A stretch of 64,000 bases of DNA from a virus (Duplodnaviria; Heunggongvirae; Uroviricota; Caudoviricetes): IMG/VR virus record IMGVR_UViG_3300048938_000061; one strand, given 5' to 3'. A program made the position numbers and the translations under genes. The notes under the pieces were generated by a model that searched no databases, was not told the DNA's origin, and worked only from the letters and a program-made list of their open reading frames with translations. Shown piece by piece: positions 1-64,000 of the stretch (within the stretch, counting starts at the first letter, position 1; each line of letters starts with the position of its first letter).

Positions 1-249
1 TCAGATTTTAAGATCTTGAATAAATCGATGCTCACAATTGAAAACGCCTGCTTCATTGAGTATGTCGTGTGTCCATCGATAACGACGGTAAACAGATTTA
101 GCCTGATCAAGTAGCTCAACTTGCCCACATAGATACTGCCGGATAACCTCTAAATCCTCTTTAGGTATCGCTACATCAACAAAATCTCTTAATTGTTGAG
201 AAGCTGGCTGCACCTGCAAAAATCCAAAGAATTCATCCCACAAATTCAT
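1..249 (-). CDS. hypothetical protein (82 aa); last gene of a 3-gene coupled operon
   Basis: Complete ORF with its stop at 1..3. Its start overlaps the upstream gene stop (246..249, ATGA-type overlap). No recognisable motif. Confidence 0.45.
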   Translation of the reverse strand: MNLWDEFFGFLQVQPASQQLRDFVDVAIPKEDLEVIRQYLCGQVELLDQAKSVYRRYRWTHDILNEAGVFNCEHRFIQDLKI

Positions 250-662
250 AGGCTTCGCTCTTCCACTGCTGTCAGAATGCGTGCGGGATCAACATTTGAT
301 GTCAGCCCATCTTTCTTCACCGAGATTTGGGGTAGCGGCCCCAAACCAGCGCGCCGACGCATTTCGTCAAGTGGCACGGTTTTATGAATTTCATCAATAA
401 TAAGCCGCCTACGATTGCTGAAATCAGGAAGCAGCGGTGGCAGGTGCTTTAACATCCGCTTGCCGAAATCAATGACATATACGAGTGGAAGAACAACCAC
501 AAAGATGACCACTAATGGGATCATCGTAATACGCTCACAAATTTTATAGAACGCCGCTTTATCAATTAGATGCCTGATCTCAGGACATGCTTTTGCAACT
601 TTAAACTCAGAATAATATCCGCGTCGTGGCGAAATATATCGCCAAGGAAAGAACGGCTTCAT
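246..662 (-). CDS. hypothetical membrane protein (138 aa)
   Basis: Hydrophobic stretch 'MIPLVVIFVVVLPLVYVI'. Its start overlaps the stop of the upstream phosphoesterase gene (659..662). Confidence 0.55.
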   Translation of the reverse strand: MKPFFPWRYISPRRGYYSEFKVAKACPEIRHLIDKAAFYKICERITMIPLVVIFVVVLPLVYVIDFGKRMLKHLPPLLPDFSNRRRLIIDEIHKTVPLDEMRRRAGLGPLPQISVKKDGLTSNVDPARILTAVEERSL

Positions 663-1495
663 AGCCGCCCTCCTTGGAATTGGTATCTCGGATCATTTAG
701 ATCAATCACAAGGTCAAACTGATAATCTCTGTTTTCATTCACATATCCGCGTGGATTTACAACCACATGGGTATCGTGAACTTGATAATCGAACGAATTG
801 TGGACATGTCCATGAAGGCACAAATGAGGTCTGTACTCATAAATCATATCATCAAGATTCGATACGAAGGACGCGTTCAACGGATCATTTGCATATCGAC
901 TATGAACAGACAATGGATGAACACCATGATGCGTAACCAGTACCGTTTTACCTGCAAAAGGTTCTGCCAAAGCTTTTTCGAGGTATGCCCGAGAAGCGAC
1001 ATGCATATCCAAAATATGCTTGGGATTAAGGCGCGTGTAAGGCTCTTTTCGGTACTTGATCTGATTGAAATCATTCATCGAACCTTTGGCATGTAACATG
1101 CCTAAAGCCTGGTCACCCATGAGCTTATAATCAGTCCAAAGGGTAGCTCCAATGAAACGGACATCACCGATAACAACTTGGTCGTTCTCAAGAAAATGAA
1201 TGTTCGGAAATCTTGTTGCGGCTTTCTTGGCTTCAGCAAGACCATCAACAAGAGAACCCTTATAATATTCATGATTACCCGCCACATAGATCGTTGGAAC
1301 ATGAACATGTTCGGCAAGCCACTCGATTCCTCCTGCTGGCGATTTGTTAACAAGGTCTCCAGTGCATACACAGACATCGATATTCTCGGGCATCTTGAAA
1401 CGATACGAGATGTCGTCGACTTCCAGATGCAAATCAGATAGTGGCCAAATTCTCATTAACGGACTCCTTCTCATTATTATATGCCCGAATTTCAC
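659..1495 (-). CDS. metallophosphoesterase, calcineurin-like (Icc/CpdA-like architecture)
   Basis: Ordered motifs 'LSDLHL' (DxH), 'CTGDLVN' (GD), 'AGNHEYY' (GNHE), 'VTHHG' and 'HGHVH' (GHxH). Paralogue of 12484..13293. Confidence 0.85.
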   Translation of the reverse strand: MKFGHIIMRRSPLMRIWPLSDLHLEVDDISYRFKMPENIDVCVCTGDLVNKSPAGGIEWLAEHVHVPTIYVAGNHEYYKGSLVDGLAEAKKAATRFPNIHFLENDQVVIGDVRFIGATLWTDYKLMGDQALGMLHAKGSMNDFNQIKYRKEPYTRLNPKHILDMHVASRAYLEKALAEPFAGKTVLVTHHGVHPLSVHSRYANDPLNASFVSNLDDMIYEYRPHLCLHGHVHNSFDYQVHDTHVVVNPRGYVNENRDYQFDLVIDLNDPRYQFQGGRL

Positions 1496-1689
1496 ATTAT
1501 ATCAATCATCAGTTTTAAAAATGAATTCGAGACTTCACTTATTAATGTTGAATATGTCGGTTTTTTGGAGAATATTAATACCGGAAATATTCCTGCGAAC
1601 GCAATTTAACGATTTATTTTTTCGACCAACCTTTCCGATCTTTATTTTTGATCAATTATTTAGGCTGAATAAGTCAAAAAGGGATAACA

Positions 1690-2577
1690 ATGACCTATCA
1701 CACCAACGGTTACGACATTCATTCCTCATCTTTCGATAAAAGCATCAATTATTCTAAATTGACCAGTGATGGCGGAATGATTGAAACACGCTTTGTGCAA
1801 AGGTTAAAAGATCGATTTATCGTTTACATATCTTCAATGTCAGGATGCGATAAAGCATGCCGTTTCTGTCATCTAACCCAGACAGGCCAAACGATGGCAA
1901 TGAATCTCACGCGCGATCAAATGCTTGAACAGGCTGAGACGGTTTTATCTTCGTCCGCATATCCCGAAGCCACGACTGTTCATTACAATTTCATGGCGCG
2001 TGGAGAGCCGATGACCAATCCGATGGTCAATAAGCATCTATTCCATGATTTGAAACTGGCGGCCGAGAAACGCGGACTGTTTCCACGCATCAAGATCTCC
2101 AGCATTCTACCAACCGATTTTCATGCTTTCGATCCAACATCTCTATGGGATGAAGAAAGTCCCGCGATTGACTTCTATTATTCACTCTATAACCCCGATC
2201 CGGCCTGGCGCAAACGCTGGATTCCGAAAGCCCTGCCCCCGGAAGAAGCTCTTGCATGGCTTGCTAAGTGGCAGCAAGTCACAGGCAACCGCGTCATTCT
2301 ACACTGGGCGCTAATTGATGGTGAAAATGACACCGAATACAATGCACGTGAGGCAACACGTCTAGCGAACGAAGCTGGCCTAAATTGGGATTTCAATCTC
2401 GTTCGATATAATCCTGCCAATGGTAAATCCAAGGAAGCATCCGAAGATCAGATCGAGCGTTTTCTATCAGTTCTACGCAACGAGGTCAGCGATGCAAACC
2501 GCGTAAAGGTCATCCCCAGGGTTGGTTTCGACGTCAAAGCGTCATGCGGGATGTTTCTAACACCTGAGGCGGCGTAA
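1690..2577 (+). CDS. radical SAM enzyme, RlmN/Cfr-like, lacking the N-terminal domain (295 aa)
   Basis: 'SGCDKACRFCHLTQTG' (Cx3Cx2C) at about residue 50. C-terminal 'KASCGMF' resembles the RlmN C-terminal 'AACGQL' Cys motif. The protein is about 80-100 aa shorter than canonical RlmN. Confidence 0.7.
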   Translation: MTYHTNGYDIHSSSFDKSINYSKLTSDGGMIETRFVQRLKDRFIVYISSMSGCDKACRFCHLTQTGQTMAMNLTRDQMLEQAETVLSSSAYPEATTVHYNFMARGEPMTNPMVNKHLFHDLKLAAEKRGLFPRIKISSILPTDFHAFDPTSLWDEESPAIDFYYSLYNPDPAWRKRWIPKALPPEEALAWLAKWQQVTGNRVILHWALIDGENDTEYNAREATRLANEAGLNWDFNLVRYNPANGKSKEASEDQIERFLSVLRNEVSDANRVKVIPRVGFDVKASCGMFLTPEAA

Positions 2578-2597
2578 TCACCTGGTGTCTTTCTTGG

Positions 2598-3431
2598 TTG
2601 TTTTCTACACTGATGGAAATGGCGTCCTTCAAGGCACACCCACGTCAGCATATAAAACGCGTTGAACAAAGCGCACAGGAAGCAGATATGGACATTAATA
2701 CCCTTAAAAATCGAGTACACGAATACGTTCAAAAGCAGATTGATGACGACATTTTTGAACGTCCACTAATGGCAAAAGCATGCATTAATAATGCTATCGA
2801 TTATGCTCTCGGCAAAGGAACAAAAAACGAGGTGTCTCTTCTCCATAAAATGACGCTTCTTCTTCAGCTGCCAGATTTTGATACATTCAAGTTAGGCTAT
2901 TCTTCGGTCGACCCTGATGACGACCTATCAAGTTTTTTTGAGGCAATCTTCAACAATGAGATTGCTTCAATGTTCAAGGAAACGCAGGCGAAAATTTCTG
3001 CAACGTCAATTGAAAGACACCTGCTCACAGACGCAGAATATGTGTTGGAGATCGCTAATTATCGAGAAGATAGCAAATTTATCGACAGAATGGCGCGCAA
3101 TCAAATCCGTGCTGCTGTCAGTCATCTAAAAGAAGGAGCCGCAGATACTGTGGACGTAGCAACAGCCATTGAATCTGGAAACATTCTGCAAACTCTACTA
3201 GCGCACCGAAATGATCACAAACTCCATGTGATACACGGCACGTCAATCGAACGTATTGATCAAATCACTGAGAAACTACGCCAACTTAGAGTGCTTGCTC
3301 GACCACATCGCCATATGGGTTGGGGCAAGGATGCCATGAATAAGAACATTCTTGAATTGGTTGCTGACCTAAATAATTCTAGAGCTGCTACAAATGAACT
3401 TGATAAAAGCGATACAGCAATGAAAATGTGA
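2598..3431 (+). CDS. hypothetical protein (277 aa)
   Basis: Long ORF four codons downstream of the radical SAM gene. No recognisable motif. Confidence 0.6.
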   Translation: MFSTLMEMASFKAHPRQHIKRVEQSAQEADMDINTLKNRVHEYVQKQIDDDIFERPLMAKACINNAIDYALGKGTKNEVSLLHKMTLLLQLPDFDTFKLGYSSVDPDDDLSSFFEAIFNNEIASMFKETQAKISATSIERHLLTDAEYVLEIANYREDSKFIDRMARNQIRAAVSHLKEGAADTVDVATAIESGNILQTLLAHRNDHKLHVIHGTSIERIDQITEKLRQLRVLARPHRHMGWGKDAMNKNILELVADLNNSRAATNELDKSDTAMKM

Positions 3432-3458
3432 TTATATCCGAACTAATTATTTGCAAAA

Positions 3459-3511
3459 CAAGAAGGCGAGACAATCATGATTGGCTTGCCTTCTTGTTAA
3501 TTTCTGTTTTT
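3459..3511 (+). terminator. rho-independent terminator (hairpin plus T-run)
   Basis: Stem 'caagaaggc' (3459..3467) pairs with 'gccttcttg' (3488..3496), followed by 'ttaatttctgttttt'. Confidence 0.55.
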
Positions 3512-3626
3512 AACGTGGCGCAATCACTATGACCACATCACTCAGTTGAGGCTTCTTTATTTTACGTGGGCCCCCTCTACCACTACATTATTTTGATAAG
3601 AAAACGTAATTTGAAATGGATCAATA

Positions 3627-3667
3627 TTAAAAAGGAGGCATCACAAAGCCGACGCCTCCTTTTTAAT
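3627..3667. terminator. bidirectional rho-independent terminator between convergent genes
   Basis: 'aaaaaGGAGGCatcacaaagccgacGCCTCCttttt': a GC stem flanked by an A-run and a T-run. Confidence 0.6.
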
Positions 3668-3713
3668 ATTTTATAGTTTAAATTATTTGCCCGCTTAAAG
3701 CTCACAAAATTGT

Positions 3714-6700
3714 TCAGAACTTAATTTTTAGGCCAACGTTAAACGAAGTCGCCGTCTTCCCGCCATCTGTTGGGATTGCGACTTCACCGCCACCGTAAAT
3801 CGACAGCTTTTCATTGAAGTTGTATTCTGTGCTTAGACCCAAAACCACATTGGTTTTCCCACGGCGAGCACCATCGGAAGTGAAATCTGTGCCGCTTAGC
3901 GAAAGATCACGTCGAGACTTCGTAATATCATGCGTCACAGCAGCCTTACCATAAATGCCAAGCGTTGCTCCATTCTTGCCAACCGTCTTTTTGCCGCCAA
4001 TCTTTACGCCAAACTCAGGGCGGAAAAGGTCCGTGCTGGACTTACCAGCTGAAACGCCACCAATACCTGCTTCAGAGAAGCCATCCGTACGCGAATAGAT
4101 GTAAGTGCCAGCAACATAAGGCGTCACAGTGAAATGGCCAATCTTTGCGACATCGTAACCGATGTCCACCTTAGCGGCGAAAATGTTGCCATGGTAATCT
4201 GTGCTGAGATGATCGCCGAGACCGAATATGGAACGGGTGGTTTCGAACTTCTGCCGACCGTAAGCCACCTGACCATTCAGTGTCCACATGTCGTGGGTGT
4301 AGCCGAGATAAGCGCCACCGAAATAGGTGTCTATATTATTATCGTCAGCCTGACCAGACACCTCGACCTTCATCGTGTTCCAGCCAGCATAGGCACCAGC
4401 AACAAGATCACTGGTGATGCGCTTGTCCATTCCAAATACGACACCGCCCAAAGAGTAATCTACGTTTGAAGCTCCTTTGCGACCATTCAGACCACCGACA
4501 CCACCGATACCGTCCATCCAGAGGCCAGTCGCCATATCGTGATCAAAACGCAACTGGTCAAGACGGTTACTCACACGTGACATAGGGGTTTCAATAGCCA
4601 CCATGCTTGCCTGAACAATCGAAGGGTGTACATCGCCGGAAATTTCCTCAAGCGCATTCTTCACAGCTCTCGCGGTATCGAGTTGCTGAATACCAGCTCC
4701 GAGCTTGATAAGATCATTTGACGCCAATACGACAGAAGTTTCCCCTGTCTTGTCAGCCTGGGTCTCGACGCTGTTTTCAATCATGGTCGCCGATTTACAA
4801 CCGTTTTCGCTTTCACAGACACTACTCTGCGTAATAGGGGTCGCGTCATAGCTGACAACGACATCATTACCAGTCAGATGATATGCCCCATTAACGAGAT
4901 AGGTCGGGCGGAAGTCAAAACTTTCAAAGTCACCTGAAATACCGCCTGCAGCTGTCATAACGCTGGTCTGACCTGTGCGGACGTAAGCATTTTCCACGCC
5001 GTCAATAGCCAATAGACCACCATTGATGGTTGCGGTGCCTGTTACATCAAGATTGGAACCTAGAACAACGGAAAGCGCGCCGCCGTCATTTACGTAGTTG
5101 CCGTTAACCCGAAGCGTGCCCGTATACGGCCAACCTGCATGCAGAATGCCTTTCGAGATCACATTACCGAGCTGTCCGTCCCCACCAACAATACCATTGA
5201 CACCGATACTGGTGTTTCCTGTTATAGAGCCGTTGACCACCAGCGCACCATCATTGACGGTAGTTCCGCCCGTGTAACTGTTATTCCCTGTCAAACGAAG
5301 AATGCCGCTGCCGTTCTTAACAAGGCCGCCTGCTCCAGAGATGTCGTTTTGCCAGACAGAGCCTCCGGAGAACGATACGTTGAAATCTCCCCAATCGAAC
5401 TTACCAGGACCGCGTATTGCCTTGGCAACGTCAACCATCCCGTAACCGAACACTGGATCAACTCCAGGCGCTCCGATGTCGCGAGCCGTACCAAGCAATA
5501 CCTGACCAATCTGGTCGCCCTTCATATATGGAAACACCTGCTTTACAAGAGCAGCTGAGGCCGTAATGACGGGGGCGGCGGCCGATGTTCCCGCAAAGAT
5601 ATGGGCATCATTTTGATCGGCATGTCCAGGCATATATAGACTAACTGGAGCGGCCAGACACCAACGAGCCACTGGACCACATTTGTTCGAATAGTATTCA
5701 AGATCACCATTATCGTTGGTCGCAACAACTGTCAGGTAACCACCTGTTTGCAATCGAGCATCCGTCAATTGCAAAGCGCCCCAATTGCCCGGATAATCCA
5801 GGGCGTCATTTGATGCGGACCAAACCATTAGCATACCATGCTGATCAATATACTTAGCAGAAATCTGACGTAATAGATCTAGTCCTGCAGAAGTCGAAAA
5901 CCCGTTGATAGGCAATTCCCAAGCTTTAACGCCAATGCTATGGTTTATAATGGTCACACCATCGACAAGCATATTTGCGTAAATCTGGTCGAATATTGAA
6001 TAAGAGATATAGCCATCAGTATCAAAAAGATGCGCTTGAGAAAGCTTTACACCCGGAGCTATACCACCAGCATAGCCAGTGTTGTTTTGCCACGTTGAAT
6101 CTGTATTACCAGTGATTATCATTGAAACGCTATCACCATGTCTTGTTTCAGTTTGTGTGCTGTTAGTGACATAGTTTCTTGTTGCGATGATTTTACCCTT
6201 CAGATGGATTCCTTCTCCACTAAAACCAGAATCCAAGGCACCAACGATAACATTTTGACCTGTAACGCCACGCGCATAGGCGTCATGAGCACCAATTGTT
6301 GTCATTGTTTTCGAAGTCTTGGTCTTATAAATGACAGGTATTTGCCATTCAGCAAGCCGAGGGACAGGAACGGTCGCAAGAAACTTGCTCGCTGACCGTT
6401 CAATACCTGTCACACTGTCAGCAATTGAACGACCAGCATCTCTCAATGCGTCAATGGCTTGCCTACCGACATTGTCGGTATATCTCAATGATGGAGCATA
6501 TTTGGCACCTTGTTCAGAGAAAGGAGGATTTTCACCAGGAAACGTTGAAGGAGGCGTCCAACCGCCAGAACCTCCGCTTCCTCCTGAGCCGCCATTCCCA
6601 AGTTCTGTATTATTATTCGAACCACCGTCATCGCCACCACCGCTACAAGCTGTCAAAAACGATGTTGCAAGAAGAGCAGAGATTAGTAGCGTTTTTCGTA

Positions 6701-6794
6701 AATTAGTGGTTTTCAAGATATGTCCCCAAATAAAATAAGCGCGAAGGCCTTCTATGAAGTGATTCATTGTCCATTCAATATTTATTGGCTGCAA
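3714..6794 (-). CDS. autotransporter (type Va) with S8 subtilisin-like serine protease passenger domain; probable lipoprotein
   Basis: Signal peptide with lipobox 'LTAC' and a Gly/Ser-rich linker. Catalytic triad contexts 'ALDSGF' (Asp), 'HGDSVS' (His) and 'GTSAAAP' (Ser). The C-terminal beta-barrel ends '...GLKIKF'. The true start is probably the internal Met 'MNHF...'. Confidence 0.85.
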   Translation of the reverse strand: MQPINIEWTMNHFIEGLRAYFIWGHILKTTNLRKTLLISALLATSFLTACSGGGDDGGSNNNTELGNGGSGGSGGSGGWTPPSTFPGENPPFSEQGAKYAPSLRYTDNVGRQAIDALRDAGRSIADSVTGIERSASKFLATVPVPRLAEWQIPVIYKTKTSKTMTTIGAHDAYARGVTGQNVIVGALDSGFSGEGIHLKGKIIATRNYVTNSTQTETRHGDSVSMIITGNTDSTWQNNTGYAGGIAPGVKLSQAHLFDTDGYISYSIFDQIYANMLVDGVTIINHSIGVKAWELPINGFSTSAGLDLLRQISAKYIDQHGMLMVWSASNDALDYPGNWGALQLTDARLQTGGYLTVVATNDNGDLEYYSNKCGPVARWCLAAPVSLYMPGHADQNDAHIFAGTSAAAPVITASAALVKQVFPYMKGDQIGQVLLGTARDIGAPGVDPVFGYGMVDVAKAIRGPGKFDWGDFNVSFSGGSVWQNDISGAGGLVKNGSGILRLTGNNSYTGGTTVNDGALVVNGSITGNTSIGVNGIVGGDGQLGNVISKGILHAGWPYTGTLRVNGNYVNDGGALSVVLGSNLDVTGTATINGGLLAIDGVENAYVRTGQTSVMTAAGGISGDFESFDFRPTYLVNGAYHLTGNDVVVSYDATPITQSSVCESENGCKSATMIENSVETQADKTGETSVVLASNDLIKLGAGIQQLDTARAVKNALEEISGDVHPSIVQASMVAIETPMSRVSNRLDQLRFDHDMATGLWMDGIGGVGGLNGRKGASNVDYSLGGVVFGMDKRITSDLVAGAYAGWNTMKVEVSGQADDNNIDTYFGGAYLGYTHDMWTLNGQVAYGRQKFETTRSIFGLGDHLSTDYHGNIFAAKVDIGYDVAKIGHFTVTPYVAGTYIYSRTDGFSEAGIGGVSAGKSSTDLFRPEFGVKIGGKKTVGKNGATLGIYGKAAVTHDITKSRRDLSLSGTDFTSDGARRGKTNVVLGLSTEYNFNEKLSIYGGGEVAIPTDGGKTATSFNVGLKIKF

Positions 6795-6924
6795 ATGATA
6801 TTTACGGCAATTTCTTGTAATAATAAAAATATTAAATAGAATGTCGTATTTTATATTGATTTAACGTTGTCGAAGTTTATTAATTGATCAGACAAATTGA
6901 AGAATCCAAAACAAGGTACCAATA

Positions 6925-7386
6925 ATGGCCGTAGAAATTGAACGAAAATTCCTAGTAAAAAACGACAGCTGGAAAGCACGCGTCGTCAGCAGCTATCACA
7001 TTATTCAGGGATATCTCGTTGGTGAGCCAAAACTTGCAGTCCGTCTTCGCATCATCGACGACAAGGAAGCCCTTCTTACGATCAAGGGCAAGGGTGAAGG
7101 CATCGCACGACCTGAATACGAGTACCCGATCCCGCTCGTAGACGCCAAAGGAATGCTCTCAATGTGCGGCACACGCATCCTTGAGAAGACACGTCATCTG
7201 ATCAATGCAAACGACGGCCTCAAGTGGGAAGTTGATGTGTTTGCTGGTCGGCACGCTGGTCTCGTACTTGCTGAGATCGAATTGCCAAGCCTCGACACCA
7301 ATGTCGAGTTGCCTGAATGGACAGGCGAAGACGTAAGCGAAGACCCCCGTTATCTCAACGCTGTGCTAGCCATCCCTGCCGAGTAG
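6925..7386 (+). CDS. CYTH-domain protein (CyaB/ThTPase-like triphosphate tunnel metalloenzyme)
   Basis: N-terminal 'EIERKFLV' (the ExExK hallmark of CYTH). 153 aa. Confidence 0.8.
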   Translation: MAVEIERKFLVKNDSWKARVVSSYHIIQGYLVGEPKLAVRLRIIDDKEALLTIKGKGEGIARPEYEYPIPLVDAKGMLSMCGTRILEKTRHLINANDGLKWEVDVFAGRHAGLVLAEIELPSLDTNVELPEWTGEDVSEDPRYLNAVLAIPAE

Positions 7387-7419
7387 CCTGCCATCTTAGG
7401 CTCTACTCGGCGAGACGCA

Positions 7420-8226
7420 CTACGACATCTGCATGGCAGGTTGGTAGTCATCCAGAAAGGTTATGCAGCTGTCGTCGAATCCAGAATTGATGAATTCGGC
7501 CAAGTCATCAAAGAGTTCAGCACTCTTACCGTGCCAATTAAGATGAAAAAAATCCTGAGCATAGCGCTTGTTATTTGACAGGAAAGTCTTGAGAGCTTCA
7601 AAATCACCATTGATATCGCGATCCTCATCGACGCCCTCTTCTACTGCTCTCCCGAGCGCGTTGAGTTTTTCTGACATCTGGCCCTCAGTAAGGCCGCCAT
7701 ACGAAAACTGATAATTCCCGGCCATCCCGACGCAAATGTCTTCAACGTAAGCGACGTCAGCCCCAACGGTTTTCAGAACAGTATGCATGTCATCCAGACA
7801 CTCGTCCGCAAATGCACCAACGAGATGGACCTTCTTGTCTTTCAGACTGTGATGCCATGGATCGATTTCAAGAATGTGCCCGTCACCTTCGTCGTAATAT
7901 GGACGGGTCGCGTCACACCACGTAATTCCACGGTTCTCTTCAGATATCTGATCGGGATCATAATCATATTGATCCTTGGTCCAGCCATATCCGTATTCGA
8001 AACGACGGAACTGAATACCTTCTTCTCTGCAAAATTCCTCAATTCGCACTTGTTGCCATTCGACCTCGTCTACGTCGTAGAAGGACATGATGACTTCGTC
8101 TAGGTTATCTTTGTTGTTGTCGAGGAAGTCCATGATTTTCGACAACTCAACTTCTATATCGGTACCGAATTTATTCAATCCGGCGTCCCACATTTCCTCG
8201 AAATGATGAATAACAAGTACAGCCAT
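7420..8226 (-). CDS. hypothetical acidic protein (268 aa)
   Basis: Long ORF, very Asp/Glu-rich. No confident family. Confidence 0.55.
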   Translation of the reverse strand: MAVLVIHHFEEMWDAGLNKFGTDIEVELSKIMDFLDNNKDNLDEVIMSFYDVDEVEWQQVRIEEFCREEGIQFRRFEYGYGWTKDQYDYDPDQISEENRGITWCDATRPYYDEGDGHILEIDPWHHSLKDKKVHLVGAFADECLDDMHTVLKTVGADVAYVEDICVGMAGNYQFSYGGLTEGQMSEKLNALGRAVEEGVDEDRDINGDFEALKTFLSNNKRYAQDFFHLNWHGKSAELFDDLAEFINSGFDDSCITFLDDYQPAMQMS

Positions 8227-8235
8227 ATTGCCTGC

Positions 8236-8850
8236 TCACATTGCCATGGCAGGCACTCTCGAAAGCTCGCGGTGAGCAACGAGGCCAGCAGTGATATCAC
8301 GGACTAGCGGGGTATCCCGAAGCCTCTCCAGGAAGAATTCCGGCTTGAGCAAATAGCTTTCCTTCGGGTCCATTCTGAAGCTTAGTGAACCGTCATCAGC
8401 CATATCGAGGATGTAGCGCATACGATTGAGCTTGTAGCCGTCATTGATCACGCCCAAAGCGCCTTCAGGATGAGCGTCGACCAGCTGGCAGATGTGTTTC
8501 TCAGCCTTGCTGCGGCTGCTACTGTCAATTATGATGTCTAGACGGATCAGAAGTTCGAGGGCGCTCTTTTCGTCAGGTGAGATGAAACGAGAATTAGCGT
8601 CGACCCAAAGATGTGGGTAGCTTCCAGTCGCTTTATGAAAATTATCGAGAGAATGTTCTGCTACGTAGATATTCCCATTGTTCCAGTCACCATTATCACG
8701 TCTATAATAACGGTACATAAAGGCTGGACCGCCCATGGTCACGCCGTACGAAGCCCCGCCCAGATCGACTTCCGAATAATTATTATCTCTTTTATGATAA
8801 AGAGTACGACCAGATAATACGTCTTCAATAAAAGCCGGAACCATTCTCAT
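8236..8850 (-). CDS. hypothetical protein (204 aa)
   Basis: Long ORF 10 nt downstream of the previous gene. No motif. Confidence 0.55.
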   Translation of the reverse strand: MRMVPAFIEDVLSGRTLYHKRDNNYSEVDLGGASYGVTMGGPAFMYRYYRRDNGDWNNGNIYVAEHSLDNFHKATGSYPHLWVDANSRFISPDEKSALELLIRLDIIIDSSSRSKAEKHICQLVDAHPEGALGVINDGYKLNRMRYILDMADDGSLSFRMDPKESYLLKPEFFLERLRDTPLVRDITAGLVAHRELSRVPAMAM

Positions 8851-9083
8851 TCTAATTTCTCACTATTCATTTTTATTTCACGAGCAACGAAGTAAATTGA
8901 TCGATCTTATCAACATGATATTTTTCGATCAGTCGTATGCATTCAACAAGTACAAAAGACCAATCTTGTAATCGTAAAATATCTTTTCAAAAATGAGCTA
9001 AGCAGATGCAAATACATAAGCAATCAGGCGGTTATTAACCGCCCGACATCAATAATCATATTCATGAATTTAAGACACAAAAA

Positions 9084-9332
9084 CTAGCTGGCGAGTGAAA
9101 GAGCAGCCAGAGTTTTATCCAATGGTTTCCAGTGAGGACAAGTCCATTTGGATTTACGCTCACGACCGCTTGGAAGAATTCCGAAATCACACGAAGATGG
9201 CTGGTCAACGTCGATCACACAGCGCCACGGCTTTTCTCCCTCTTCGTGATCAACAAAACACGAATAACGAACACCTCGTTTGTAATCAGATTTGTTATCA
9301 GCGTCTAAACTGCTCTCAAAATTATCTTCCAT
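9084..9332 (-). CDS. small Cys-containing hypothetical protein (82 aa)
   Basis: ORF with six Cys. Only intermediate confidence that it is coding. Confidence 0.35.
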   Translation of the reverse strand: MEDNFESSLDADNKSDYKRGVRYSCFVDHEEGEKPWRCVIDVDQPSSCDFGILPSGRERKSKWTCPHWKPLDKTLAALSLAS

Positions 9333-9686
9333 ATAAATAAATCCTTTTTGAACTAGTTACGAAAATTTAAGGTGGCAGTCAATATTTCGTTTTTTAATCG
9401 GAGTAGAAAATACAATTTAGACGTAGTAAATTTCGAAACAATATGATGCTTTAAAAGCTTAGTAGGGTCGGCGGGCGTATTAGCAATCTCAGATTAAAAA
9501 GCGAGGAGATTCATAAACAAAACCTTCCTTTCTTCAAAATTTTAATTTAAAAATGCGTGCGGCTTTTTATACAATCATGCCATCTACGATTTTGTATAAA
9601 TTCCATCTGCCGTCAATAATAGTTTCCAGTTTCAATTAACTTTTTGTAGTCCAAATGCTATCGCTTTCTAAATAAACATTATACGA

Positions 9687-10469
9687 CTAATGCCAGCCTG
9701 GAACACGCAGGTGCCGTCCTGAACCTTCTTCTTTGCTCCACCGTATGACGTCGCGTATATGTGACAATATATCATCGGGGACTTCCTGACCTTGTCGAGC
9801 ATTTCCATATTTGGTATATAGAAAATCGCGTTGTTGTTCCAGTTCTTCTTCCGATTTAACTCTAGCATAGTCACCGCGTCTAATGCCGAGTTGAAAATCG
9901 GATTTACATATCTTGCTTTTCTCTGCTTGAATTTTATTGAGGGCTTGCGTAAACCTCGGTTCTGCTATTCCAGTCCCACAGGTCCATTCATAATCCATAT
10001 ATTCACGTGAACTGTATGAACCGACTTCGATGCCATTTATTTCCAAATCATATCCAAACTCAGTCGGAACGATGTCCGGACATATACCAGAAATTTCTTC
10101 CATAAATGTTTTTGCGTCGAGCATGATTTCGAAATCATTGCCATCACAAGCTTTGGTGTCGAAAAGTTCAACCTTCATGAAATAAGGTTGATGCGTTGCG
10201 TCAAAGACAGGCTCTTTTCGAAAACATGGTGTCAGAGATACGAATTTCCCTTCGCCGAGCGTCCCATTCATCAATGCATCTACAAAAGACTGCTCTGAAG
10301 ACCCGACGAGCAATCCGAGATTTCTTAACTCATAAGTTCGGCTGAGATCATCCAGTGTTGAACTAACAGCTTCAATGCTCGCATGCCATGGCAGATCAAC
10401 GCGCTTATAACCAAGATTTTCATACCAATTGAGCGCTTTGACAAGGAACTCCCAGTTAACGGCGACCAT
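9687..10469 (-). CDS. class II aminoacyl-tRNA-synthetase-like catalytic core (SerRS-like paralogue without tRNA-binding arm)
   Basis: 'TPCFRKEPVFDATHQPYFMKVELF' parallels the SerRS motif 2 of this same window ('[28 protein letters not shown]'). 'GTGIAEPRFTQALNKIQ' parallels motif 3 ('GSGVAVGRLLIAIMENYQ'). Only 260 aa. Overlaps the upstream gene by 14 nt. Confidence 0.55.
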   Translation of the reverse strand: MVAVNWEFLVKALNWYENLGYKRVDLPWHASIEAVSSTLDDLSRTYELRNLGLLVGSSEQSFVDALMNGTLGEGKFVSLTPCFRKEPVFDATHQPYFMKVELFDTKACDGNDFEIMLDAKTFMEEISGICPDIVPTEFGYDLEINGIEVGSYSSREYMDYEWTCGTGIAEPRFTQALNKIQAEKSKICKSDFQLGIRRGDYARVKSEEELEQQRDFLYTKYGNARQGQEVPDDILSHIRDVIRWSKEEGSGRHLRVPGWH

Positions 10470-11274
10470 TAGCGAATGCCCTTGCTGTTACTGCAGCCAT
10501 ATCAAGAAGACTCTGAAGTGAAATCGATGGATGATGCTTGTTCAGGTAAGCTTCTATGGCACCCTGAAGGTCGGATAACTCTACAAGCGCCATTATGTCC
10601 ACGCCCTGCTTGACAGCATCCATGAACTCATTGACCTCTTCCGCAATCTTTGAAGGTTCTCCAAGGATGCCCTTCTCGATATCCGTGATGTGATAACCAG
10701 GTCTCGCCTGCTTTGGCAAAAGGTCAGCGATGTAATCCCAGAGCATATTGGGTGCAATCTTGCGTTCAAACGGACATACAGACGCCGCATTCACCTCCCG
10801 GATAACGTTTGCCAAATCTTTGGTGACTGGACCGCGTTCAAGATAAGTGACCGCCTTCGTGGCGCGAATACGATGAAACCCAGTTTCTGCAAACTCGTAG
10901 CTGGTGCCAGCGCTCATGTGGTAAGTGCTACCCTGTCGAAGAAAACCACGTGCAACCGGAACAGGGTCTTTGCTTTCACCTGGCTTACAGGACACCTGAA
11001 TAATTTCATGGTCTCCATCTGGAGCGTTTTCGATAAACCATTCTTCATGAGTTATCTTGCCAAGCAAGATATGCGAATGAAATCGATATCGATGATCGTG
11101 AAGCTCCTCTTCAGGAGTGTCCGCGAGCAAATCAGGATGCCAGAAATGAATTCGAGTATCATCCGTGAGCTTTAGCTGAATAAATCCGAGGCCAAACCAA
11201 TGCGGTGTCGTGCCGAATGAACGCAGGTGATCGACGTCCAGAAATTGGTCTAAACGGCCATCAAAAATACTCAT
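10456..11274 (-). CDS. two-domain protein: His-rich N-terminal domain (cupin-like?) fused to MazG-like NTP pyrophosphohydrolase domain
   Basis: C-terminal 'AEEVNEFMDAV...LVELSDLQGAIEAYL' fits the MazG/HisE all-alpha EExxE...D pattern. The N-terminal region has 'HFWHPD...HDHRYRFHSH'. Confidence 0.5.
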   Translation of the reverse strand: MSIFDGRLDQFLDVDHLRSFGTTPHWFGLGFIQLKLTDDTRIHFWHPDLLADTPEEELHDHRYRFHSHILLGKITHEEWFIENAPDGDHEIIQVSCKPGESKDPVPVARGFLRQGSTYHMSAGTSYEFAETGFHRIRATKAVTYLERGPVTKDLANVIREVNAASVCPFERKIAPNMLWDYIADLLPKQARPGYHITDIEKGILGEPSKIAEEVNEFMDAVKQGVDIMALVELSDLQGAIEAYLNKHHPSISLQSLLDMAAVTARAFANGRR

Positions 11275-11374
11275 AACGAAACCTCTTTTTTTTGAAAATA
11301 TATTGCATTGGAAGTCTTATTTATAAGGCAGTCAACCATTTTTCGATTATTCGCGATTTAATAATAAAAATGGG

Positions 11375-11410
11375 GTCCGAATAAATTTCGAAGCCCCTGA
11401 GATCACTTTA
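11375..11410 (-). terminator. probable rho-independent terminator for gene 11424..11996
   Basis: 'GGGGtccgaataaatttcgaagCCCC' hairpin, followed on the minus strand by a T/A-rich run. Confidence 0.4.
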
Positions 11411-11423
11411 TTTATGTTTAAAA

Positions 11424-11996
11424 TTAAAGGCGGCTTGCTTGAATATACGAAGCCGAATATTCTTCGTCGCCTCCATACTGTGTCACCTCATTTATTTGCG
11501 CGACGACGTCGGAAAACAGGCCTATATCGTCAGTTTTAAGAGCAATTTCCAGATTATTGTAAATATTTTGAAGAACATTTAGCTTATCTGTCTCAGAGGC
11601 TCTCAATTTCGAGGAGTCGACGGTATATGGAGCGACGATATTGAAGTTATCTTTGACAACTTCGATTTGTTGCTTCATTGAAGTAGCGAGTTCAATTGCA
11701 CCTTTTACGTCGCCATCTTCTAACAAGTCACTCAGATGCCAATAATTCTCATTTAAGGTTACAAGTTCGCCCTCAATCAACGCACCATCTTCAAAGTGAC
11801 TGTAGCTCAATGGATAGTTATCGCCTTGAATATTAGGCGAAACAGCATTGCTGTTAATATAGATCGCGCCTGTGAGAGCAACAGCTGTCACAGTGGCAGT
11901 GAAAAGCCTATTCTCAGCAGCTTCAGCCATCCATTCTGAAAGTTTTGACATCGAATTTCCTCCCGAGGATTTATCGTCATTATTGTTCACCGGCAC
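11424..11996 (-). CDS. hypothetical secreted/membrane-anchored protein (190 aa)
   Basis: N-terminal hydrophobic segment 'LFTATVTAVALTGAIYI'. No other motif. Confidence 0.5.
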   Translation of the reverse strand: MPVNNNDDKSSGGNSMSKLSEWMAEAAENRLFTATVTAVALTGAIYINSNAVSPNIQGDNYPLSYSHFEDGALIEGELVTLNENYWHLSDLLEDGDVKGAIELATSMKQQIEVVKDNFNIVAPYTVDSSKLRASETDKLNVLQNIYNNLEIALKTDDIGLFSDVVAQINEVTQYGGDEEYSASYIQASRL

Positions 11997-12074
11997 GCGA
12001 CTAACAATTAAAAATCGTGCTTGCCGATTTTATACGTGTAACATACATTTATGTAACAAAGGCGAGAATTGCGT

Positions 12075-12461
12075 ATGACCAGAATTGAACGTCTATTGAT
12101 TATTTGTTTACTTGTTTCAAGATCCATGGAAGTCGAAAAAACTCTTGAATTTGTGGATGTAATTGAAAGTGGATGCCTTGCACATGAACAAGATTCCATC
12201 CAATACAAAAATAATCTGGTCGCGGCCGCAAAGACTGCACCACTTGACGACAAATATCGGCCAATAATGATGATGTTGTTCCAAGCTCATCAATTGGAAA
12301 ACAAAATTGATCTTTTACAGAAACATGAAATTCATCTGGAGAAAATCCTGGCAACGCTTCGACATCCCGCTCAAAGCCGAATTGCTGAAAAAATATTAAT
12401 TCAAAAGCTATCAGATTTTGTGAAGTATCACCCGTCATCTGAAGCGACACAAACTGGCTAA
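12075..12461 (+). CDS. hypothetical helical protein (about 128 aa)
   Basis: Coding-like composition. 'aaaggcgag' lies upstream of the ATG at 12075 (alternative TTG at 12069). Preferred over the overlapping antisense ORF 12100..12480. Confidence 0.4.
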   Translation: MTRIERLLIICLLVSRSMEVEKTLEFVDVIESGCLAHEQDSIQYKNNLVAAAKTAPLDDKYRPIMMMLFQAHQLENKIDLLQKHEIHLEKILATLRHPAQSRIAEKILIQKLSDFVKYHPSSEATQTG

Positions 12462-12483
12462 TATTCGTAAGGGAGACCATTTT

Positions 12484-13293
12484 TTAAAGTTCGATGACTT
12501 TACCGAACTCAAATTTTTCGTTTTCAGCGCCATAGCCCCGAGGGTTGCAAATCACCCTTGTGTTGCCAACATGGTAATCAAATGGCTGATGAACATGTCC
12601 ATGAACCCAAAGGTTAGGTTGATGTTCTTCAATTAAATCTGACAAATCAGAAACGAAAGCTCCATTCGTCGCATCGCCTTCAAATTTCGGATGAATTGAA
12701 GCTCTGTGTGGAGCATGATGGCTTACTACAACCGTTTTGCCATCAAAAGGTACCGCCAGAGTGACGTCGATGAAACTCCTCGTCTCTTGGTGAAGAGTTA
12801 CAAAGTCAGAAGGAAGTGCAAGCCTTGGAATGATGCCATCGCCTTTAGGAGCCTTTAAATAAATATTGCTGTAGTCCGACAGCCCATTTTTAGCGGCCCA
12901 CATGGCTTTTTGGATCGCTACATTACGCTCCGCTCCTGCTTCAGGGGCATCAATTGCAAAGTCAGTCCACAACGTGCCACCAAGAAAGCGTACGCCTTCA
13001 ATGATTTCAACACCGTTATCAAGGAAAGTCACATCTAGAGCGTTTGCGATAAGCCGCGCATTTTTGCGACCGCTTTCGATTGATGTATCATAGAATTCAT
13101 GATTTCCTGGCACCCAGATGACTGGCATTTTTGGCCTGACGACTTTTCCCACCCAGTTAATCGCAAGATGCATTGAATCGGTGACATCGCCAGCCAGAAC
13201 ACAAACATCAGCCTGCGGGTATCGATCAGGCTTTATCAACCGGATCGCGTCCTTCTGTGGGATATGTAGGTCAGATAAAATCCAGATACGCAT
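12484..13293 (-). CDS. metallophosphoesterase, calcineurin-like (paralogue of 659..1495)
   Basis: 'LSDLHI', 'LAGDVTD', 'PGNHEFYD', 'VSHHAPH', 'VHGHVHQPFDY'. Clear end-to-end similarity to 659..1495. Confidence 0.85.
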   Translation of the reverse strand: MRIWILSDLHIPQKDAIRLIKPDRYPQADVCVLAGDVTDSMHLAINWVGKVVRPKMPVIWVPGNHEFYDTSIESGRKNARLIANALDVTFLDNGVEIIEGVRFLGGTLWTDFAIDAPEAGAERNVAIQKAMWAAKNGLSDYSNIYLKAPKGDGIIPRLALPSDFVTLHQETRSFIDVTLAVPFDGKTVVVSHHAPHRASIHPKFEGDATNGAFVSDLSDLIEEHQPNLWVHGHVHQPFDYHVGNTRVICNPRGYGAENEKFEFGKVIEL

Positions 13294-13390
13294 ATGTCTT
13301 GATTACAGGATCAGAATTACTCGGTCAACGATTTAAATATTGACAATAATTATTTATTTAAATAAATGGTCCTTAACAAAGGACATAATT

Positions 13391-15019
13391 ATGAGTTTCC
13401 CCGTTCCAAATGCTATTTTAAATGAACTTAAGCATGACGATTTCTCAAAAACACAAAGTCTTTATTCTAATACGGCGAGAGATCCCGACAGAGAGGTTAA
13501 AATTGACCTTTCAAAGCTATCTGATGACGCTGTTTATGAGCTAGCTGCAGCATTCGAGCAGGCGGACATCATGAAAAATGTACGGATGCTGAATTCAATT
13601 CTTGATTCACGCTCTGGGAAAAAAGACCAGACGGTCAGAGGACTGGAAAGCTTACCAGACCTCCTTAAGAGTTACCTAGAAGTTGAACAAATCAATAAAT
13701 GGATTTTCCGTCGTGAAAAAGATGGGCAGCTTTATCCATATCTCGTTAAAGCCATTCAGATGTGCTCCGATGACAGTTTTCGTCAGACAGACAAAGAAGA
13801 TCAGTTTGTCATCATGCGCCTCGTCTCTTACAGCATTTGCGACGATGGAAAGATGGGAACAAAGTCCGAAACGATCTCGTTTCATCGGCATCACGTATCC
13901 AATCGCAGGATTTCCAAAATCCTGTCCGATTTTGATCTTTTCAAGGAGACAAAAGAACTGATCGCTGAGTACGAAGCTCAAGTGGAGCGTTATCGTGAAA
14001 TCATTATGCCTGGATTTTCGCAGCAATTTGTTGCCACCGGACAGACCGTAAAGATTGGCTATAGCGGCAAGGACACTTTTTTAAACAAAACACGCGTCAT
14101 TCACGACCTGTCTTCAAAAGATTTTGGTGCTTATAACGACACCATGGACGCTGAGACGAAGACCAATCACAATGAAAGCTTCCCGTGTCCATTGCATCCT
14201 ATGGTCAAGGTTTTCGATCTTGAATCTCATGATTTCCATTGGATCAATGGCAATATGGTGGAGCCATATGTCTATAAAAACCTACTCAATCATCTGGTTT
14301 TGCCAGAAACCCATCACGACCTTCTGGAAATGCTTACTGATGACCTGACAGACTTCTCGAATGATTTCGTTGAAGGCAAGGCAGCTGGAAACCTGATTAT
14401 CTGTAAGGGGCCTCCAGGCGTCGGCAAAACGCTGACAGGTGAACTGTATTCAGAGCATAAAAAAGTGCCTCTAATCGTATTACGCGCGGGCAAACTCGGC
14501 ACTACGGTTGCTGAAGTCACAAAAGGAATGAAGCAATACCTGGAATGGGCCACGAGGTGGAATTGCCCTATCCTCGTTAATGAATGCGATATCTACATTG
14601 CCAAGCGCAGTGATAATATCAATCTGAACGCAATCGTCGCCGAAATGCTGCAGTTGGTTGAGTACTATCCTGGCCTGCTCTTTATGACGACAAATCGTCC
14701 TGACGATATCGATGATGCGTTCGTCAGTCGTGCGTTGGCAATTATCAATTACGCAGCACCTGAAGGAAATCTCGTGGACGAAAGCTGGCGTCAGATTGCT
14801 TCTCTTCATGATTTGAAAATGGACGAAACTATGATCATGTCTCTCAAACAGCAATTCCCAAGCATCGTTCAGAGAGACATGAAGATGCTTCTGAAACTCG
14901 CAATGAAAAGATCGAAGCGCAGCCGAGAACCGATTACTCCAGACTTGCTACGCAAGATGGCAATGTTCCGAGACATCAAGATGTCGGCAATTGAATTAGG
15001 CACTCCAGATAACCAATAA
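13391..15019 (+). CDS. AAA+ ATPase (classical AAA clade) with about 340-aa unknown N-terminal domain
   Basis: Walker A 'GPPGVGKT'. Walker B-like 'ILVNECD' (Asn in place of the usual Asp). Sensor-1/Arg-finger region 'TTNRPDDIDDAFVSRA'. The start is probably 'MSFPV' (RBS 'aaagga'); the ORF track extends to 13340. Confidence 0.8.
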   Translation: MSFPVPNAILNELKHDDFSKTQSLYSNTARDPDREVKIDLSKLSDDAVYELAAAFEQADIMKNVRMLNSILDSRSGKKDQTVRGLESLPDLLKSYLEVEQINKWIFRREKDGQLYPYLVKAIQMCSDDSFRQTDKEDQFVIMRLVSYSICDDGKMGTKSETISFHRHHVSNRRISKILSDFDLFKETKELIAEYEAQVERYREIIMPGFSQQFVATGQTVKIGYSGKDTFLNKTRVIHDLSSKDFGAYNDTMDAETKTNHNESFPCPLHPMVKVFDLESHDFHWINGNMVEPYVYKNLLNHLVLPETHHDLLEMLTDDLTDFSNDFVEGKAAGNLIICKGPPGVGKTLTGELYSEHKKVPLIVLRAGKLGTTVAEVTKGMKQYLEWATRWNCPILVNECDIYIAKRSDNINLNAIVAEMLQLVEYYPGLLFMTTNRPDDIDDAFVSRALAIINYAAPEGNLVDESWRQIASLHDLKMDETMIMSLKQQFPSIVQRDMKMLLKLAMKRSKRSREPITPDLLRKMAMFRDIKMSAIELGTPDNQ

Positions 15020-15044
15020 ATAACAAATAATTATCATTAATGAG

Positions 15045-15090
15045 GCTGTCCGATTAAAGTCGAGCGGCCTTATTTTTTGAATAATGCTTA
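15045..15090 (+). terminator. possible rho-independent terminator (imperfect)
   Basis: 'aggctgtccgattaaagtcgagcggcct' imperfect hairpin followed by 'tatttttt'. Confidence 0.3.
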
Positions 15091-15174
15091 AATATCACCG
15101 GAATCTCTACAATAAACCTTGCGGACTCTTTATTGCTTTGGATATCATTAACCCTCAAATGATGAGGTTTTATT

Positions 15175-16374
15175 ATGTCCAGCATTCCAACTTTTAAAAT
15201 TAAAAATTACGACAATAGTGGAAATTATATATACGATTTAAATATGGATGCCGTCCTTTTAAGTATGGACACTCGTCGCGCTTTTACCGTTCTTGAGAAA
15301 CTGGCGAATGGACAAAAGAATGTGGGATATCTTCCCTTATATAAGGGTCTACCGCGACATCATCTTGAAGACCTGATGTCGATTAATTCCAATAATGTCA
15401 TTGATTATGACCTTTCTCTTGAAGCTAAAAATTTCTTTGACAAGCTCGGCGGGAAGTCTGGCTACCGCCAGTTTGTTGAACTCAATCGATATCGCGATAC
15501 CCTGGAGCGTAAAAAGGATCGCATTTCCCAAGAAATGATTGACCTTAACGCTGCAAATTTCATTCTGGCTCCAGCATCAAAGAACGAGATGCTTTATGAC
15601 CATCTCGGAGAAAAAGGCGGCGATGTTGAAACATTGCTTATGCAGTACAACATGCCAAAAGAAATTTTCGAGATGAGTGACACACCGGACCGTCACAATG
15701 CATTCGAAAAATGGATCAGAGATAATGGCCGTCCTTATGCGTGGGATACATTTCGCAATGATTGGAATGGCATCTCTGTCGATGACGTCCTAAGCTGTTG
15801 GGATGATATCTACGACGAAGACAATCAAGATGAAAAGCTTTCGAACCCTGAACTACTCAATCAATTGATAGCTGATGTAAAGGCAACCATCGATTGCCAA
15901 CTTGAAACGGACCATTATGAAGATGCCCAATACGAAGTCGTCGACATCAAAGAAATAGACGAAATAATCACGAATTGGTTCAATCAGAAAGACGCGAACA
16001 AGCCGACAGCTGACCAGAAACTGAAAGAAGAGCTAGCCTCCTGGGGAGAAAAGCAGTCCATCACGTCATATCAACAAGATAAAGGCACATTCGTTGGGCT
16101 TCATCCGAACGTAACAGCACTGGAATGCAAGCAATTTCTGGAACGAGAATTTTCAAAACTGCGCATAGAGATCGACAACATCGACACCATGTGGCGTCAG
16201 CCACTGTCAGAAGGAGTTTACGAGCTATCTGAAAGGCTGTCATCCTCAGGGATTTGGCTAACCCATGGGCCATATGACCCGAAGTATCGAATTCGTTCGA
16301 CGCCGGATAATCTGGATGCCGATTTCCCGACACTGGAACTTGCAGTAGAATTTGCCGAGAACATCAATCGATGA
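15175..16374 (+). CDS. hypothetical protein (399 aa)
   Basis: Long ORF. Its stop overlaps the start of the next gene by 4 nt. Confidence 0.6.
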   Translation: MSSIPTFKIKNYDNSGNYIYDLNMDAVLLSMDTRRAFTVLEKLANGQKNVGYLPLYKGLPRHHLEDLMSINSNNVIDYDLSLEAKNFFDKLGGKSGYRQFVELNRYRDTLERKKDRISQEMIDLNAANFILAPASKNEMLYDHLGEKGGDVETLLMQYNMPKEIFEMSDTPDRHNAFEKWIRDNGRPYAWDTFRNDWNGISVDDVLSCWDDIYDEDNQDEKLSNPELLNQLIADVKATIDCQLETDHYEDAQYEVVDIKEIDEIITNWFNQKDANKPTADQKLKEELASWGEKQSITSYQQDKGTFVGLHPNVTALECKQFLEREFSKLRIEIDNIDTMWRQPLSEGVYELSERLSSSGIWLTHGPYDPKYRIRSTPDNLDADFPTLELAVEFAENINR

Positions 16375-16973
16375 GATACAACCTCTTACCACTTGACGAC
16401 CAGTTCGCAGCGATCATGGATCATCTCGATACATTGAGAGATGAAAACCACCCTAAGGAAATGCGTCCAAGCTATCTTCGGGAACTTGTGAAGCAAGCAA
16501 GCAAGCGCGATGACCTCCCACGAGACAAAGTTTGTCGCTGGCTTGGCTATTGCTATGGCATAGTGATGGCACGGCACAGCAGCCTATCGCAGATATTTTC
16601 GTTTAACGAACCAAAACTTGTTGATGATTTATCGAACCATCCTGTGGTTATGGCGTCATTGGAAATTCTAAACCATTTACAAACTATCATCCAAAAGAAC
16701 GATAAAATCGTTCGATATGCCGATAATTTCCCCAATACTGAGAATGTTTACGCACCAATTTTAATTGAAGCATTGATCGATTATACAAAAAAAGACGCAA
16801 AACTAATTGGTGTAAATGCTTTAAGTCTTCGTCTTGGATTAATTCAAGGCTACATGGTCGCTTATAACTATATCGACGTTGACCAGGAACGTAATTTCAC
16901 CAGGCCTTTATTTCACAAAGCCTACGAAAATATTGGGATTGTGCCACCAAGAAGTGTTTCTGTTAGTGTCTAA
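16371..16973 (+). CDS. hypothetical protein (200 aa)
   Basis: ATGA-type coupling to the upstream gene. Confidence 0.55.
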   Translation: MRYNLLPLDDQFAAIMDHLDTLRDENHPKEMRPSYLRELVKQASKRDDLPRDKVCRWLGYCYGIVMARHSSLSQIFSFNEPKLVDDLSNHPVVMASLEILNHLQTIIQKNDKIVRYADNFPNTENVYAPILIEALIDYTKKDAKLIGVNALSLRLGLIQGYMVAYNYIDVDQERNFTRPLFHKAYENIGIVPPRSVSVSV

Positions 16974-16985
16974 AAGGAAATCACC

Positions 16986-17516
16986 ATGCTGGATATGCAA
17001 AATGTAAATGTTTCCACAGACGCAGCGCTCTCCAATTATACGAGATGGGCTAATTCAGGGTTTTGGGCCAGCTTTTTTCAGCTGGACTTTAATGTTCACT
17101 CATTTAAATCCATAAAGCTACCTAGCGCTAACGTCCGGGAACGTATGTGCAATGCCATGATGGCTAATATCAGCACGGTTTCGCCCTCTCAAATGAACAA
17201 TCGCTTGAGCTTCATGGAAGCTGTCTTGGATGCAATGAGAAAAAGAGAAAGCTTATTGTTGAACCACTATTTCACAATGCGGAAGCACGGCGTTAACGTC
17301 CTGTTTTTATGTTCTATCTCAATGGCGTTTTTGACGTTCGCAATAGGTATGCAGAATAGCCCGCTTTCCCTTGTTATTTCCTCGATGATCGCGATATCTG
17401 CAATCTTGGGCTACAGCACTGCCAGAAATACCTTCAAGAAAAAGTATAATAAGATACAAAGTATCGCAAATGATCCTGGTGAACAGAGTAATTACATTTT
17501 ATGGGAAGAAAAATAA
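16986..17516 (+). CDS. hypothetical integral membrane protein (176 aa)
   Basis: Hydrophobic helices 'VLFLCSISMAFLTFAIG' and 'LSLVISSMIAISAILGY'. Confidence 0.55.
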   Translation: MLDMQNVNVSTDAALSNYTRWANSGFWASFFQLDFNVHSFKSIKLPSANVRERMCNAMMANISTVSPSQMNNRLSFMEAVLDAMRKRESLLLNHYFTMRKHGVNVLFLCSISMAFLTFAIGMQNSPLSLVISSMIAISAILGYSTARNTFKKKYNKIQSIANDPGEQSNYILWEEK

Positions 17517-18046
17517 TGACAAACAGATCAGAACCGATAAATGATGTGAATAAAATATTAGAACATATTATTGCCTTCTCTAAAATGGGATTTATCACAG
17601 GATATTTCAGAATAGAAAATCAAATAGATGCTTCTGCGTTGCCTAGCGTAAAATTACGACGCCAGTTTACTGAAGATCAAGAAAAAAACAGGAGAAGCAC
17701 AGATAGCTATGAAGCTATAGAAAACCGAAAAATCTATACTCATCAAATCGTAGAAAATCTGGAAGCTGCTGAGAAATCTATTGTCGAAAAATTTCAAAAC
17801 GACAAAAGAAAAGGGACAGACGCTTTTTTTGGATCGGTTGTATTCATGTTTTTGTTGGCGATAATTGCAACACAGCTGATAGAAGATGAAAAAAATGCTG
17901 CATCTGTTGGCCTTAACATTCTATCCGTTTTCCCTCTTATTTACATTCCCCTCTATATTTTTATGAAAATCAGAGTTAAGAGACTTTACGACAAGGCCCA
18001 TGCTGCACAAGACATGAGCTGGGTATTTCCATGGAAACAGCCGTAA
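17516..18046 (+). CDS. hypothetical integral membrane protein (about 176 aa)
   Basis: Helices 'FFGSVVFMFLLAIIATQLI' and 'LNILSVFPLIYIPLYIFM'. TAATG overlap with the previous gene. Confidence 0.55.
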   Translation: MTNRSEPINDVNKILEHIIAFSKMGFITGYFRIENQIDASALPSVKLRRQFTEDQEKNRRSTDSYEAIENRKIYTHQIVENLEAAEKSIVEKFQNDKRKGTDAFFGSVVFMFLLAIIATQLIEDEKNAASVGLNILSVFPLIYIPLYIFMKIRVKRLYDKAHAAQDMSWVFPWKQP

Positions 18047-18059
18047 GACTTCGCGAGGT

Positions 18060-18311
18060 TTGGTGACTACTGATACAGAAAGAGAAGGTACGAAAAAGAG
18101 GGTTTCCCGCTTCCGTGAGCGCGAGAAAGCAAGAAACCTTCAAATTGCATTAGCGTCTGCAAGAATGGCGCTTGGCAAAGATGTCGGCGATTCCGGACGC
18201 GCACTTGCCGATTTTCTGGAAAAGCAAGCCAAACAGCCAGATCTTCCTGATGATTATTCCTCCCTAATGGGAGACGCCATTGACGTTTTGCGATCAAAAA
18301 GACGGCGTTGA
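18060..18311 (+). CDS. small basic hypothetical protein (83 aa)
   Basis: ORF 13 nt downstream. Lys/Arg-rich. Confidence 0.35.
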   Translation: MVTTDTEREGTKKRVSRFREREKARNLQIALASARMALGKDVGDSGRALADFLEKQAKQPDLPDDYSSLMGDAIDVLRSKRRR

Positions 18312-18378
18312 ATTGTCATATAGGCAATATTTTCTGCACAGCAAATATAGCGATTCCTCAAAATTTCTGACAGTTAGT

Positions 18379-18738
18379 TCATTTTTTAAACGTGTTAACT
18401 AGGCCCTGGCAACTCGTGTCGAGATCGTTCTTGAGGGAGTCATATCCACGCTCTTCGACCTGTAAATTATATTCAACCAACTTGTGCACCACGAAAGTCT
18501 GAGCATCCTGCTCAGAGATGTTAAGAGTTGACGCCTCAAACATAAATTCGTCGCCAAGTGTTGCCAGTGTCTGAGCTGCAAATGGCGAGACAACGTTCTT
18601 CCCATCAAATCCATTTTTGATCGCGGTGTAGGCCATGCATTGGCCCAACTCTTTATAATGCTTGTCATCTGCCGCACCGGCGAATGTCGCATTAAACGCG
18701 AGTGCAGTCGCAATCAAAATTGTTCTGACGTTATACAT
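18379..18738 (-). CDS. secreted hypothetical protein (119 aa)
   Basis: Signal-peptide-like N-terminus 'ILIATALAFNATFAGAA'. Confidence 0.5.
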   Translation of the reverse strand: MYNVRTILIATALAFNATFAGAADDKHYKELGQCMAYTAIKNGFDGKNVVSPFAAQTLATLGDEFMFEASTLNISEQDAQTFVVHKLVEYNLQVEERGYDSLKNDLDTSCQGLVNTFKK

Positions 18739-18878
18739 TAAGAAAATCCTTTGGTTTTAATCATTTTAGCCACAAGTTTTACGGTCAACAAGTGCCAAAG
18801 CACTCATAAACCTTGAATTAATTTCAGCCTGTATTCATCCTATTCATCAGAGAAATATCCCTGCCAAGGACACCCATA

Positions 18879-19412
18879 ATGCCATCTTCGAGCGAAATAA
18901 AAAGAAATTATGATAGCGATATCATCGTAGAACAACTTTCAGCACCAATGAAAAAATGGGCAAAAATGGGTTTCATGCGCGGATTTGTCGGGTTAAGAAC
19001 TGAGGCCTTGCCGAAAGGCAAGATGGTTTTACCTTCAGCTGCATTTAATGAAGTTGCTTTAAAAGCAATTGATGAGGGTAAGCCAACAGATGAAGAAATG
19101 ACACTTCGAACAAGATTTGTCGCAGAAGTCGATCAAAAGCTTCGAGAAATGCAAGGCGAAGCAATCAATCGCCATTTTAAATTTGCAACGATAGGCCAGT
19201 TTGTAGATATCGTAATGGCTATTGGAATTACTATTTTGATCGTCGGTCTTCTGATAAGGGTTGGCCCCTATCACCCGATCACAATGGCCCTGGTTCCGTT
19301 GTTTGGCGTAAAACTTCTATTCGTACGACACAGTGCAAAGAGAGTGCTGAATATTGCTCAACAAGCCTTTAAATCAAAAGCCGATCAAATAGGCCTGCCA
19401 TGGTCGTCATGA
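18879..19412 (+). CDS. hypothetical membrane protein (177 aa)
   Basis: Helices 'IVMAIGITILIVGLLI' and 'MALVPLFGVKLLFV'. Confidence 0.5.
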   Translation: MPSSSEIKRNYDSDIIVEQLSAPMKKWAKMGFMRGFVGLRTEALPKGKMVLPSAAFNEVALKAIDEGKPTDEEMTLRTRFVAEVDQKLREMQGEAINRHFKFATIGQFVDIVMAIGITILIVGLLIRVGPYHPITMALVPLFGVKLLFVRHSAKRVLNIAQQAFKSKADQIGLPWSS

Positions 19413-19430
19413 CAGGCCTTGTCTCAATGT

Positions 19431-20456
19431 CTAGGCCCATGGGCCTTGTCTGCGTTGTGAAGAAGGCGACAAAACTTTGGCTCCGGCATAGGAAACCAGC
19501 GACTTAATGCGCTGATCGATTGTCGGATGCGTCGAAAACAAATTCCCGGCAAAGGATCGTGCATTATCAAAAAACATGCCTCTAACTTCATTTGGCACGC
19601 CTTGCACGTCTGAACGTCCTGAGATTTTTAGAAGTGCCGAAACCATAGCATCAGGGTTCTTTGTCATGCGAACTGCTTCAAGGTCTGCCATATATTCCCG
19701 CGTTCTAGACAAAGCGAGCTGTGTCATTACCGACAAAATGCGGGTGACAATTAATATGGCCAAGGCAATCAGAACAAGAATGAGGACAGCTGCCGCTCCC
19801 CCACCTTTATCATTGCTGCTCTTTTTGCTGGTTGATGAAACGGTGAACGCGCGAAGAAAAATGTCACCGTTTCTAAACATTAATTCCAAGATCAATGTAA
19901 AGATACCAACGAAAACACTAGCAATAACCATAAGGCGGACATCTCCGTGCCGGATATGCGCAAGTTCATGTGCCAGGACGCCTTCAAGTTCATCTTTACT
20001 TAGCGTACGCATCAATCCACGCGTAACCGCAACCATATATTGCCGCTTCGTCATACCTGAAGCAAAGGCATTCATCGCATCTGTTTCAATAATGCTAAGC
20101 CTAGGCATTGGCATGCCTTTGGCGATACACAGATTTTCAAGAAGATTATAGAGCTCAGGCTCCTGCTTCCGGCTTACAGACTTTGCACCCATCGCCATAT
20201 TAATCATCTGAACATTGAGAAGGAAAGCAATGACAAACCAGACAGCCACACCAACAAAGACATAAGGAATAGTAGGCGGCAGAGCATAAAATCCTGCCAC
20301 CAGTGCTTCCGTAACGGGCATTCCGGAAAGGCCAAGCTGTACAATGAGGCCTGCGTAAACGATCAGTCCCACAAAAACAGGGAACATCGCCAGCAGAAAC
20401 AGAGACTTGATGCCGTTATTCCAAATTTGGGACTGACTGCCCGTTGATTTCATCAT
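19431..20456 (-). CDS. M48 family zinc metallopeptidase (HtpX-like), membrane
   Basis: 'HELAHIRHGD' (HExxH) plus multiple TM helices. Confidence 0.85.
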   Translation of the reverse strand: MMKSTGSQSQIWNNGIKSLFLLAMFPVFVGLIVYAGLIVQLGLSGMPVTEALVAGFYALPPTIPYVFVGVAVWFVIAFLLNVQMINMAMGAKSVSRKQEPELYNLLENLCIAKGMPMPRLSIIETDAMNAFASGMTKRQYMVAVTRGLMRTLSKDELEGVLAHELAHIRHGDVRLMVIASVFVGIFTLILELMFRNGDIFLRAFTVSSTSKKSSNDKGGGAAAVLILVLIALAILIVTRILSVMTQLALSRTREYMADLEAVRMTKNPDAMVSALLKISGRSDVQGVPNEVRGMFFDNARSFAGNLFSTHPTIDQRIKSLVSYAGAKVLSPSSQRRQGPWA

Positions 20457-20480
20457 TCGGTCAATACCTCATCACACTAA

Positions 20481-21050
20481 TCAGAAAGATACCGTGGGCG
20501 CACGCTCTTCCTGCTGTCGCGCATCTTCGGTGAGCATGAACATAGTTTCAGCCTTGAAACCAAGCATTGAAGCATAGAGGACTGCAGGGAACACCTCGAT
20601 TGCGCTGTTATATTCAGCAACAGAACCGTTCAGAAATCGGCGAGATGATGCAACCTTATTTTCGATGTCAGACAGTTCGCGTTGGAGTTCGAGAAAATTC
20701 TGGTTTGCCTTCAGATCAGGATAGGCTTCAGCAACAGCAAAGAGCCTGCCAAGCGCCGCTGTCATCATCCCTTCTGCTTGTGCAGCACCCCCTGGAGACG
20801 TTGCACCATTGGCGGCGGCACGGGCTTTCAAAACTGCTTCGAGCGTATCCTTTTCATGGCTGGCATAACCCTTAACTGTATTGACAAGATTGCCAATCAG
20901 ATCGCTACGCGCACGAATTTGAGCATCGATATCGCTGAAAGCCTGGCGAACATTTTGCCTAAGCCGCACGAGACGGTTGTAGCCAATAATCAGGAATAAG
21001 GCCACAACAGCAAAAATAGCGAGAATGATGTACAAGAATTCCAATTTCAT
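20481..21050 (-). CDS. lemA: LemA family protein
   Basis: 'GYNRLVRLRQNVRQAFSDIDAQIRARSDLIGNLVNTVKGYASHEKDTLEAV' matches the LemA consensus. N-terminal TM anchor. Confidence 0.85.
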   Translation of the reverse strand: MKLEFLYIILAIFAVVALFLIIGYNRLVRLRQNVRQAFSDIDAQIRARSDLIGNLVNTVKGYASHEKDTLEAVLKARAAANGATSPGGAAQAEGMMTAALGRLFAVAEAYPDLKANQNFLELQRELSDIENKVASSRRFLNGSVAEYNSAIEVFPAVLYASMLGFKAETMFMLTEDARQQEERAPTVSF

Positions 21051-21235
21051 CTCCTTTATTCATTTTAAACGGCAATAAGCCATTTATTTATGTAAGGGTT
21101 ATAATTGACACATCAAAGGATAGCAATATTTATGATTTAAAATAATCCCTGTTTAATAAAAATATATTTTTATCAATTAAATTTGAAATTTGCACATTAA
21201 TAGTCCCTCATAAAAATGAAATTCAGGAGATAATT

Positions 21236-21661
21236 ATGCGTTTCGGAAAATTAGATGCCGCCCCTTTTCCCATTGAAGCATCAGATGAAAACATCGCGTT
21301 AGCCAAGGAGTTTTTGCTTCAAAAATGGATTGAGCGGCATGAAGAGTTAAAAATTGACCGCCCTGCCCCAACCGATCTTTCGAATTCTTGTAAGTTCAGC
21401 GCTTTGTTTTCGAGTGTAGTTTTTGGAGGCGACATTGCGGGAAATTATGATCACGTTTTCACATTAATTGATGACGAAGTTTTAGATCTGAACGAAGATG
21501 CAGTCGATGTAGCAGAACTACCCGATCCACATAAAGAGGATGATGCGTTCATTTACAGTGAGGATTTTGACTATTCAATCCGGACTTGTATTCCACGCGT
21601 TCAAAATTGGATTGCTGAATTTTCGGTCCTGCTTGAAGCTACAACCTCTTTAAAAATTTAA
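21236..21661 (+). CDS. hypothetical protein (141 aa)
   Basis: ORF downstream of an AT-rich divergent promoter region (21051..21235). Confidence 0.5.
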   Translation: MRFGKLDAAPFPIEASDENIALAKEFLLQKWIERHEELKIDRPAPTDLSNSCKFSALFSSVVFGGDIAGNYDHVFTLIDDEVLDLNEDAVDVAELPDPHKEDDAFIYSEDFDYSIRTCIPRVQNWIAEFSVLLEATTSLKI

Positions 21662-22291
21662 AGGGGTTAACTGTCGATTTTCTTCATAATAGAATCGTGT
21701 AACATGGCTTTGGTGTGAATACTTCTTTTCTTCTAAAGAAGTCGGAATATTCAACTCAGGCAGCAAAACCTCAATAGCGCTTTCAATATCAGGGTATTCT
21801 GATGCCACAAAGCGATGATTTCCACGCCGAAATTTAACATGCCAGCCAATGCCACCAACTACGCCTTCATGAGGCTTTGCCTCTGAATGCTGAGTTGCAT
21901 GAACAGATTTCGATTTTCCGCTCACTTGATTGAGTGCCATATAGGTCCTGCAGATATCGCCATAACCTTGATATTCATAACAGCAATGAAAGGTCCAGTC
22001 GCCCGTTACAAGCGTTTTGTCCCGATGCCTATACCAATCAACCAATTCTTGAACCATATGACGTTTCGTGGTTCGGCTATAACCACCAATTACAGCTGAA
22101 TTGATGAGCGTCGTTCCCATGCCAAGAACAATGGATTCACCAAACCAGCACTTTACATCGCCACCATTTTCACCACGCCAAACATCACCAATATGACAGC
22201 CGTCCAGCTCAACACGCCATCTAGCCCGTTCCAGAAAACCATAATCAATCTGATTTGTGTGGTCGATCTTGATGAGAACTGGTTCTGACAT
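21650..22291 (-). CDS. hypothetical protein (213 aa)
   Basis: Long ORF. No motif. Confidence 0.55.
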   Translation of the reverse strand: MSEPVLIKIDHTNQIDYGFLERARWRVELDGCHIGDVWRGENGGDVKCWFGESIVLGMGTTLINSAVIGGYSRTTKRHMVQELVDWYRHRDKTLVTGDWTFHCCYEYQGYGDICRTYMALNQVSGKSKSVHATQHSEAKPHEGVVGGIGWHVKFRRGNHRFVASEYPDIESAIEVLLPELNIPTSLEEKKYSHQSHVTRFYYEENRQLTPLNF

Positions 22292-22301
22292 GACAATCTC
22301 C

Positions 22302-22721
22302 CTAAACAGTTAGCGGTGGATCTTCGGCATCTTTAGCAAACTGGGCTTCCTTAAAAGACTTCTGCCGTTCTCTATATAGCCTAGTCCAATCCTCGCCCCA
22401 TTCCTTCTGTGCCGCCTTGATTGCATCCACACGCTCACGCGCTGCAATGGCTTCTGGCCTGCCATTTTCTGTCAGTTCCCACAGCATGTCCGCCTTCCCG
22501 CCCATAATTGACAGACCAAACTTGGTTGATCGAACCCAACCATTTCGGCGAGCTTTTTTAAAAGCAGGCTTGAGATAGCTGTCGATGGGAGGGAAGCTGT
22601 TTTTCAATTCTCCGTCTGATCCTGCGAACCAGGACATGACCGTGTCGAGATGCTTCGGGTCTTTCGGATAATAGCGCCCGACCATCACCTCATTGTGGTT
22701 CATTGTTTTTTTGCGGGCCAT
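22302..22721 (-). CDS. hypothetical basic protein (139 aa)
   Basis: ORF between RNase J and the 213-aa gene. Confidence 0.5.
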   Translation of the reverse strand: MARKKTMNHNEVMVGRYYPKDPKHLDTVMSWFAGSDGELKNSFPPIDSYLKPAFKKARRNGWVRSTKFGLSIMGGKADMLWELTENGRPEAIAARERVDAIKAAQKEWGEDWTRLYRERQKSFKEAQFAKDAEDPPLTV

Positions 22722-22729
22722 ATATCCTC

Positions 22730-24283
22730 CTATGCAACCATCGGTGAGAGGCTGGTTTCAAAGTGCTCATAAACGGCTTCAGGGTTATTGCTGTCCCAAG
22801 GAACAAAAGTGCCACGTTCAACGCCGGATCTCTCGGCAACGAGATCAATTTTCAGATGTGCGACCTTCCTGATGCCTTGCTGATTGATTGCGAACACAGT
22901 CCCTTCTTTAGGGAGGCAAACCTGTTCTACACCATTACTCATCGCAATATCGGCATGGGCTTCCATGTGGTGTTCCTCCCCGTGAACAGGAATAGAAAAA
23001 CGAGGGCGAACAAGGTCATACATGGTAGCAATCTCGTTTCCGACCGCATGGCCAGTTACGTGGAGAGGTGAGCCCCGATATTCCTTTTCCAAGATGCGGA
23101 CCCGCTTTGAACGAAGCTTGTCGAAGATCGAATAAAGGTCTTGTTCGTTGCCTGGAATAACGCGAGCCGAATGAACCACTGTATCGGACTGATGGACTTC
23201 CGGCAGTCTCCAATTTTCACCAGCGGCGTATTTTGCAAGAGATGCATTCTGTTCACCTTGCGCACCCGTACAAATCAACACCATCTCACGACGATCAAGT
23301 CCTCTAAGATGAGAAGGCTCTTTCAAAAATGGCCGAACGCCGTCCATCAATCCGAGTTCGCGTGCTATTTCTTCATTGCGCCGCAATGAACGGCCAGAGA
23401 GCGCCACTTGACGGCCAGTAGCGGCGGCAGCACGGCCAATTGATGCCACACGAGCAATATTGGTCGCAAAACAACTAACCAAACAAAGACCAGGAGCCTT
23501 TTTAAATACTTTCGCCATACCAGTTGCAACATCGCGTTCCGAAGTAACTGTACCTTGTCGATCCGCATTGGTGCTGTCACAAACTATAGCAAGAACGCCT
23601 TTTTCGCCCAGAGACTGGAGAGCCTTCATATTCGTTGGCCGACCCACTACTGGATGAGGATCGAATTTCCAGTCACCAGTATGAAAGACCTTTCCAACAG
23701 GCGTATCGAAAACAAGGCTTACACATTCAGGAACTGAGTGCGTCATGCGGATCGTATCGATATGCATGTTACCGACGCGTAGCCTGTTTCCAGGCTGGAA
23801 CTGACGCAGTTTAACATGTCCCAATGTTCCGGCCTCAGCAAAGCGGTTATTGAGAACCTTGGAAGCAAACGGAGTTGCGTAGATCGGACATTTTATTGTA
23901 GGCCAAAGCCGATGGATAGCGCCAATATGGTCTTCATGAGCATGTGTCACGACAAGACCTGAAAGCCTTGGCAAAACACCTTTCAGTGAATTCAAATCGG
24001 GGAAAATGGCGTCGACGCCATCAATATCGCGTGGAGCAAACGCAGAGCCTGCGTCAACCAAAACCCACTCGCCATCATAGCCGTAAAGGGTCCAGTTCAT
24101 TCCAATCTGACCGATGCCGCCGACTGTGCAAACGAGAACAGAATCTCGACTAGGAATTGGTAAAATTGAGGGGGAATTATTTGAATTTAATTTTAATAAT
24201 TCAGAATTTAAATGGGATTTACCCGAAACGTTTTCTTTTTCTTTCATGCTCTTCGTTTTCCGTGAATTTAGGACCAATGTCAA
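22730..24283 (-). CDS. rnj: ribonuclease J (metallo-beta-lactamase / beta-CASP family)
   Basis: 'LVCTVGGIGQIGMNWTLY...VLVDAG' N-terminal motif and 'VTHAHEDHIGA' (HxHxDH). The N-terminal 30-40 aa extension is probably not translated. Confidence 0.85.
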   Translation of the reverse strand: MTLVLNSRKTKSMKEKENVSGKSHLNSELLKLNSNNSPSILPIPSRDSVLVCTVGGIGQIGMNWTLYGYDGEWVLVDAGSAFAPRDIDGVDAIFPDLNSLKGVLPRLSGLVVTHAHEDHIGAIHRLWPTIKCPIYATPFASKVLNNRFAEAGTLGHVKLRQFQPGNRLRVGNMHIDTIRMTHSVPECVSLVFDTPVGKVFHTGDWKFDPHPVVGRPTNMKALQSLGEKGVLAIVCDSTNADRQGTVTSERDVATGMAKVFKKAPGLCLVSCFATNIARVASIGRAAAATGRQVALSGRSLRRNEEIARELGLMDGVRPFLKEPSHLRGLDRREMVLICTGAQGEQNASLAKYAAGENWRLPEVHQSDTVVHSARVIPGNEQDLYSIFDKLRSKRVRILEKEYRGSPLHVTGHAVGNEIATMYDLVRPRFSIPVHGEEHHMEAHADIAMSNGVEQVCLPKEGTVFAINQQGIRKVAHLKIDLVAERSGVERGTFVPWDSNNPEAVYEHFETSLSPMVA

Positions 24284-24352
24284 TTAGTAAATCGCATGAA
24301 ACAACGTTGGTTAGACGACAGGCGACAGTTTGTTGCAAAAAAGAACCAGTTA

Positions 24353-24898
24353 TTAAAGTGAATGCTGTTTTATCCGATACGAAAGAGCACGGAAAAACGC
24401 CACTAACAGCAAAACGATAACTGCAAAAGACACTATTGCATTCAAGCCAGCAAGGCTAACTCCAAGGAAACGCAATGCAGGTTCAGTGCACGATACCATT
24501 TTTGTATTCTGGATTGCACTCAATAAATCTGTCGCATCCATTCCCGATTGTAAATTAAACGATCCACAAGATGTAGGACCTTCCCAAAATTTCCATTCAG
24601 CACCTGCGTGATAAACGGAAATTACCAGACCATACAAATAAATAATAACTGCCAAAATAATCATATGAATTATTTTTCGATAAGGAGAGGCGGCCCAAGA
24701 CAACGATAAAAGCATTACAGGGATGCCTAAATAATGCGAAATTCGTCCTTTGTAACATAGCTCACACGGTACATAGCCTCCCACGTGTTCAAAACACAGT
24801 GCAATTGTGATTGCAATAAATGAGATAAAAATAGCAATACAAACAATACCTTCAGGCCTTCTAAAAACTTTCGCGGTCAATCCCATAAAATTCTCCAA
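24353..24898 (-). CDS. DsbB-like disulfide bond formation membrane protein (tentative)
   Basis: 4 TM helices. Cys pair 'CELC' in the first loop and a second Cys pair ('C...SC') in the second loop. Confidence 0.5.
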   Translation of the reverse strand: MENFMGLTAKVFRRPEGIVCIAIFISFIAITIALCFEHVGGYVPCELCYKGRISHYLGIPVMLLSLSWAASPYRKIIHMIILAVIIYLYGLVISVYHAGAEWKFWEGPTSCGSFNLQSGMDATDLLSAIQNTKMVSCTEPALRFLGVSLAGLNAIVSFAVIVLLLVAFFRALSYRIKQHSL

Positions 24899-25017
24899 TC
24901 AATATCTATTAAAAAAAATAGTTCATTCAAAAATTATTGACAACACATAATATTTATGGATTTTTAAAACTCATCGGCAAGCGATTGCCCTATCAATAAA
25001 TTAATAAGGAGATTTAA

Positions 25018-25977
25018 TTGATTAACCCATCCGCCTATGTCATGAACCCAAATTCAATCAATCCATTCGAAATGGTATTTTCGCTATTTTTATCATTCAT
25101 CGCAATTATTATTGTCGGATTGATAATCCGTTCGTGTTTTGTCATGGTTCGCGAAAAATCCTTCAAGACCACTGTTCTTTTTGGGAGTCGATATTTTCGC
25201 ACTTTGAAGCCTGGTTTGCATCTGAAGTTCCCATATCCATTCGAAATGGTTGATCGAACAGGATATACAGGTATCGCCGAATTGCCTGTTGAAGTAAAAT
25301 CTCTCACCAAGGATCGCGCTAACATTACTCTCGGTGTTCGCGTTCAGTATGTCGCAAACGAGGACAAGGCTTATGAGGCTGCATACATGCTGGAAAATCC
25401 AGAAATGCAGATCAAATCCTATATCGAAAACACGATGCGCGCCCAGATTACGACTATGAACGTGGAAGATGTCTTTTCATCCACCAATGAGTTCGAAAGC
25501 AGTGTTCAGCAAGAGTTGGAAACTCGTTTTCATGCCTATGGCTACAATATCATCAATGTTCTCATCGATCAGCCACAGCTTTCGAAAGAACTGACGGCCG
25601 CGTACCAAGCCAAGCTTGTCGCGGTACAGCTTCAGGAAGCCGCAACTGCTGAAGGCGAAGCAATCCGCATTAAAATGGTAGCAAAGGCCAACGCTGAAGG
25701 TGAAAGCCTTGTCGTTAAGGCAAATGCTTTCAAAGAATTTCGAAAGGTTGTCGCCGAAGGCAATGCTGAGGCAATCAACGCCTTCCTTAACGATCTCCCT
25801 GACGCCTCGATCACAGGCAAGGATGTCATGCAATTCTTTGCTGGAATTGATGAGCGAGATGCGCTGCGCGATGTCGGTCAAAATGGCGGACGAGTGGTCA
25901 TGATCACTGGTCAAACAAATGCCAACCCAATTGCGGGTACGACAGCAGCAATTGAAGCGGCGGTTAAAGATCGATAA
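25018..25977 (+). CDS. SPFH/band-7 (stomatin/flotillin-like) membrane protein
   Basis: N-terminal TM, then a band-7-like region. Ala/Glu-rich coiled-coil 'AKLVAVQLQEAATAEGEAIRIKMVAKANAEGE'. Confidence 0.65.
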   Translation: MINPSAYVMNPNSINPFEMVFSLFLSFIAIIIVGLIIRSCFVMVREKSFKTTVLFGSRYFRTLKPGLHLKFPYPFEMVDRTGYTGIAELPVEVKSLTKDRANITLGVRVQYVANEDKAYEAAYMLENPEMQIKSYIENTMRAQITTMNVEDVFSSTNEFESSVQQELETRFHAYGYNIINVLIDQPQLSKELTAAYQAKLVAVQLQEAATAEGEAIRIKMVAKANAEGESLVVKANAFKEFRKVVAEGNAEAINAFLNDLPDASITGKDVMQFFAGIDERDALRDVGQNGGRVVMITGQTNANPIAGTTAAIEAAVKDR

Positions 25978-26175
25978 TCGGGCAGGATATAATGAAAAAA
26001 GGCGTGGAAATTTCTGCGCCTTTTCGTATTGGCTTTGTCATGTAATAAACACTAAATACGCTAATCCCATTTTTTGCACGGCTTTTAATATTAAATAAGC
26101 TAAACAATCAGAACGTTTTAATTTGATACAAGACTTATTGAAGGGAGATGTCTCGTTTAGCGAGCAATTTACGTC

Positions 26176-28311
26176 ATGGAAAAATCGAAGCGAGTTCTAT
26201 TTCTAACTGAAAAATGGCAAGGACGCGTCATGGAGCGCTCCAACGACGACCATTCCAGGAAGAAAGAGTTCAAAGGTGTGGAAACCCTTGTTTCGCTCGA
26301 TCCGACCCCTCGCAGTGAATATCTGGATTGGATTTGCCGCACTTATGTCGGTCAATCATTCCTAATCGAAGACGCTGACCGCGTCTCCAACACCCTCACC
26401 ATATTTCATCGATTCAAACGCCGCTTGCCTGTTGCACAGCGTGACATTGGTCGTATCAAAAACGAACAGGATCTATGGGAGATCGTAGAACGCTTCATTC
26501 CTCATAACGGGGAGGAAGAACCAGTCGAAGGCAAGGAGTTGAAGCGTCAGGAAAAGGCAACGGCGATAAGCGAAAGCGACATCCTGGAAAGTACCGACCT
26601 CGAAGGCTGGATTGTTGCTTCTCCTGTTACACATTTTGCAGCTCGATGGTGGTCCAGAGGAACACGCTGGTGCACAGGCATGAAGAACCCAGCGCATTTC
26701 AATAGATACGCAATCAACGGACCTTTGCGCGTATTCATCTCGCCTTCTGGGGATAAATTTCAGGCGCATATTGCCACATTTACGTTCTGCGACGCTGCAG
26801 ATCGACAGATCGATAAAAACAAATTCCTTTCCAGTATTCCCAAATCCGCGCTCGAATTGTTGCAAGGCGATGTCATCCAATCTTTTGACAACCTAGGTAA
26901 TATCACAACTATTCCAGCGCTTTTAAGATCAGAAGGAATGATTGAAAAGGCAAAGAAAGCAGGTTTTGATAAGGCTGTCACCATCGCTGAAAACAAGGGC
27001 GGTTACGCGCTCAAGTTTTTGCCATCCATGCTGTCTATGTGGGCTTATGGACTGGCCGAAGAATCTGATTTCAGACGTGGCGAGCAGCGGGCTGACATCG
27101 CGCTCTTTCATGGCGGTGAAGTGCTCGCAAGATACTTTGTCGCCAATCACTACGGAATTGCTCTTGGAAATGAAATCAAGAAGACGGCAGACGTTGAATT
27201 CATTCAACAAGCGGCCAACGGCATGATGTGTCTATGGGAGAAAAACTCGATTTTCGCTGAGGGATTTCTCGTTGGAGTAAAAGACGCGTTTGCAGAGGAT
27301 TTCTTCACTCAAAAGACTTGGGACGTCTATTTCGCACAGGCTTCCAAAAAACAACGAGGAAAGAGCGTTTTCGAAATCAAGCCGGATGTAGTAACCGACG
27401 AGATGGCAAATGCGTTGGCCAGACATAACCTGCTCACGATACTTCCGCTTTCATTGGTGACGCCAGAGCGCGTCGACATTTTCGTATCAGAGACACCTGA
27501 GCACATTAGCCGCATTACTCACATCGGCCTCGATCACATGATTTCTGATGAGGCGATCAAACAGGCCGCACGCTGGAAAAAAGGCAAAGGCCTCGCCTTC
27601 ATTCCTTTCGAACGATTGAACCAAGAATTATTCCGTAGTGTCGTCGAGGAGTTCCCTACGGCCATCTGTCACGTTGACGAGCGATATCTAACAACAGAAC
27701 TGATCGACAGGGTTGTATGTGTAACTCCGAATGTAGTGTTCAACATTCCAAAACGTTTTGTGACCGAGGAACTGCTGATCAAAGCCGTTTCTATTCAAGG
27801 CAACCTGTATCAACAGCTAAAACCTGAATGGCGAACCCCGTCAGTGACAGAAGTCGCGTTACGCGTCTCGCCCAACGTCTTCGTCAACACGGACTGCGAA
27901 TTGACTTACCAGCAATTCCTCGACGGCGTAGCACTATCAGGTAGCACGCTCTCACGCGTTCCTCTGATTTATCGTACAATTGAGATGTGCGAAGCCGCAT
28001 TGAGCTTCAATATCAGCGAGGCAATCAGCCACGTCCCTCCTCCCATACTTAAAACAATCAAGCAGAAAGTCGACGCCAACACTGGAACGCTGTTTGAAGA
28101 AAAGATCAGAAATTGGAACCGCCCGATTTCAAAACGCTATGCTGCATCAGATCCAATCCATTCCTTCTACCCTGATGAGGCAACGATCTTGCCCGAGCGT
28201 CTGAAAAAACTAATGCACGGCGACAAAACGGAGATTTACACCGATCCAGAAGGCTTGCTCGTTCGCGACCCAGAAATGAAAAATGCCCAGGCACTCGCTA
28301 TGTCAATATAG
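26176..28311 (+). CDS. large hypothetical protein (711 aa), paralogue A; C-terminal DUF4116-like helical repeats (tentative)
   Basis: N-terminal 200 aa is highly similar to 28380..30632 (for example 'WWSRGTRWCTGMKNP'). C-terminal repeated 'ExxxxAL...I..VP' units. Confidence 0.7.
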   Translation: MEKSKRVLFLTEKWQGRVMERSNDDHSRKKEFKGVETLVSLDPTPRSEYLDWICRTYVGQSFLIEDADRVSNTLTIFHRFKRRLPVAQRDIGRIKNEQDLWEIVERFIPHNGEEEPVEGKELKRQEKATAISESDILESTDLEGWIVASPVTHFAARWWSRGTRWCTGMKNPAHFNRYAINGPLRVFISPSGDKFQAHIATFTFCDAADRQIDKNKFLSSIPKSALELLQGDVIQSFDNLGNITTIPALLRSEGMIEKAKKAGFDKAVTIAENKGGYALKFLPSMLSMWAYGLAEESDFRRGEQRADIALFHGGEVLARYFVANHYGIALGNEIKKTADVEFIQQAANGMMCLWEKNSIFAEGFLVGVKDAFAEDFFTQKTWDVYFAQASKKQRGKSVFEIKPDVVTDEMANALARHNLLTILPLSLVTPERVDIFVSETPEHISRITHIGLDHMISDEAIKQAARWKKGKGLAFIPFERLNQELFRSVVEEFPTAICHVDERYLTTELIDRVVCVTPNVVFNIPKRFVTEELLIKAVSIQGNLYQQLKPEWRTPSVTEVALRVSPNVFVNTDCELTYQQFLDGVALSGSTLSRVPLIYRTIEMCEAALSFNISEAISHVPPPILKTIKQKVDANTGTLFEEKIRNWNRPISKRYAASDPIHSFYPDEATILPERLKKLMHGDKTEIYTDPEGLLVRDPEMKNAQALAMSI

Positions 28312-28379
28312 AGAGGTCGCGAAACCAGAGTCTGGTTTCATGCAAGGTAAAATGGTCTCCTGATCAAAGGAGATTTTAT

Positions 28380-30632
28380 ATGGCAATTACACCGAGACTG
28401 CTGTTCCTCAGAAACAAATGGAACGCGCGATTGATCGAAAGGCAGGCTACAGATAGCTCGCATCCACAGGACGCCAATCCGATGGACTTTCTGATTGATG
28501 TCGACCCAACGAAGAAGCGCGAGTACACCGACTGGCTATGCCGAACATACGTCTCGGGCAATTTTCGCTACGAAGACCGCGAACGCGTAAAGTTTACACT
28601 CGAACTTTTCAATCTGCACAAACACCGCCTCCCTGTCGAACAGCGCGACATCGGACGCATGAGAACCGAGCAGGATGTATGGCATATCGTCGAAAATTAT
28701 TTACCGAAGGATGACGAAGAAGAACCAACGCCTGCTGGACGAGAGAAAAGACGCCAGGAACGTGCAAAGGCTTTGGCTGAAAGCGAGATTGATGATAGCG
28801 AATTGAGCGGTGATTGGATTATCGCATCCCCCAACACTCATTTCGCAAGCCAATGGTGGGGAAGAGGTACGCGCTGGTGTACGGCTATGAAAACACCTGA
28901 GAATTTCGATGCCTATATGGTATCTAGTCCTCTTCGCATTTTTATATCTCCTGATGGCAGCAAATTACAGGCTCATATAGCCTCTATGACAATCTGCGAC
29001 GAAGAGGATATTCCGCTTGATTTTAAGACTGTTGCGAAACAATTACCTGTTGCAGCAATCGAGCTTCTTAGATGCGATTTAATCCAATGTATCCATAAAG
29101 CCGATCCGGCTGTACTTGATTATCCTGACAGGACTCCAAAAGAGCTATTGGACGATAATACAACAAAGGCACTCATAAAGAAGCTGGAGGAGTTTTCTTT
29201 AATTAAGGTGAATTCGACCAATGGTGCATGGTCATTGAGAATACTCGAAAATAAATATTCAGAATGGCTAAGGCATTTGCATAAAGACGCAAGTATCCCA
29301 AAACAAATAGGATACGCTCGACAGGAAGGATCTGTCGTATATCTGTCTGAAAATAATAAGGTGACAAATGCATTCCCTTTTCACAGCAGAAAAATGGACA
29401 AGGACAACACAGACAAGACTCTGAATGCAATTGTGAAAACTAATGATAAAGCATTTATCAAAGAATGCGCTGATGAACTTATGGATGCTTGGCGAGTTAA
29501 AATGTTAGGCTCGAATATAGTTAATCAATTCATGGCCGCTATTCCTGACGATTGTAAAACTGACAATTTTTGGAAAGCATACACAGAAGGATTCGCTGCC
29601 TATACAAGAAATAAGGATTTCATTTCGCCACCTGAGCAATATCTGAATGAAAATAACATTAGAAACATCGCGCTGTTTAATCTTCCGAGAGTTCCACTTC
29701 ATAAGATCACAAAGGAAATTTTGAAAGAAGGACTATACAGCTCAGGATCAGATGGAAAGATATTTGCCAAAAACAACGATTTATTCAGACTCATAAATGA
29801 AGAAGAAATCATTGAATTTGCGACGTCTGGTAAAGGTGCAGATGTTGAGTTTCTTCCCGAAAAACACATAACACCAAAATTAGCTAAATATTATGTTGAG
29901 GCCAGACCAGCGCACATTGGACACCTTGATCTTGCTACCGATTTTAACTCAACGGGCCGCAGTGCGATAACAGAAGAGTTGTGTTTCAGGGCTATTGAAC
30001 TCTCGCAGGCAGCGATAAGTTCAATTCCTAGGAGAATGCTGACGCCAGAAATGTGTATTTACGCAATTGAACATCACAGATTTGCTATTAATGATATACC
30101 GAAAAACATGAGAACAGTTGAGATGTATGTTGAAAGCATTCGGCGCGAGCCAGACACTATTTCACATGTTCATACTGATAAAGTTTTGATCCCCTATGAA
30201 ACCTTTTTGTCTGCTGTTTCAAGCAACTCCAGCCATCTTGGAATTGTTCCATTACCATATAGAACGACAGAGATGTGTACCGCCGCCATCAACAGCATAA
30301 CCAAAAATGATGTCGACGATTTATCGCCACACATCGCCGAAAAGAACCGAATTGGTAAAATGGAAGAAATTTTAAAACACGTGCCGCCGAAAGTTGCACA
30401 TCAAATACCAGCATTCAAAGAAATAATGGAATTACGCTCCAATAATACGAATTTTATAGCACGAGGATATGCCAATGACATCCACATAATGAATTTTGAA
30501 CCTTATGATCAAATTCCAGAAGCCTTACCAATATTATTCAAGGATTCAAAATCAAAAGAGTATCAGAGTTTACCAATGAATGTTATGGAAATTATGGAAG
30601 AATTTGAAGAAAAGATTTGCCCGAAACTATAG
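28380..30632 (+). CDS. large hypothetical protein (750 aa), paralogue B
   Basis: 'WWGRGTRWCTAMKTP' and flanking blocks match paralogue A. The C-terminal half is AT-rich, with 'EMC.AAI' repeats. Confidence 0.7.
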   Translation: MAITPRLLFLRNKWNARLIERQATDSSHPQDANPMDFLIDVDPTKKREYTDWLCRTYVSGNFRYEDRERVKFTLELFNLHKHRLPVEQRDIGRMRTEQDVWHIVENYLPKDDEEEPTPAGREKRRQERAKALAESEIDDSELSGDWIIASPNTHFASQWWGRGTRWCTAMKTPENFDAYMVSSPLRIFISPDGSKLQAHIASMTICDEEDIPLDFKTVAKQLPVAAIELLRCDLIQCIHKADPAVLDYPDRTPKELLDDNTTKALIKKLEEFSLIKVNSTNGAWSLRILENKYSEWLRHLHKDASIPKQIGYARQEGSVVYLSENNKVTNAFPFHSRKMDKDNTDKTLNAIVKTNDKAFIKECADELMDAWRVKMLGSNIVNQFMAAIPDDCKTDNFWKAYTEGFAAYTRNKDFISPPEQYLNENNIRNIALFNLPRVPLHKITKEILKEGLYSSGSDGKIFAKNNDLFRLINEEEIIEFATSGKGADVEFLPEKHITPKLAKYYVEARPAHIGHLDLATDFNSTGRSAITEELCFRAIELSQAAISSIPRRMLTPEMCIYAIEHHRFAINDIPKNMRTVEMYVESIRREPDTISHVHTDKVLIPYETFLSAVSSNSSHLGIVPLPYRTTEMCTAAINSITKNDVDDLSPHIAEKNRIGKMEEILKHVPPKVAHQIPAFKEIMELRSNNTNFIARGYANDIHIMNFEPYDQIPEALPILFKDSKSKEYQSLPMNVMEIMEEFEEKICPKL

Positions 30633-30933
30633 GGAATGCACTGGTAGTGGTAAGCTGTTACCGGATAGTTGTCTTAAGCAAAATATTGATCGACGATCAT
30701 ATTAAAACATTATGGAGATTAAAATATGAGCGAAGAAACCATCTCTCTCTCGCCACATAACTCCTGACGCCAGATTACGGCTATGAAGGCGACAGCATAG
30801 TAACCGTTCGACGTCCTGAAGCCACACCATCATCGCCAGGCCTGTGAAACTTGAAAAGTGACGTATATGAAAAGGCGGCTGTTGAGCCGCCTTCATTGTT
30901 TTAAATCACTCAATGAAGAGCTTTACCAGGCCG

Positions 30934-31155
30934 TTATCGAGCGCCCTCTATCACAGGCGTATGCGCTTTCGCACGGTACCGTAGAGAAGTAGTGTACGAG
31001 GTTCCAACAAATGTATGGGCTTTCACATAATGATTATAAAGGGTGTCGGTGTCCGATGAAGTGACCTTTTGGAAACCATAATCCCAAGCGAACATAGCGC
31101 AGACGAACAGTGTCAGGAAAACAATAATCGTGGATGATTGTCTAGTTTGATCCAT
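30934..31155 (-). CDS. small membrane protein (73 aa), translationally coupled
   Basis: The ATG overlaps the upstream stop (TGATG at 31153..31157). TM helix 'STIIVFLTLFVCAMFAW'. Confidence 0.45.
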   Translation of the reverse strand: MDQTRQSSTIIVFLTLFVCAMFAWDYGFQKVTSSDTDTLYNHYVKAHTFVGTSYTTSLRYRAKAHTPVIEGAR

Positions 31156-32585
31156 CAGAAGCCACCGCCAGTTGATGAATCTCCACCGCCAAATCCGCCT
31201 CCAGAGGACCACGATGATGAACCTCCAAAGCCACCGCTGTCGGACGAAGATGACGATCCCCAAGAAGATGAGCCACTTGAGCTATCCCAAGAACTAGAGC
31301 TGGTCGATGAACTGCGAACTCGTGGAGAATAGTAATCCTCTGTCTGTCGATGGGAGCGTTGTACCGCATCCCAGAACACGGAAGCTGTGATCACACCGGT
31401 TGCAAGATTCTCAATCGTCCGATCATCGAGCTTGTCGCTGAATCGGTCAGAAGAACCACTCCAACCACGACGACGAAGCATACTTTCGGCATCATCCAAC
31501 TCCTTCATACGTTTTTCAAACTCAAGTTTACCAGGCTGGAGATGCAGGATCTGCACACTAATATTCTTGTGATTAGCCTCCAGAGCGCTGATCTGTGCAA
31601 CGATCTGATCGTCCTCTTTACCCTCAGTCTTTCGTGCCAAAGCGTAAAGATCGCTGATGCCGAGCTTCGCCATCTGTTCAGCATAGGTCTTTGTAATCCG
31701 GAACAGATCATCATCGGTCGCAAGGGCCGCTTCAGAAATGTATTCAGACGCTTGTCGGACGTCACCACGAAGCACCGAAATTTCGTTGTCGATCTGCTTT
31801 AGTGATTTGTTTGATGCATCGACCTTTTCCTTAAGCGCAAAAACGTGTTCGTGGGTCTTTTGATAGATTGCCTCCAATGAAGACACATCAGACTTGTGAT
31901 CTTCATTAACTTTATGAATACGTTCATTGAACCATTCAGGAATAGCATGCAAAATATCGTAATCACCTTTCTTGCGCTTGAATGAGATCAAGTTCGCAAG
32001 CCAGCCATCGATACGTGCAGTCAAACCAAAACTATTATATTCGGATTCTCCATAATTTCGCTTGATCAGGTACGAAAAGAACGGGTCCTCTTCATACGCA
32101 ACACGCTTTTCAGAAAGCTCTGATTGTGCGCGTTCCATCTTGCGGACGAGGCTTCCAATAACCTCATTAACGCTGGCCAGATGGCTTCGCAAACGAATAG
32201 CTTCTGGATCTTCTTCGTAACGAAGATTGGCTGCCTTATTGGCCTTATCGTAAACTTCGAAAGCTGCATTCGTATCGCGGGCAACACCCTCTCTCTGATC
32301 GCGAAGATCATTGATCTTTTGTTCAGCCGCTTTAATTTTGGCCTTGGAATCGTTGATGCGCTGATCACGAGAACGCAACATGTTTTCGATGTTTTTAGGC
32401 AGAGCGACGTCCTGCTTCAAATGCATTGAAGCCAATTGCTGGAGAAGTCGTGCCTGCTCCTGAACGACGCCGCTCAGTTCACGTTCAAGACCAGCGATCT
32501 GACTCGTTACAATGCGAGCCTGTCTCTGAACTTCATCACGCTTGCTAGCAAGTTTATGAGAAATTTCTCTTCCTGTTGTAGCCAT
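31155..32585 (-). CDS. coiled-coil protein with Ser/Gly-rich C-terminal tail (476 aa)
   Basis: Extensive heptad-like charged sequence. The tail is 'SSSTSSSSWDSSSGSSSWGSSSSSDSGGFGGSSSWSSGGGFGGGDSSTGGGF'. Confidence 0.7.
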   Translation of the reverse strand: MATTGREISHKLASKRDEVQRQARIVTSQIAGLERELSGVVQEQARLLQQLASMHLKQDVALPKNIENMLRSRDQRINDSKAKIKAAEQKINDLRDQREGVARDTNAAFEVYDKANKAANLRYEEDPEAIRLRSHLASVNEVIGSLVRKMERAQSELSEKRVAYEEDPFFSYLIKRNYGESEYNSFGLTARIDGWLANLISFKRKKGDYDILHAIPEWFNERIHKVNEDHKSDVSSLEAIYQKTHEHVFALKEKVDASNKSLKQIDNEISVLRGDVRQASEYISEAALATDDDLFRITKTYAEQMAKLGISDLYALARKTEGKEDDQIVAQISALEANHKNISVQILHLQPGKLEFEKRMKELDDAESMLRRRGWSGSSDRFSDKLDDRTIENLATGVITASVFWDAVQRSHRQTEDYYSPRVRSSSTSSSSWDSSSGSSSWGSSSSSDSGGFGGSSSWSSGGGFGGGDSSTGGGF

Positions 32586-32600
32586 CTGAATATCCCTTCC

Positions 32601-33791
32601 TTACCAGCCCGTGATCATCTGATTTTTTTGCTGTGGAATTGACCACTTGAATTCCAGAGTTCCGGCAGGCTTCTCGCCGACTTCAAAATCATCGATGACA
32701 CCATCAGATTGCTTGTCTTGACCAACTTTGTTGTAAGTCTTTTCAGGAACACGGATGCCCCAATGAGTCACGGTCTCGGTATTGCCTGTTTCAAAGCTCT
32801 TTATTGGAAAAGACACCGCAACGCCGTTTACGTCCAACGCCTCGACAATCAAATAATATACTTTGGTCCGATTATTATCCGGCGTGCGCCAGACACCTGA
32901 ACGAACTCCTGCACGATCAACAATACGAAGCATCAAAGGTGTTTGGATGCGATTTACCTGTTCATCCAGGTTTCGTTTGGCTGCAGAAAATGCAACCTCG
33001 TCACCCTTCTTAGCGGCGATTTCAATCCGATAAAAATAGGGTTCCAACGAACGTTTAGCGCCATCATCCATAGGCTTTGCTGACACTTCGTTTTTCAACG
33101 TTTCAAGTTCAGACTGCAAAATTGCAATTGCAGCTTTAGCCTTAAGTGAAGATGCCATTTCATTCAGAGTGACAATATTCTTGCGCGCATCATCGACACG
33201 TTTGGCATCAATAAACTGTTGAGTAGCATCACGAAGATTATCAGAATGGGCCTTGGCAACATCGTCATTATATTCTTCGGCAGCTGAAATGGCCGCCGTA
33301 TGAGCGCTCTTCAATGCTTGGGGAAGACGAGTTTCGACATCAAGTTTCAATTCAGCTGCAATGCGATCTTGTTCTGCTTTCGCCGCGATTTCAGCCCGTT
33401 CACGAGGCTTTACCACGAACTCGCTATGAATAAATAAGGCCGATCCATAAATAAATGCTACCGATGCGACCGCAGCTGCAGATCGTGCTGCAATTTTCCC
33501 GCGATTAATCCACATCCGCGCAAGTAGACGAGAAAATCCAGGTGCAAGCGGCTCATGAACATAGCGATTTTTGTCCATATCTTCGACAGCACGATTAATA
33601 ATTTCGTCAGAAACAAGCATTCCTTGCGATTCATACCACTGTCGAAGTTTAGCCTTGAGTGCCGAACGACGATCATCGGAAAGAATTTCCGTTTCCTGAA
33701 TGGCCATTTCATGACGAATTGTATCGACAGTATCTGCCGCCATTAAAACGTCTTCCATCGAAGGCGTATTTTTCACTGCAATAGCTGACAT
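32601..33791 (-). CDS. coiled-coil protein with single TM segment (396 aa)
   Basis: 'AAAVASVAFIYGSALFI' hydrophobic segment followed by an Ala/Lys/Glu-rich helical region. Confidence 0.65.
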   Translation of the reverse strand: MSAIAVKNTPSMEDVLMAADTVDTIRHEMAIQETEILSDDRRSALKAKLRQWYESQGMLVSDEIINRAVEDMDKNRYVHEPLAPGFSRLLARMWINRGKIAARSAAAVASVAFIYGSALFIHSEFVVKPRERAEIAAKAEQDRIAAELKLDVETRLPQALKSAHTAAISAAEEYNDDVAKAHSDNLRDATQQFIDAKRVDDARKNIVTLNEMASSLKAKAAIAILQSELETLKNEVSAKPMDDGAKRSLEPYFYRIEIAAKKGDEVAFSAAKRNLDEQVNRIQTPLMLRIVDRAGVRSGVWRTPDNNRTKVYYLIVEALDVNGVAVSFPIKSFETGNTETVTHWGIRVPEKTYNKVGQDKQSDGVIDDFEVGEKPAGTLEFKWSIPQQKNQMITGW

Positions 33792-33857
33792 TAAGCTTTA
33801 ATTCCTTATTAAAACAAATAGCATGAGGCCAGAACCATTCCAGCCTCATGCGGAGAA

Positions 33858-35042
33858 TTAAACGTTTACAGTCACGGTCTGAGCCTTGCCATTGGAGACA
33901 AGGTCAGCAATCCGGCGCTTGCCATCTTCGACGTAATCACGAATTTCCTTCGCGTTCTGTTCAGATTCCCTACGCATATCAGAAATAATCTTGGTGCTGT
34001 TTTCTTGGAACTCGACAACAGAATCGACCAGCTTCTTTACCGACTGGGCGCGAATGCTCGGGCCATAGCCCTTACGGAGCGCATTTTCGGTAATCTTCGT
34101 GCCAACGTCAGCGATACTTTCAAGGCTTTTGGAAATTCCGTCATGCATCGCATCGAGCGCCTGCGTTGCTTCGTGAAGCCCCATAAGCCCCGTATAAGTC
34201 GCCTTGAGCGCCGTGAGAACTGAACTATTCGTACTCATAAATGCAACAGACTGCTTGAAAAGGCGATCTTTCGCCATATGCGATTCAGCAAGCTTCGCCA
34301 TAGTCACTTCGGTTACAGAATAAGAAACCTGCAGATTATTGGCGAGGTCGGTCGCAATCTGCCAGCGATCTTCGACGGCCTTTGCGGCGCGCTGGGCTTC
34401 ATCGCGCTCAAGTTCGAGACGGCTCTTTTCCTGCGGAGATGCGTCAGATGCCTGCTGCACCAGCACCATTGCATCCGCTACCTTCGTCTGTGCGGCCTTG
34501 AGGTCCTCATCGAGGATCGCCTTGACTTCGTATGCGATGATTTCAGCTTCCTTGATAGAACTGCGGAAATCAGCATAAGCTTCGAGAATAGCACTCTCTC
34601 GTTCAACCTGAACGCCAACGTCCTTGATCACTTCGTCAAAAGTCTTGCGGATAGCATCAAAACGATCAGAAATGTCGCCGCGAGTAAGCTTCATGACAAC
34701 ATTCGACACTCGGTCACCAACGGTTGGTGCAGAACGCTCAGCCTGCGATACAAGACGTTTGGAGTCATCACGAATACTGTCGAAACGCTTGACGATATCA
34801 TCGAAACGACCGCCAAAATTGATCTGTGAAATCTGGCTTGCTACCAAGCTGTCGAAATTTTGCTGGTGTGAAAGAGTACGGGCAATAACGAGAACTCGAT
34901 CTTCATCTACATCAGAAATGCGCTTTAATAGCGCAACAATTGGAGCTGTACCTGTGTCGGGCGTACCGACGCCGAGCACCTTCAAGCTATCAAGAGCTTT
35001 CTGAAGGTATTTTGGAGCCGCAGATTTAATCATATCGTTCAT
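33858..35042 (-). CDS. all-helical protein, TelA-like (toxic anion resistance family) - tentative
   Basis: About 394 aa, with coiled-coil segments throughout. The length and composition fit TelA/YaaN-type proteins. No diagnostic motif was verified. Confidence 0.35.
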   Translation of the reverse strand: MNDMIKSAAPKYLQKALDSLKVLGVGTPDTGTAPIVALLKRISDVDEDRVLVIARTLSHQQNFDSLVASQISQINFGGRFDDIVKRFDSIRDDSKRLVSQAERSAPTVGDRVSNVVMKLTRGDISDRFDAIRKTFDEVIKDVGVQVERESAILEAYADFRSSIKEAEIIAYEVKAILDEDLKAAQTKVADAMVLVQQASDASPQEKSRLELERDEAQRAAKAVEDRWQIATDLANNLQVSYSVTEVTMAKLAESHMAKDRLFKQSVAFMSTNSSVLTALKATYTGLMGLHEATQALDAMHDGISKSLESIADVGTKITENALRKGYGPSIRAQSVKKLVDSVVEFQENSTKIISDMRRESEQNAKEIRDYVEDGKRRIADLVSNGKAQTVTVNV

Positions 35043-35362
35043 TATTTCTATTTCCTTTCAAAATTCAATAGACCGCGATTCTTCAATAATATTTAAACGA
35101 TTGTCGCAATCAGTAGATGCATTTATTTTCTAATGTCAGGTAATTCGTCTGCTTATTAATGTCAATATATTTTCGGTTATTTACGAATTTTTATCCGGGA
35201 ATAATGCGGCTTTTTATTTAAGACGCCTCCACTGATATTAGAGGCTATATTTTTGAGGTGCCAACTTCAATATATATGCGATTCCATTCGCCGAATAGGT
35301 ATTTAAGTCCATTATAGTTAAATAAAAACGTTTACCCGTCCACAAAATTAATTGAAAATGAA

Positions 35363-38074
35363 TTGCAGATCATATATTGCAACATTATTGAACAGGCGGT
35401 TTCAGGCATGGCGAAAAATAACATGACACTCGGTTTCCGTAAAACCATTTTGGTGCATGGCAGAATGGCATTACGAACTGAACGACTACGGTTGGCTAGA
35501 GAGGGAGCCAGCGGTATCCAAGTCATGGCAATCGAACATTTTGCAGAGCGGCTTGCGGGCGGTTTTCTCAAAATGGTTGATAATCGTACGCTCAAACAGG
35601 TCATAGGGAAAATTCTGCCTGAAACAGATATTGGAGAACTGGAGCCAATTAAAGATTTGCCTGGGATGACAGCCGCAGCTGCCGACACCCTCATGAAACT
35701 ATGGCTTTCTCAGCCTGATTTTGAAAACAATTCTGACCACAAGCGCATTCAGTCTATCATCGCACTTGAAACCGCAGTGGTTAATGCCCTTCCCGCTCAT
35801 CTGCGGCGACCCAATGACATTATTGAGATCGCCATTACACGCGCCAAACACTCTCCATCCATCTTTGGCAACGTCTCCATAAGCGGAATGACTGAACTAC
35901 ATCCGGTATGGCGTCCTCTCATTGATGAGGTTTCCAAGTATATCTCTATCGAATGGAATGCTGGACCACGAGAAGTGTCTTCTTGGATTGAAAATGCAAT
36001 GCGAGTCAATCGTTGCGAACCAACTAATCCGGAAATTCAGTCATACATTTGCGGCACTGCACTTCATGAAGTTATCGAAGCCGTTCGTTGGTCCCGCAAA
36101 TTGATGTCAGAAGGTGTATTGCCACGAGATATTGCCATCGCAAGTGTCTCAACGACGGCTTATGATGAACATATGCTAGCAGTTTGCTCCGACAGCAAGT
36201 TAGGTATTCATTTCGCTCACGGCATTTCCTGTGTGCATAGGATTGAAGGACAGGCGGCCAGCGCGCTCGCAGATGTGTTATTGCGTGGATTATCTCAAAA
36301 GCGAGTTCAACGCCTATTTGACCTTCTGCAAGGTATTGGTTCAGAGGTTGTCAAAGGTCTGTCTGGTGATTGGAGCCGCAATTTCCGGCCGGATGCAGCC
36401 CTCACTGAACTATCGCGTTGGGAGAAAACGCTAAACAGCAAACCACAGCTCGCAGAACTTAAAAACATTATGCTCCCGATCCTTTCTCTTATTTCCAAGG
36501 GGATCGATGTTGCTCCAGAAGCTGGCGAGAAGCTATTTCACGGCCAAACCAAGAAAATTTGGGAAGCGGCTCTCCTGGAAGGGCCTGCAGCCGCCTTAGA
36601 CCGTACAATCCCCGTACAAAGAATTGATGACGGTGAAGATCCTCATTCCTCTGCATGTTTTATGTCGGCAGAGAAATTGGCGGCCTCTCCAAGGCCTTAC
36701 GTTCGCCTCATTGGACTGACTTCAAGAGATTGGCCTCGGCAATCTGTAGAAGATGCTCTCATTCCAGACTACATCATTCCTTCGGCCGCACTTGATCCGC
36801 TGCCTCGTTCCAATATTGACAGACGTGATTACAATACGATTAAGGCCACGACTGAGAAACTCCTTATTCTTTCATGGCCTCGGCGTGATGCTGAAAGCCG
36901 TCAATTAGGCGTCAGCCGTCTGGTTACACAGGCAGAACGTGATCGCGCAATATCCATACAACTCACGGACCGCCCTGAACATGCGTTCTCTGAGGCAGAT
37001 CGCATGTTTGCGCGCGACAAGGAATACGCAACAACCACACAAGCATTGTCGGCGGCACAATGTTGGTCAAATTGGCGATCCAAGGATTTGACCGCTCATG
37101 ATGGCGTCATTTCGCCTAATCACCCGCGTGTCCTGGAAGTGTTCAATCAATACCATTCGGCAACATCCATTCGCTTACTACTGCGCGATCCAATTGGCTT
37201 TGTCTGGCGTTATGCACTTGGTTTCAGTGCACCAGAATACGAGGATGCTCCACTTTTTGCCGATCCTCGCGAATTCGGAAATATCGTCCATGACATTTTG
37301 AAGCAAACCGTTGATCAGTTAATCCGTAAGGGCGGTTTCGTAAACGCATCAGCAGACGACATTTCTCGCACGATTGATGAGCAGTCAATTAATGTTGGTA
37401 TGCGGGTCGAAATGTCTAAACCGATCCCACCAAAACTGATCTGGTTTGGAATGATGGAAAGAGCCACTCAGTTCGCTAAGAAAGCACTGCTTAGTGAAAT
37501 TGAACCCTATGCTAATCAGGTTACATATGCAGAGGTTCCATTCGGCGGAAAAATAGAGCTTCAGGATGTTGAGTTCCCTTGGGATACTGAACAAGAAGTA
37601 ACCGTCCCAGGAACTGGCATCAAATTGCAAGGCATTATTGACCGTCTGGATTACTCAACGTCTTCGCCAAGAGCCCGCGTAATCGATTACAAGACTGGAA
37701 AGACGCCGAAAAACATTGACGACCTCATTATTGGTGGTGGCAACGAAATCCAACGCGCGATCTATGGCTTCGTTGTTAAGTCACTGATGGGCGGCAATGC
37801 TCAAGTTGAAACGGGACTTCTTTATCCTGAAACTGGTGTCTTTGCCATTCTGGAAGAGCCTGAAGAGGTTTTGACACAGGTTGCAAACGGTATCTTGATT
37901 GCCAAGGAATCTCTCAAACGAGGAAATGCGATTCCAGGAATTGGAACCAGAGAAACATTTAACGACATGCGTTTTGCACTGCCAGCAAACGCCGCAGCCA
38001 CATATTTGCTGCGAAAAAACCAGACGTTTCTTGATCAGATCGGGGAAGCGGCAGATATTTGGGAGTACAAATAA
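35363..38074 (+). CDS. addB: AddB-type helicase-nuclease subunit (inactive helicase, RecB-family nuclease)
   Basis: C-terminal 'RVIDYKTGKTP' (the DYKTG PD-(D/E)xK nuclease motif). No Walker A. Lies immediately upstream of addA. An alternative start is at 35408 ('MAKNN'). Confidence 0.75.
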   Translation: MQIIYCNIIEQAVSGMAKNNMTLGFRKTILVHGRMALRTERLRLAREGASGIQVMAIEHFAERLAGGFLKMVDNRTLKQVIGKILPETDIGELEPIKDLPGMTAAAADTLMKLWLSQPDFENNSDHKRIQSIIALETAVVNALPAHLRRPNDIIEIAITRAKHSPSIFGNVSISGMTELHPVWRPLIDEVSKYISIEWNAGPREVSSWIENAMRVNRCEPTNPEIQSYICGTALHEVIEAVRWSRKLMSEGVLPRDIAIASVSTTAYDEHMLAVCSDSKLGIHFAHGISCVHRIEGQAASALADVLLRGLSQKRVQRLFDLLQGIGSEVVKGLSGDWSRNFRPDAALTELSRWEKTLNSKPQLAELKNIMLPILSLISKGIDVAPEAGEKLFHGQTKKIWEAALLEGPAAALDRTIPVQRIDDGEDPHSSACFMSAEKLAASPRPYVRLIGLTSRDWPRQSVEDALIPDYIIPSAALDPLPRSNIDRRDYNTIKATTEKLLILSWPRRDAESRQLGVSRLVTQAERDRAISIQLTDRPEHAFSEADRMFARDKEYATTTQALSAAQCWSNWRSKDLTAHDGVISPNHPRVLEVFNQYHSATSIRLLLRDPIGFVWRYALGFSAPEYEDAPLFADPREFGNIVHDILKQTVDQLIRKGGFVNASADDISRTIDEQSINVGMRVEMSKPIPPKLIWFGMMERATQFAKKALLSEIEPYANQVTYAEVPFGGKIELQDVEFPWDTEQEVTVPGTGIKLQGIIDRLDYSTSSPRARVIDYKTGKTPKNIDDLIIGGGNEIQRAIYGFVVKSLMGGNAQVETGLLYPETGVFAILEEPEEVLTQVANGILIAKESLKRGNAIPGIGTRETFNDMRFALPANAAATYLLRKNQTFLDQIGEAADIWEYK

Positions 38075-38075
38075 T

Positions 38076-41000
38076 ATGCTAAATGACTCAACAGCTCGTC
38101 GTGTTGCCCTTCTCGAAATCAACCGCACTCTTATGGTTGAAGCTGGTGCTGGTTCGGGAAAAACATCACTCATGGCAGGGCGCATTATTTCAATGCTCGC
38201 CAATGGAATTCATCCTCGCGATATTGCAGCCGTATCATTTACGGAAATGGCGGCAGCTGAACTCATGGCCCGCGTCAGTGATACAATAGACGATGTATTA
38301 AAAGGAACGCCACCAGCCGACCTCCGTGCCTCTTACGAAGGCGGCAACGTCTCATCAGAAGGGCAAGCGAAGCTTCAGGAGGCCCAACATCACCTTGGTG
38401 AAATGACCTGCACCACTATTCACGGTTTCTGTAAGCGTCTCCTGAAGCCCTATCCGGTCGAGGCCGATATTGATCCTGGTGCCGCAATCCTAGATGCGAC
38501 GCAGGCATCTCTCCTTTTTGAGGACGTATTCAACGAATGGATTCGTGAGCGACTGAACAGCGAAGATTATCATAAAGATATCATTACCGAGATGGTCGCC
38601 GCCCATTCAGATACAAAGGAAGCTATCGAAACCATCCGTCGTCTCGCTGAACAGTTACGTGGTTCACCAGACCTATTCCTACATAAACAGGAATTCGATA
38701 TTTCTCCTGTGACTAAATTAATTAGCCAAATCGAAAGCTACGAAAAATGGATCGCGGGTCTTGGTTTTGAAGCCGAGGGCAATGAAGATATCCGCGCCGA
38801 TTTTGCTAAATTGCTAAATGATTTGAAGGCAACAAAAACCGTGAAAACGCATCAAGCGGTCATGGACATCATTCGTATGAAGCTTTCCAGTTCGGTTCTC
38901 AAAGCCGATGGCGGATTTCGCGTCTACAAGATGAAGGGAAAATGGCAGGTTGCTGCTCCTTCAAAAAAGGTCGGTGAAGATTGCAATACAGAGGCGACTG
39001 AACGCTATAATGAAATAGCAGAAGGTTACACCGCCATTAAAACAATGGCCGCGTCGGCAGCGCTTACGATCCTTGAAAGAGAAATTCGCCCAATGCTTAA
39101 TCGCTATCGCGAAAGAAAGCGGCAGGGCGCTGCTCTTGATTTTGAAGATTTGCTCGTCGCAACCCGCAAGCTTCTGCAAAATTATCCTGAGATCGCAAGT
39201 GCTCTCGGACAGCGGTATAAACATGTCCTCGTTGACGAATTCCAGGACACTGACCCTGTCCAGACAGAGATTTTCAAGCATCTTTGTTTCGACCGTGACA
39301 GCGACGGCGACTGGCTTCCACGTGATGGCGCGATCTTCCTTGTCGGTGATCCAAAACAGGGGATTTATCGTTTCCGTGGCGCTGACGTGAAGACATATCT
39401 GGATATGCGTAATCTTCTCGAAAAACATGACCCGACATCTATCTTGAAAATCTCTACAAATTTTCGGTCGAGCAAAGGCATTCTGGATTATGTCAATAAC
39501 GTATTCGATGTTCCTTTAAGCACACCTACACAGCCAGGATTTACCGCACTCGACCCTTTCCGTCAGGACACGACAAAACATCCTTCGGTTTCGACAATAA
39601 AGATTGGTGAATGGCCTAACATTGCCGAGACACGTGATGAGGAAGCGCGTCAAATTGCAGAAATGGCGCGTAAATTAATTAACACATTCCCTGTTTTTGA
39701 TAAGAGAATTGGGGCCACACGTCCGTGCAAACCATCCGACATTGCATTGCTCGCTCCAACAGGTTCTGATCTGTGGCGCTATGAGCACGCACTGGAAGAA
39801 GAAGGAATTTCAGTTGCTACTCAGGCGGGCAAGGGAATGTTTCAGCGGCAGGAAGTTCAAGACATGATCGCGATCACCCGCGTTCTTGCTGATCCTCGCG
39901 ACCATCTCGCTTTAGGTGCACTATTGCGTGGCCCTCTAGTCGGCATGTCGGAAAACGATCTTCTTGATGCTGCCTACAATCTTCCGAAACGCGAAGATGA
40001 AAGTCTTGCTCATTTACACATTGGTGTCGACACGGACCATATCAAAAATCCCGTTCTGAAGTCTGTTTTGAAACAACTCAACACGTTGCGTAACAACGGC
40101 AAATACACGACGCCTTATGACGTTCTTTCGAGCGCTGTAGACATGTTGAACATCAGAGCGACCGTTAAAGCTCGCCATGTGAAGTCACCTCATCGTGCGT
40201 TGGCCAATATAGACAGATACCTTGAAATGAGCCGTCCTTACACAACACGAGGATTAAGAGCCTTCTCTGATGAGGTCCGTTCCCTATGGGAAGAAGCTGA
40301 GCGTATTGCGGAAGCACATCCTGACGGAGAAGATCAGTCGGTCTCCATCATTACGATGCACTCATCTAAGGGGCTGGAATGGCCTGTGGTTTTCGTTATT
40401 AACACAATGACAGAAATTATGCGTTCGAGACCGCTGGTTGTTGATGTTAGTTCACGTCAAATATCGATGCCTTTCTTCGGAAGTCAGCCAACAGGATATA
40501 GCGAATTAAAACAGATTTCGGATGACGAATCTCACAATGAACGCGTGCGCTTACTTTACGTAGCAACGACGCGTGCCCGCGATCTTCTCGTTGTTCCTGT
40601 TCATGAAAAAGTAACGGAAAGGCAGTGGGCAACTGTAACTGACTTGAAGTTACAGGATATCCAGACAATGGATCTGGAAACTTTTTCCAGCAAGATGCGC
40701 ATACAGCGCGATGTCACCCTCAATAATCAGGATGAGAAGACTTTTTCTGAACAAACTAACTCAATTCTGTCTGCCAAGAAGCTCGTCGTAAATAAAACCC
40801 CTTCTCGCCACGAAAGCCACGCATCGAGCCTTCGGATTACTATCGATGATCTCATCGAAGCTGAACCAGTCAGCGACCCATCCGAATTCGTTCAAGGCAG
40901 CGCAGAACGCGGTATTGTGATGCATAAGCTGATGGAAGAAATCCTGACAGGAGAGTTGTCCGAGAACGAGGAAGATATTGAAAAGCGTGCGCGCGAGTTA

Positions 41001-41378
41001 ATCCAACAGATGATTGCTTCAAAAGAAGATGAGATCAAAGACATGGATGAACACATCATGACAAAGGAGATCATACAAACCCTCTCCTTGCCCCAAATCG
41101 TCATGATGCGTGATCGGCTTGTGCCAGAAGTTGCAACCTATTCCTCATTCGAAAACGACAAGTTTGAAGGCGTTACATTCGGCATTATGGATGCGGCCGA
41201 AATATCGGATAATGGAACCGTTGAAACCGTTATTGATTGGAAATCGGACAGAAGTCCCGCAGACGCAACAATTGAATTGTACCGCAAGCAAATTTCGGAC
41301 TATATGGCCATGAACGGGGTCAACCGGGGATTGATCGTTTTTATGGCAAGCGGAAAAGTTATAGAAGTAGCCGCATGA
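38076..41378 (+). CDS. addA: AddA-type ATP-dependent helicase/nuclease (UvrD/Rep superfamily 1)
   Basis: 'AGAGSGKTSLM' (Walker A), 'VLVDEFQDTDPVQ', 'MHSSKGLEWPVVFV', C-terminal 'IDWKSD' nuclease region. The start is placed at the ATG two nt after the addB stop; the ORF track over-extends to 37899. Confidence 0.85.
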   Translation: MLNDSTARRVALLEINRTLMVEAGAGSGKTSLMAGRIISMLANGIHPRDIAAVSFTEMAAAELMARVSDTIDDVLKGTPPADLRASYEGGNVSSEGQAKLQEAQHHLGEMTCTTIHGFCKRLLKPYPVEADIDPGAAILDATQASLLFEDVFNEWIRERLNSEDYHKDIITEMVAAHSDTKEAIETIRRLAEQLRGSPDLFLHKQEFDISPVTKLISQIESYEKWIAGLGFEAEGNEDIRADFAKLLNDLKATKTVKTHQAVMDIIRMKLSSSVLKADGGFRVYKMKGKWQVAAPSKKVGEDCNTEATERYNEIAEGYTAIKTMAASAALTILEREIRPMLNRYRERKRQGAALDFEDLLVATRKLLQNYPEIASALGQRYKHVLVDEFQDTDPVQTEIFKHLCFDRDSDGDWLPRDGAIFLVGDPKQGIYRFRGADVKTYLDMRNLLEKHDPTSILKISTNFRSSKGILDYVNNVFDVPLSTPTQPGFTALDPFRQDTTKHPSVSTIKIGEWPNIAETRDEEARQIAEMARKLINTFPVFDKRIGATRPCKPSDIALLAPTGSDLWRYEHALEEEGISVATQAGKGMFQRQEVQDMIAITRVLADPRDHLALGALLRGPLVGMSENDLLDAAYNLPKREDESLAHLHIGVDTDHIKNPVLKSVLKQLNTLRNNGKYTTPYDVLSSAVDMLNIRATVKARHVKSPHRALANIDRYLEMSRPYTTRGLRAFSDEVRSLWEEAERIAEAHPDGEDQSVSIITMHSSKGLEWPVVFVINTMTEIMRSRPLVVDVSSRQISMPFFGSQPTGYSELKQISDDESHNERVRLLYVATTRARDLLVVPVHEKVTERQWATVTDLKLQDIQTMDLETFSSKMRIQRDVTLNNQDEKTFSEQTNSILSAKKLVVNKTPSRHESHASSLRITIDDLIEAEPVSDPSEFVQGSAERGIVMHKLMEEILTGELSENEEDIEKRARELIQQMIASKEDEIKDMDEHIMTKEIIQTLSLPQIVMMRDRLVPEVATYSSFENDKFEGVTFGIMDAAEISDNGTVETVIDWKSDRSPADATIELYRKQISDYMAMNGVNRGLIVFMASGKVIEVAA

Positions 41379-41403
41379 TCGCGGCTACCGTCACTTTTGT
41401 GAG

Positions 41404-43008
41404 TTGGGGTCGTTGCGAATGAATACGAGAACACAGCAGATTTCTGATGAAGAAATAGATTCAATAGGCCAGATATTCGAAGACAGAATGAACGAGAACG
41501 TACGTTTTGTCGACAACATCAAGGTCGCTGAAGATGATTTTTCTGAACTTGATTACAAGACATCACGGCCGTCTGCATCATTCATTACTAGCATTGACTA
41601 CGATACCAAATTCTACATCGAAACTCACCCAGGTGCCTATAACGGCGTTAATTTTCCACTTCTTACTGCAAACGCTGCACAAGACTTACAACATATCAAG
41701 GCTGCCAATCTTCGGAACAGGTACGAAACGACAGCCGCAATCATAGAATTTGTAAAATCAGGATCGTCTAAACGTCAGATTGCCGACATGCATGTCGCAC
41801 GAAACCAGTACTCTTGCACGTCCTGCAATGGAATTGGAAATCACACATGCTCTAATTGTAGCGGATATGGGAGCAATACTTGCTACAAGTGCAGTTTCGG
41901 TACGGTTTCTTGTTTCCATTGCGGCGGGACAGGCCGTAGCAATCCATCACAAAGTCGCCATGTATCGCCGTGCGCATTATGTGTTGGGACAGGGCGCAGA
42001 ACCTGCTCCGATTGTAACGGTACCACAAAAATAAGATGCGGGAATTGCAAAGGTTCTGGAGATATTGGCTGTGGCACCTGCAAAAGCAGCGGTGTCTTAA
42101 CGGACTTCTATGGTCTCAGATACTCTTCTGAGTTCAAACACAATTTGGCGAATTCATCGTTTGAAGAGGATGAGCTTTACCCTCTTTATGATTGGATGCA
42201 CAGTGGATTTTCAAATCCCAATACAAGCAGCGCCACTGCTCCTTCATTAAATATGCAACGAATAATTACTGACGCGAAACCAGCGGTTGAACGTTCAAGA
42301 CACTTGCTGTCAATAAAAATTGACGCCATGAAAATGATCATTGAAGGCAGCTACAAACAAAAGAATATCCAAGCACGATATGTCATGTTTGATAAACCGT
42401 GGGTCTGGTACAATCCATACCTCGATGAGGACGTCGCTAGAATAGCCGAAAGAGCATCCAAATTTTCAACATCTTTGCCATCAGATTTTCTTCTCGAAAT
42501 GGCCAAACACCCTGCACTCAATGAAGCCTTGAGAAATGGATGGTCTCGTGAGGATGTTGATGGTGAAGAATGGGCGGAGAAAGTACATCAGAACAGCCTT
42601 GGCTCAATAAGCAAGGAAGTTGCAAGGCCAATATTCATTGCGTTTCGGCAGTGTATGGAAAACTATGAGAAAACGGTCATCAAGAAGACATTCAAACTGC
42701 CACTTCTTGCAACCTTACTGCTCTGGTTAGGGACGCAGTACATGAACCTTCCGTGGAGTATCTCTTATGGTGGCTTAGGAAACATACTTATCGTACTCTA
42801 TGTACTCGCCCCCTATTTCATCACCAACAAGATGATCCAATCGAGCGTTAAAAGGCGCGTGCGCAAAGAAACAGGCGCTGATCAGCAACCGAAGCTGGGT
42901 ATTGCCGGACGCATAGTGCCCATCATCAGCTCTGCGCTTTTCGCAGCCACTTGGTATTTCGGATTTCAGCTGTCGAATATCGTGATCGCTGGACGTCCAT
43001 TATTCTGA
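41404..43008 (+). CDS. membrane-anchored protein with two DnaJ-type CR zinc-finger domains (8x CxxCxGxG-like)
   Basis: 'CTSCNGIG..CSNCSGYG..CYKCSFG..CFHCGGTG' and 'CALCVGTG..CSDCNGTT..CGNCKGSG..CGTCKSSG'. Three C-terminal TM helices. Confidence 0.7.
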   Translation: MGSLRMNTRTQQISDEEIDSIGQIFEDRMNENVRFVDNIKVAEDDFSELDYKTSRPSASFITSIDYDTKFYIETHPGAYNGVNFPLLTANAAQDLQHIKAANLRNRYETTAAIIEFVKSGSSKRQIADMHVARNQYSCTSCNGIGNHTCSNCSGYGSNTCYKCSFGTVSCFHCGGTGRSNPSQSRHVSPCALCVGTGRRTCSDCNGTTKIRCGNCKGSGDIGCGTCKSSGVLTDFYGLRYSSEFKHNLANSSFEEDELYPLYDWMHSGFSNPNTSSATAPSLNMQRIITDAKPAVERSRHLLSIKIDAMKMIIEGSYKQKNIQARYVMFDKPWVWYNPYLDEDVARIAERASKFSTSLPSDFLLEMAKHPALNEALRNGWSREDVDGEEWAEKVHQNSLGSISKEVARPIFIAFRQCMENYEKTVIKKTFKLPLLATLLLWLGTQYMNLPWSISYGGLGNILIVLYVLAPYFITNKMIQSSVKRRVRKETGADQQPKLGIAGRIVPIISSALFAATWYFGFQLSNIVIAGRPLF

Positions 43009-43043
43009 AAACTCGCTTGGGCCTAAGACGCCGTCTACTTCTG

Positions 43044-43682
43044 TCAGGCGGCGTCCTTTTGTCGGATCGAGAAATTCAACGTATTCATGTCGTATCCGCT
43101 CTGGATCAACGCCTCAAGCAGCGTTTCTGAAGGCTCCTTCGGCCCAAGCATACGCTGAATCTCCACATGACCATAACCCAAACGCCCCCACTCTTTCTCC
43201 AATCGCTCACGGCCCGGATTGTTTGCGTCCCATTCTTCGAATGCATTGCTCAAGACGCGCGCGTCGGATTGATTAGCTCCTGATCCACCCCAGGAATAGC
43301 AAAGTTGCTTTGTATATTTATCTTCTGGAGGACAACCCCAATATACCCGAAGCGCTCCTGGTTTAGCTTTCTTCAATGAGAAACGCTTGGGAAGCTTTTC
43401 TGGAGTATCTTCAACGGGTTTTAGCGCAACCGAAAACTTCAAAGTTGTTATATCGTATCCACGCTCTTTGAGAATGGAGACAAGATTTGGCTCCCTCATA
43501 CTGTCCTCGAAAATAGACATCAACATATTAACGTCACGTCCACTCGTTCCATCTCCACCGTGGGCGTAGACAAGGCTTGGATAACTGAAGAAATCAAGTT
43601 TACCCCAGGCAATTTTGAGAGCGCGGGGCTTCGCATCGATCTGATAAATACGACGACGTTTAATTATATTAGTATCAGACAT
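43044..43682 (-). CDS. hypothetical protein built of two internal about 100-aa repeats (212 aa)
   Basis: 'KIAWGKLDFFSYPSLVYAHGGDGTSGRDVNMLMSIFED' versus 'RVYWGCPPEDKYTKQLCYSWGGSGANQSDARVLSNAFEE'. Confidence 0.55.
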   Translation of the reverse strand: MSDTNIIKRRRIYQIDAKPRALKIAWGKLDFFSYPSLVYAHGGDGTSGRDVNMLMSIFEDSMREPNLVSILKERGYDITTLKFSVALKPVEDTPEKLPKRFSLKKAKPGALRVYWGCPPEDKYTKQLCYSWGGSGANQSDARVLSNAFEEWDANNPGRERLEKEWGRLGYGHVEIQRMLGPKEPSETLLEALIQSGYDMNTLNFSIRQKDAA

Positions 43683-43938
43683 TTTCTACCCCGTAGACGA
43701 AATGGTTCACAAACTAAATAAGGATTAATTCATCATGGTAATATTAATTCTATTAATCAGGAAGCAGAAATTTTTTATGCATTTACGTGGCATTTTACAA
43801 AGGAAGGAGTGCAGATGAGATTTATTGCTAAAATATCCTCCAGAACGAAACGTCGTTTCCACCTTGTCGGCCAGGTGTAAACAGATACAGCAAATTAACA
43901 CGATGATAAATGTCTGATAATCCAACGTTTTAAAAAAA

Positions 43939-44901
43939 TCAAAGACATCTATAAATTGGAGTATTCACTGCATCAAGTTTATTTACCCATGTCAGATGCT
44001 CATCGAAAAGCTGGTCTTCACCACGCCACGTATATGCTGCCAGCACACCGTCCTTCGCTATCGAGAAATCGAGGCAAGCCATCTTCGGCGAGAGCAAATA
44101 GGGCGTTCCGCTCATCCAATAGTGACCGAAGAACGTCAGCTTGTTCGATGCCGCAATCTTCAGATGATCTGGGAGTGAAAGCTCAGGCAGGTTCTCTAAA
44201 CCTTCTTCCGGCATGACAGCACTGCGATAATCAGTGGCGTCATCCTTCCACCATTGCAAGCGTGATTTTGTTCTAACGACACCACCCTTGTCGGTAAAAG
44301 AAAAACCGTCAGGAAGTTCGATCTCCAACCCCTTGGTGACAACCTCAATTGGATCATAAAGGGCATGCCCCTTTTCGAAACTTGCTAGAAGATCGTCACG
44401 ATTCATTGACCCATCATCGTTCATATGAGCTTTTAACGCGTTAAGAGAACTCGGATGCCAACATGCATGAGCCGCTCTGAAATCATCCGTTTCAAAAGCG
44501 ACAGCCAACGTCGAAAAGAATTCAACCAACTCTTTATGGAGATTTGAATCTTCACCAACAGCTTCGATGAAGGCTTTATGTTGATGACGGTTTTTGGGCC
44601 CACGTAGTCGTAAATGTCGGCCGGACTTACTGTCGGGAACTGGTGTTGCATAACCGATTGCGTTGAGTTCGTGATTGCCCATCAAAACATGAGCTGCGCC
44701 AGCATCACGCATTCTCCGAGGGATGTCTATGGAACGAAGTTGGTCAGGACCGCGATCAATCAGATCACCCAGAAAGATAGCCATCCTGTTGGGATTTGAA
44801 TGGCGATAGGTCCCGGCCCTGTTTACGTAACCAAGCTTTTCCAGAAGAGATTCAAGTGCATCAGCGTGACCGTGAATATCTCCAATAAAATCGTATTCCA
44901 T
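43939..44901 (-). CDS. PPP-family metallophosphatase (ApaH/PrpA-like)
   Basis: 'GDIHGH' (GDxHG), 'LGDLIDRGP' (GDxxDRG), 'GNHE'. Confidence 0.85.
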   Translation of the reverse strand: MEYDFIGDIHGHADALESLLEKLGYVNRAGTYRHSNPNRMAIFLGDLIDRGPDQLRSIDIPRRMRDAGAAHVLMGNHELNAIGYATPVPDSKSGRHLRLRGPKNRHQHKAFIEAVGEDSNLHKELVEFFSTLAVAFETDDFRAAHACWHPSSLNALKAHMNDDGSMNRDDLLASFEKGHALYDPIEVVTKGLEIELPDGFSFTDKGGVVRTKSRLQWWKDDATDYRSAVMPEEGLENLPELSLPDHLKIAASNKLTFFGHYWMSGTPYLLSPKMACLDFSIAKDGVLAAYTWRGEDQLFDEHLTWVNKLDAVNTPIYRCL

Positions 44902-45151
44902 AAGACCTGCTACTGAAATTTAGATAAATCAATTAGACAGCAATCTCTCGTAAACAGCAACTCTCAACTGTCAGAATTTCTCATATCATCCAATTCTTTT
45001 TCTATTCCAGAAAGCTCTTTACTTAATTCCGCCAGTTTAATGCCTTCAGGATCGATTGATGGATATGACTTAATCGTCTCAATGTCTTGAAAAACTTCGG
45101 TTTGTCTATCGACTAGATAATCGAATCTGGTGTACGCCATCACAGGAATCC

Positions 45152-45616
45152 TTACCGAGGACGAATGCCAATCAAAGCCGTAGCTTCTTCCCGGTCAATA
45201 AAAATCGAATGATTGATCGTCGTCTCCCCACCGAATTTGAAGTAATGACTTTCGAATCTATATCCTTCTACACCATCACAACGGCATTCATATCCCTGAT
45301 CTTTCATAGAATTCATGAACAATTCTGCTTCATCTGTGGTTGTAGAAACCTGGATCATCAGTTTCATATCCTCACCTGGAGACGGCTCTGGACGGACACG
45401 AATAATTGCTCCAGCTTCCTCAAGTCCAAGTAGGACTTCATAGCTCTCCAGCGGAGTGGGTCCGCTTTTCTGCATAAATCGTTCAATATTGAATTCCGGC
45501 CGTAAGGGATCATTGTCCCCTTTTTTCGCCGTGTAATTCGGAAAACCAGACCTTGCCATGTTCTGAATGAATCGTAGTCCTTGATCACGACTAACCTTGA
45601 TTTCGATAAAATCCAT
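45152..45616 (-). CDS. hypothetical protein (about 154 aa)
   Basis: ORF downstream of serS. Start chosen at the internal Met, to avoid a 29-nt overlap with serS. Confidence 0.45.
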   Translation of the reverse strand: MDFIEIKVSRDQGLRFIQNMARSGFPNYTAKKGDNDPLRPEFNIERFMQKSGPTPLESYEVLLGLEEAGAIIRVRPEPSPGEDMKLMIQVSTTTDEAELFMNSMKDQGYECRCDGVEGYRFESHYFKFGGETTINHSIFIDREEATALIGIRPR

Positions 45617-45683
45617 CTTCTGCCCCTTGTTCACTGATACGGGAGACGTCCCAGTGACACCTCCCTCGAATTCAAAACCCAAA

Positions 45684-46976
45684 TTAATTAGGCTGGATAG
45701 TCTCAAGCCCACCCATATACGAACGTAACGAGGTCGGAACCGTGATGGTGCCGTCTTCGTTCTGATAATTCTCCATGATCGCGATCAGGAGACGCCCGAC
45801 AGCGACCCCGGAACCATTGAGCGTATGAACGAATTGTGTACCCTTCTGGCCCCTTACCTTGTGACGGGCATTCATGCGACGGGCCTGGAAGTCACCGCAA
45901 TACGAGCAGCTTGAAATCTCACGGTAGGTCTTCTGGCCTGGTACCCAGACTTCGATGTCGTAGGTTTTGCGAGCGCTAAAGCCCATATCGCCGCCGCAGA
46001 GTAGCATTACGCGGTACGGAAGCTCGAAAGCCTGCAGGATAGCCTCAGCAGCGCCTAGCATGCGCTCCAGTTCCACTTCGCCGTCCTCTTCCTTCACAAT
46101 CGATACCAGCTCGACCTTATTGAACTGATGCTGCCGTAGAATACCTCGGACGTCACGGCCAGCCGATCCTGCTTCCGAACGGAAACATGGCGTAAGCGCA
46201 GTAAACCGTAGCGGCAAGCTTTCCGTCTCCACGATCTGATCGGAAACCAGATTGGTAAGCGAGACCTCAGCTGTTGGGATCAGGTAACGGCCATCCGTCG
46301 TTTTAAAGAGATCTTCTTCAAATTTGGGAAGCTGTCCTGTGCCGAACATTGCGGTTTCGCGAACCAGCAGAGGCACCTGACATTCCTCGTAACCGTGCTT
46401 GCTTGCCATATCTAGCATAAACTGACCAAGCGCACGTTCCAGCTTAGCAATACCTCCACGAAGAACAACAAAGCGGGAACCCGAGATGCGACCAGCGCTC
46501 TCGAAATCTAGACCGCCAAGTTCTTCACCAAGCTCAAAATGCTGTTTTGGCAAAAAACCCATTTCAGGGATCAATCCAACCGTCCGTACAAGAACATTGT
46601 CTTTCTCATCAACGCCAGCAGGTACACTATCGAGTGGCAAGTTAGGGAAAGTGGCAAGTCGATCAATCAGAGCGTCACCAACCGCTTTCGCTTTAACTTC
46701 CAGCGAGGAGATGGCTTCCTTCAAGGTTGCCACATCTTGCTTAAGAGCATCGCCGGAAGCCTTGTCACCTGCTTTATAAAAGGCTCCAATTTTCGATGAA
46801 AGAACCTTTACCTCATGATTTTTGGTTTCAATTTCCGAATTCGATTCATTGACGATATCACGGGAATCGCGAACAAATCCAAAAATGAACAGCGCCTCAT
46901 CACGCGTATAACCACGCTTCTCAAGGCCTGCAATAAATGCTTCCTCATTATCAATAATTGTTTTTGCGTTATGCAT
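45684..46976 (-). CDS. serS: seryl-tRNA synthetase
   Basis: N-terminal coiled-coil arm. Motif 2 'FRSEAGSAGRDVRGILRQHQF'. Motif 3 'GSGVAVGRLLIAIMENYQ'. 430 aa. Confidence 0.95.
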   Translation of the reverse strand: MHNAKTIIDNEEAFIAGLEKRGYTRDEALFIFGFVRDSRDIVNESNSEIETKNHEVKVLSSKIGAFYKAGDKASGDALKQDVATLKEAISSLEVKAKAVGDALIDRLATFPNLPLDSVPAGVDEKDNVLVRTVGLIPEMGFLPKQHFELGEELGGLDFESAGRISGSRFVVLRGGIAKLERALGQFMLDMASKHGYEECQVPLLVRETAMFGTGQLPKFEEDLFKTTDGRYLIPTAEVSLTNLVSDQIVETESLPLRFTALTPCFRSEAGSAGRDVRGILRQHQFNKVELVSIVKEEDGEVELERMLGAAEAILQAFELPYRVMLLCGGDMGFSARKTYDIEVWVPGQKTYREISSCSYCGDFQARRMNARHKVRGQKGTQFVHTLNGSGVAVGRLLIAIMENYQNEDGTITVPTSLRSYMGGLETIQPN

Positions 46977-47022
46977 TGTCTTATTCCGTTTTCGATTTCC
47001 TAAGTTCGCGTCAAATGGATAA

Positions 47023-47565
47023 TTAAATAGACACGTCTCTCGTCTTTTTAAGAGATTTGGAAATCATAGATCGAAGCTGGTCACGATAAAGACCATCGTC
47101 TTTTTTCTTTGGCTTGAAATAGCCCCAGTTGTCAAGAAATCCGAGAAATTGCTGATGCTGCTCATGCGACAGCTTTAGAATTTCCCCCATAAAGCTATGC
47201 ATGACAACAACACGAGGGTCGCCCTCTGGAGAAACAGTGATTGTCATCGATGAGCTAGTGTTTTCATCAATTGTATCAACAAGTGAACCGACAAACTCCG
47301 GACGATCATGGTTCTTTGCAAACCAAGGAAGTAATTCGCCGCAATCGATAATCGGAACATATTGAACAGCGCCATCACTTTCATCAACACGCGTGATAAT
47401 GCCTTGGCTTACTAGAATATCCAGCGCAATTTGTGCGCGCTTGGAAGGACGCACGGCCTTCATGCCAAATCGAAGTGTGCCTTTATTGGGCTCAAGCATA
47501 CCAAACCAAGCCGCACAAATTGCCTTAACTTCATCAGTTAGATTTTCAAACTTTTCAATGCTCAT
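47023..47565 (-). CDS. hypothetical protein (180 aa), last gene of the candidate operon
   Basis: Long ORF 95 nt downstream of the previous gene. No motif recognised. Confidence 0.55.
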   Translation of the reverse strand: MSIEKFENLTDEVKAICAAWFGMLEPNKGTLRFGMKAVRPSKRAQIALDILVSQGIITRVDESDGAVQYVPIIDCGELLPWFAKNHDRPEFVGSLVDTIDENTSSSMTITVSPEGDPRVVVMHSFMGEILKLSHEQHQQFLGFLDNWGYFKPKKKDDGLYRDQLRSMISKSLKKTRDVSI

Positions 47566-47660
47566 ATCTAAAATCCTCTTCGCGGGGATTTAAACACCAT
47601 TGCGCTTAAAACATCAACTGAAAATGTCATTATTTATTCGGAATTATTAAGTACGCATTT

Positions 47661-48203
47661 TTAATTATGGTAATTCGTATTTTCCTCAGCGGATAAAGTC
47701 TGGTATTTGGGGATAATTATGCCAAGGGAGACAACAGAGCCACTTAAAAAACCACCGAGTTCGACATTAATTCCATTATCGCCACGATAAATAGCAGCAG
47801 CCAATCGATGATGGCCATCAAATAAACTAATTGGCAAATAATCACTGCCATTCAATTCAATTCCAATTGGCTCATCGAAACCATAATGCACAAGGAATGC
47901 AATCCGGGCTTCATGTTTGGCAGCGCCCCATGATCTTTCATGAATGGCAAATTGTGCTGAATATGGTTCGGCTTCGAAACGCAAGGCTTCAATGGCAACC
48001 TTCACTCCATTCATCGTCACGCCTTTGCCATCGTGCCAAGGTGAGTTTTCAAATGGGTTAAACTCAGCTAGACGATCAAGAGGAAGGCTACCAATCAGCC
48101 TATCTTCACTATCAGGATGAAATTCAATGAGATTTTCAACACCGCCCCAACGTTCGGCATCTTCTAACGGAATAGTTTCGACCAAATTTTCATCCATCAC
48201 CAA
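47661..48203 (-). CDS. ParB/sulfiredoxin-fold-like protein (180 aa) - tentative
   Basis: 'SLFDGHHRLAAAIYRG' resembles the ParB/Srx DGxHR nucleotide-binding/nuclease motif. Overlaps the upstream micro-ORF by 7 nt. Confidence 0.5.
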   Translation of the reverse strand: MVMDENLVETIPLEDAERWGGVENLIEFHPDSEDRLIGSLPLDRLAEFNPFENSPWHDGKGVTMNGVKVAIEALRFEAEPYSAQFAIHERSWGAAKHEARIAFLVHYGFDEPIGIELNGSDYLPISLFDGHHRLAAAIYRGDNGINVELGGFLSGSVVSLGIIIPKYQTLSAEENTNYHN

Positions 48204-48403
48204 GCCTCAATAATAGCGAACGGGTTTACCGTAGCCCAAACAAGACCATCATACTCGACCAGATGGTGTTCTCCAAACTGATCCAGAACATTAAAGACGC
48301 CTGGTTCCGCATAAGGTTGCGTTTCGCCGACGAACTGGACCTTGCGCCCAAGATCGTCATCCATAACCGACATTTCGATGTCGTCACCAAGCTTGGGCTT
48401 CAT
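48197..48403 (-). CDS. micro-protein (68 aa), translationally coupled
   Basis: Internal Met 'MKPKLGDD...' preceded by 'GGAAGGAAAAGCAA'. The ORF-track 124-aa version would overlap the upstream gene by 188 nt. Confidence 0.45.
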   Translation of the reverse strand: MKPKLGDDIEMSVMDDDLGRKVQFVGETQPYAEPGVFNVLDQFGEHHLVEYDGLVWATVNPFAIIEAW

Positions 48404-49406
48404 TTGCTTTTCCTTCCAAGATTCCCGCATCAAGTAGCCCCTTCTCGGTGACGACATAACCGACACCACCGCGCTCGATCCAATCGGCGGCAAGCAATTC
48501 ATTGATCTCACCGTTACTAATGTCGAACGCACCGCATCTCGCACGAGGATTGGATCGCTTACTGTAAGCATTCAGGCCACCCGCAGAATGAGCATATGCA
48601 AGCAGCTTTTTGCGTTTAGGGGTCATCTTGATCGTAGCGACATACGCGTCACGAATAGCCTTCTTCTTGGCTTCTTCAGCCTGGTTCAAGGCAGTTGAAA
48701 TTCTCTCCGAGATCGCAATCACATCGGGGATGGTGGCGATATCGCTCACTTTGACATCGAATTCATCCGTCTCAAGCCCGTTCTCTTGCAAGATCGAGTG
48801 AACGAGAGCTTTATGCTGAGGATGAAATTGAAAGAGATGGCCGCAGGAAGTTTCGACCGAATACGGGCCAGTTGGCTCTTTAAAAGAGACCTGCATCAAG
48901 TCGCCTTGAGAGTTTTTGACACGCAGGAATCCACGACCAAATTCAAATCCAGTGGGTCGCCCTTCAAAACGTGATCCGCCTGCGGCGACAAATGCGTCGA
49001 AGATTGGCTGTGCGGCAATGGATTCAGCATCATGATCCCGCGCACGTTCTGCAGTGACTTGATCCAGATGGCGAGCGATAGCCGCCGAGTCATGCTTACC
49101 GTACGTATGGCCAACGAATTTCAAACAGTCGTTGACTGAATTTCCTTCGCAGCGAGGTTCATCGAGGCGACCGATGATAACAATTCTGTTCGCCTCAGTG
49201 GTGCCGACATTCCAGTCGTAAACAACACTGTTCCCAAGACCTGCATAGTCGAGACCTTGCACAAAAGATTCAGCTGTCCTGCTATCTGTGAACGAATGAA
49301 TTTCAACCAGAAACGACGGAAGCTGATCAACCGATGTCAGCGGCTCACCGTCTAGCGCGGAGATGCCTGTATTGTTACCCGGATTAGCGAACAGCTCGGC
49401 CATCAC
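48384..49406 (-). CDS. hypothetical protein (340 aa)
   Basis: Long ORF. Its start overlaps the stop of the upstream gene (49403..49406). Confidence 0.6.
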   Translation of the reverse strand: MMAELFANPGNNTGISALDGEPLTSVDQLPSFLVEIHSFTDSRTAESFVQGLDYAGLGNSVVYDWNVGTTEANRIVIIGRLDEPRCEGNSVNDCLKFVGHTYGKHDSAAIARHLDQVTAERARDHDAESIAAQPIFDAFVAAGGSRFEGRPTGFEFGRGFLRVKNSQGDLMQVSFKEPTGPYSVETSCGHLFQFHPQHKALVHSILQENGLETDEFDVKVSDIATIPDVIAISERISTALNQAEEAKKKAIRDAYVATIKMTPKRKKLLAYAHSAGGLNAYSKRSNPRARCGAFDISNGEINELLAADWIERGGVGYVVTEKGLLDAGILEGKANEAQAW

Positions 49407-49804
49407 TCCACGCCTCCTGGCTTGTCAGGATCTTCGGGATGACGTTCATAGCGAATATGATATTTTGCCAAAGACAGTTTTTCTGTTCCAATTATACGAA
49501 CGATTTCACCATAAGTTAATTCATACTCGGCAACGGCCACATTAAAAATATTCCCGACACCCTTAACAGCGCTCATCAATGGATCGCTTGCAAGAGGATG
49601 ATCAGACCATTTCAAAGTAGCTTCCCGCTCTGACATGTCATGGCGTCCAGCATCAATCCAAAAACGTTCTATCTCATTCCAGATATAATAAATATCCATA
49701 TATGAAAATTCGCCAACACTAGAAATATAATTTTCAACCGCACATAGAATTTGGGTTTCGGCTTTTTTAGCTTCTAATTCTCGCTTATGAATTTTCATTC
49801 TCAC
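49403..49804 (-). CDS. hypothetical protein (133 aa)
   Basis: ORF 14 nt downstream of the phosphatase gene. Confidence 0.5.
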   Translation of the reverse strand: MRMKIHKRELEAKKAETQILCAVENYISSVGEFSYMDIYYIWNEIERFWIDAGRHDMSEREATLKWSDHPLASDPLMSAVKGVGNIFNVAVAEYELTYGEIVRIIGTEKLSLAKYHIRYERHPEDPDKPGGVE

Positions 49805-49818
49805 AACTCCAATATTCT

Positions 49819-50604
49819 TTATGCAGCGATTTCTACGTATTCATTCATATTATTATCGAACACAGTGCCAAGACCGCGATCAAGCAGGACAGGTTCGACG
49901 TCGACAACAGACTTGAAACTGCCATCCGTCTGGAAAAAACGGAACGAGCCGTTATCGATAGCTACTGCCGTTAGGCGACCGCTATGATAAGCACCCGTAT
50001 CAATCGAAATGCGATTTTCCGTGACGACTGGAAGGTCGCCAACGACAGTGTGTCCGTGAACAATAATGTTCTGAAGACGCCCAACATGATCCAGAAACGG
50101 GTCCCTGATCCACATCAGGTTCTTTTCCGTCTGATCTGTTAGGGAAACCATTGGATCGATGCCAGCGTGGGCGAAAACGATACCGTCAACAGTTACCATT
50201 GGCTTGGCGTTCGCAAACATGCGCAGATGATCTCCATGCATGGTACGCACAAACTCCACTGCCTCATTTAGGTCGCCTGGATAATATGAAGCCAATGTTT
50301 CCATACCACCGCGAGACATCCAAGCCGCTGCATATCTGCGATCCTGTTCAAATACAGCTTTCAGAAAAAGGTCATCATGATTGCCCTTAAGAACAATTGA
50401 ACCTTCATAATCGATGAGAGCTTCTGCAACGGCATCCATGGCCTGACGGGATTGAGGCCCCTTATCGCAGATATCACCTAAAAAAATAAAAATGGGAGTG
50501 GCGTCATGAATTGCAGCATCTGCAACAGCATGCGCCATGATCGCGTTTAGAAGATCAGCGCGACCATGGACATCACCAATTGCATAAGTGATTTTCTTTG
50601 ACAT
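49819..50604 (-). CDS. PPP-family metallophosphatase (second copy)
   Basis: 'GDVHGR', 'LGDICDKGP', 'GNHDD'. Start at 'MSKKITYA', preceded by 'aaaggggcgagaa'. Confidence 0.85.
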   Translation of the reverse strand: MSKKITYAIGDVHGRADLLNAIMAHAVADAAIHDATPIFIFLGDICDKGPQSRQAMDAVAEALIDYEGSIVLKGNHDDLFLKAVFEQDRRYAAAWMSRGGMETLASYYPGDLNEAVEFVRTMHGDHLRMFANAKPMVTVDGIVFAHAGIDPMVSLTDQTEKNLMWIRDPFLDHVGRLQNIIVHGHTVVGDLPVVTENRISIDTGAYHSGRLTAVAIDNGSFRFFQTDGSFKSVVDVEPVLLDRGLGTVFDNNMNEYVEIAA

Positions 50605-50727
50605 TTCTCGCCCCTTTGGATGCGAGATTAATATCATTATTTAAATGGATGTCAACAAAATAGATTAATTTAAAGACAGAAATTCTTATAATTAATTATA
50701 TAATTACTGATGTAACTCCTATTATCC

Positions 50728-51285
50728 CTAGCCACTCTTTTTCATATTTTCAAGGTCTATTTCTTCCATCATTTTTGTTAGCATTTTTGCATCAACGTTG
50801 CTTTTGTCGACCTTCGATTCTAGAGCTTCGATATCCTTTTTCAGGACATTAATTCGGTCGTTGTAAAATTCGGCACTTGAAAGCGCGTTTTTCGCAGCCT
50901 TTTCGATAGCTTCACGTTTATTCGTGTAGTGCGAATCGTCATACTGAAGAATACCGGAATGCGTGGTGTTAGGAAATCCGAGTTTCTCTGCCTTATCTTC
51001 GACGATCTGGCTGCCGTCCCATGTGTAGACAGTGGTCGATTCCGTGAATTCGTCAGCGCTATTCAGAAGATTAACGAACAGGTTGGAATCGGAATTGATT
51101 TCATCCTGATACCGCATAAGCTCGCCTTTCCGATCCCAAAGATCATCGTATGGCTTGATAATCACACCTTCGGCAGATATGCCAATCAAATCATGAACCA
51201 TGGGCGACCCGATATAAACAATGTCACCAACTTTATGTACGATATGGCCAATATTGTAATGTTTCTTGATGGCTTTAACGCCCAT
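50728..51285 (-). CDS. hypothetical protein, member of tandem paralogue pair (185 aa)
   Basis: Shares 'IGSP' and 'LGFPNTTHSGIL' blocks with 51314..51835. Confidence 0.6.
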   Translation of the reverse strand: MGVKAIKKHYNIGHIVHKVGDIVYIGSPMVHDLIGISAEGVIIKPYDDLWDRKGELMRYQDEINSDSNLFVNLLNSADEFTESTTVYTWDGSQIVEDKAEKLGFPNTTHSGILQYDDSHYTNKREAIEKAAKNALSSAEFYNDRINVLKKDIEALESKVDKSNVDAKMLTKMMEEIDLENMKKSG

Positions 51286-51313
51286 GTTTTTCTCCTGTGT
51301 TTACATAATAAGA

Positions 51314-51835
51314 TTAGTTCATTGCCTTCAACGTCTCGACCTGTTTAGCATATCGATCACGCGCATCAGTCTCTTTGACAAGTTCCTTGGTAAGTTCATC
51401 AATCCGTCTAACTGACCACTTGAAAGCAGATTCCGAATTTTCCAGTGCCCATTCAATGACTTTAGAACGATCTGTAGAAAAACGATTTTCGTACATCAAC
51501 AGGCCTTCATGAGTAGCGTTTGGATAGCCAAGGTTCTCACAAAAATGCTCTGTTATCTCAGCTTCATTATAAGAAAAAACACGAATTGATCGCTCGAAGA
51601 CGTCTTTCATATTTATTAATTCGCGTAATTTCACTGGATCACTGACTAGTTCTTCATAAATGCGATCAAGTTCACCACCTAAGCGAGAAAAAACTCTGTT
51701 GATTTCCTGAATCACGCCTTCATTATCGAAAACAATAATATTCGGAATATATGGTGACCCAATTCTGAACAATCCATTCTGAACATCTATGTTGTGCTCA
51801 ATACCATAGTACTCTTTAATCGATTTCCACCCCAT
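51314..51835 (-). CDS. hypothetical protein, member of tandem paralogue pair (about 173 aa)
   Basis: 'LGYPNATHEGLL' and 'FRIGSPYIPNII' blocks parallel the neighbouring gene. Confidence 0.6.
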   Translation of the reverse strand: MGWKSIKEYYGIEHNIDVQNGLFRIGSPYIPNIIVFDNEGVIQEINRVFSRLGGELDRIYEELVSDPVKLRELINMKDVFERSIRVFSYNEAEITEHFCENLGYPNATHEGLLMYENRFSTDRSKVIEWALENSESAFKWSVRRIDELTKELVKETDARDRYAKQVETLKAMN

Positions 51836-51918
51836 GATTTGCTCCATATATTTTCACTAATAATGATTTAAATAAGACCGCTTTGCTTATTGGAATCTTC
51901 GTTTTTTTGTTGCTTTAA

Positions 51919-53814
51919 CTAACCACCCGTCTTCCAACGCGACCGCTCTTCGAAGATTACCTCAATCATCCTATCGAGTTCCTCGCTTGTCAGGCCGTCA
52001 GTAATGCCCTTGAGACGCTGACGTTCCTTATCCATTCTGTAGCGCTTCATCACTTCACTATTTTCGTTATCCACGATGCTCTGAACGCCTTCTTCAGCGA
52101 TGTTCACACGAAGGTTCTTGAACTTCGTCACGAATACGACGCCAGGATCAATATTCTCGACTTCCATGCGAACTGGATCACCAACCTTGGTCACCACAAT
52201 ATCGCCGATCTTTTCTTCGGTGATCTCGAAGATTTTGTTCGGAACCGAGTCAACGGAGACGTAGAAGCTAGTCTTACCGTTCTGGACATATGGCATGTGC
52301 GTTACGACGAGACCTTCAATAGCATCGTTCACACTTCCATGATTAGCTTCAAAAGCGCTGTCCCGTGAGGAACGCTGCCGAGCACGGCTATATTCGGTTA
52401 CTGCTGCTTGTACTGACGATCCGATGCCGACAATGTTGCGATTATCCTGAGCGACAATTGCAAATCCTTTACGAACGCCACTGCCATCCAGAACAATCGA
52501 GAAATAGGCCTCGTTACCATTGATCGAGATCAGGATAGGCTCTGCCGCTTCATAGCCGCGATAGTTCGAATATGCCTGCGTGAGGACTTCTCGTGCGGTT
52601 TCCTCGGTAATACCAGCACGTGGGTAAAACGTAATCTGTCCAGTCCTTGCGTCAGCGATATAAACACCGGACGAGGCACCTTCAGATTTGGCGTTCTGGA
52701 ATTGAGTTCCAGAATAATAGACGATCTTGCCTCGTGGGTCGATTGTAACCGAGATGCCTTTGGTGCTCTGGATTACATTATTGCCTGAGATCGCGCATGC
52801 CCACCAACCTTGAGAATAGCAACCCCAATCGTCAAATCGTTCTGCAATTTTGTCCTGCGGATAGACACGGTCGATCCATTCGGGAACATCTTCAGCCTTG
52901 GCATATTCCTTGAGATCGCCTGTTGTAGCGTTAATGACAACCCACTTCACGGGCTGATAGGCCGAAAAACCAACAGTAGGATACATAAGTGCAACGATCC
53001 AATGAGGTACGCCCTGTGGATCGATCTGGAAGATAGGTTCATCATAGCGATAGTTGATGTAGCCTGCCGAGTAGACGCGACGGATGACAGAGTCGTTGAA
53101 ATAAGCCCCCTCACCGATCTTAATCGGATGGTTCTGAACGAATTTAGCATCAAGTTCATTTGCCTGAGAAACCATCATGTAGCCAGGTGTTGTGCCAAAA
53201 TTCATATAGCGGAAAAAACTGGAGTGTTCCAAAGGTGCAACCCAGAAGAACTTTCCATTGATTTCATTACCCCACATGTCGCCAATAGTGACACGCGAAC
53301 CGACACCCTGCTCATCAGAACTGGAAATTAATTCAGCTGCACGCTTGCGAGCCATCGCAGAGGTCACGAGCCGAACCTGAGATTGATCTGTTAACGGCAT
53401 TGCAACGTCACGGCTCGCGACAATCGGTTTCGCGATATTTGCATATTGTTCAGCATTCAGCATGCCACTGGTCGAAATAAACGCGACAATTAGAAATCCA
53501 ATAAGCACAATTACGTAGGTAACAATTGCCAAACCTAACGTTTCAGCTTCTCTACGAGCGAATGGAACTGAAACAAAAAACGAAATTGCCCACAGGACCA
53601 ATACGGTAAAAACCGTTTCAACCAACCAAGGATCAAGAGGTAACATAAATACGTAAGATGCTACCCATCCGAGAATAGCGCCAAGGATGCCCAACCCAAT
53701 CGAAATTCGTCCAATAGTGAAAATACCATTGAACAAAAAAAGAAAGGCAGAAACTGCAGCCCACACCCCATAACTAAACATGCCTGCAACTCCAATCATA
53801 ATTAAATCGCTCAT
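51919..53814 (-). CDS. large membrane protein (631 aa): N-terminal multi-TM domain plus about 500-aa extracytoplasmic domain
   Basis: At least four N-terminal hydrophobic helices. Long soluble remainder, with no recognised motif. Confidence 0.65.
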   Translation of the reverse strand: MSDLIMIGVAGMFSYGVWAAVSAFLFLFNGIFTIGRISIGLGILGAILGWVASYVFMLPLDPWLVETVFTVLVLWAISFFVSVPFARREAETLGLAIVTYVIVLIGFLIVAFISTSGMLNAEQYANIAKPIVASRDVAMPLTDQSQVRLVTSAMARKRAAELISSSDEQGVGSRVTIGDMWGNEINGKFFWVAPLEHSSFFRYMNFGTTPGYMMVSQANELDAKFVQNHPIKIGEGAYFNDSVIRRVYSAGYINYRYDEPIFQIDPQGVPHWIVALMYPTVGFSAYQPVKWVVINATTGDLKEYAKAEDVPEWIDRVYPQDKIAERFDDWGCYSQGWWACAISGNNVIQSTKGISVTIDPRGKIVYYSGTQFQNAKSEGASSGVYIADARTGQITFYPRAGITEETAREVLTQAYSNYRGYEAAEPILISINGNEAYFSIVLDGSGVRKGFAIVAQDNRNIVGIGSSVQAAVTEYSRARQRSSRDSAFEANHGSVNDAIEGLVVTHMPYVQNGKTSFYVSVDSVPNKIFEITEEKIGDIVVTKVGDPVRMEVENIDPGVVFVTKFKNLRVNIAEEGVQSIVDNENSEVMKRYRMDKERQRLKGITDGLTSEELDRMIEVIFEERSRWKTGG

Positions 53815-53930
53815 TTAATTCCTGTTATAGAATTATAAATATTTTTGTCAATAAATCCCCTTTAAATAAGAATAAATAAACAAATTTGTCGTTGCATAAT
53901 TGAGCTTGCGATGTTATATAATCCCCATAA

Positions 53931-54602
53931 ATGGAGAAAATCATGTCTAGCGAAAAAGATTGGAACAAAATTGATTTTATCAATTGGATGAACCGCAATG
54001 GTCTCACCCATGATGATGTTGCTTGTGTATTCAATCAGCACCCGCTGACGAATGATCTTACTGCATCCAATGTTCGCGATATTCTCGACGGCACGGCTCC
54101 TCTATGGGAAGAGTACGAAGCAAGCGCACGACGCTTTGAAGCTGAACGACTTGTATCAGATGACGTCGACATGACCGCAGCGATTGCTGAACTATCCGAT
54201 AAATGTCAGACGGTTCCGCAGGGCGTTATTACTGGCATTACCGCAGGCTCGCTGCGGGGTTGGACATCTGCGAACACAATCGTTTACTTCGTTGCTACCA
54301 AGTCGGAGAACGTCGCCAAGGATTACCCTTCGAATATCATTCCAATCGCTTGTGACAACATCATGGATCGTGTTGAAGTCCGCCAGGACAGCGATGGTAA
54401 TTGGTATCGTCTTGCTGATCCTGTGCGTATGGTCATCGATGCTATTCGTTACGATGTTGAACAAGATCGTTTTTCGGTAGAAGAACTCTTCCGAGAAGCC
54501 ATTGCAGAAGGCGTAAGACGAGATGAACTATGTGAGTTTGCGAAGCGTCAAGGCGATGTAGCAGTTACAAAACTCAATTACTACTTCACACTTCTCGACT
54601 GA
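53931..54602 (+). CDS. hypothetical protein (223 aa); candidate partner of the AbiEii-like gene
   Basis: ORF 68 nt upstream of the nucleotidyltransferase-like gene. Confidence 0.5.
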   Translation: MEKIMSSEKDWNKIDFINWMNRNGLTHDDVACVFNQHPLTNDLTASNVRDILDGTAPLWEEYEASARRFEAERLVSDDVDMTAAIAELSDKCQTVPQGVITGITAGSLRGWTSANTIVYFVATKSENVAKDYPSNIIPIACDNIMDRVEVRQDSDGNWYRLADPVRMVIDAIRYDVEQDRFSVEELFREAIAEGVRRDELCEFAKRQGDVAVTKLNYYFTLLD

Positions 54603-54670
54603 TCCAGTTTGTCAAATGCTGAAGTTGAAGTCATCGTATTGGTGACTTCGGCTTCAGAGAGAAAAAGAAT

Positions 54671-55534
54671 ATGCAAACAGGCGACCAAATCGCAGAATCC
54701 ATTAGACAACGCGCCAAGAATACAGGGATCGATCCACTCGAATCCATGCGCAGATTTGTCATGGAGCGCTTTATTGTTCGCTTAAACCTCGCAGACAAGA
54801 CGGACAAAGTCGTTCTGAAAGGCGGAATGGCATGGTGGCTTCAGCCAGAGCTGGTTGAACACGCTCGATCAACGTTCGATATAGACATACACTTACATGT
54901 TCCAGAAAAACACGAAGACGTTGTAGCCCTGTTTAAAAAGGCACAGTCTATCGACTGCGAAGACGGGTGTCGCTTCGAGTTCAAGAAAATTCGCAAACTG
55001 GAACATTCCGGTGATCATGAAGGCTTACGCGTCATGGTTCGCGCTTTTATTGGAACGAAATTCGTGGACTTCCACAGCGACATTGGATTTGGAGGCACAA
55101 AGCCCTCTACTTTAAAAACTGTCAATTTCAAATCAATGCATCCTCGCGTATCAGGAGGAAGCATAATGATTACTCCTCCAGAATTTGTAGTTTCCGAAAA
55201 AATTTCAGCGATAATTAAGAACGGAACAAGCAACACTCGTATCAAAGATTATAACGATCTTTTTGTTCTTTCTAATATTCACATAGACGCAGCGGATTTG
55301 GTCTACGCCATTAATACAACATTTTCAGATCGTAAACAGGAACTTCCCTACTCAATTGACGAAATCGCTGGGCTGTCTCAACAATATGCTGATGCCAATC
55401 AAGCAGCTTGGGAAAAATGGCTTATCCAGTCCAACAGGACAGCAAGAATGCCTGGTGATTTCTCTCAAGTCGTAAATAGAGTAGGGTCTTTTACAGAAGA
55501 AATAATGGCTTATAAAAACACTTGGCGTCCATAG
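54671..55534 (+). CDS. AbiEii/DUF1814-like nucleotidyltransferase (type IV TA / abortive-infection toxin family) - tentative
   Basis: 'VVLKGGMAWWLQ...RSTFDIDIHL' resembles the conserved LKGGTAL...RxSxDID signature of AbiEii. About 287 aa. Confidence 0.5.
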   Translation: MQTGDQIAESIRQRAKNTGIDPLESMRRFVMERFIVRLNLADKTDKVVLKGGMAWWLQPELVEHARSTFDIDIHLHVPEKHEDVVALFKKAQSIDCEDGCRFEFKKIRKLEHSGDHEGLRVMVRAFIGTKFVDFHSDIGFGGTKPSTLKTVNFKSMHPRVSGGSIMITPPEFVVSEKISAIIKNGTSNTRIKDYNDLFVLSNIHIDAADLVYAINTTFSDRKQELPYSIDEIAGLSQQYADANQAAWEKWLIQSNRTARMPGDFSQVVNRVGSFTEEIMAYKNTWRP

Positions 55535-55539
55535 CCCAT

Positions 55540-56226
55540 TTAACTCCACCAGTAAGCAATTACAGGGCGAAGTTTATTAATCCCAGCGTCATCCATAATT
55601 CCGAGCTTTTTTAAATACCATCGGATCTCACTAGGGATTTGCGGCACAACCTTTACGGTTTCCGCCCACCGTTTTTCCTGTTCTGAAATAGGAAACCTGT
55701 AATCATCCATGCGTACAGGCTTTCCGTCTGGCTCCATGATAAAGTAACTCCAAAGTCCAAAACCGTCATTAAGATAACTAATCCGATCCTTGGATTGCCA
55801 GATGCTCCCATTATTTTCCGGACGATGAGCCTCGATCATCTGATCAAGATAATCCGACCGCCTGCACCATTCTTTTCTATACGAGAGGTTTGGGAAGAAA
55901 ATAACATCGCGCGGGTCGTCGTCATTCGGGCCGAATACGAGCTGATAAAGGTCTTCCGCTGGACCAATGTCCGCTGGGCGACGATTTCCTTCTGTGTAAG
56001 TCCTGGATAGGAGCTGCAATTCTCCAATCGACGGAATAGGGTCTTTGCTATAAAAAATTTTTTTGTAGAAATCCAACTCAACGGTCAGGAATTCAGAAGT
56101 AGCGTTGTCGAAAATATCCCTGAAGACATCTAATGTATCATGCGCTTCGCAATCGAGAATTACCTCGTTTTCGAAATCATGCCACGGCATGCCATATCCT
56201 ATTGCATTGTGAAAAGCATTACTCAT
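55540..56226 (-). CDS. hypothetical protein (228 aa)
   Basis: Long ORF. No motif. Confidence 0.55.
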   Translation of the reverse strand: MSNAFHNAIGYGMPWHDFENEVILDCEAHDTLDVFRDIFDNATSEFLTVELDFYKKIFYSKDPIPSIGELQLLSRTYTEGNRRPADIGPAEDLYQLVFGPNDDDPRDVIFFPNLSYRKEWCRRSDYLDQMIEAHRPENNGSIWQSKDRISYLNDGFGLWSYFIMEPDGKPVRMDDYRFPISEQEKRWAETVKVVPQIPSEIRWYLKKLGIMDDAGINKLRPVIAYWWS

Positions 56227-56340
56227 TTAAATCTCCAGTTATATTTTTATTATCAAAATTTACACTACAAACTCAAGTCTAATAATCGCTGCTGTTTATT
56301 TAATTGAATCCCAGCTTTAAATAAGGCATAAAATAGCATT

Positions 56341-56616
56341 ATGGAGGCCACAATGTCATTTTTTTCAACATTTTCTATTTGTTGTAACAGAGGGAATTTC
56401 CACGATTCCCATATTACGGTGTTTTTGAATTCAGATGATCATACTAATGAAGCAATCCGTGTTTTTATTGACACGGTTATTGGTAAGAGAAATGACATAA
56501 ACTCGATTATGGCAGAATTGCTTTCGTCTAAAGCAGAAGGTTCTAACGAATTTCTGTTTTCTCTCGGATCAAACGCAAACAAAGACGTCGGTCTAGGCGA
56601 GCTACGAGCTGACTAA
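56341..56616 (+). CDS. small hypothetical protein (91 aa)
   Basis: ORF ending 2 nt before the DUF4031-like gene. Confidence 0.35.
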   Translation: MEATMSFFSTFSICCNRGNFHDSHITVFLNSDDHTNEAIRVFIDTVIGKRNDINSIMAELLSSKAEGSNEFLFSLGSNANKDVGLGELRAD

Positions 56617-56618
56617 AA

Positions 56619-56897
56619 ATGGCCGTGTACGTCGACAAGACCAGAACACCATACCGCAACATGATCATGTGCCACATGTTGGCTGATACACCTCATGAAT
56701 TGCATGATATGGCATTGAAGATCGGTATGAAACTGTCTTGGTTCCAACCATTGTCGTCACCGCATTATGATGTCTGTCTTATGCGCAGAAAACGTGCAAT
56801 TAATCTAGGGGCAGTAGAGATCGACCGAAGGAAGACAGTCGAACTCATTCGAAAAATAAGAGAAAACTCCGATATTGATTGGCGTCCGCATACTTAA
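56619..56897 (+). CDS. DUF4031-like small protein (92 aa) - from recollection of the family pattern
   Basis: 'MAVYVDKTRTPYRNMIMCHMLADTPHELHDMALKIGMKLSWFQ...HYDV' matches my memory of the DUF4031 N-terminal pattern (MAVYVDD...W.HL.ADT..ELH.FA..IGL...WFQ...HYDV). Confidence 0.5.
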   Translation: MAVYVDKTRTPYRNMIMCHMLADTPHELHDMALKIGMKLSWFQPLSSPHYDVCLMRRKRAINLGAVEIDRRKTVELIRKIRENSDIDWRPHT

Positions 56898-56925
56898 AGG
56901 GCGAACAAACAAAACCCGGATTTGC

Positions 56926-57966
56926 TCACATCGATGGCGCAGATGACAGCGCGGTTTCGTTCGCGACCAACATGTCGAGATCCGCGAGCATCTGCGGGTA
57001 ATAGTCCCTGCCCGCTATTTCAATGCCGACGTTATCACGTTGCAAATTCTCAATTGCATCCATTATGCTATCTTTCGCAGCAATAAGCCTCCCAAAGTCT
57101 CTTGCGGGCATACGCGCCATATTAATCGCAGCGTGATTAAGTGTTTCACTTTTAAATGTCTCAGGAATGCCGGGTACATATATAGGACGTCCCTGTAAAA
57201 GTGCATATCTCACCGCGTGCATTGAACCACTTTCCATATCCCCTTGCATAAAGAATGTTGCAGCGGAAACGCCAGTCTGAATGCGGTTCCTGCGTATTAG
57301 TGAAGACGGGTCATGTTCTTTACCCAACGACTGCTCGGTTATCACGACGCCACCGCTTTGAACTATGCGCTCTACAAGGGAAAACGCGGAGTCAGATGAA
57401 TACACATCAATGCCAGAGCCAATGATCGCGGCTGTAGGTGATTTAACGTCGAGAGCAATGTTATGAGCAATGGAATCTACACCACGCGCAAGACCTGAAA
57501 CGATAGTCCAGCCGTCCTCTGCTAAAGTAGCGGTAACTCGCCGAGAGACGGCCGCACCGAACTCCGTAGGACTGCGTGTACCTATACAGGCCACAGAACG
57601 ATCCAGTAGGTTCATATCACCACTGGTGTAAATCACGAGAGGTGCGTCGGGTGATGATGCAAGGCGCTTAGGATAACCGTCGTCATATATGCTGAATATG
57701 ACTGCGCCCATTTCACGGGCATCAAATAATTCGCCTTCCGCGTTGTCTATTGCCTGAAGAACGGCATCCCGTCCTTCTAAAAGAATTCGTCGAACGGGTG
57801 CTGTGGCTACACCCTTCAGGATTTCTTCAGTCGAATTAACAACGTCACCCAAGGTTTCGAATTTATCGAGAATTTTGTTCATCGTTGTCGGGCCAAGGCC
57901 TTTAATACCCAGTAGCGTCTTAATGCCCAACGCAGATTTAAGCTGTATGTCATCCATACCCAACAT
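56926..57966 (-). CDS. dprA: DNA processing protein DprA/Smf
   Basis: 'ACIGTRSPTEFGAAVSRRVT...IVSGLARGVDSIAHNIALD...TAAIIGSGIDVYSSDSAF' Rossmann-like DprA core. Confidence 0.85.
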   Translation of the reverse strand: MLGMDDIQLKSALGIKTLLGIKGLGPTTMNKILDKFETLGDVVNSTEEILKGVATAPVRRILLEGRDAVLQAIDNAEGELFDAREMGAVIFSIYDDGYPKRLASSPDAPLVIYTSGDMNLLDRSVACIGTRSPTEFGAAVSRRVTATLAEDGWTIVSGLARGVDSIAHNIALDVKSPTAAIIGSGIDVYSSDSAFSLVERIVQSGGVVITEQSLGKEHDPSSLIRRNRIQTGVSAATFFMQGDMESGSMHAVRYALLQGRPIYVPGIPETFKSETLNHAAINMARMPARDFGRLIAAKDSIMDAIENLQRDNVGIEIAGRDYYPQMLADLDMLVANETALSSAPSM

Positions 57967-58119
57967 CCCATAGAATCATTTAACTAAAGATAACGTCCAA
58001 TGATGCATGTTCATAACATTAAATCGAAATTCGTTTTGCAACATCAAGTGACACTGACTAGCGCTAAAAGAAAAACGGGCAGAATATTTCTACCCGCTGA
58101 GCATGTTTAGGATTGATAT

Positions 58120-58500
58120 TTATCGAGCAGGTTTATTTTCTGAAAGTCTCAAAACACCTTTTATCAATCTATATATAAACCAAACTCCCGTAAAAATAAG
58201 TATGAAAAAACCCACTATGAAGAATGCTGTAACAGCTCCTATAAAAGACCAAAGAATAGTCCACCAAGCTGTAGAGATAAGGTAATTAAAGTGGGAGTTA
58301 TAAATTGTGCCTTCGGAATCATTCCGTTTCACATAGGCTACTATCATGCCGATTATGAAACCAAGCCCTCCTGTAAATATACTAATAATAAATGCAATAT
58401 ACGTAATCCAAGCCACTGTTTTAAGGCTGTCGGATTGTTCAATATTTTGCCCGCTATTCATTTGAAACTCCATTATGTATCGGCAATTATATTTATTCAC
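58120..58500 (-). CDS. small integral membrane protein (126 aa)
   Basis: Three hydrophobic helices ('AWITYIAFIISIFTGGLGFIIGMIVAYV', and so on). Confidence 0.5.
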   Translation of the reverse strand: MNKYNCRYIMEFQMNSGQNIEQSDSLKTVAWITYIAFIISIFTGGLGFIIGMIVAYVKRNDSEGTIYNSHFNYLISTAWWTILWSFIGAVTAFFIVGFFILIFTGVWFIYRLIKGVLRLSENKPAR

Positions 58501-58548
58501 TTCTTTAATCTGGCGGCAATGATTATTTATTGATATTTATTTTTTATC

Positions 58549-59379
58549 GTGTATTTTGCCCGCAAAAGGAACCGACAAATGACTGCACCAATTGCAAATA
58601 TGGAAAAGTACAACAAGGAAATGGTGAAATCGCTGGTCGACAAGATCGCTTTCATCGACAAGGTTGACGCCGAAGTTTTTGTCGATTTTGGCTGCGCAGA
58701 CGGCACCCTTCTTGGCTTCATCAAGAAGCTTTTCCCACAATACACTTTGATCGGTTACGACAACGATTCAGAAATGATCGAACGGGCGAAGACAAATCCT
58801 GAGAATGAAGGAATTGTCTTTACGACGGACTGGGCTGAGATCGAAGCCATCGTTAGTTCAGAGAAAAAACGCGGGCATCATGCCTGTGTTGTCCTGTCGT
58901 CCGTTATACATGAACTCCGCAGCTATCTTTCGGAACAGGAGATGGCTGACGTATGGAGCAAAATCTGGAGCGCTGGAACAAAGGAGAAGTTGTTCAGCTA
59001 TGTCGCTATCCGAGATATGATGGTCAGCCGGACTACCAGCCGCGCTGCAGACCCGATGCAGGTTGCCCGTATTCGCCAGCTATTCGACAAAGACAAGCTA
59101 AACCAATGGGAAGCAATTTGGGGTTCTATCAACGAAAATTGGAGCCTGACGCATTTCCTGTTAACGTATCGCTACACCCATTCTTGGGAACGTGAGGCTC
59201 GGGAAAACTATCTCCCTGTGAACTACGAAGATTTTATGGCGAGCATTCCAATTGATTATTTTCCGATTTTCATGGAACACTACACGCTTCCATTCCTGAG
59301 ACGTTGTGTGCAAAAGGATTTTGGTTTTGATCTGTCGGATCGCACTCACTTGAAGCTGGTTCTCGAACTTCGCAAATAA
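58549..59379 (+). CDS. class I SAM-dependent methyltransferase (small-molecule/unknown substrate)
   Basis: Motif I 'VFVDFGCADGTLL', with an acidic residue after the beta-2 strand ('GYDNDSEMI'). Confidence 0.7.
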   Translation: MYFARKRNRQMTAPIANMEKYNKEMVKSLVDKIAFIDKVDAEVFVDFGCADGTLLGFIKKLFPQYTLIGYDNDSEMIERAKTNPENEGIVFTTDWAEIEAIVSSEKKRGHHACVVLSSVIHELRSYLSEQEMADVWSKIWSAGTKEKLFSYVAIRDMMVSRTTSRAADPMQVARIRQLFDKDKLNQWEAIWGSINENWSLTHFLLTYRYTHSWEREARENYLPVNYEDFMASIPIDYFPIFMEHYTLPFLRRCVQKDFGFDLSDRTHLKLVLELRK

Positions 59380-59589
59380 CATAGATTACACCAGCCAAGC
59401 CACGATATAAAAAAAGGCAGCCTTTATACCAGCCCCTAACCGAAATGTTGAAGAACTGCTGTGTTCTGCATTATCTATTAAGCGGCTACTACCGTGACCT
59501 TACGATACCGAGATACCGAGATGCCGACTGTGACATCTCAGGTCACATCCTGCGCGCGACTAACGCGTTCTCTGCTGGAACATACCTGT

Positions 59590-59890
59590 CAAGAAGCCAC
59601 TCGACCCACGGGTAGGTACGGCTCCGTCCTTGACACTATATGCAAGCTTCTCATGCTTTTTGGCGTCCGCCAGTTCTTGGAAAACCGTATCGACCCTTTC
59701 CGAACCTGTCGGCAGGACGCTTGGTGGGACAAATTCGTCAATGATTCACTGAACCCAGTCTGAGGGGACTGGATGGCCAACTCCGAGGTGCTGGTCAATT
59801 TTTGCGAGTTTTCCTTCTCTGCTCAGATCCGCAAAGCCAGTTCTCATCGTTGACACCCTTTCTTCCAGTGTCGTTCTGAGCATATCTTAA
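59590..59890 (-). pseudogene. probable decayed gene remnant in GC-shifted, ORF-poor 1-kb region
   Basis: Only short broken frames, for example 'MLRTTLEERVSTMRTGFADLSREGKLAKIDQHLGVGHPVPSD*'. GC is visibly higher than the flanks. No intact ORF over 90 aa across 59380..60376. Confidence 0.3.
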
Positions 59891-60376
59891 GCTGCAGAAT
59901 GTTAGGTCAAAGACCTAATTTATCGGCCTGCCATGTTGGTTTCCACATATTAGTTAAGGCTGGACCCTTTAGAGATACGCTTTTGCATAGGTGTTTAGAC
60001 TCTCAAGGTGCTACGGTGACTGCCGTAGGCTCGCGTCAACAATGTTCCACCACCAAGAGAGTAATTAATATAAAAATCATTGGGCGTATGGCATCAAGGG
60101 GAGAATAAATGATAGTTAATTATCGGAGCATACTGAATGGGGAAATTCTCGGTTCAAGTATCAAATTTACGCCTGTATACCTTTAGACTGATCAATACAC
60201 TTAGCTCTCCAACTATTATCCCGAAAAATGACACCATGAGATTCGAAGGCCCTGGATTAATTCGAAAAAATAATAATTAATAATCACAAATAAGCATTAT
60301 CAACAAGCGATTTATATATTTATCTATTGCTATTTATTTATAATTTGTTTATTGAGGCAACATCAAAAGGAAAATA

Positions 60377-60568
60377 ATGATGTCCAATAAATCACAGAGA
60401 CTTACCACAGCGACTGCTTATTTAATTCGAGCAATGTTCTTGTCTGTAATGGTAGCTTCACCTGTTCTTCCTTTTGCAGCAACCCAAGCCTTCGGGCTCA
60501 TAGGATTGGATAACTCAGCTAAAAGTGCAGGCGCTGGTTTGGTTCTCTGGATGAGCTTGCAACGCTAA
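60377..60568 (+). CDS. small hydrophobic peptide (63 aa)
   Basis: ORF after a strongly AT-rich promoter-like region. TM-like 'AMFLSVMVASPVLPFAA'. Confidence 0.35.
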   Translation: MMSNKSQRLTTATAYLIRAMFLSVMVASPVLPFAATQAFGLIGLDNSAKSAGAGLVLWMSLQR

Positions 60569-60578
60569 ACAGCTTGCC

Positions 60579-61238
60579 TTGTGTCGGGACAACATTTATC
60601 AAGGGCTTCCAGAACGTGTTTCGGAGGCCCTTTTGCACGTAGGTGAAATGTATATCTGTGATGTGTTGCAACCCAAACTATTTAATGCGCTAGAGATTGT
60701 TGCTCTTCATATGCATGATCTTTTCAATAGGGACGGAAGGTTTATTCATGACATATCGAAGCAAAGCTGTGTTTTGTGTTCGCTGACCGTTCGTGATTTT
60801 CTCTTTTTAAATGGTTTCCGGGATGTTGAAGTTCGACCCGTATTTGTCGCGATACGCGCCATTGAAAATAACGCAGAGCTCTATTCACTTGGCATTGGCA
60901 ACCTTAATTTAAAGGCGGCACCCGACCCAAAACGATGGCATGGACACATGGTCGTGTATCTGCCTTCTGATGGGATCATAATAGACACCACTCTTTATCA
61001 AGCTAAGAGGTCCTATTGGAGCAAGCTGCCATCCATGATGGTCACTCAGTTTGACGACAGCCATGAACAATGGAATTTGCGATCAATAGCTTCTGTTATG
61101 GCTGAACAGGAGCAAAAATCTCTCATCATTCAATGGTTTGACCAGCCTATGAATAAAAATTGGAAGGACGGACCTGATACCTCAAAGCGGAGACGTGAAC
61201 CTATCGTGAAAGCCATGGCAAACCTGTTTAAAAATTGA
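60579..61238 (+). CDS. hypothetical protein (219 aa)
   Basis: Long ORF. Confidence 0.55.
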   Translation: MCRDNIYQGLPERVSEALLHVGEMYICDVLQPKLFNALEIVALHMHDLFNRDGRFIHDISKQSCVLCSLTVRDFLFLNGFRDVEVRPVFVAIRAIENNAELYSLGIGNLNLKAAPDPKRWHGHMVVYLPSDGIIIDTTLYQAKRSYWSKLPSMMVTQFDDSHEQWNLRSIASVMAEQEQKSLIIQWFDQPMNKNWKDGPDTSKRRREPIVKAMANLFKN

Positions 61239-61307
61239 TATTTGTCATAAGCTCAGTATTCAACCAATCTGTATCCAGTGATGTAACAATGAGATACGGA
61301 GAACGAA

Positions 61308-61931
61308 ATGGGTTGGGTTTTTGGAGCTAAACCAAACAATATTGGTGAATGGTTGCACAAGATTTATAGTCGGGAAACGAACGACACGAAACAGATCTGT
61401 CTTGACTACGCTATGGTCAACATGTCTGAGATTTATATCGCTGTTGAACAAACCGACAAGTATGGGATCAAAACCATAACCGCCGAAATCATGAGCATTA
61501 AGTTTGCAAACGAACGGGAAGACGGCTTCGTCTATCCACAAATGGGTTACAACGTATATGGAGAACAATGCGGAGTTCACCAGACCAGCTGTCCCAAGCG
61601 AATTTTGGATGTCCTAACACCCACTGACGACATAACATCGAATGAGTGGCGTGATAAGTGTCGCAAAAGACTGGAACACAGAGCCTCCGTATCCAAACTT
61701 CAAGACGGTGACTACATACAATTCTCCGAGAAGATACAATTCAATAACGGAGAGCAACGCGACACGTTTAAAATTAAAAGCTTCAACAAAAAGAAAATTC
61801 TTGTAGCCGTTTCTAACGATACAGGTGAAACACTTTTTCGTGCCCAAATAAAAAACTGGCGAGATATCGCCTTCAAGAAACTTGAAGAAGACGATCTCCC
61901 TTGGAAAGCAGTCAACAGGATGCGACCATGA
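61308..61931 (+). CDS. hypothetical protein (207 aa)
   Basis: Long ORF. Its stop overlaps the next gene start (ATGA at 61928..61931). Confidence 0.55.
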   Translation: MGWVFGAKPNNIGEWLHKIYSRETNDTKQICLDYAMVNMSEIYIAVEQTDKYGIKTITAEIMSIKFANEREDGFVYPQMGYNVYGEQCGVHQTSCPKRILDVLTPTDDITSNEWRDKCRKRLEHRASVSKLQDGDYIQFSEKIQFNNGEQRDTFKIKSFNKKKILVAVSNDTGETLFRAQIKNWRDIAFKKLEEDDLPWKAVNRMRP

Positions 61932-62470
61932 CAGTTCTGGGAAATATCGTCCTGAACTCCAACGAGCGCATCGTATTCCACACTACAAGTGCCAGTTTTG
62001 ATGCGTTTGACGAAGCCTACCTCGGCACTGGCGTGGACAACAACTCCGCGCTCGGTTTCTTTTTTTCGGACAATCCAGAAAACATAATCCTGTACACAGA
62101 CACAGATAGTCGTGTGCTAGTATCTGCTGTCCGCGTGGAGAAGCCATATGGTGAACTCTCCTATTACGAGTTGTTTGGCTATCAGGAAAACGGCGGCACG
62201 GTTACTTCCAAGGAGGACTTCGCATCGATGAGAGACAACCTCCTGATCCACGGATATGACTCCATTGAGTATGAAGACAATGAGGAAGCAATGCTGATAG
62301 CTCTTTCCGCATCTTCAATAAGGCCCCTCGCCTGGTTTTCAGTAGATCAGGCCACAGAGCTTGGCAAACAGATTGGAAGTTTAGCTGACCCGGAAGATGA
62401 CAAAGCACGCCTAGTCTGCCTTCAGACCGTCTTGTCAGGATTGAACACAGATACCCCTTATCTACGTTAG
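61928..62470 (+). CDS. hypothetical protein (about 180 aa)
   Basis: Translationally coupled to the upstream gene. Confidence 0.55.
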   Translation: MTVLGNIVLNSNERIVFHTTSASFDAFDEAYLGTGVDNNSALGFFFSDNPENIILYTDTDSRVLVSAVRVEKPYGELSYYELFGYQENGGTVTSKEDFASMRDNLLIHGYDSIEYEDNEEAMLIALSASSIRPLAWFSVDQATELGKQIGSLADPEDDKARLVCLQTVLSGLNTDTPYLR

Positions 62471-62889
62471 CGGCGATAGCCGCGAGAGAGGACACTATGG
62501 AGGCGCGTGTGGAGCGGCTCGGGACCGATAGTGATCATTTGCTCAGATAGACGTGCACTCGTATACCTCTGCCGTACAATTTTATCGGAGCAAGTCGTAA
62601 CGGGGTCAGGTAGACTAACTTCATATAAACTGTTCCCAACCTTCACGACGTATTGTTGCGCGACCTGATCAAATGTGATTGCATCTTCTTTCAAAGAGGG
62701 AACCTTTAAATTATTTCGGAAAATCTTATTCAATAGAAATTCATTGAAAAATCCTGATTGATCGCGTTGATATAAACAAGCCTCTCCCTTAATTAGAAAG
62801 GTATTCGCGCATCTACCTTTGACGCGACCAATTTCGCCGCGCTCAATACGTGGCAATTTTGCAGAAATATACATAACGAAATTCTCCAA
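62467..62889 (-). CDS. hypothetical protein (140 aa)
   Basis: ORF convergent with the previous gene, with a 4-nt stop/stop overlap. Confidence 0.45.
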   Translation of the reverse strand: MENFVMYISAKLPRIERGEIGRVKGRCANTFLIKGEACLYQRDQSGFFNEFLLNKIFRNNLKVPSLKEDAITFDQVAQQYVVKVGNSLYEVSLPDPVTTCSDKIVRQRYTSARLSEQMITIGPEPLHTRLHSVLSRGYRR

Positions 62890-62978
62890 AAATGATCCAT
62901 GAAATTACATTGGATAAATACGCTATTACCAGAAATATTCAAATAAATAATTGAGTGCTATTGTAAAATATTGACTTA

Positions 62979-63242
62979 TTAATATCGGCACAATTCGCCC
63001 TCGCCGCGCTGGTTAAGAGCTGCCATTATGTCATAAATACAAAACCCATCCACCTCATCAAGGCAGAATTCAGAGGCTTCAAACTGGATCCAAAGATTTA
63101 TAATATATTCAGTTGGGTGCTTTTCAAATATTTCACGAACACGGGACTGATAAGTATTTCTGCGATTTTCTTCAGCGCGCTCTTTTTTTATTCGCGCGCC
63201 TTCCGCCAACATCTTTACAAACTCTTCAATCACTTTTTCCAT
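62979..63242 (-). CDS. hypothetical protein (87 aa)
   Basis: Small ORF, Glu/Arg-rich. Confidence 0.35.
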   Translation of the reverse strand: MEKVIEEFVKMLAEGARIKKERAEENRRNTYQSRVREIFEKHPTEYIINLWIQFEASEFCLDEVDGFCIYDIMAALNQRGEGELCRY

Positions 63243-63284
63243 AAATATACCTGATTAATCATACTTCAAAGTACGATAATCGTT

Positions 63285-63992
63285 TTAGATGGAAAATACC
63301 ATGTCAACCTCTTCAGTTTCGTTATCAATTGGATTCAATGAGACTTCAGCACTGTAGCCTATATTTACATTCCCCAATTTCGACTGCATAAATTTTCTGA
63401 TGTCAAACTTAAGTTCATCTGCTTTTCCCATTGTAATTAAGGCCGTTTCAATAATTTCTTCCTTAATGCCCTCGGAGATTGCAATTTTTAGAATTGCTTC
63501 GTCATACGACATGTTGAAGCGTTCAATAGTCCGCCCAGTGAGCTTCCCATATATTTCTTTTTCCGGATACCAGAGAATAGCCTGCAAATCTGCCGCACTC
63601 ATCTCGTAACCATAGTTTTTTAGCTTTTGAATTGATTTTGTTACTACATTCCCAATCCATCTTCTCATAGTACCATTTTTAGGCATATCTACTGGCATAC
63701 CCAGTGACCCAACAATTGAATCAGCAGCACCTGGCCAACCTAACTTTGATTTAAACTCGGAAGCTTCGACATTTGATGGGCGTTCTTTTCTAGGGACCGA
63801 TAATGTTGCATAAGAATTGGAAATTTTACCTTCAACATACCGACGCCTAATCTTTTCCCAACCAAGTTTTAACTTGCGGCAATAATCTAAAAGAGCGGGT
63901 GCGTCCATTTCATCGATTTCACGACTTGTGCGAGCAAGACCTTCCTTTTCAAGAAGCCCCTTCATTCGCACGCTTTCCATGGATTTCTTCAT
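63285..63992 (-). CDS. hypothetical protein (235 aa)
   Basis: Long ORF near the window end. Confidence 0.55.
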   Translation of the reverse strand: MKKSMESVRMKGLLEKEGLARTSREIDEMDAPALLDYCRKLKLGWEKIRRRYVEGKISNSYATLSVPRKERPSNVEASEFKSKLGWPGAADSIVGSLGMPVDMPKNGTMRRWIGNVVTKSIQKLKNYGYEMSAADLQAILWYPEKEIYGKLTGRTIERFNMSYDEAILKIAISEGIKEEIIETALITMGKADELKFDIRKFMQSKLGNVNIGYSAEVSLNPIDNETEEVDMVFSI

Positions 63993-64000
63993 TCCTTTCA

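Follow-up and report, generated by a model that had tools for sequence, protein, structure and literature searches.

A six-gene block with an unclassified ParB/sulfiredoxin-fold protein in the backbone of a putative Hyphomicrobiales megaplasmid

Six minus-strand genes within the 64,000-nucleotide stretch of viral-catalogue DNA analyzed here (the window; IMG/VR record IMGVR_UViG_3300048938_000061) are probably lineage-specific, co-directional, and partly coupled accessory genes set in a megaplasmid backbone, and not a self-contained six-gene system. The genes occur elsewhere without one another, and we therefore regard their order in the window as a local arrangement and not as a new six-gene defence machine. 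A sequence-only reading had taken them for one functional module, possibly of a defence or toxin–antitoxin type; homologues of the individual genes proved to be dispersed in unrelated contexts, which leaves that proposal unsupported. The same reading had treated most of the products as ORFans, a label that does not fit p340, for which 42 remote homologues were found, p133, a distant homologue of which stands alone on the Pseudomonas plasmid pPL1 of P. silesiensis, or the protein carrying the motif FDGHHRLAAA (the DGHHR protein), whose family is spread over 119 PLSDB plasmids, 17 other genomes, and 9 viral contigs. This last family, a new and unclassified branch of ParB/sulfiredoxin (ParB/Srx) proteins, is the most interesting part of the block.

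The sequence and the ORF list place all six ORFs on the minus strand at the coordinates first reported. The PPP phosphatase gene (PPase, gene 1; 49819..50604; 261 aa) starts at ATG 50604, with AAGGGG upstream, and stops at 49819. It is followed after 14 nt by GTG 49804, from which p133 would be 133 aa long; a better start is ATG 49798, 8 nt downstream of a GGAG, giving 131 aa (49403..49798). The junction GTGATG joins p133 to p340 (48384..49403) with a 4-nt overlap from GTG 49406 or a 1-nt overlap from ATG 49403. The end of p340 overlaps p68 (48197..48403; 68 aa) by 20 nt, and the ribosome-binding site GGAAGGA claimed for p68 does stand 7 nt 5′ of its ATG 48403. The gene for the DGHHR protein overlaps p68 by 7 nt when read from TTG 48203 (180 aa); the more likely start is ATG 48197 (47661..48197; 178 aa), with a 1-nt overlap in TGATG and a GAGG ribosome-binding site. 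The overlaps of 4, 20, and 7 nt and the 14-nt gap described earlier can thus all be read, although alternative starts turn two of the overlaps into 1-nt ones and a fifth junction had been passed over: 95 nt (47566–47660) separate the DGHHR gene from p180 (gene 6; 47023..47565). Because of this gap gene 6 is not tightly coupled, and the proposed co-translation applies to p133–p340–p68–DGHHR, whose coupling is kept within the lineage.

The array of same-strand genes extends upstream to 53814 and continues beyond p180, after 46 nt, with a seryl-tRNA synthetase gene (SerRS; minus strand, 45684..46976; PF00587 and PF02403) and later with a second PPP-family phosphatase gene (minus strand, 43939..44901; 320 aa; PF00149, 2.8e-10). 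Since the array runs on both ways, the boundary of the six-gene block is arbitrary. Scans of the region for sigma-70 promoters and terminators gave no enrichment over shuffled sequence. By eye, TTGACA-17 nt-ATTAAT (minus strand, 50655–50627) can be read in the AT-rich 123 nt that precede the PPase gene; the scan rule, which requires T at position 6 and A at position 2, passes over this putative promoter and leaves it unscored, and we take it as suggestive only.

We found the full six-gene order in no lineage but that of the window, in which synteny extends across the entire surrounding region. In five relatives (L002, L003, L008, L009, and L035) the six genes and those flanking them (AbiEii, SerRS, the second phosphatase, and AddAB) keep an unchanged order; this retention marks all six genes as real, and dN/dS across the block is 0.05–0.17 wherever dS is unsaturated. 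In L009 the overlaps of p133–p340–p68–DGHHR are 4, 4, and 1 nt, so that the coupling is kept down to 61% p340 identity, which would fit a genuine functional unit within the lineage. Co-expression in the window lineage is the probable outcome of such coupling, which does not by itself imply a complex of the products. Among named relatives the closest lies on a 1.19-Mb contig labelled Mesorhizobium sp. SP-1A, and p340 has matches on Rhizobium leguminosarum CP140867.1 (1.32 Mb), Bosea pANAM02 (692 kb), and the M. extorquens AM1 megaplasmid (1.26 Mb). By homology to these relatives, the window appears to be part of a giant Hyphomicrobiales (Rhizobiales-type) megaplasmid, homology also being the basis for reading it as plasmid and not chromid or chromosome. 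The AM1, pANAM02, and CP140867.1 replicons (0.7–1.3 Mb, with mostly hypothetical gene content) share p340 and a PPP phosphatase with the window, and pANAM02 also has a SerRS homologue. However, the block's genes are scattered and in another order on these replicons, and the G+C content of the window, 44.6%, is far below their 63 to 70%.

Relatives down to 32 to 35% p340 identity keep an older order, DprA ... DUF4031 ... PPP phosphatase, p340, (p180 N-domain), SerRS, which continues after SerRS with the second PPP phosphatase ... AddAB. The 32%-identity relative L031 reads DprA-DUF4031-PPase-p340-p180N-SerRS-MTase-PPase2-AddAB and lacks p133, p68, and DGHHR; its second phosphatase is an orthologue with 59% identity in the equivalent relative position. 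In L028, where p133 is likewise absent, the order is PPase, a 220-aa gene homologous to the window gene at 55540–56226, p340, a 46-aa ORF, and a 486-aa ORF. The genes that the window lineage has in addition are p133, between the phosphatase and p340, and p68 with the ParB/Srx gene, after p340. The GC3 values of p133 (0.295) and DGHHR (0.32), compared with 0.39–0.52 in neighbouring genes, suggest that both were acquired later. SerRS (92–94% identity in L002 and L003) and the second phosphatase downstream of it, whose NCBIfam matches to Pnkp, PrpE, and ApaH are all sub-threshold, are parts of the conserved backbone around the block. p180 belongs to this backbone by position: its conserved part is the N-terminal ~100 aa, and its L031 homologue (140 aa; 55% identity over residues 1–99; HMM 5.7e-39) sits between p340 and SerRS, adjoining the latter. 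A search of 5.8 billion proteins returned only close homologues of p180, none was found on plasmids, and it had no family or PDB match.

Phyletic distribution differs gene by gene across the block, and in the loci examined no co-occurrence of its genes was found outside the inherited synteny of one lineage. The expectation that p340 and p133 homologues would always accompany the phosphatase and the DGHHR protein fails for both. p340 homologues adjoin the phosphatase in the nearest sub-family only; four more distant members (L030, L032, L033, and L034), with the Bosea and AM1 homologues counted among those lacking a nearby phosphatase, have none within 9–10 kb, nor p133, p68, DGHHR, or p180 nearby, and p133 is solitary on pPL1. 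The suggested defence-island setting did not hold up either, the block lying in conserved backbone beside SerRS and not in a variable island. In PADLOC-DB v2 the one match was a trivial hit of the phosphatase domain to PDC-S10 (E=0.0046, 14 bits), and the other five proteins had none.

The DGHHR protein adopts the alpha+beta ParB/Srx fold in a domain spanning about residues 50–160. Its Box II, or P-motif, GxxR (as defined in PMC12704722) is G128-H-H-R131, in which G and R are invariant among 28 family members, all of which (28/28) read GHHR or GNHR; a strand at 121–124 precedes a helix at 128–138, so that the arginine falls at the start of the helix. The ParB/Srx likeness first noticed in the FDGHHRLAAA motif is thus borne out by fold and by GxxR, but not by profile: none of the 28 members matched any Pfam family at a cutoff as lax as E≤1, and PDB sequences searched by profile yielded noise or nothing, with no match to PF02195 or a solved ParB/Srx protein. 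A survey seeded with PF02195 at the gathering cutoff would therefore miss this family of unclassified small ParB/sulfiredoxin-fold proteins, a frequent one on megaplasmids and jumbo phages. At about 25 independent loci (L001, L004, L005, L007, L011–L027, and L038–L040) no other block gene was found within 6–10 kb.

Solo forms of the domain, of ~100 aa, occur in phages, and the GxxR arginine is required for NTP binding (Kaljevic et al. 2025, PMC12704722). With the solo or orphan ParB-CTPase-fold proteins, a comparison set that includes sulfiredoxin, PadC, Osa, and DdrB-like ParB (PMC12704722, PMC5512222), the DGHHR family shares a small alpha+beta fold, GxxR at a strand–helix junction, a Box I-like helix (H.ARIA) ahead of GHHR/GNHR, and residence on mobile elements without a ParA partner or HTH and dimerisation domains. 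Unlike them, it has a signature of its own, H..R.A ... DG[HN]HRLAAA, and in the window lineage an additional, lineage-specific N-terminal extension of ~50 aa. We rejected canonical ParB of ParABS systems, as the protein is a single ParB/Srx domain of 178 aa with neither an HTH nor a C-terminal dimerisation domain; a ParABS partition role, as its neighbours are p68 and p180 with no adjacent parA; and sulfiredoxin, as the family lacks the catalytic Cys of the GCHR motif. Roles as NTP-regulated DNases or NTP sensors have been proposed for ParB/Srx domains of mobile elements (Iyer et al. 2017, PMC5512222), and nuclease function would be one possibility among several for DGHHR.

The PPP identity assigned to gene 1 from its motifs is well founded. 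The translation holds all three metal-binding motifs (GDVHG, within the GDVHGR first noted, GDICDKG, and GNHD), the protein scores 45.9 bits against PF00149 (gathering cutoff 21.5; E=1.2e-11), and it matches phrog_246, a ‘NinI-like’ serine-threonine phosphatase, at 5.5e-41. Its dN/dS is 0.05–0.11. The best PDB sequence matches are Arabidopsis Rhizobiales-like phosphatase 2 (RLPH2; 5vjv, 1.4e-6) and the Pnkp phosphatase domain 4j6o. From its sequence we classify it as a PPP-family metallophosphatase of the bacterial-like, lambda/NinI/RLPH type. Along with lambda PPase/NinI, PrpA/PrpB, ApaH/PrpE, RLPH2, and Pnkp it has PF00149 and the motifs GDxHG, GDxxDxG, and GNH[DE]. It differs from them in a Lys in the second motif (GDICDKG), where the consensus of PPP phosphatases is Arg, and in falling below every curated NCBIfam equivalog cutoff: 50.7 versus 176 for the ApaH type, 40.6 versus 340 for PrpE, 39.5 versus 332 for PrpA/B, and 37 versus 750 for Pnkp. 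Candidate substrate classes are protein, Np4N, and polynucleotide 3′-phosphate.

p340 belongs to an uncharacterized family of ~320- to 365-aa proteins of Hyphomicrobiales megaplasmids. A conserved N-terminal module is followed by a middle domain that, in a structure model with a mean pLDDT of 54, is probably YbjN/T3SS-chaperone-like, and by a C-terminus that is a probable HTH/winged helix; sequence searches gave no support to the YbjN/chaperone match. Compared with the YbjN/DUF2170/AmyR regulators and CesT-type type III secretion chaperones, to which this low-confidence model likens it, p340 has about threefold their length, with additional domains at both termini, and its locus has no secretion-system context. 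p68 is a genuine coding gene whose translation is coupled to that of p340 upstream and DGHHR downstream, with 68–84% identity in L002, L003, L009, and L035, 40 invariant positions, and a dN/dS of 0.05–0.17. No p68 homologue was found outside the window's lineage, and no relation to p68 was detectable for the 69-aa ORF that precedes the DGHHR gene of L004. p133 is a hypervariable small protein that retains HIR.ERHP.DPDKPGG at its C-terminus; it is only 31–53% identical to its positional orthologues, where neighbouring genes reach 61–94%, its pN is 0.32–0.50 with pS saturated, and it had no match in Pfam, PHROG, NCBIfam, PADLOC, or PDB.

Could the six genes nevertheless be parts of a single conflict system not yet described, of a defence, abortive-infection, or toxin–antitoxin type, whose ParB/Srx-type nuclease effector the PPP phosphatase would control via phosphorylation? 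The tight overlaps, the order kept within the lineage to 61% p340 identity, an AbiEii gene 4 kb away, the hypervariability of p133, as is frequent in arms-race genes, and the precedent of ParB/Srx domains as NTP-regulated DNases (PMC5512222) all speak for it. We nonetheless hold it to be very improbable, given the backbone location, the want of a PADLOC match or a kinase partner in the block, the ParB/Srx loci examined (about 25, drawn from the plasmids, genomes, and viral contigs above) without any of the other five genes, the unlinked phosphatase and p340 on CP140867.1 and AM1, and the PPase-p340-p180-SerRS order of L031 without p133, p68, and DGHHR. Slightly less probable again is an alarmone system, in which the two PPP enzymes flanking SerRS would be ApaH/PrpE-like Np4N hydrolases acting on Ap4A-type dinucleotides and the ParB/Srx protein an NTP/Np4N sensor. 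Class II aminoacyl-tRNA synthetases make Ap4A as a side reaction, the best NCBIfam match of gene 1 is the symmetrical bis(5′-nucleosyl)-tetraphosphatase model, both PPP enzymes match the PrpE and ApaH models, and L031 keeps the order PPase ... SerRS ... PPase2. However, the ApaH and PrpE scores are far under the curated cutoffs (50.7 versus 176 and 40.6–51.5 versus 340), the PHROG label is that of a Ser/Thr phosphatase, the nearest relative of solved structure is a protein phosphatase (RLPH2), SerRS and p340 lie 264 kb apart on pANAM02, and the DGHHR family elsewhere has no link to a synthetase.

A less remote but still unlikely alternative is an old regulatory pair of PPase and p340, with the p180 N-domain, accompanied by p133, p68, and DGHHR as unrelated passengers; p340 could, for example, be a phospho-regulated DNA-binding adaptor that the PPase resets. 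The two genes are adjacent or one gene apart in the window lineage, L028, and L031, at 33–35% p340 and 55–59% PPase identity, the p180 N-domain comes after p340 in L031, both orthologues occur on CP140867.1 and the AM1 megaplasmid, and the modelled chaperone/YbjN-like and HTH-like features of p340 would suit an adaptor. Function, and not inheritance, could be why this proximity has outlasted such divergence of the PPase in three sub-lineages. Yet all three also have the rest of the common backbone order, so that inheritance explains the adjacency equally well; moreover, the intervening gene varies (p133, the 220-aa protein, or none), the four more distant p340 loci lack a phosphatase within 9–10 kb, and the distance between the two genes is 120 kb on CP140867.1 and 38 kb on the AM1 megaplasmid.

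Within the preferred reading of lineage-specific accessory genes, the DGHHR protein is predicted to bind a nucleoside triphosphate through the Box II arginine of GHHR. It would then be a small NTP-dependent switch, possibly a nickase, used in DNA transactions of the replicon itself or for competing with other elements, roles of a sort proposed for solo ParB/Srx domains of phages and plasmids (PMC12704722, PMC5512222). With its putative YbjN/chaperone-like middle domain and HTH-like C-terminal region, p340 may serve as a protein-binding adaptor or regulator, and the PPase would take phosphate off a protein or an Np4N-type nucleotide. We also see a small chance that p133–p340–p68–DGHHR, possibly with the phosphatase, has been assembled as a new working unit in this low-GC lineage, the hypervariable p133 providing specificity, p340 a chaperone-like, DNA-binding adaptor, and DGHHR the NTP switch or nickase that these two would direct against competing replicons or phages. 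If so, it would be a newly formed plasmid-competition system whose parts are solitary elsewhere.

The six minus-strand ORFs at 47023-50604 of the window, in the order PPase (a PPP-family phosphatase, 49819-50604), p133, p340, p68, DGHHR (named for its motif, 47661-48197) and p180 (47023-47565), the other products being named by length in amino acids, are all present where the sequence-only reading had placed them. PPase starts at ATG 50604, downstream of an AAGGGG, and stops at 49819; for p133, the most plausible start is ATG 49798, 8 nt after a GGAG, with GTG 49804 as the alternative. Reading of the junctions showed that the p133 stop overlaps the p340 start within GTGATG and that the TGA of p68 shares bases with the DGHHR ATG in TGATG, where GAGG is the ribosome-binding site. 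The 68-aa micro-ORF with its GGAAGGA site was also borne out, with GGAAGGA 7 nt before ATG 48403 and a 20-nt overlap with p340. Tight chaining of all six genes had been proposed; it holds at the four junctions then described, but the fifth is a 95-nt gap (47566-47660), and p180 is therefore not tightly coupled. The spacing between p180 and the SerRS gene on the same strand (45684-46976) is just 46 nt, and the same-strand array spans 53814 to 43044, including a second PPP phosphatase gene (PPase2, 43939-44901). Scans of the region for promoter and terminator consensus sequences gave counts no higher than shuffled sequence, and operon boundaries drawn from such scans were rejected; a TTGACA-17-ATTAAT at 50655-50627, seen by eye, is no more than suggestive of a promoter. 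Each of the six ORFs is a real gene, retained in five related contigs with dN/dS of 0.05-0.17 wherever synonymous sites are unsaturated, the same range as found for p68. Directly upstream of PPase, two tandem paralogous minus-strand genes (50728-51847; 185 and 177 aa, 35-39% mutual identity) are kept in both L002 and L003, two of these contigs.

The full six-gene order was seen only in the window's own lineage (L002, L003, L008, L009, and L035), in which the flanking AbiEii, SerRS, PPase2, and AddAB genes are syntenic as well. On sequence comparison, this order is inheritance in one lineage and not independent recurrence. The overlaps between p133 and p340 (4 nt), p340 and p68 (4 nt), and p68 and DGHHR (1 nt) persist in relatives with p340 identity as low as 61%, and these four genes are therefore very probably co-expressed within the lineage; in the window, a short C-terminal extension lengthens the p340/p68 overlap to 20 nt. 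The spacing between PPase and p133 varies, at 14-63 nt in most relatives. This junction is also a site of insertion: L002 carries an additional 90-aa ORF there (8130-8402), and L036 has a 288-nt gap (3435-3723).

A phage origin of the window was rejected in favor of a megaplasmid, as the region had no megablast match among 50,697 phage records; no phage or IMG/VR relative of p340 was found, nor any tRNA gene in the window. Cellular-type genes include an autotransporter with an S8 protease passenger (3714-6794, minus), RNase J (22730-24283, minus), an AddAB-type helicase-nuclease (35363-41378, plus), and DUF4031 and DprA (56619-57966). The window further encodes an AAA protease, DsbB, LemA, M48, Band 7, AbiEii, DUF6384, DUF6927, and ART-PolyVal proteins, together with many ORFs lacking a family assignment. 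DprA, DUF4031, AddAB, and a 276-aa gene (58549-59379) share 54-61% identity with genes in the distant relatives L028 and L031 and outline the core backbone of a megaplasmid family. The closest named p340 homologue, at 88% identity, is carried by a contig of 1.19 Mb bearing the label Mesorhizobium sp. SP-1A (GCA_032460275.1), and tblastn of p340 against PLSDB matched three plasmids only: R. leguminosarum CP140867.1 (1.32 Mb), Bosea sp. ANAM02 pANAM02 (692 kb), and the M. extorquens AM1 megaplasmid (1.26 Mb). Because p340 homologues sit on such replicons, the window is by homology probably a piece of a giant Hyphomicrobiales megaplasmid, a chromid or chromosome being also possible. At 44.6% G+C, it stands at the low end of the family (44-70%). 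The genus Mesorhizobium lies above 60% G+C, yet the region of the closest named relative has 51.6%, which leaves its host label, or the match between plasmid and host, open to question.

In a 28-member alignment of the DGHHR family, the invariant positions are H95, R98, A100, and D127-G-x-H-R-L-A-A-A135, which corresponds to a Box I-like helix and, after it, a strand-GxxR-helix. The P-motif of the ParB/Srx fold is GxxR, and NTP binding in this fold depends on its arginine (PMC12704722). The earlier guess of a ParB/Srx-like protein is thereby supported as regards fold and motif; membership in the curated ParB N-terminal family was not upheld, and no member of the DGHHR family matches any Pfam model, even at E<=1. 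Unlike canonical ParB, the 178-aa DGHHR protein has no HTH, dimerization domain, or ParA partner, and unlike sulfiredoxin, it has no catalytic cysteine. The family is rare (11 matches in a set of 5.8 billion proteins) yet broadly distributed: it was found in 17 species-representative genomes, including Pseudomonas and Paracoccus megaplasmids, Burkholderiales, and Thalassobaculaceae; on nine IMG/VR contigs, including the Caulobacter jumbo phages CcrPW and CcrColossus; and on 119 PLSDB plasmids, 113 of them Pseudomonas megaplasmids of 110-970 kb and others from Variovorax and Bosea. Carriers include plasmids of clinical P. aeruginosa and P. putida isolates, and the gene is annotated as hypothetical in all plasmid records listed (e.g., L038, 5992-6411). 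Short homologues, of about 135 aa, occur on Pseudomonas megaplasmids and in phage CcrPW. The DG[HN]HRLAAA proteins, present on more than 100 Pseudomonas megaplasmids, are a distinct family of solo ParB/Srx-fold proteins and well suited to the screens for NTP binding to which this fold is being subjected.

The neighbors of DGHHR vary by locus: DUF6927 in jumbo-phage-like contigs and, elsewhere, RecD2, M15 peptidase, TnpB, an SMC-like ATPase, a strawberry-notch helicase, or plain hypotheticals. In Bosea sp. RAC05 (L039), the domain forms the N-terminal part of a 444-aa protein and adjoins the strawberry-notch helicase gene. In the jumbo-phage-like contigs L005 (7435-8396) and L007 (7393-8411), DUF6927 directly precedes and overlaps a short ParB/Srx gene with the variant motif DGNHR, a possible two-gene association that is not kept in the window. 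The window DUF6927 gene (61308-61931, plus) overlaps a downstream ORF (61901-62470), which is probably the ART-PolyVal match; we rejected a DGHHR paralogue at this place, mirroring the phage pairs, as the ORF is unrelated. A p68-DGHHR two-gene unit was likewise rejected: the 69-aa ORF upstream of DGHHR in L004, the only independent locus with a long-form DGHHR, shows no detectable homology to p68 (21% identity, no HMM match, hhalign probability 0.07%).

The 340-aa protein is not the ORFan it had been taken for: 1.84 billion representatives, searched exhaustively by profile, contained 42 homologues, of which some 25 are full length and show 22-35% identity. For the GTG-start 340-aa form, an exact-sequence look-up gave no match, and the ATG-start 339-aa form has a 100%-identical JGI protein, on a 1.8-kb contig only. 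The conserved C-terminus (KMT..RRRFL ... GWI ... VT..G) gave winged-helix and homeodomain-like matches, all sub-threshold, and one JGI "Fur-like" label; a protein-binding middle domain with a DNA-binding C-terminus is a lead, not a result. Relatedness of this C-terminus to the p180 N-terminus was rejected (hhalign probability 0.6%). A screen for Rosetta-stone fusions involving the p340 N-module yielded nothing, as none of ten partial homologues had an informative Pfam domain; the 1755-aa P0057 is apparently an artefact of repeat proteins. Sequence-profile searches against solved structures returned noise only for p340, p180, p133, and DGHHR. p133 is 31-53% identical to relatives in which neighboring genes show 61-94%, and saturation of its synonymous sites extends even to the comparison with L002, the closest relative, whose neighboring genes have pS of 0.34-0.45, suggesting that the p133 allele was replaced. 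The gene (49403-49818, minus, with the junction to PPase) is hypervariable, with pN of 0.32-0.50. GC3 is lowest in the block for p133 (0.295) and DGHHR (0.32), the others lying at 0.39-0.52, which is consistent with the later arrival of these two genes.

Identification of the first gene as a PPP-family metallophosphatase was confirmed by PF00149, phrog_246 "NinI-like" (5.5e-41), and all three signature motifs. Among solved structures, the best matches are to Arabidopsis Rhizobiales-like phosphatase 2 and a Pnkp phosphatase domain, and scores against curated ApaH, PrpE, PrpA/B, and Pnkp models were far below cutoffs; judged by sequence, the family assignment is secure, the substrate not. The megaplasmid-borne SerRS lies between two different PPP-family phosphatases (43939-50604, minus), and the PPase-SerRS-PPase2 order recurs in L031 (4943-10784), a relative at 32% p340 identity. 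Since both phosphatases match the ApaH and PrpE (Np4N hydrolase) models, in each case below threshold, they might conceivably be linked to the dinucleotide polyphosphates that synthetases make; that an Ap4A-type nucleotide joins SerRS and two ApaH-like phosphatases is nevertheless very unlikely.

The six genes had been proposed to form one undescribed module, and dispersal of the homologues in unrelated contexts had been named beforehand as the finding that would speak against it. This is what we found. HMMs of all block proteins were compared with every six-frame ORF within 6-10 kb on each side of about 25 DGHHR loci, and no PPase, p133, p340, p68, or p180 homologue lay beside DGHHR at any of them. 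On pPL1, a P. silesiensis plasmid of 1.17 Mb, a distant p133 homologue has no other block gene nearby. L031 (DprA-DUF4031-PPase-p340-p180 N-domain-SerRS-MTase-PPase2-AddAB) keeps the backbone and has no p133, p68, or DGHHR. L028 has PPase, a 220-aa gene homologous to window gene 55540-56226, p340, a 46-aa ORF, and a 486-aa ORF. In this 33%-identity relative (8001-10698), the micro-ORF follows the p340 homologue and the 486-aa ORF overlaps by 4 nt, paralleling p340-p68-DGHHR of the window, but the 486-aa product is unrelated to ParB/Srx. No other block gene was found within 9-10 kb of p340 in R. leguminosarum (L030), L032, Bosea, or AM1; the PPase orthologue is 120 kb from p340 in CP140867.1 (56% identity) and 38 kb away in AM1, and SerRS is 264 kb from p340 in pANAM02. 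With PPase and p340 together in L031 and L028 and far apart on these plasmids, an old regulatory pair of the two, perhaps including p180, is unlikely, though the best placed of the alternatives. Assembly of p133-p340-p68-DGHHR, the four genes with conserved overlaps, into a new plasmid-competition unit in the window lineage is also unlikely. The six-gene conflict system of the sequence-only reading, which drew on the tight packing, is very unlikely given the dispersal described here; a PADLOC search of the block proteins gave no match.

The block is thus probably a lineage-specific gene string in a megaplasmid backbone and not a module, and we hold the individual biochemical roles at much lower confidence than this overall reading. 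DGHHR would most likely bind an NTP via R131 and might serve as a small switch under nucleotide control, or as a nickase, acting either in DNA transactions of the replicon or where elements compete; such roles have been suggested for ParB/Srx domains that stand alone on phages and plasmids (PMC5512222, PMC12704722). The identity of the nucleotide bound by DGHHR is not predictable from sequence (PMC12704722). p340 may be an adaptor or regulator, and PPase may be a protein or Np4N phosphatase. What is new here is modest, namely an unmodelled family in the well-known ParB/Srx superfamily and an uncharacterized megaplasmid protein family, and neither alters the current understanding of defense or plasmid biology. 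p340, specific to poorly understood Hyphomicrobiales megaplasmids of 0.7-1.3 Mb, offers a marker and a first structural lead. The lesson is that tight packing and two recognizable motifs do not make a system, and that comparative context tells inherited synteny from functional linkage. A gene for an AbiEii nucleotidyltransferase toxin (54671-55534, PF08843) and its upstream 223-aa partner (53931-54602), both on the plus strand some 4 kb away from the block, look like an AbiE-type toxin-antitoxin/abortive-infection pair (53931-55534), and both genes are conserved in L002, L003, and L008.
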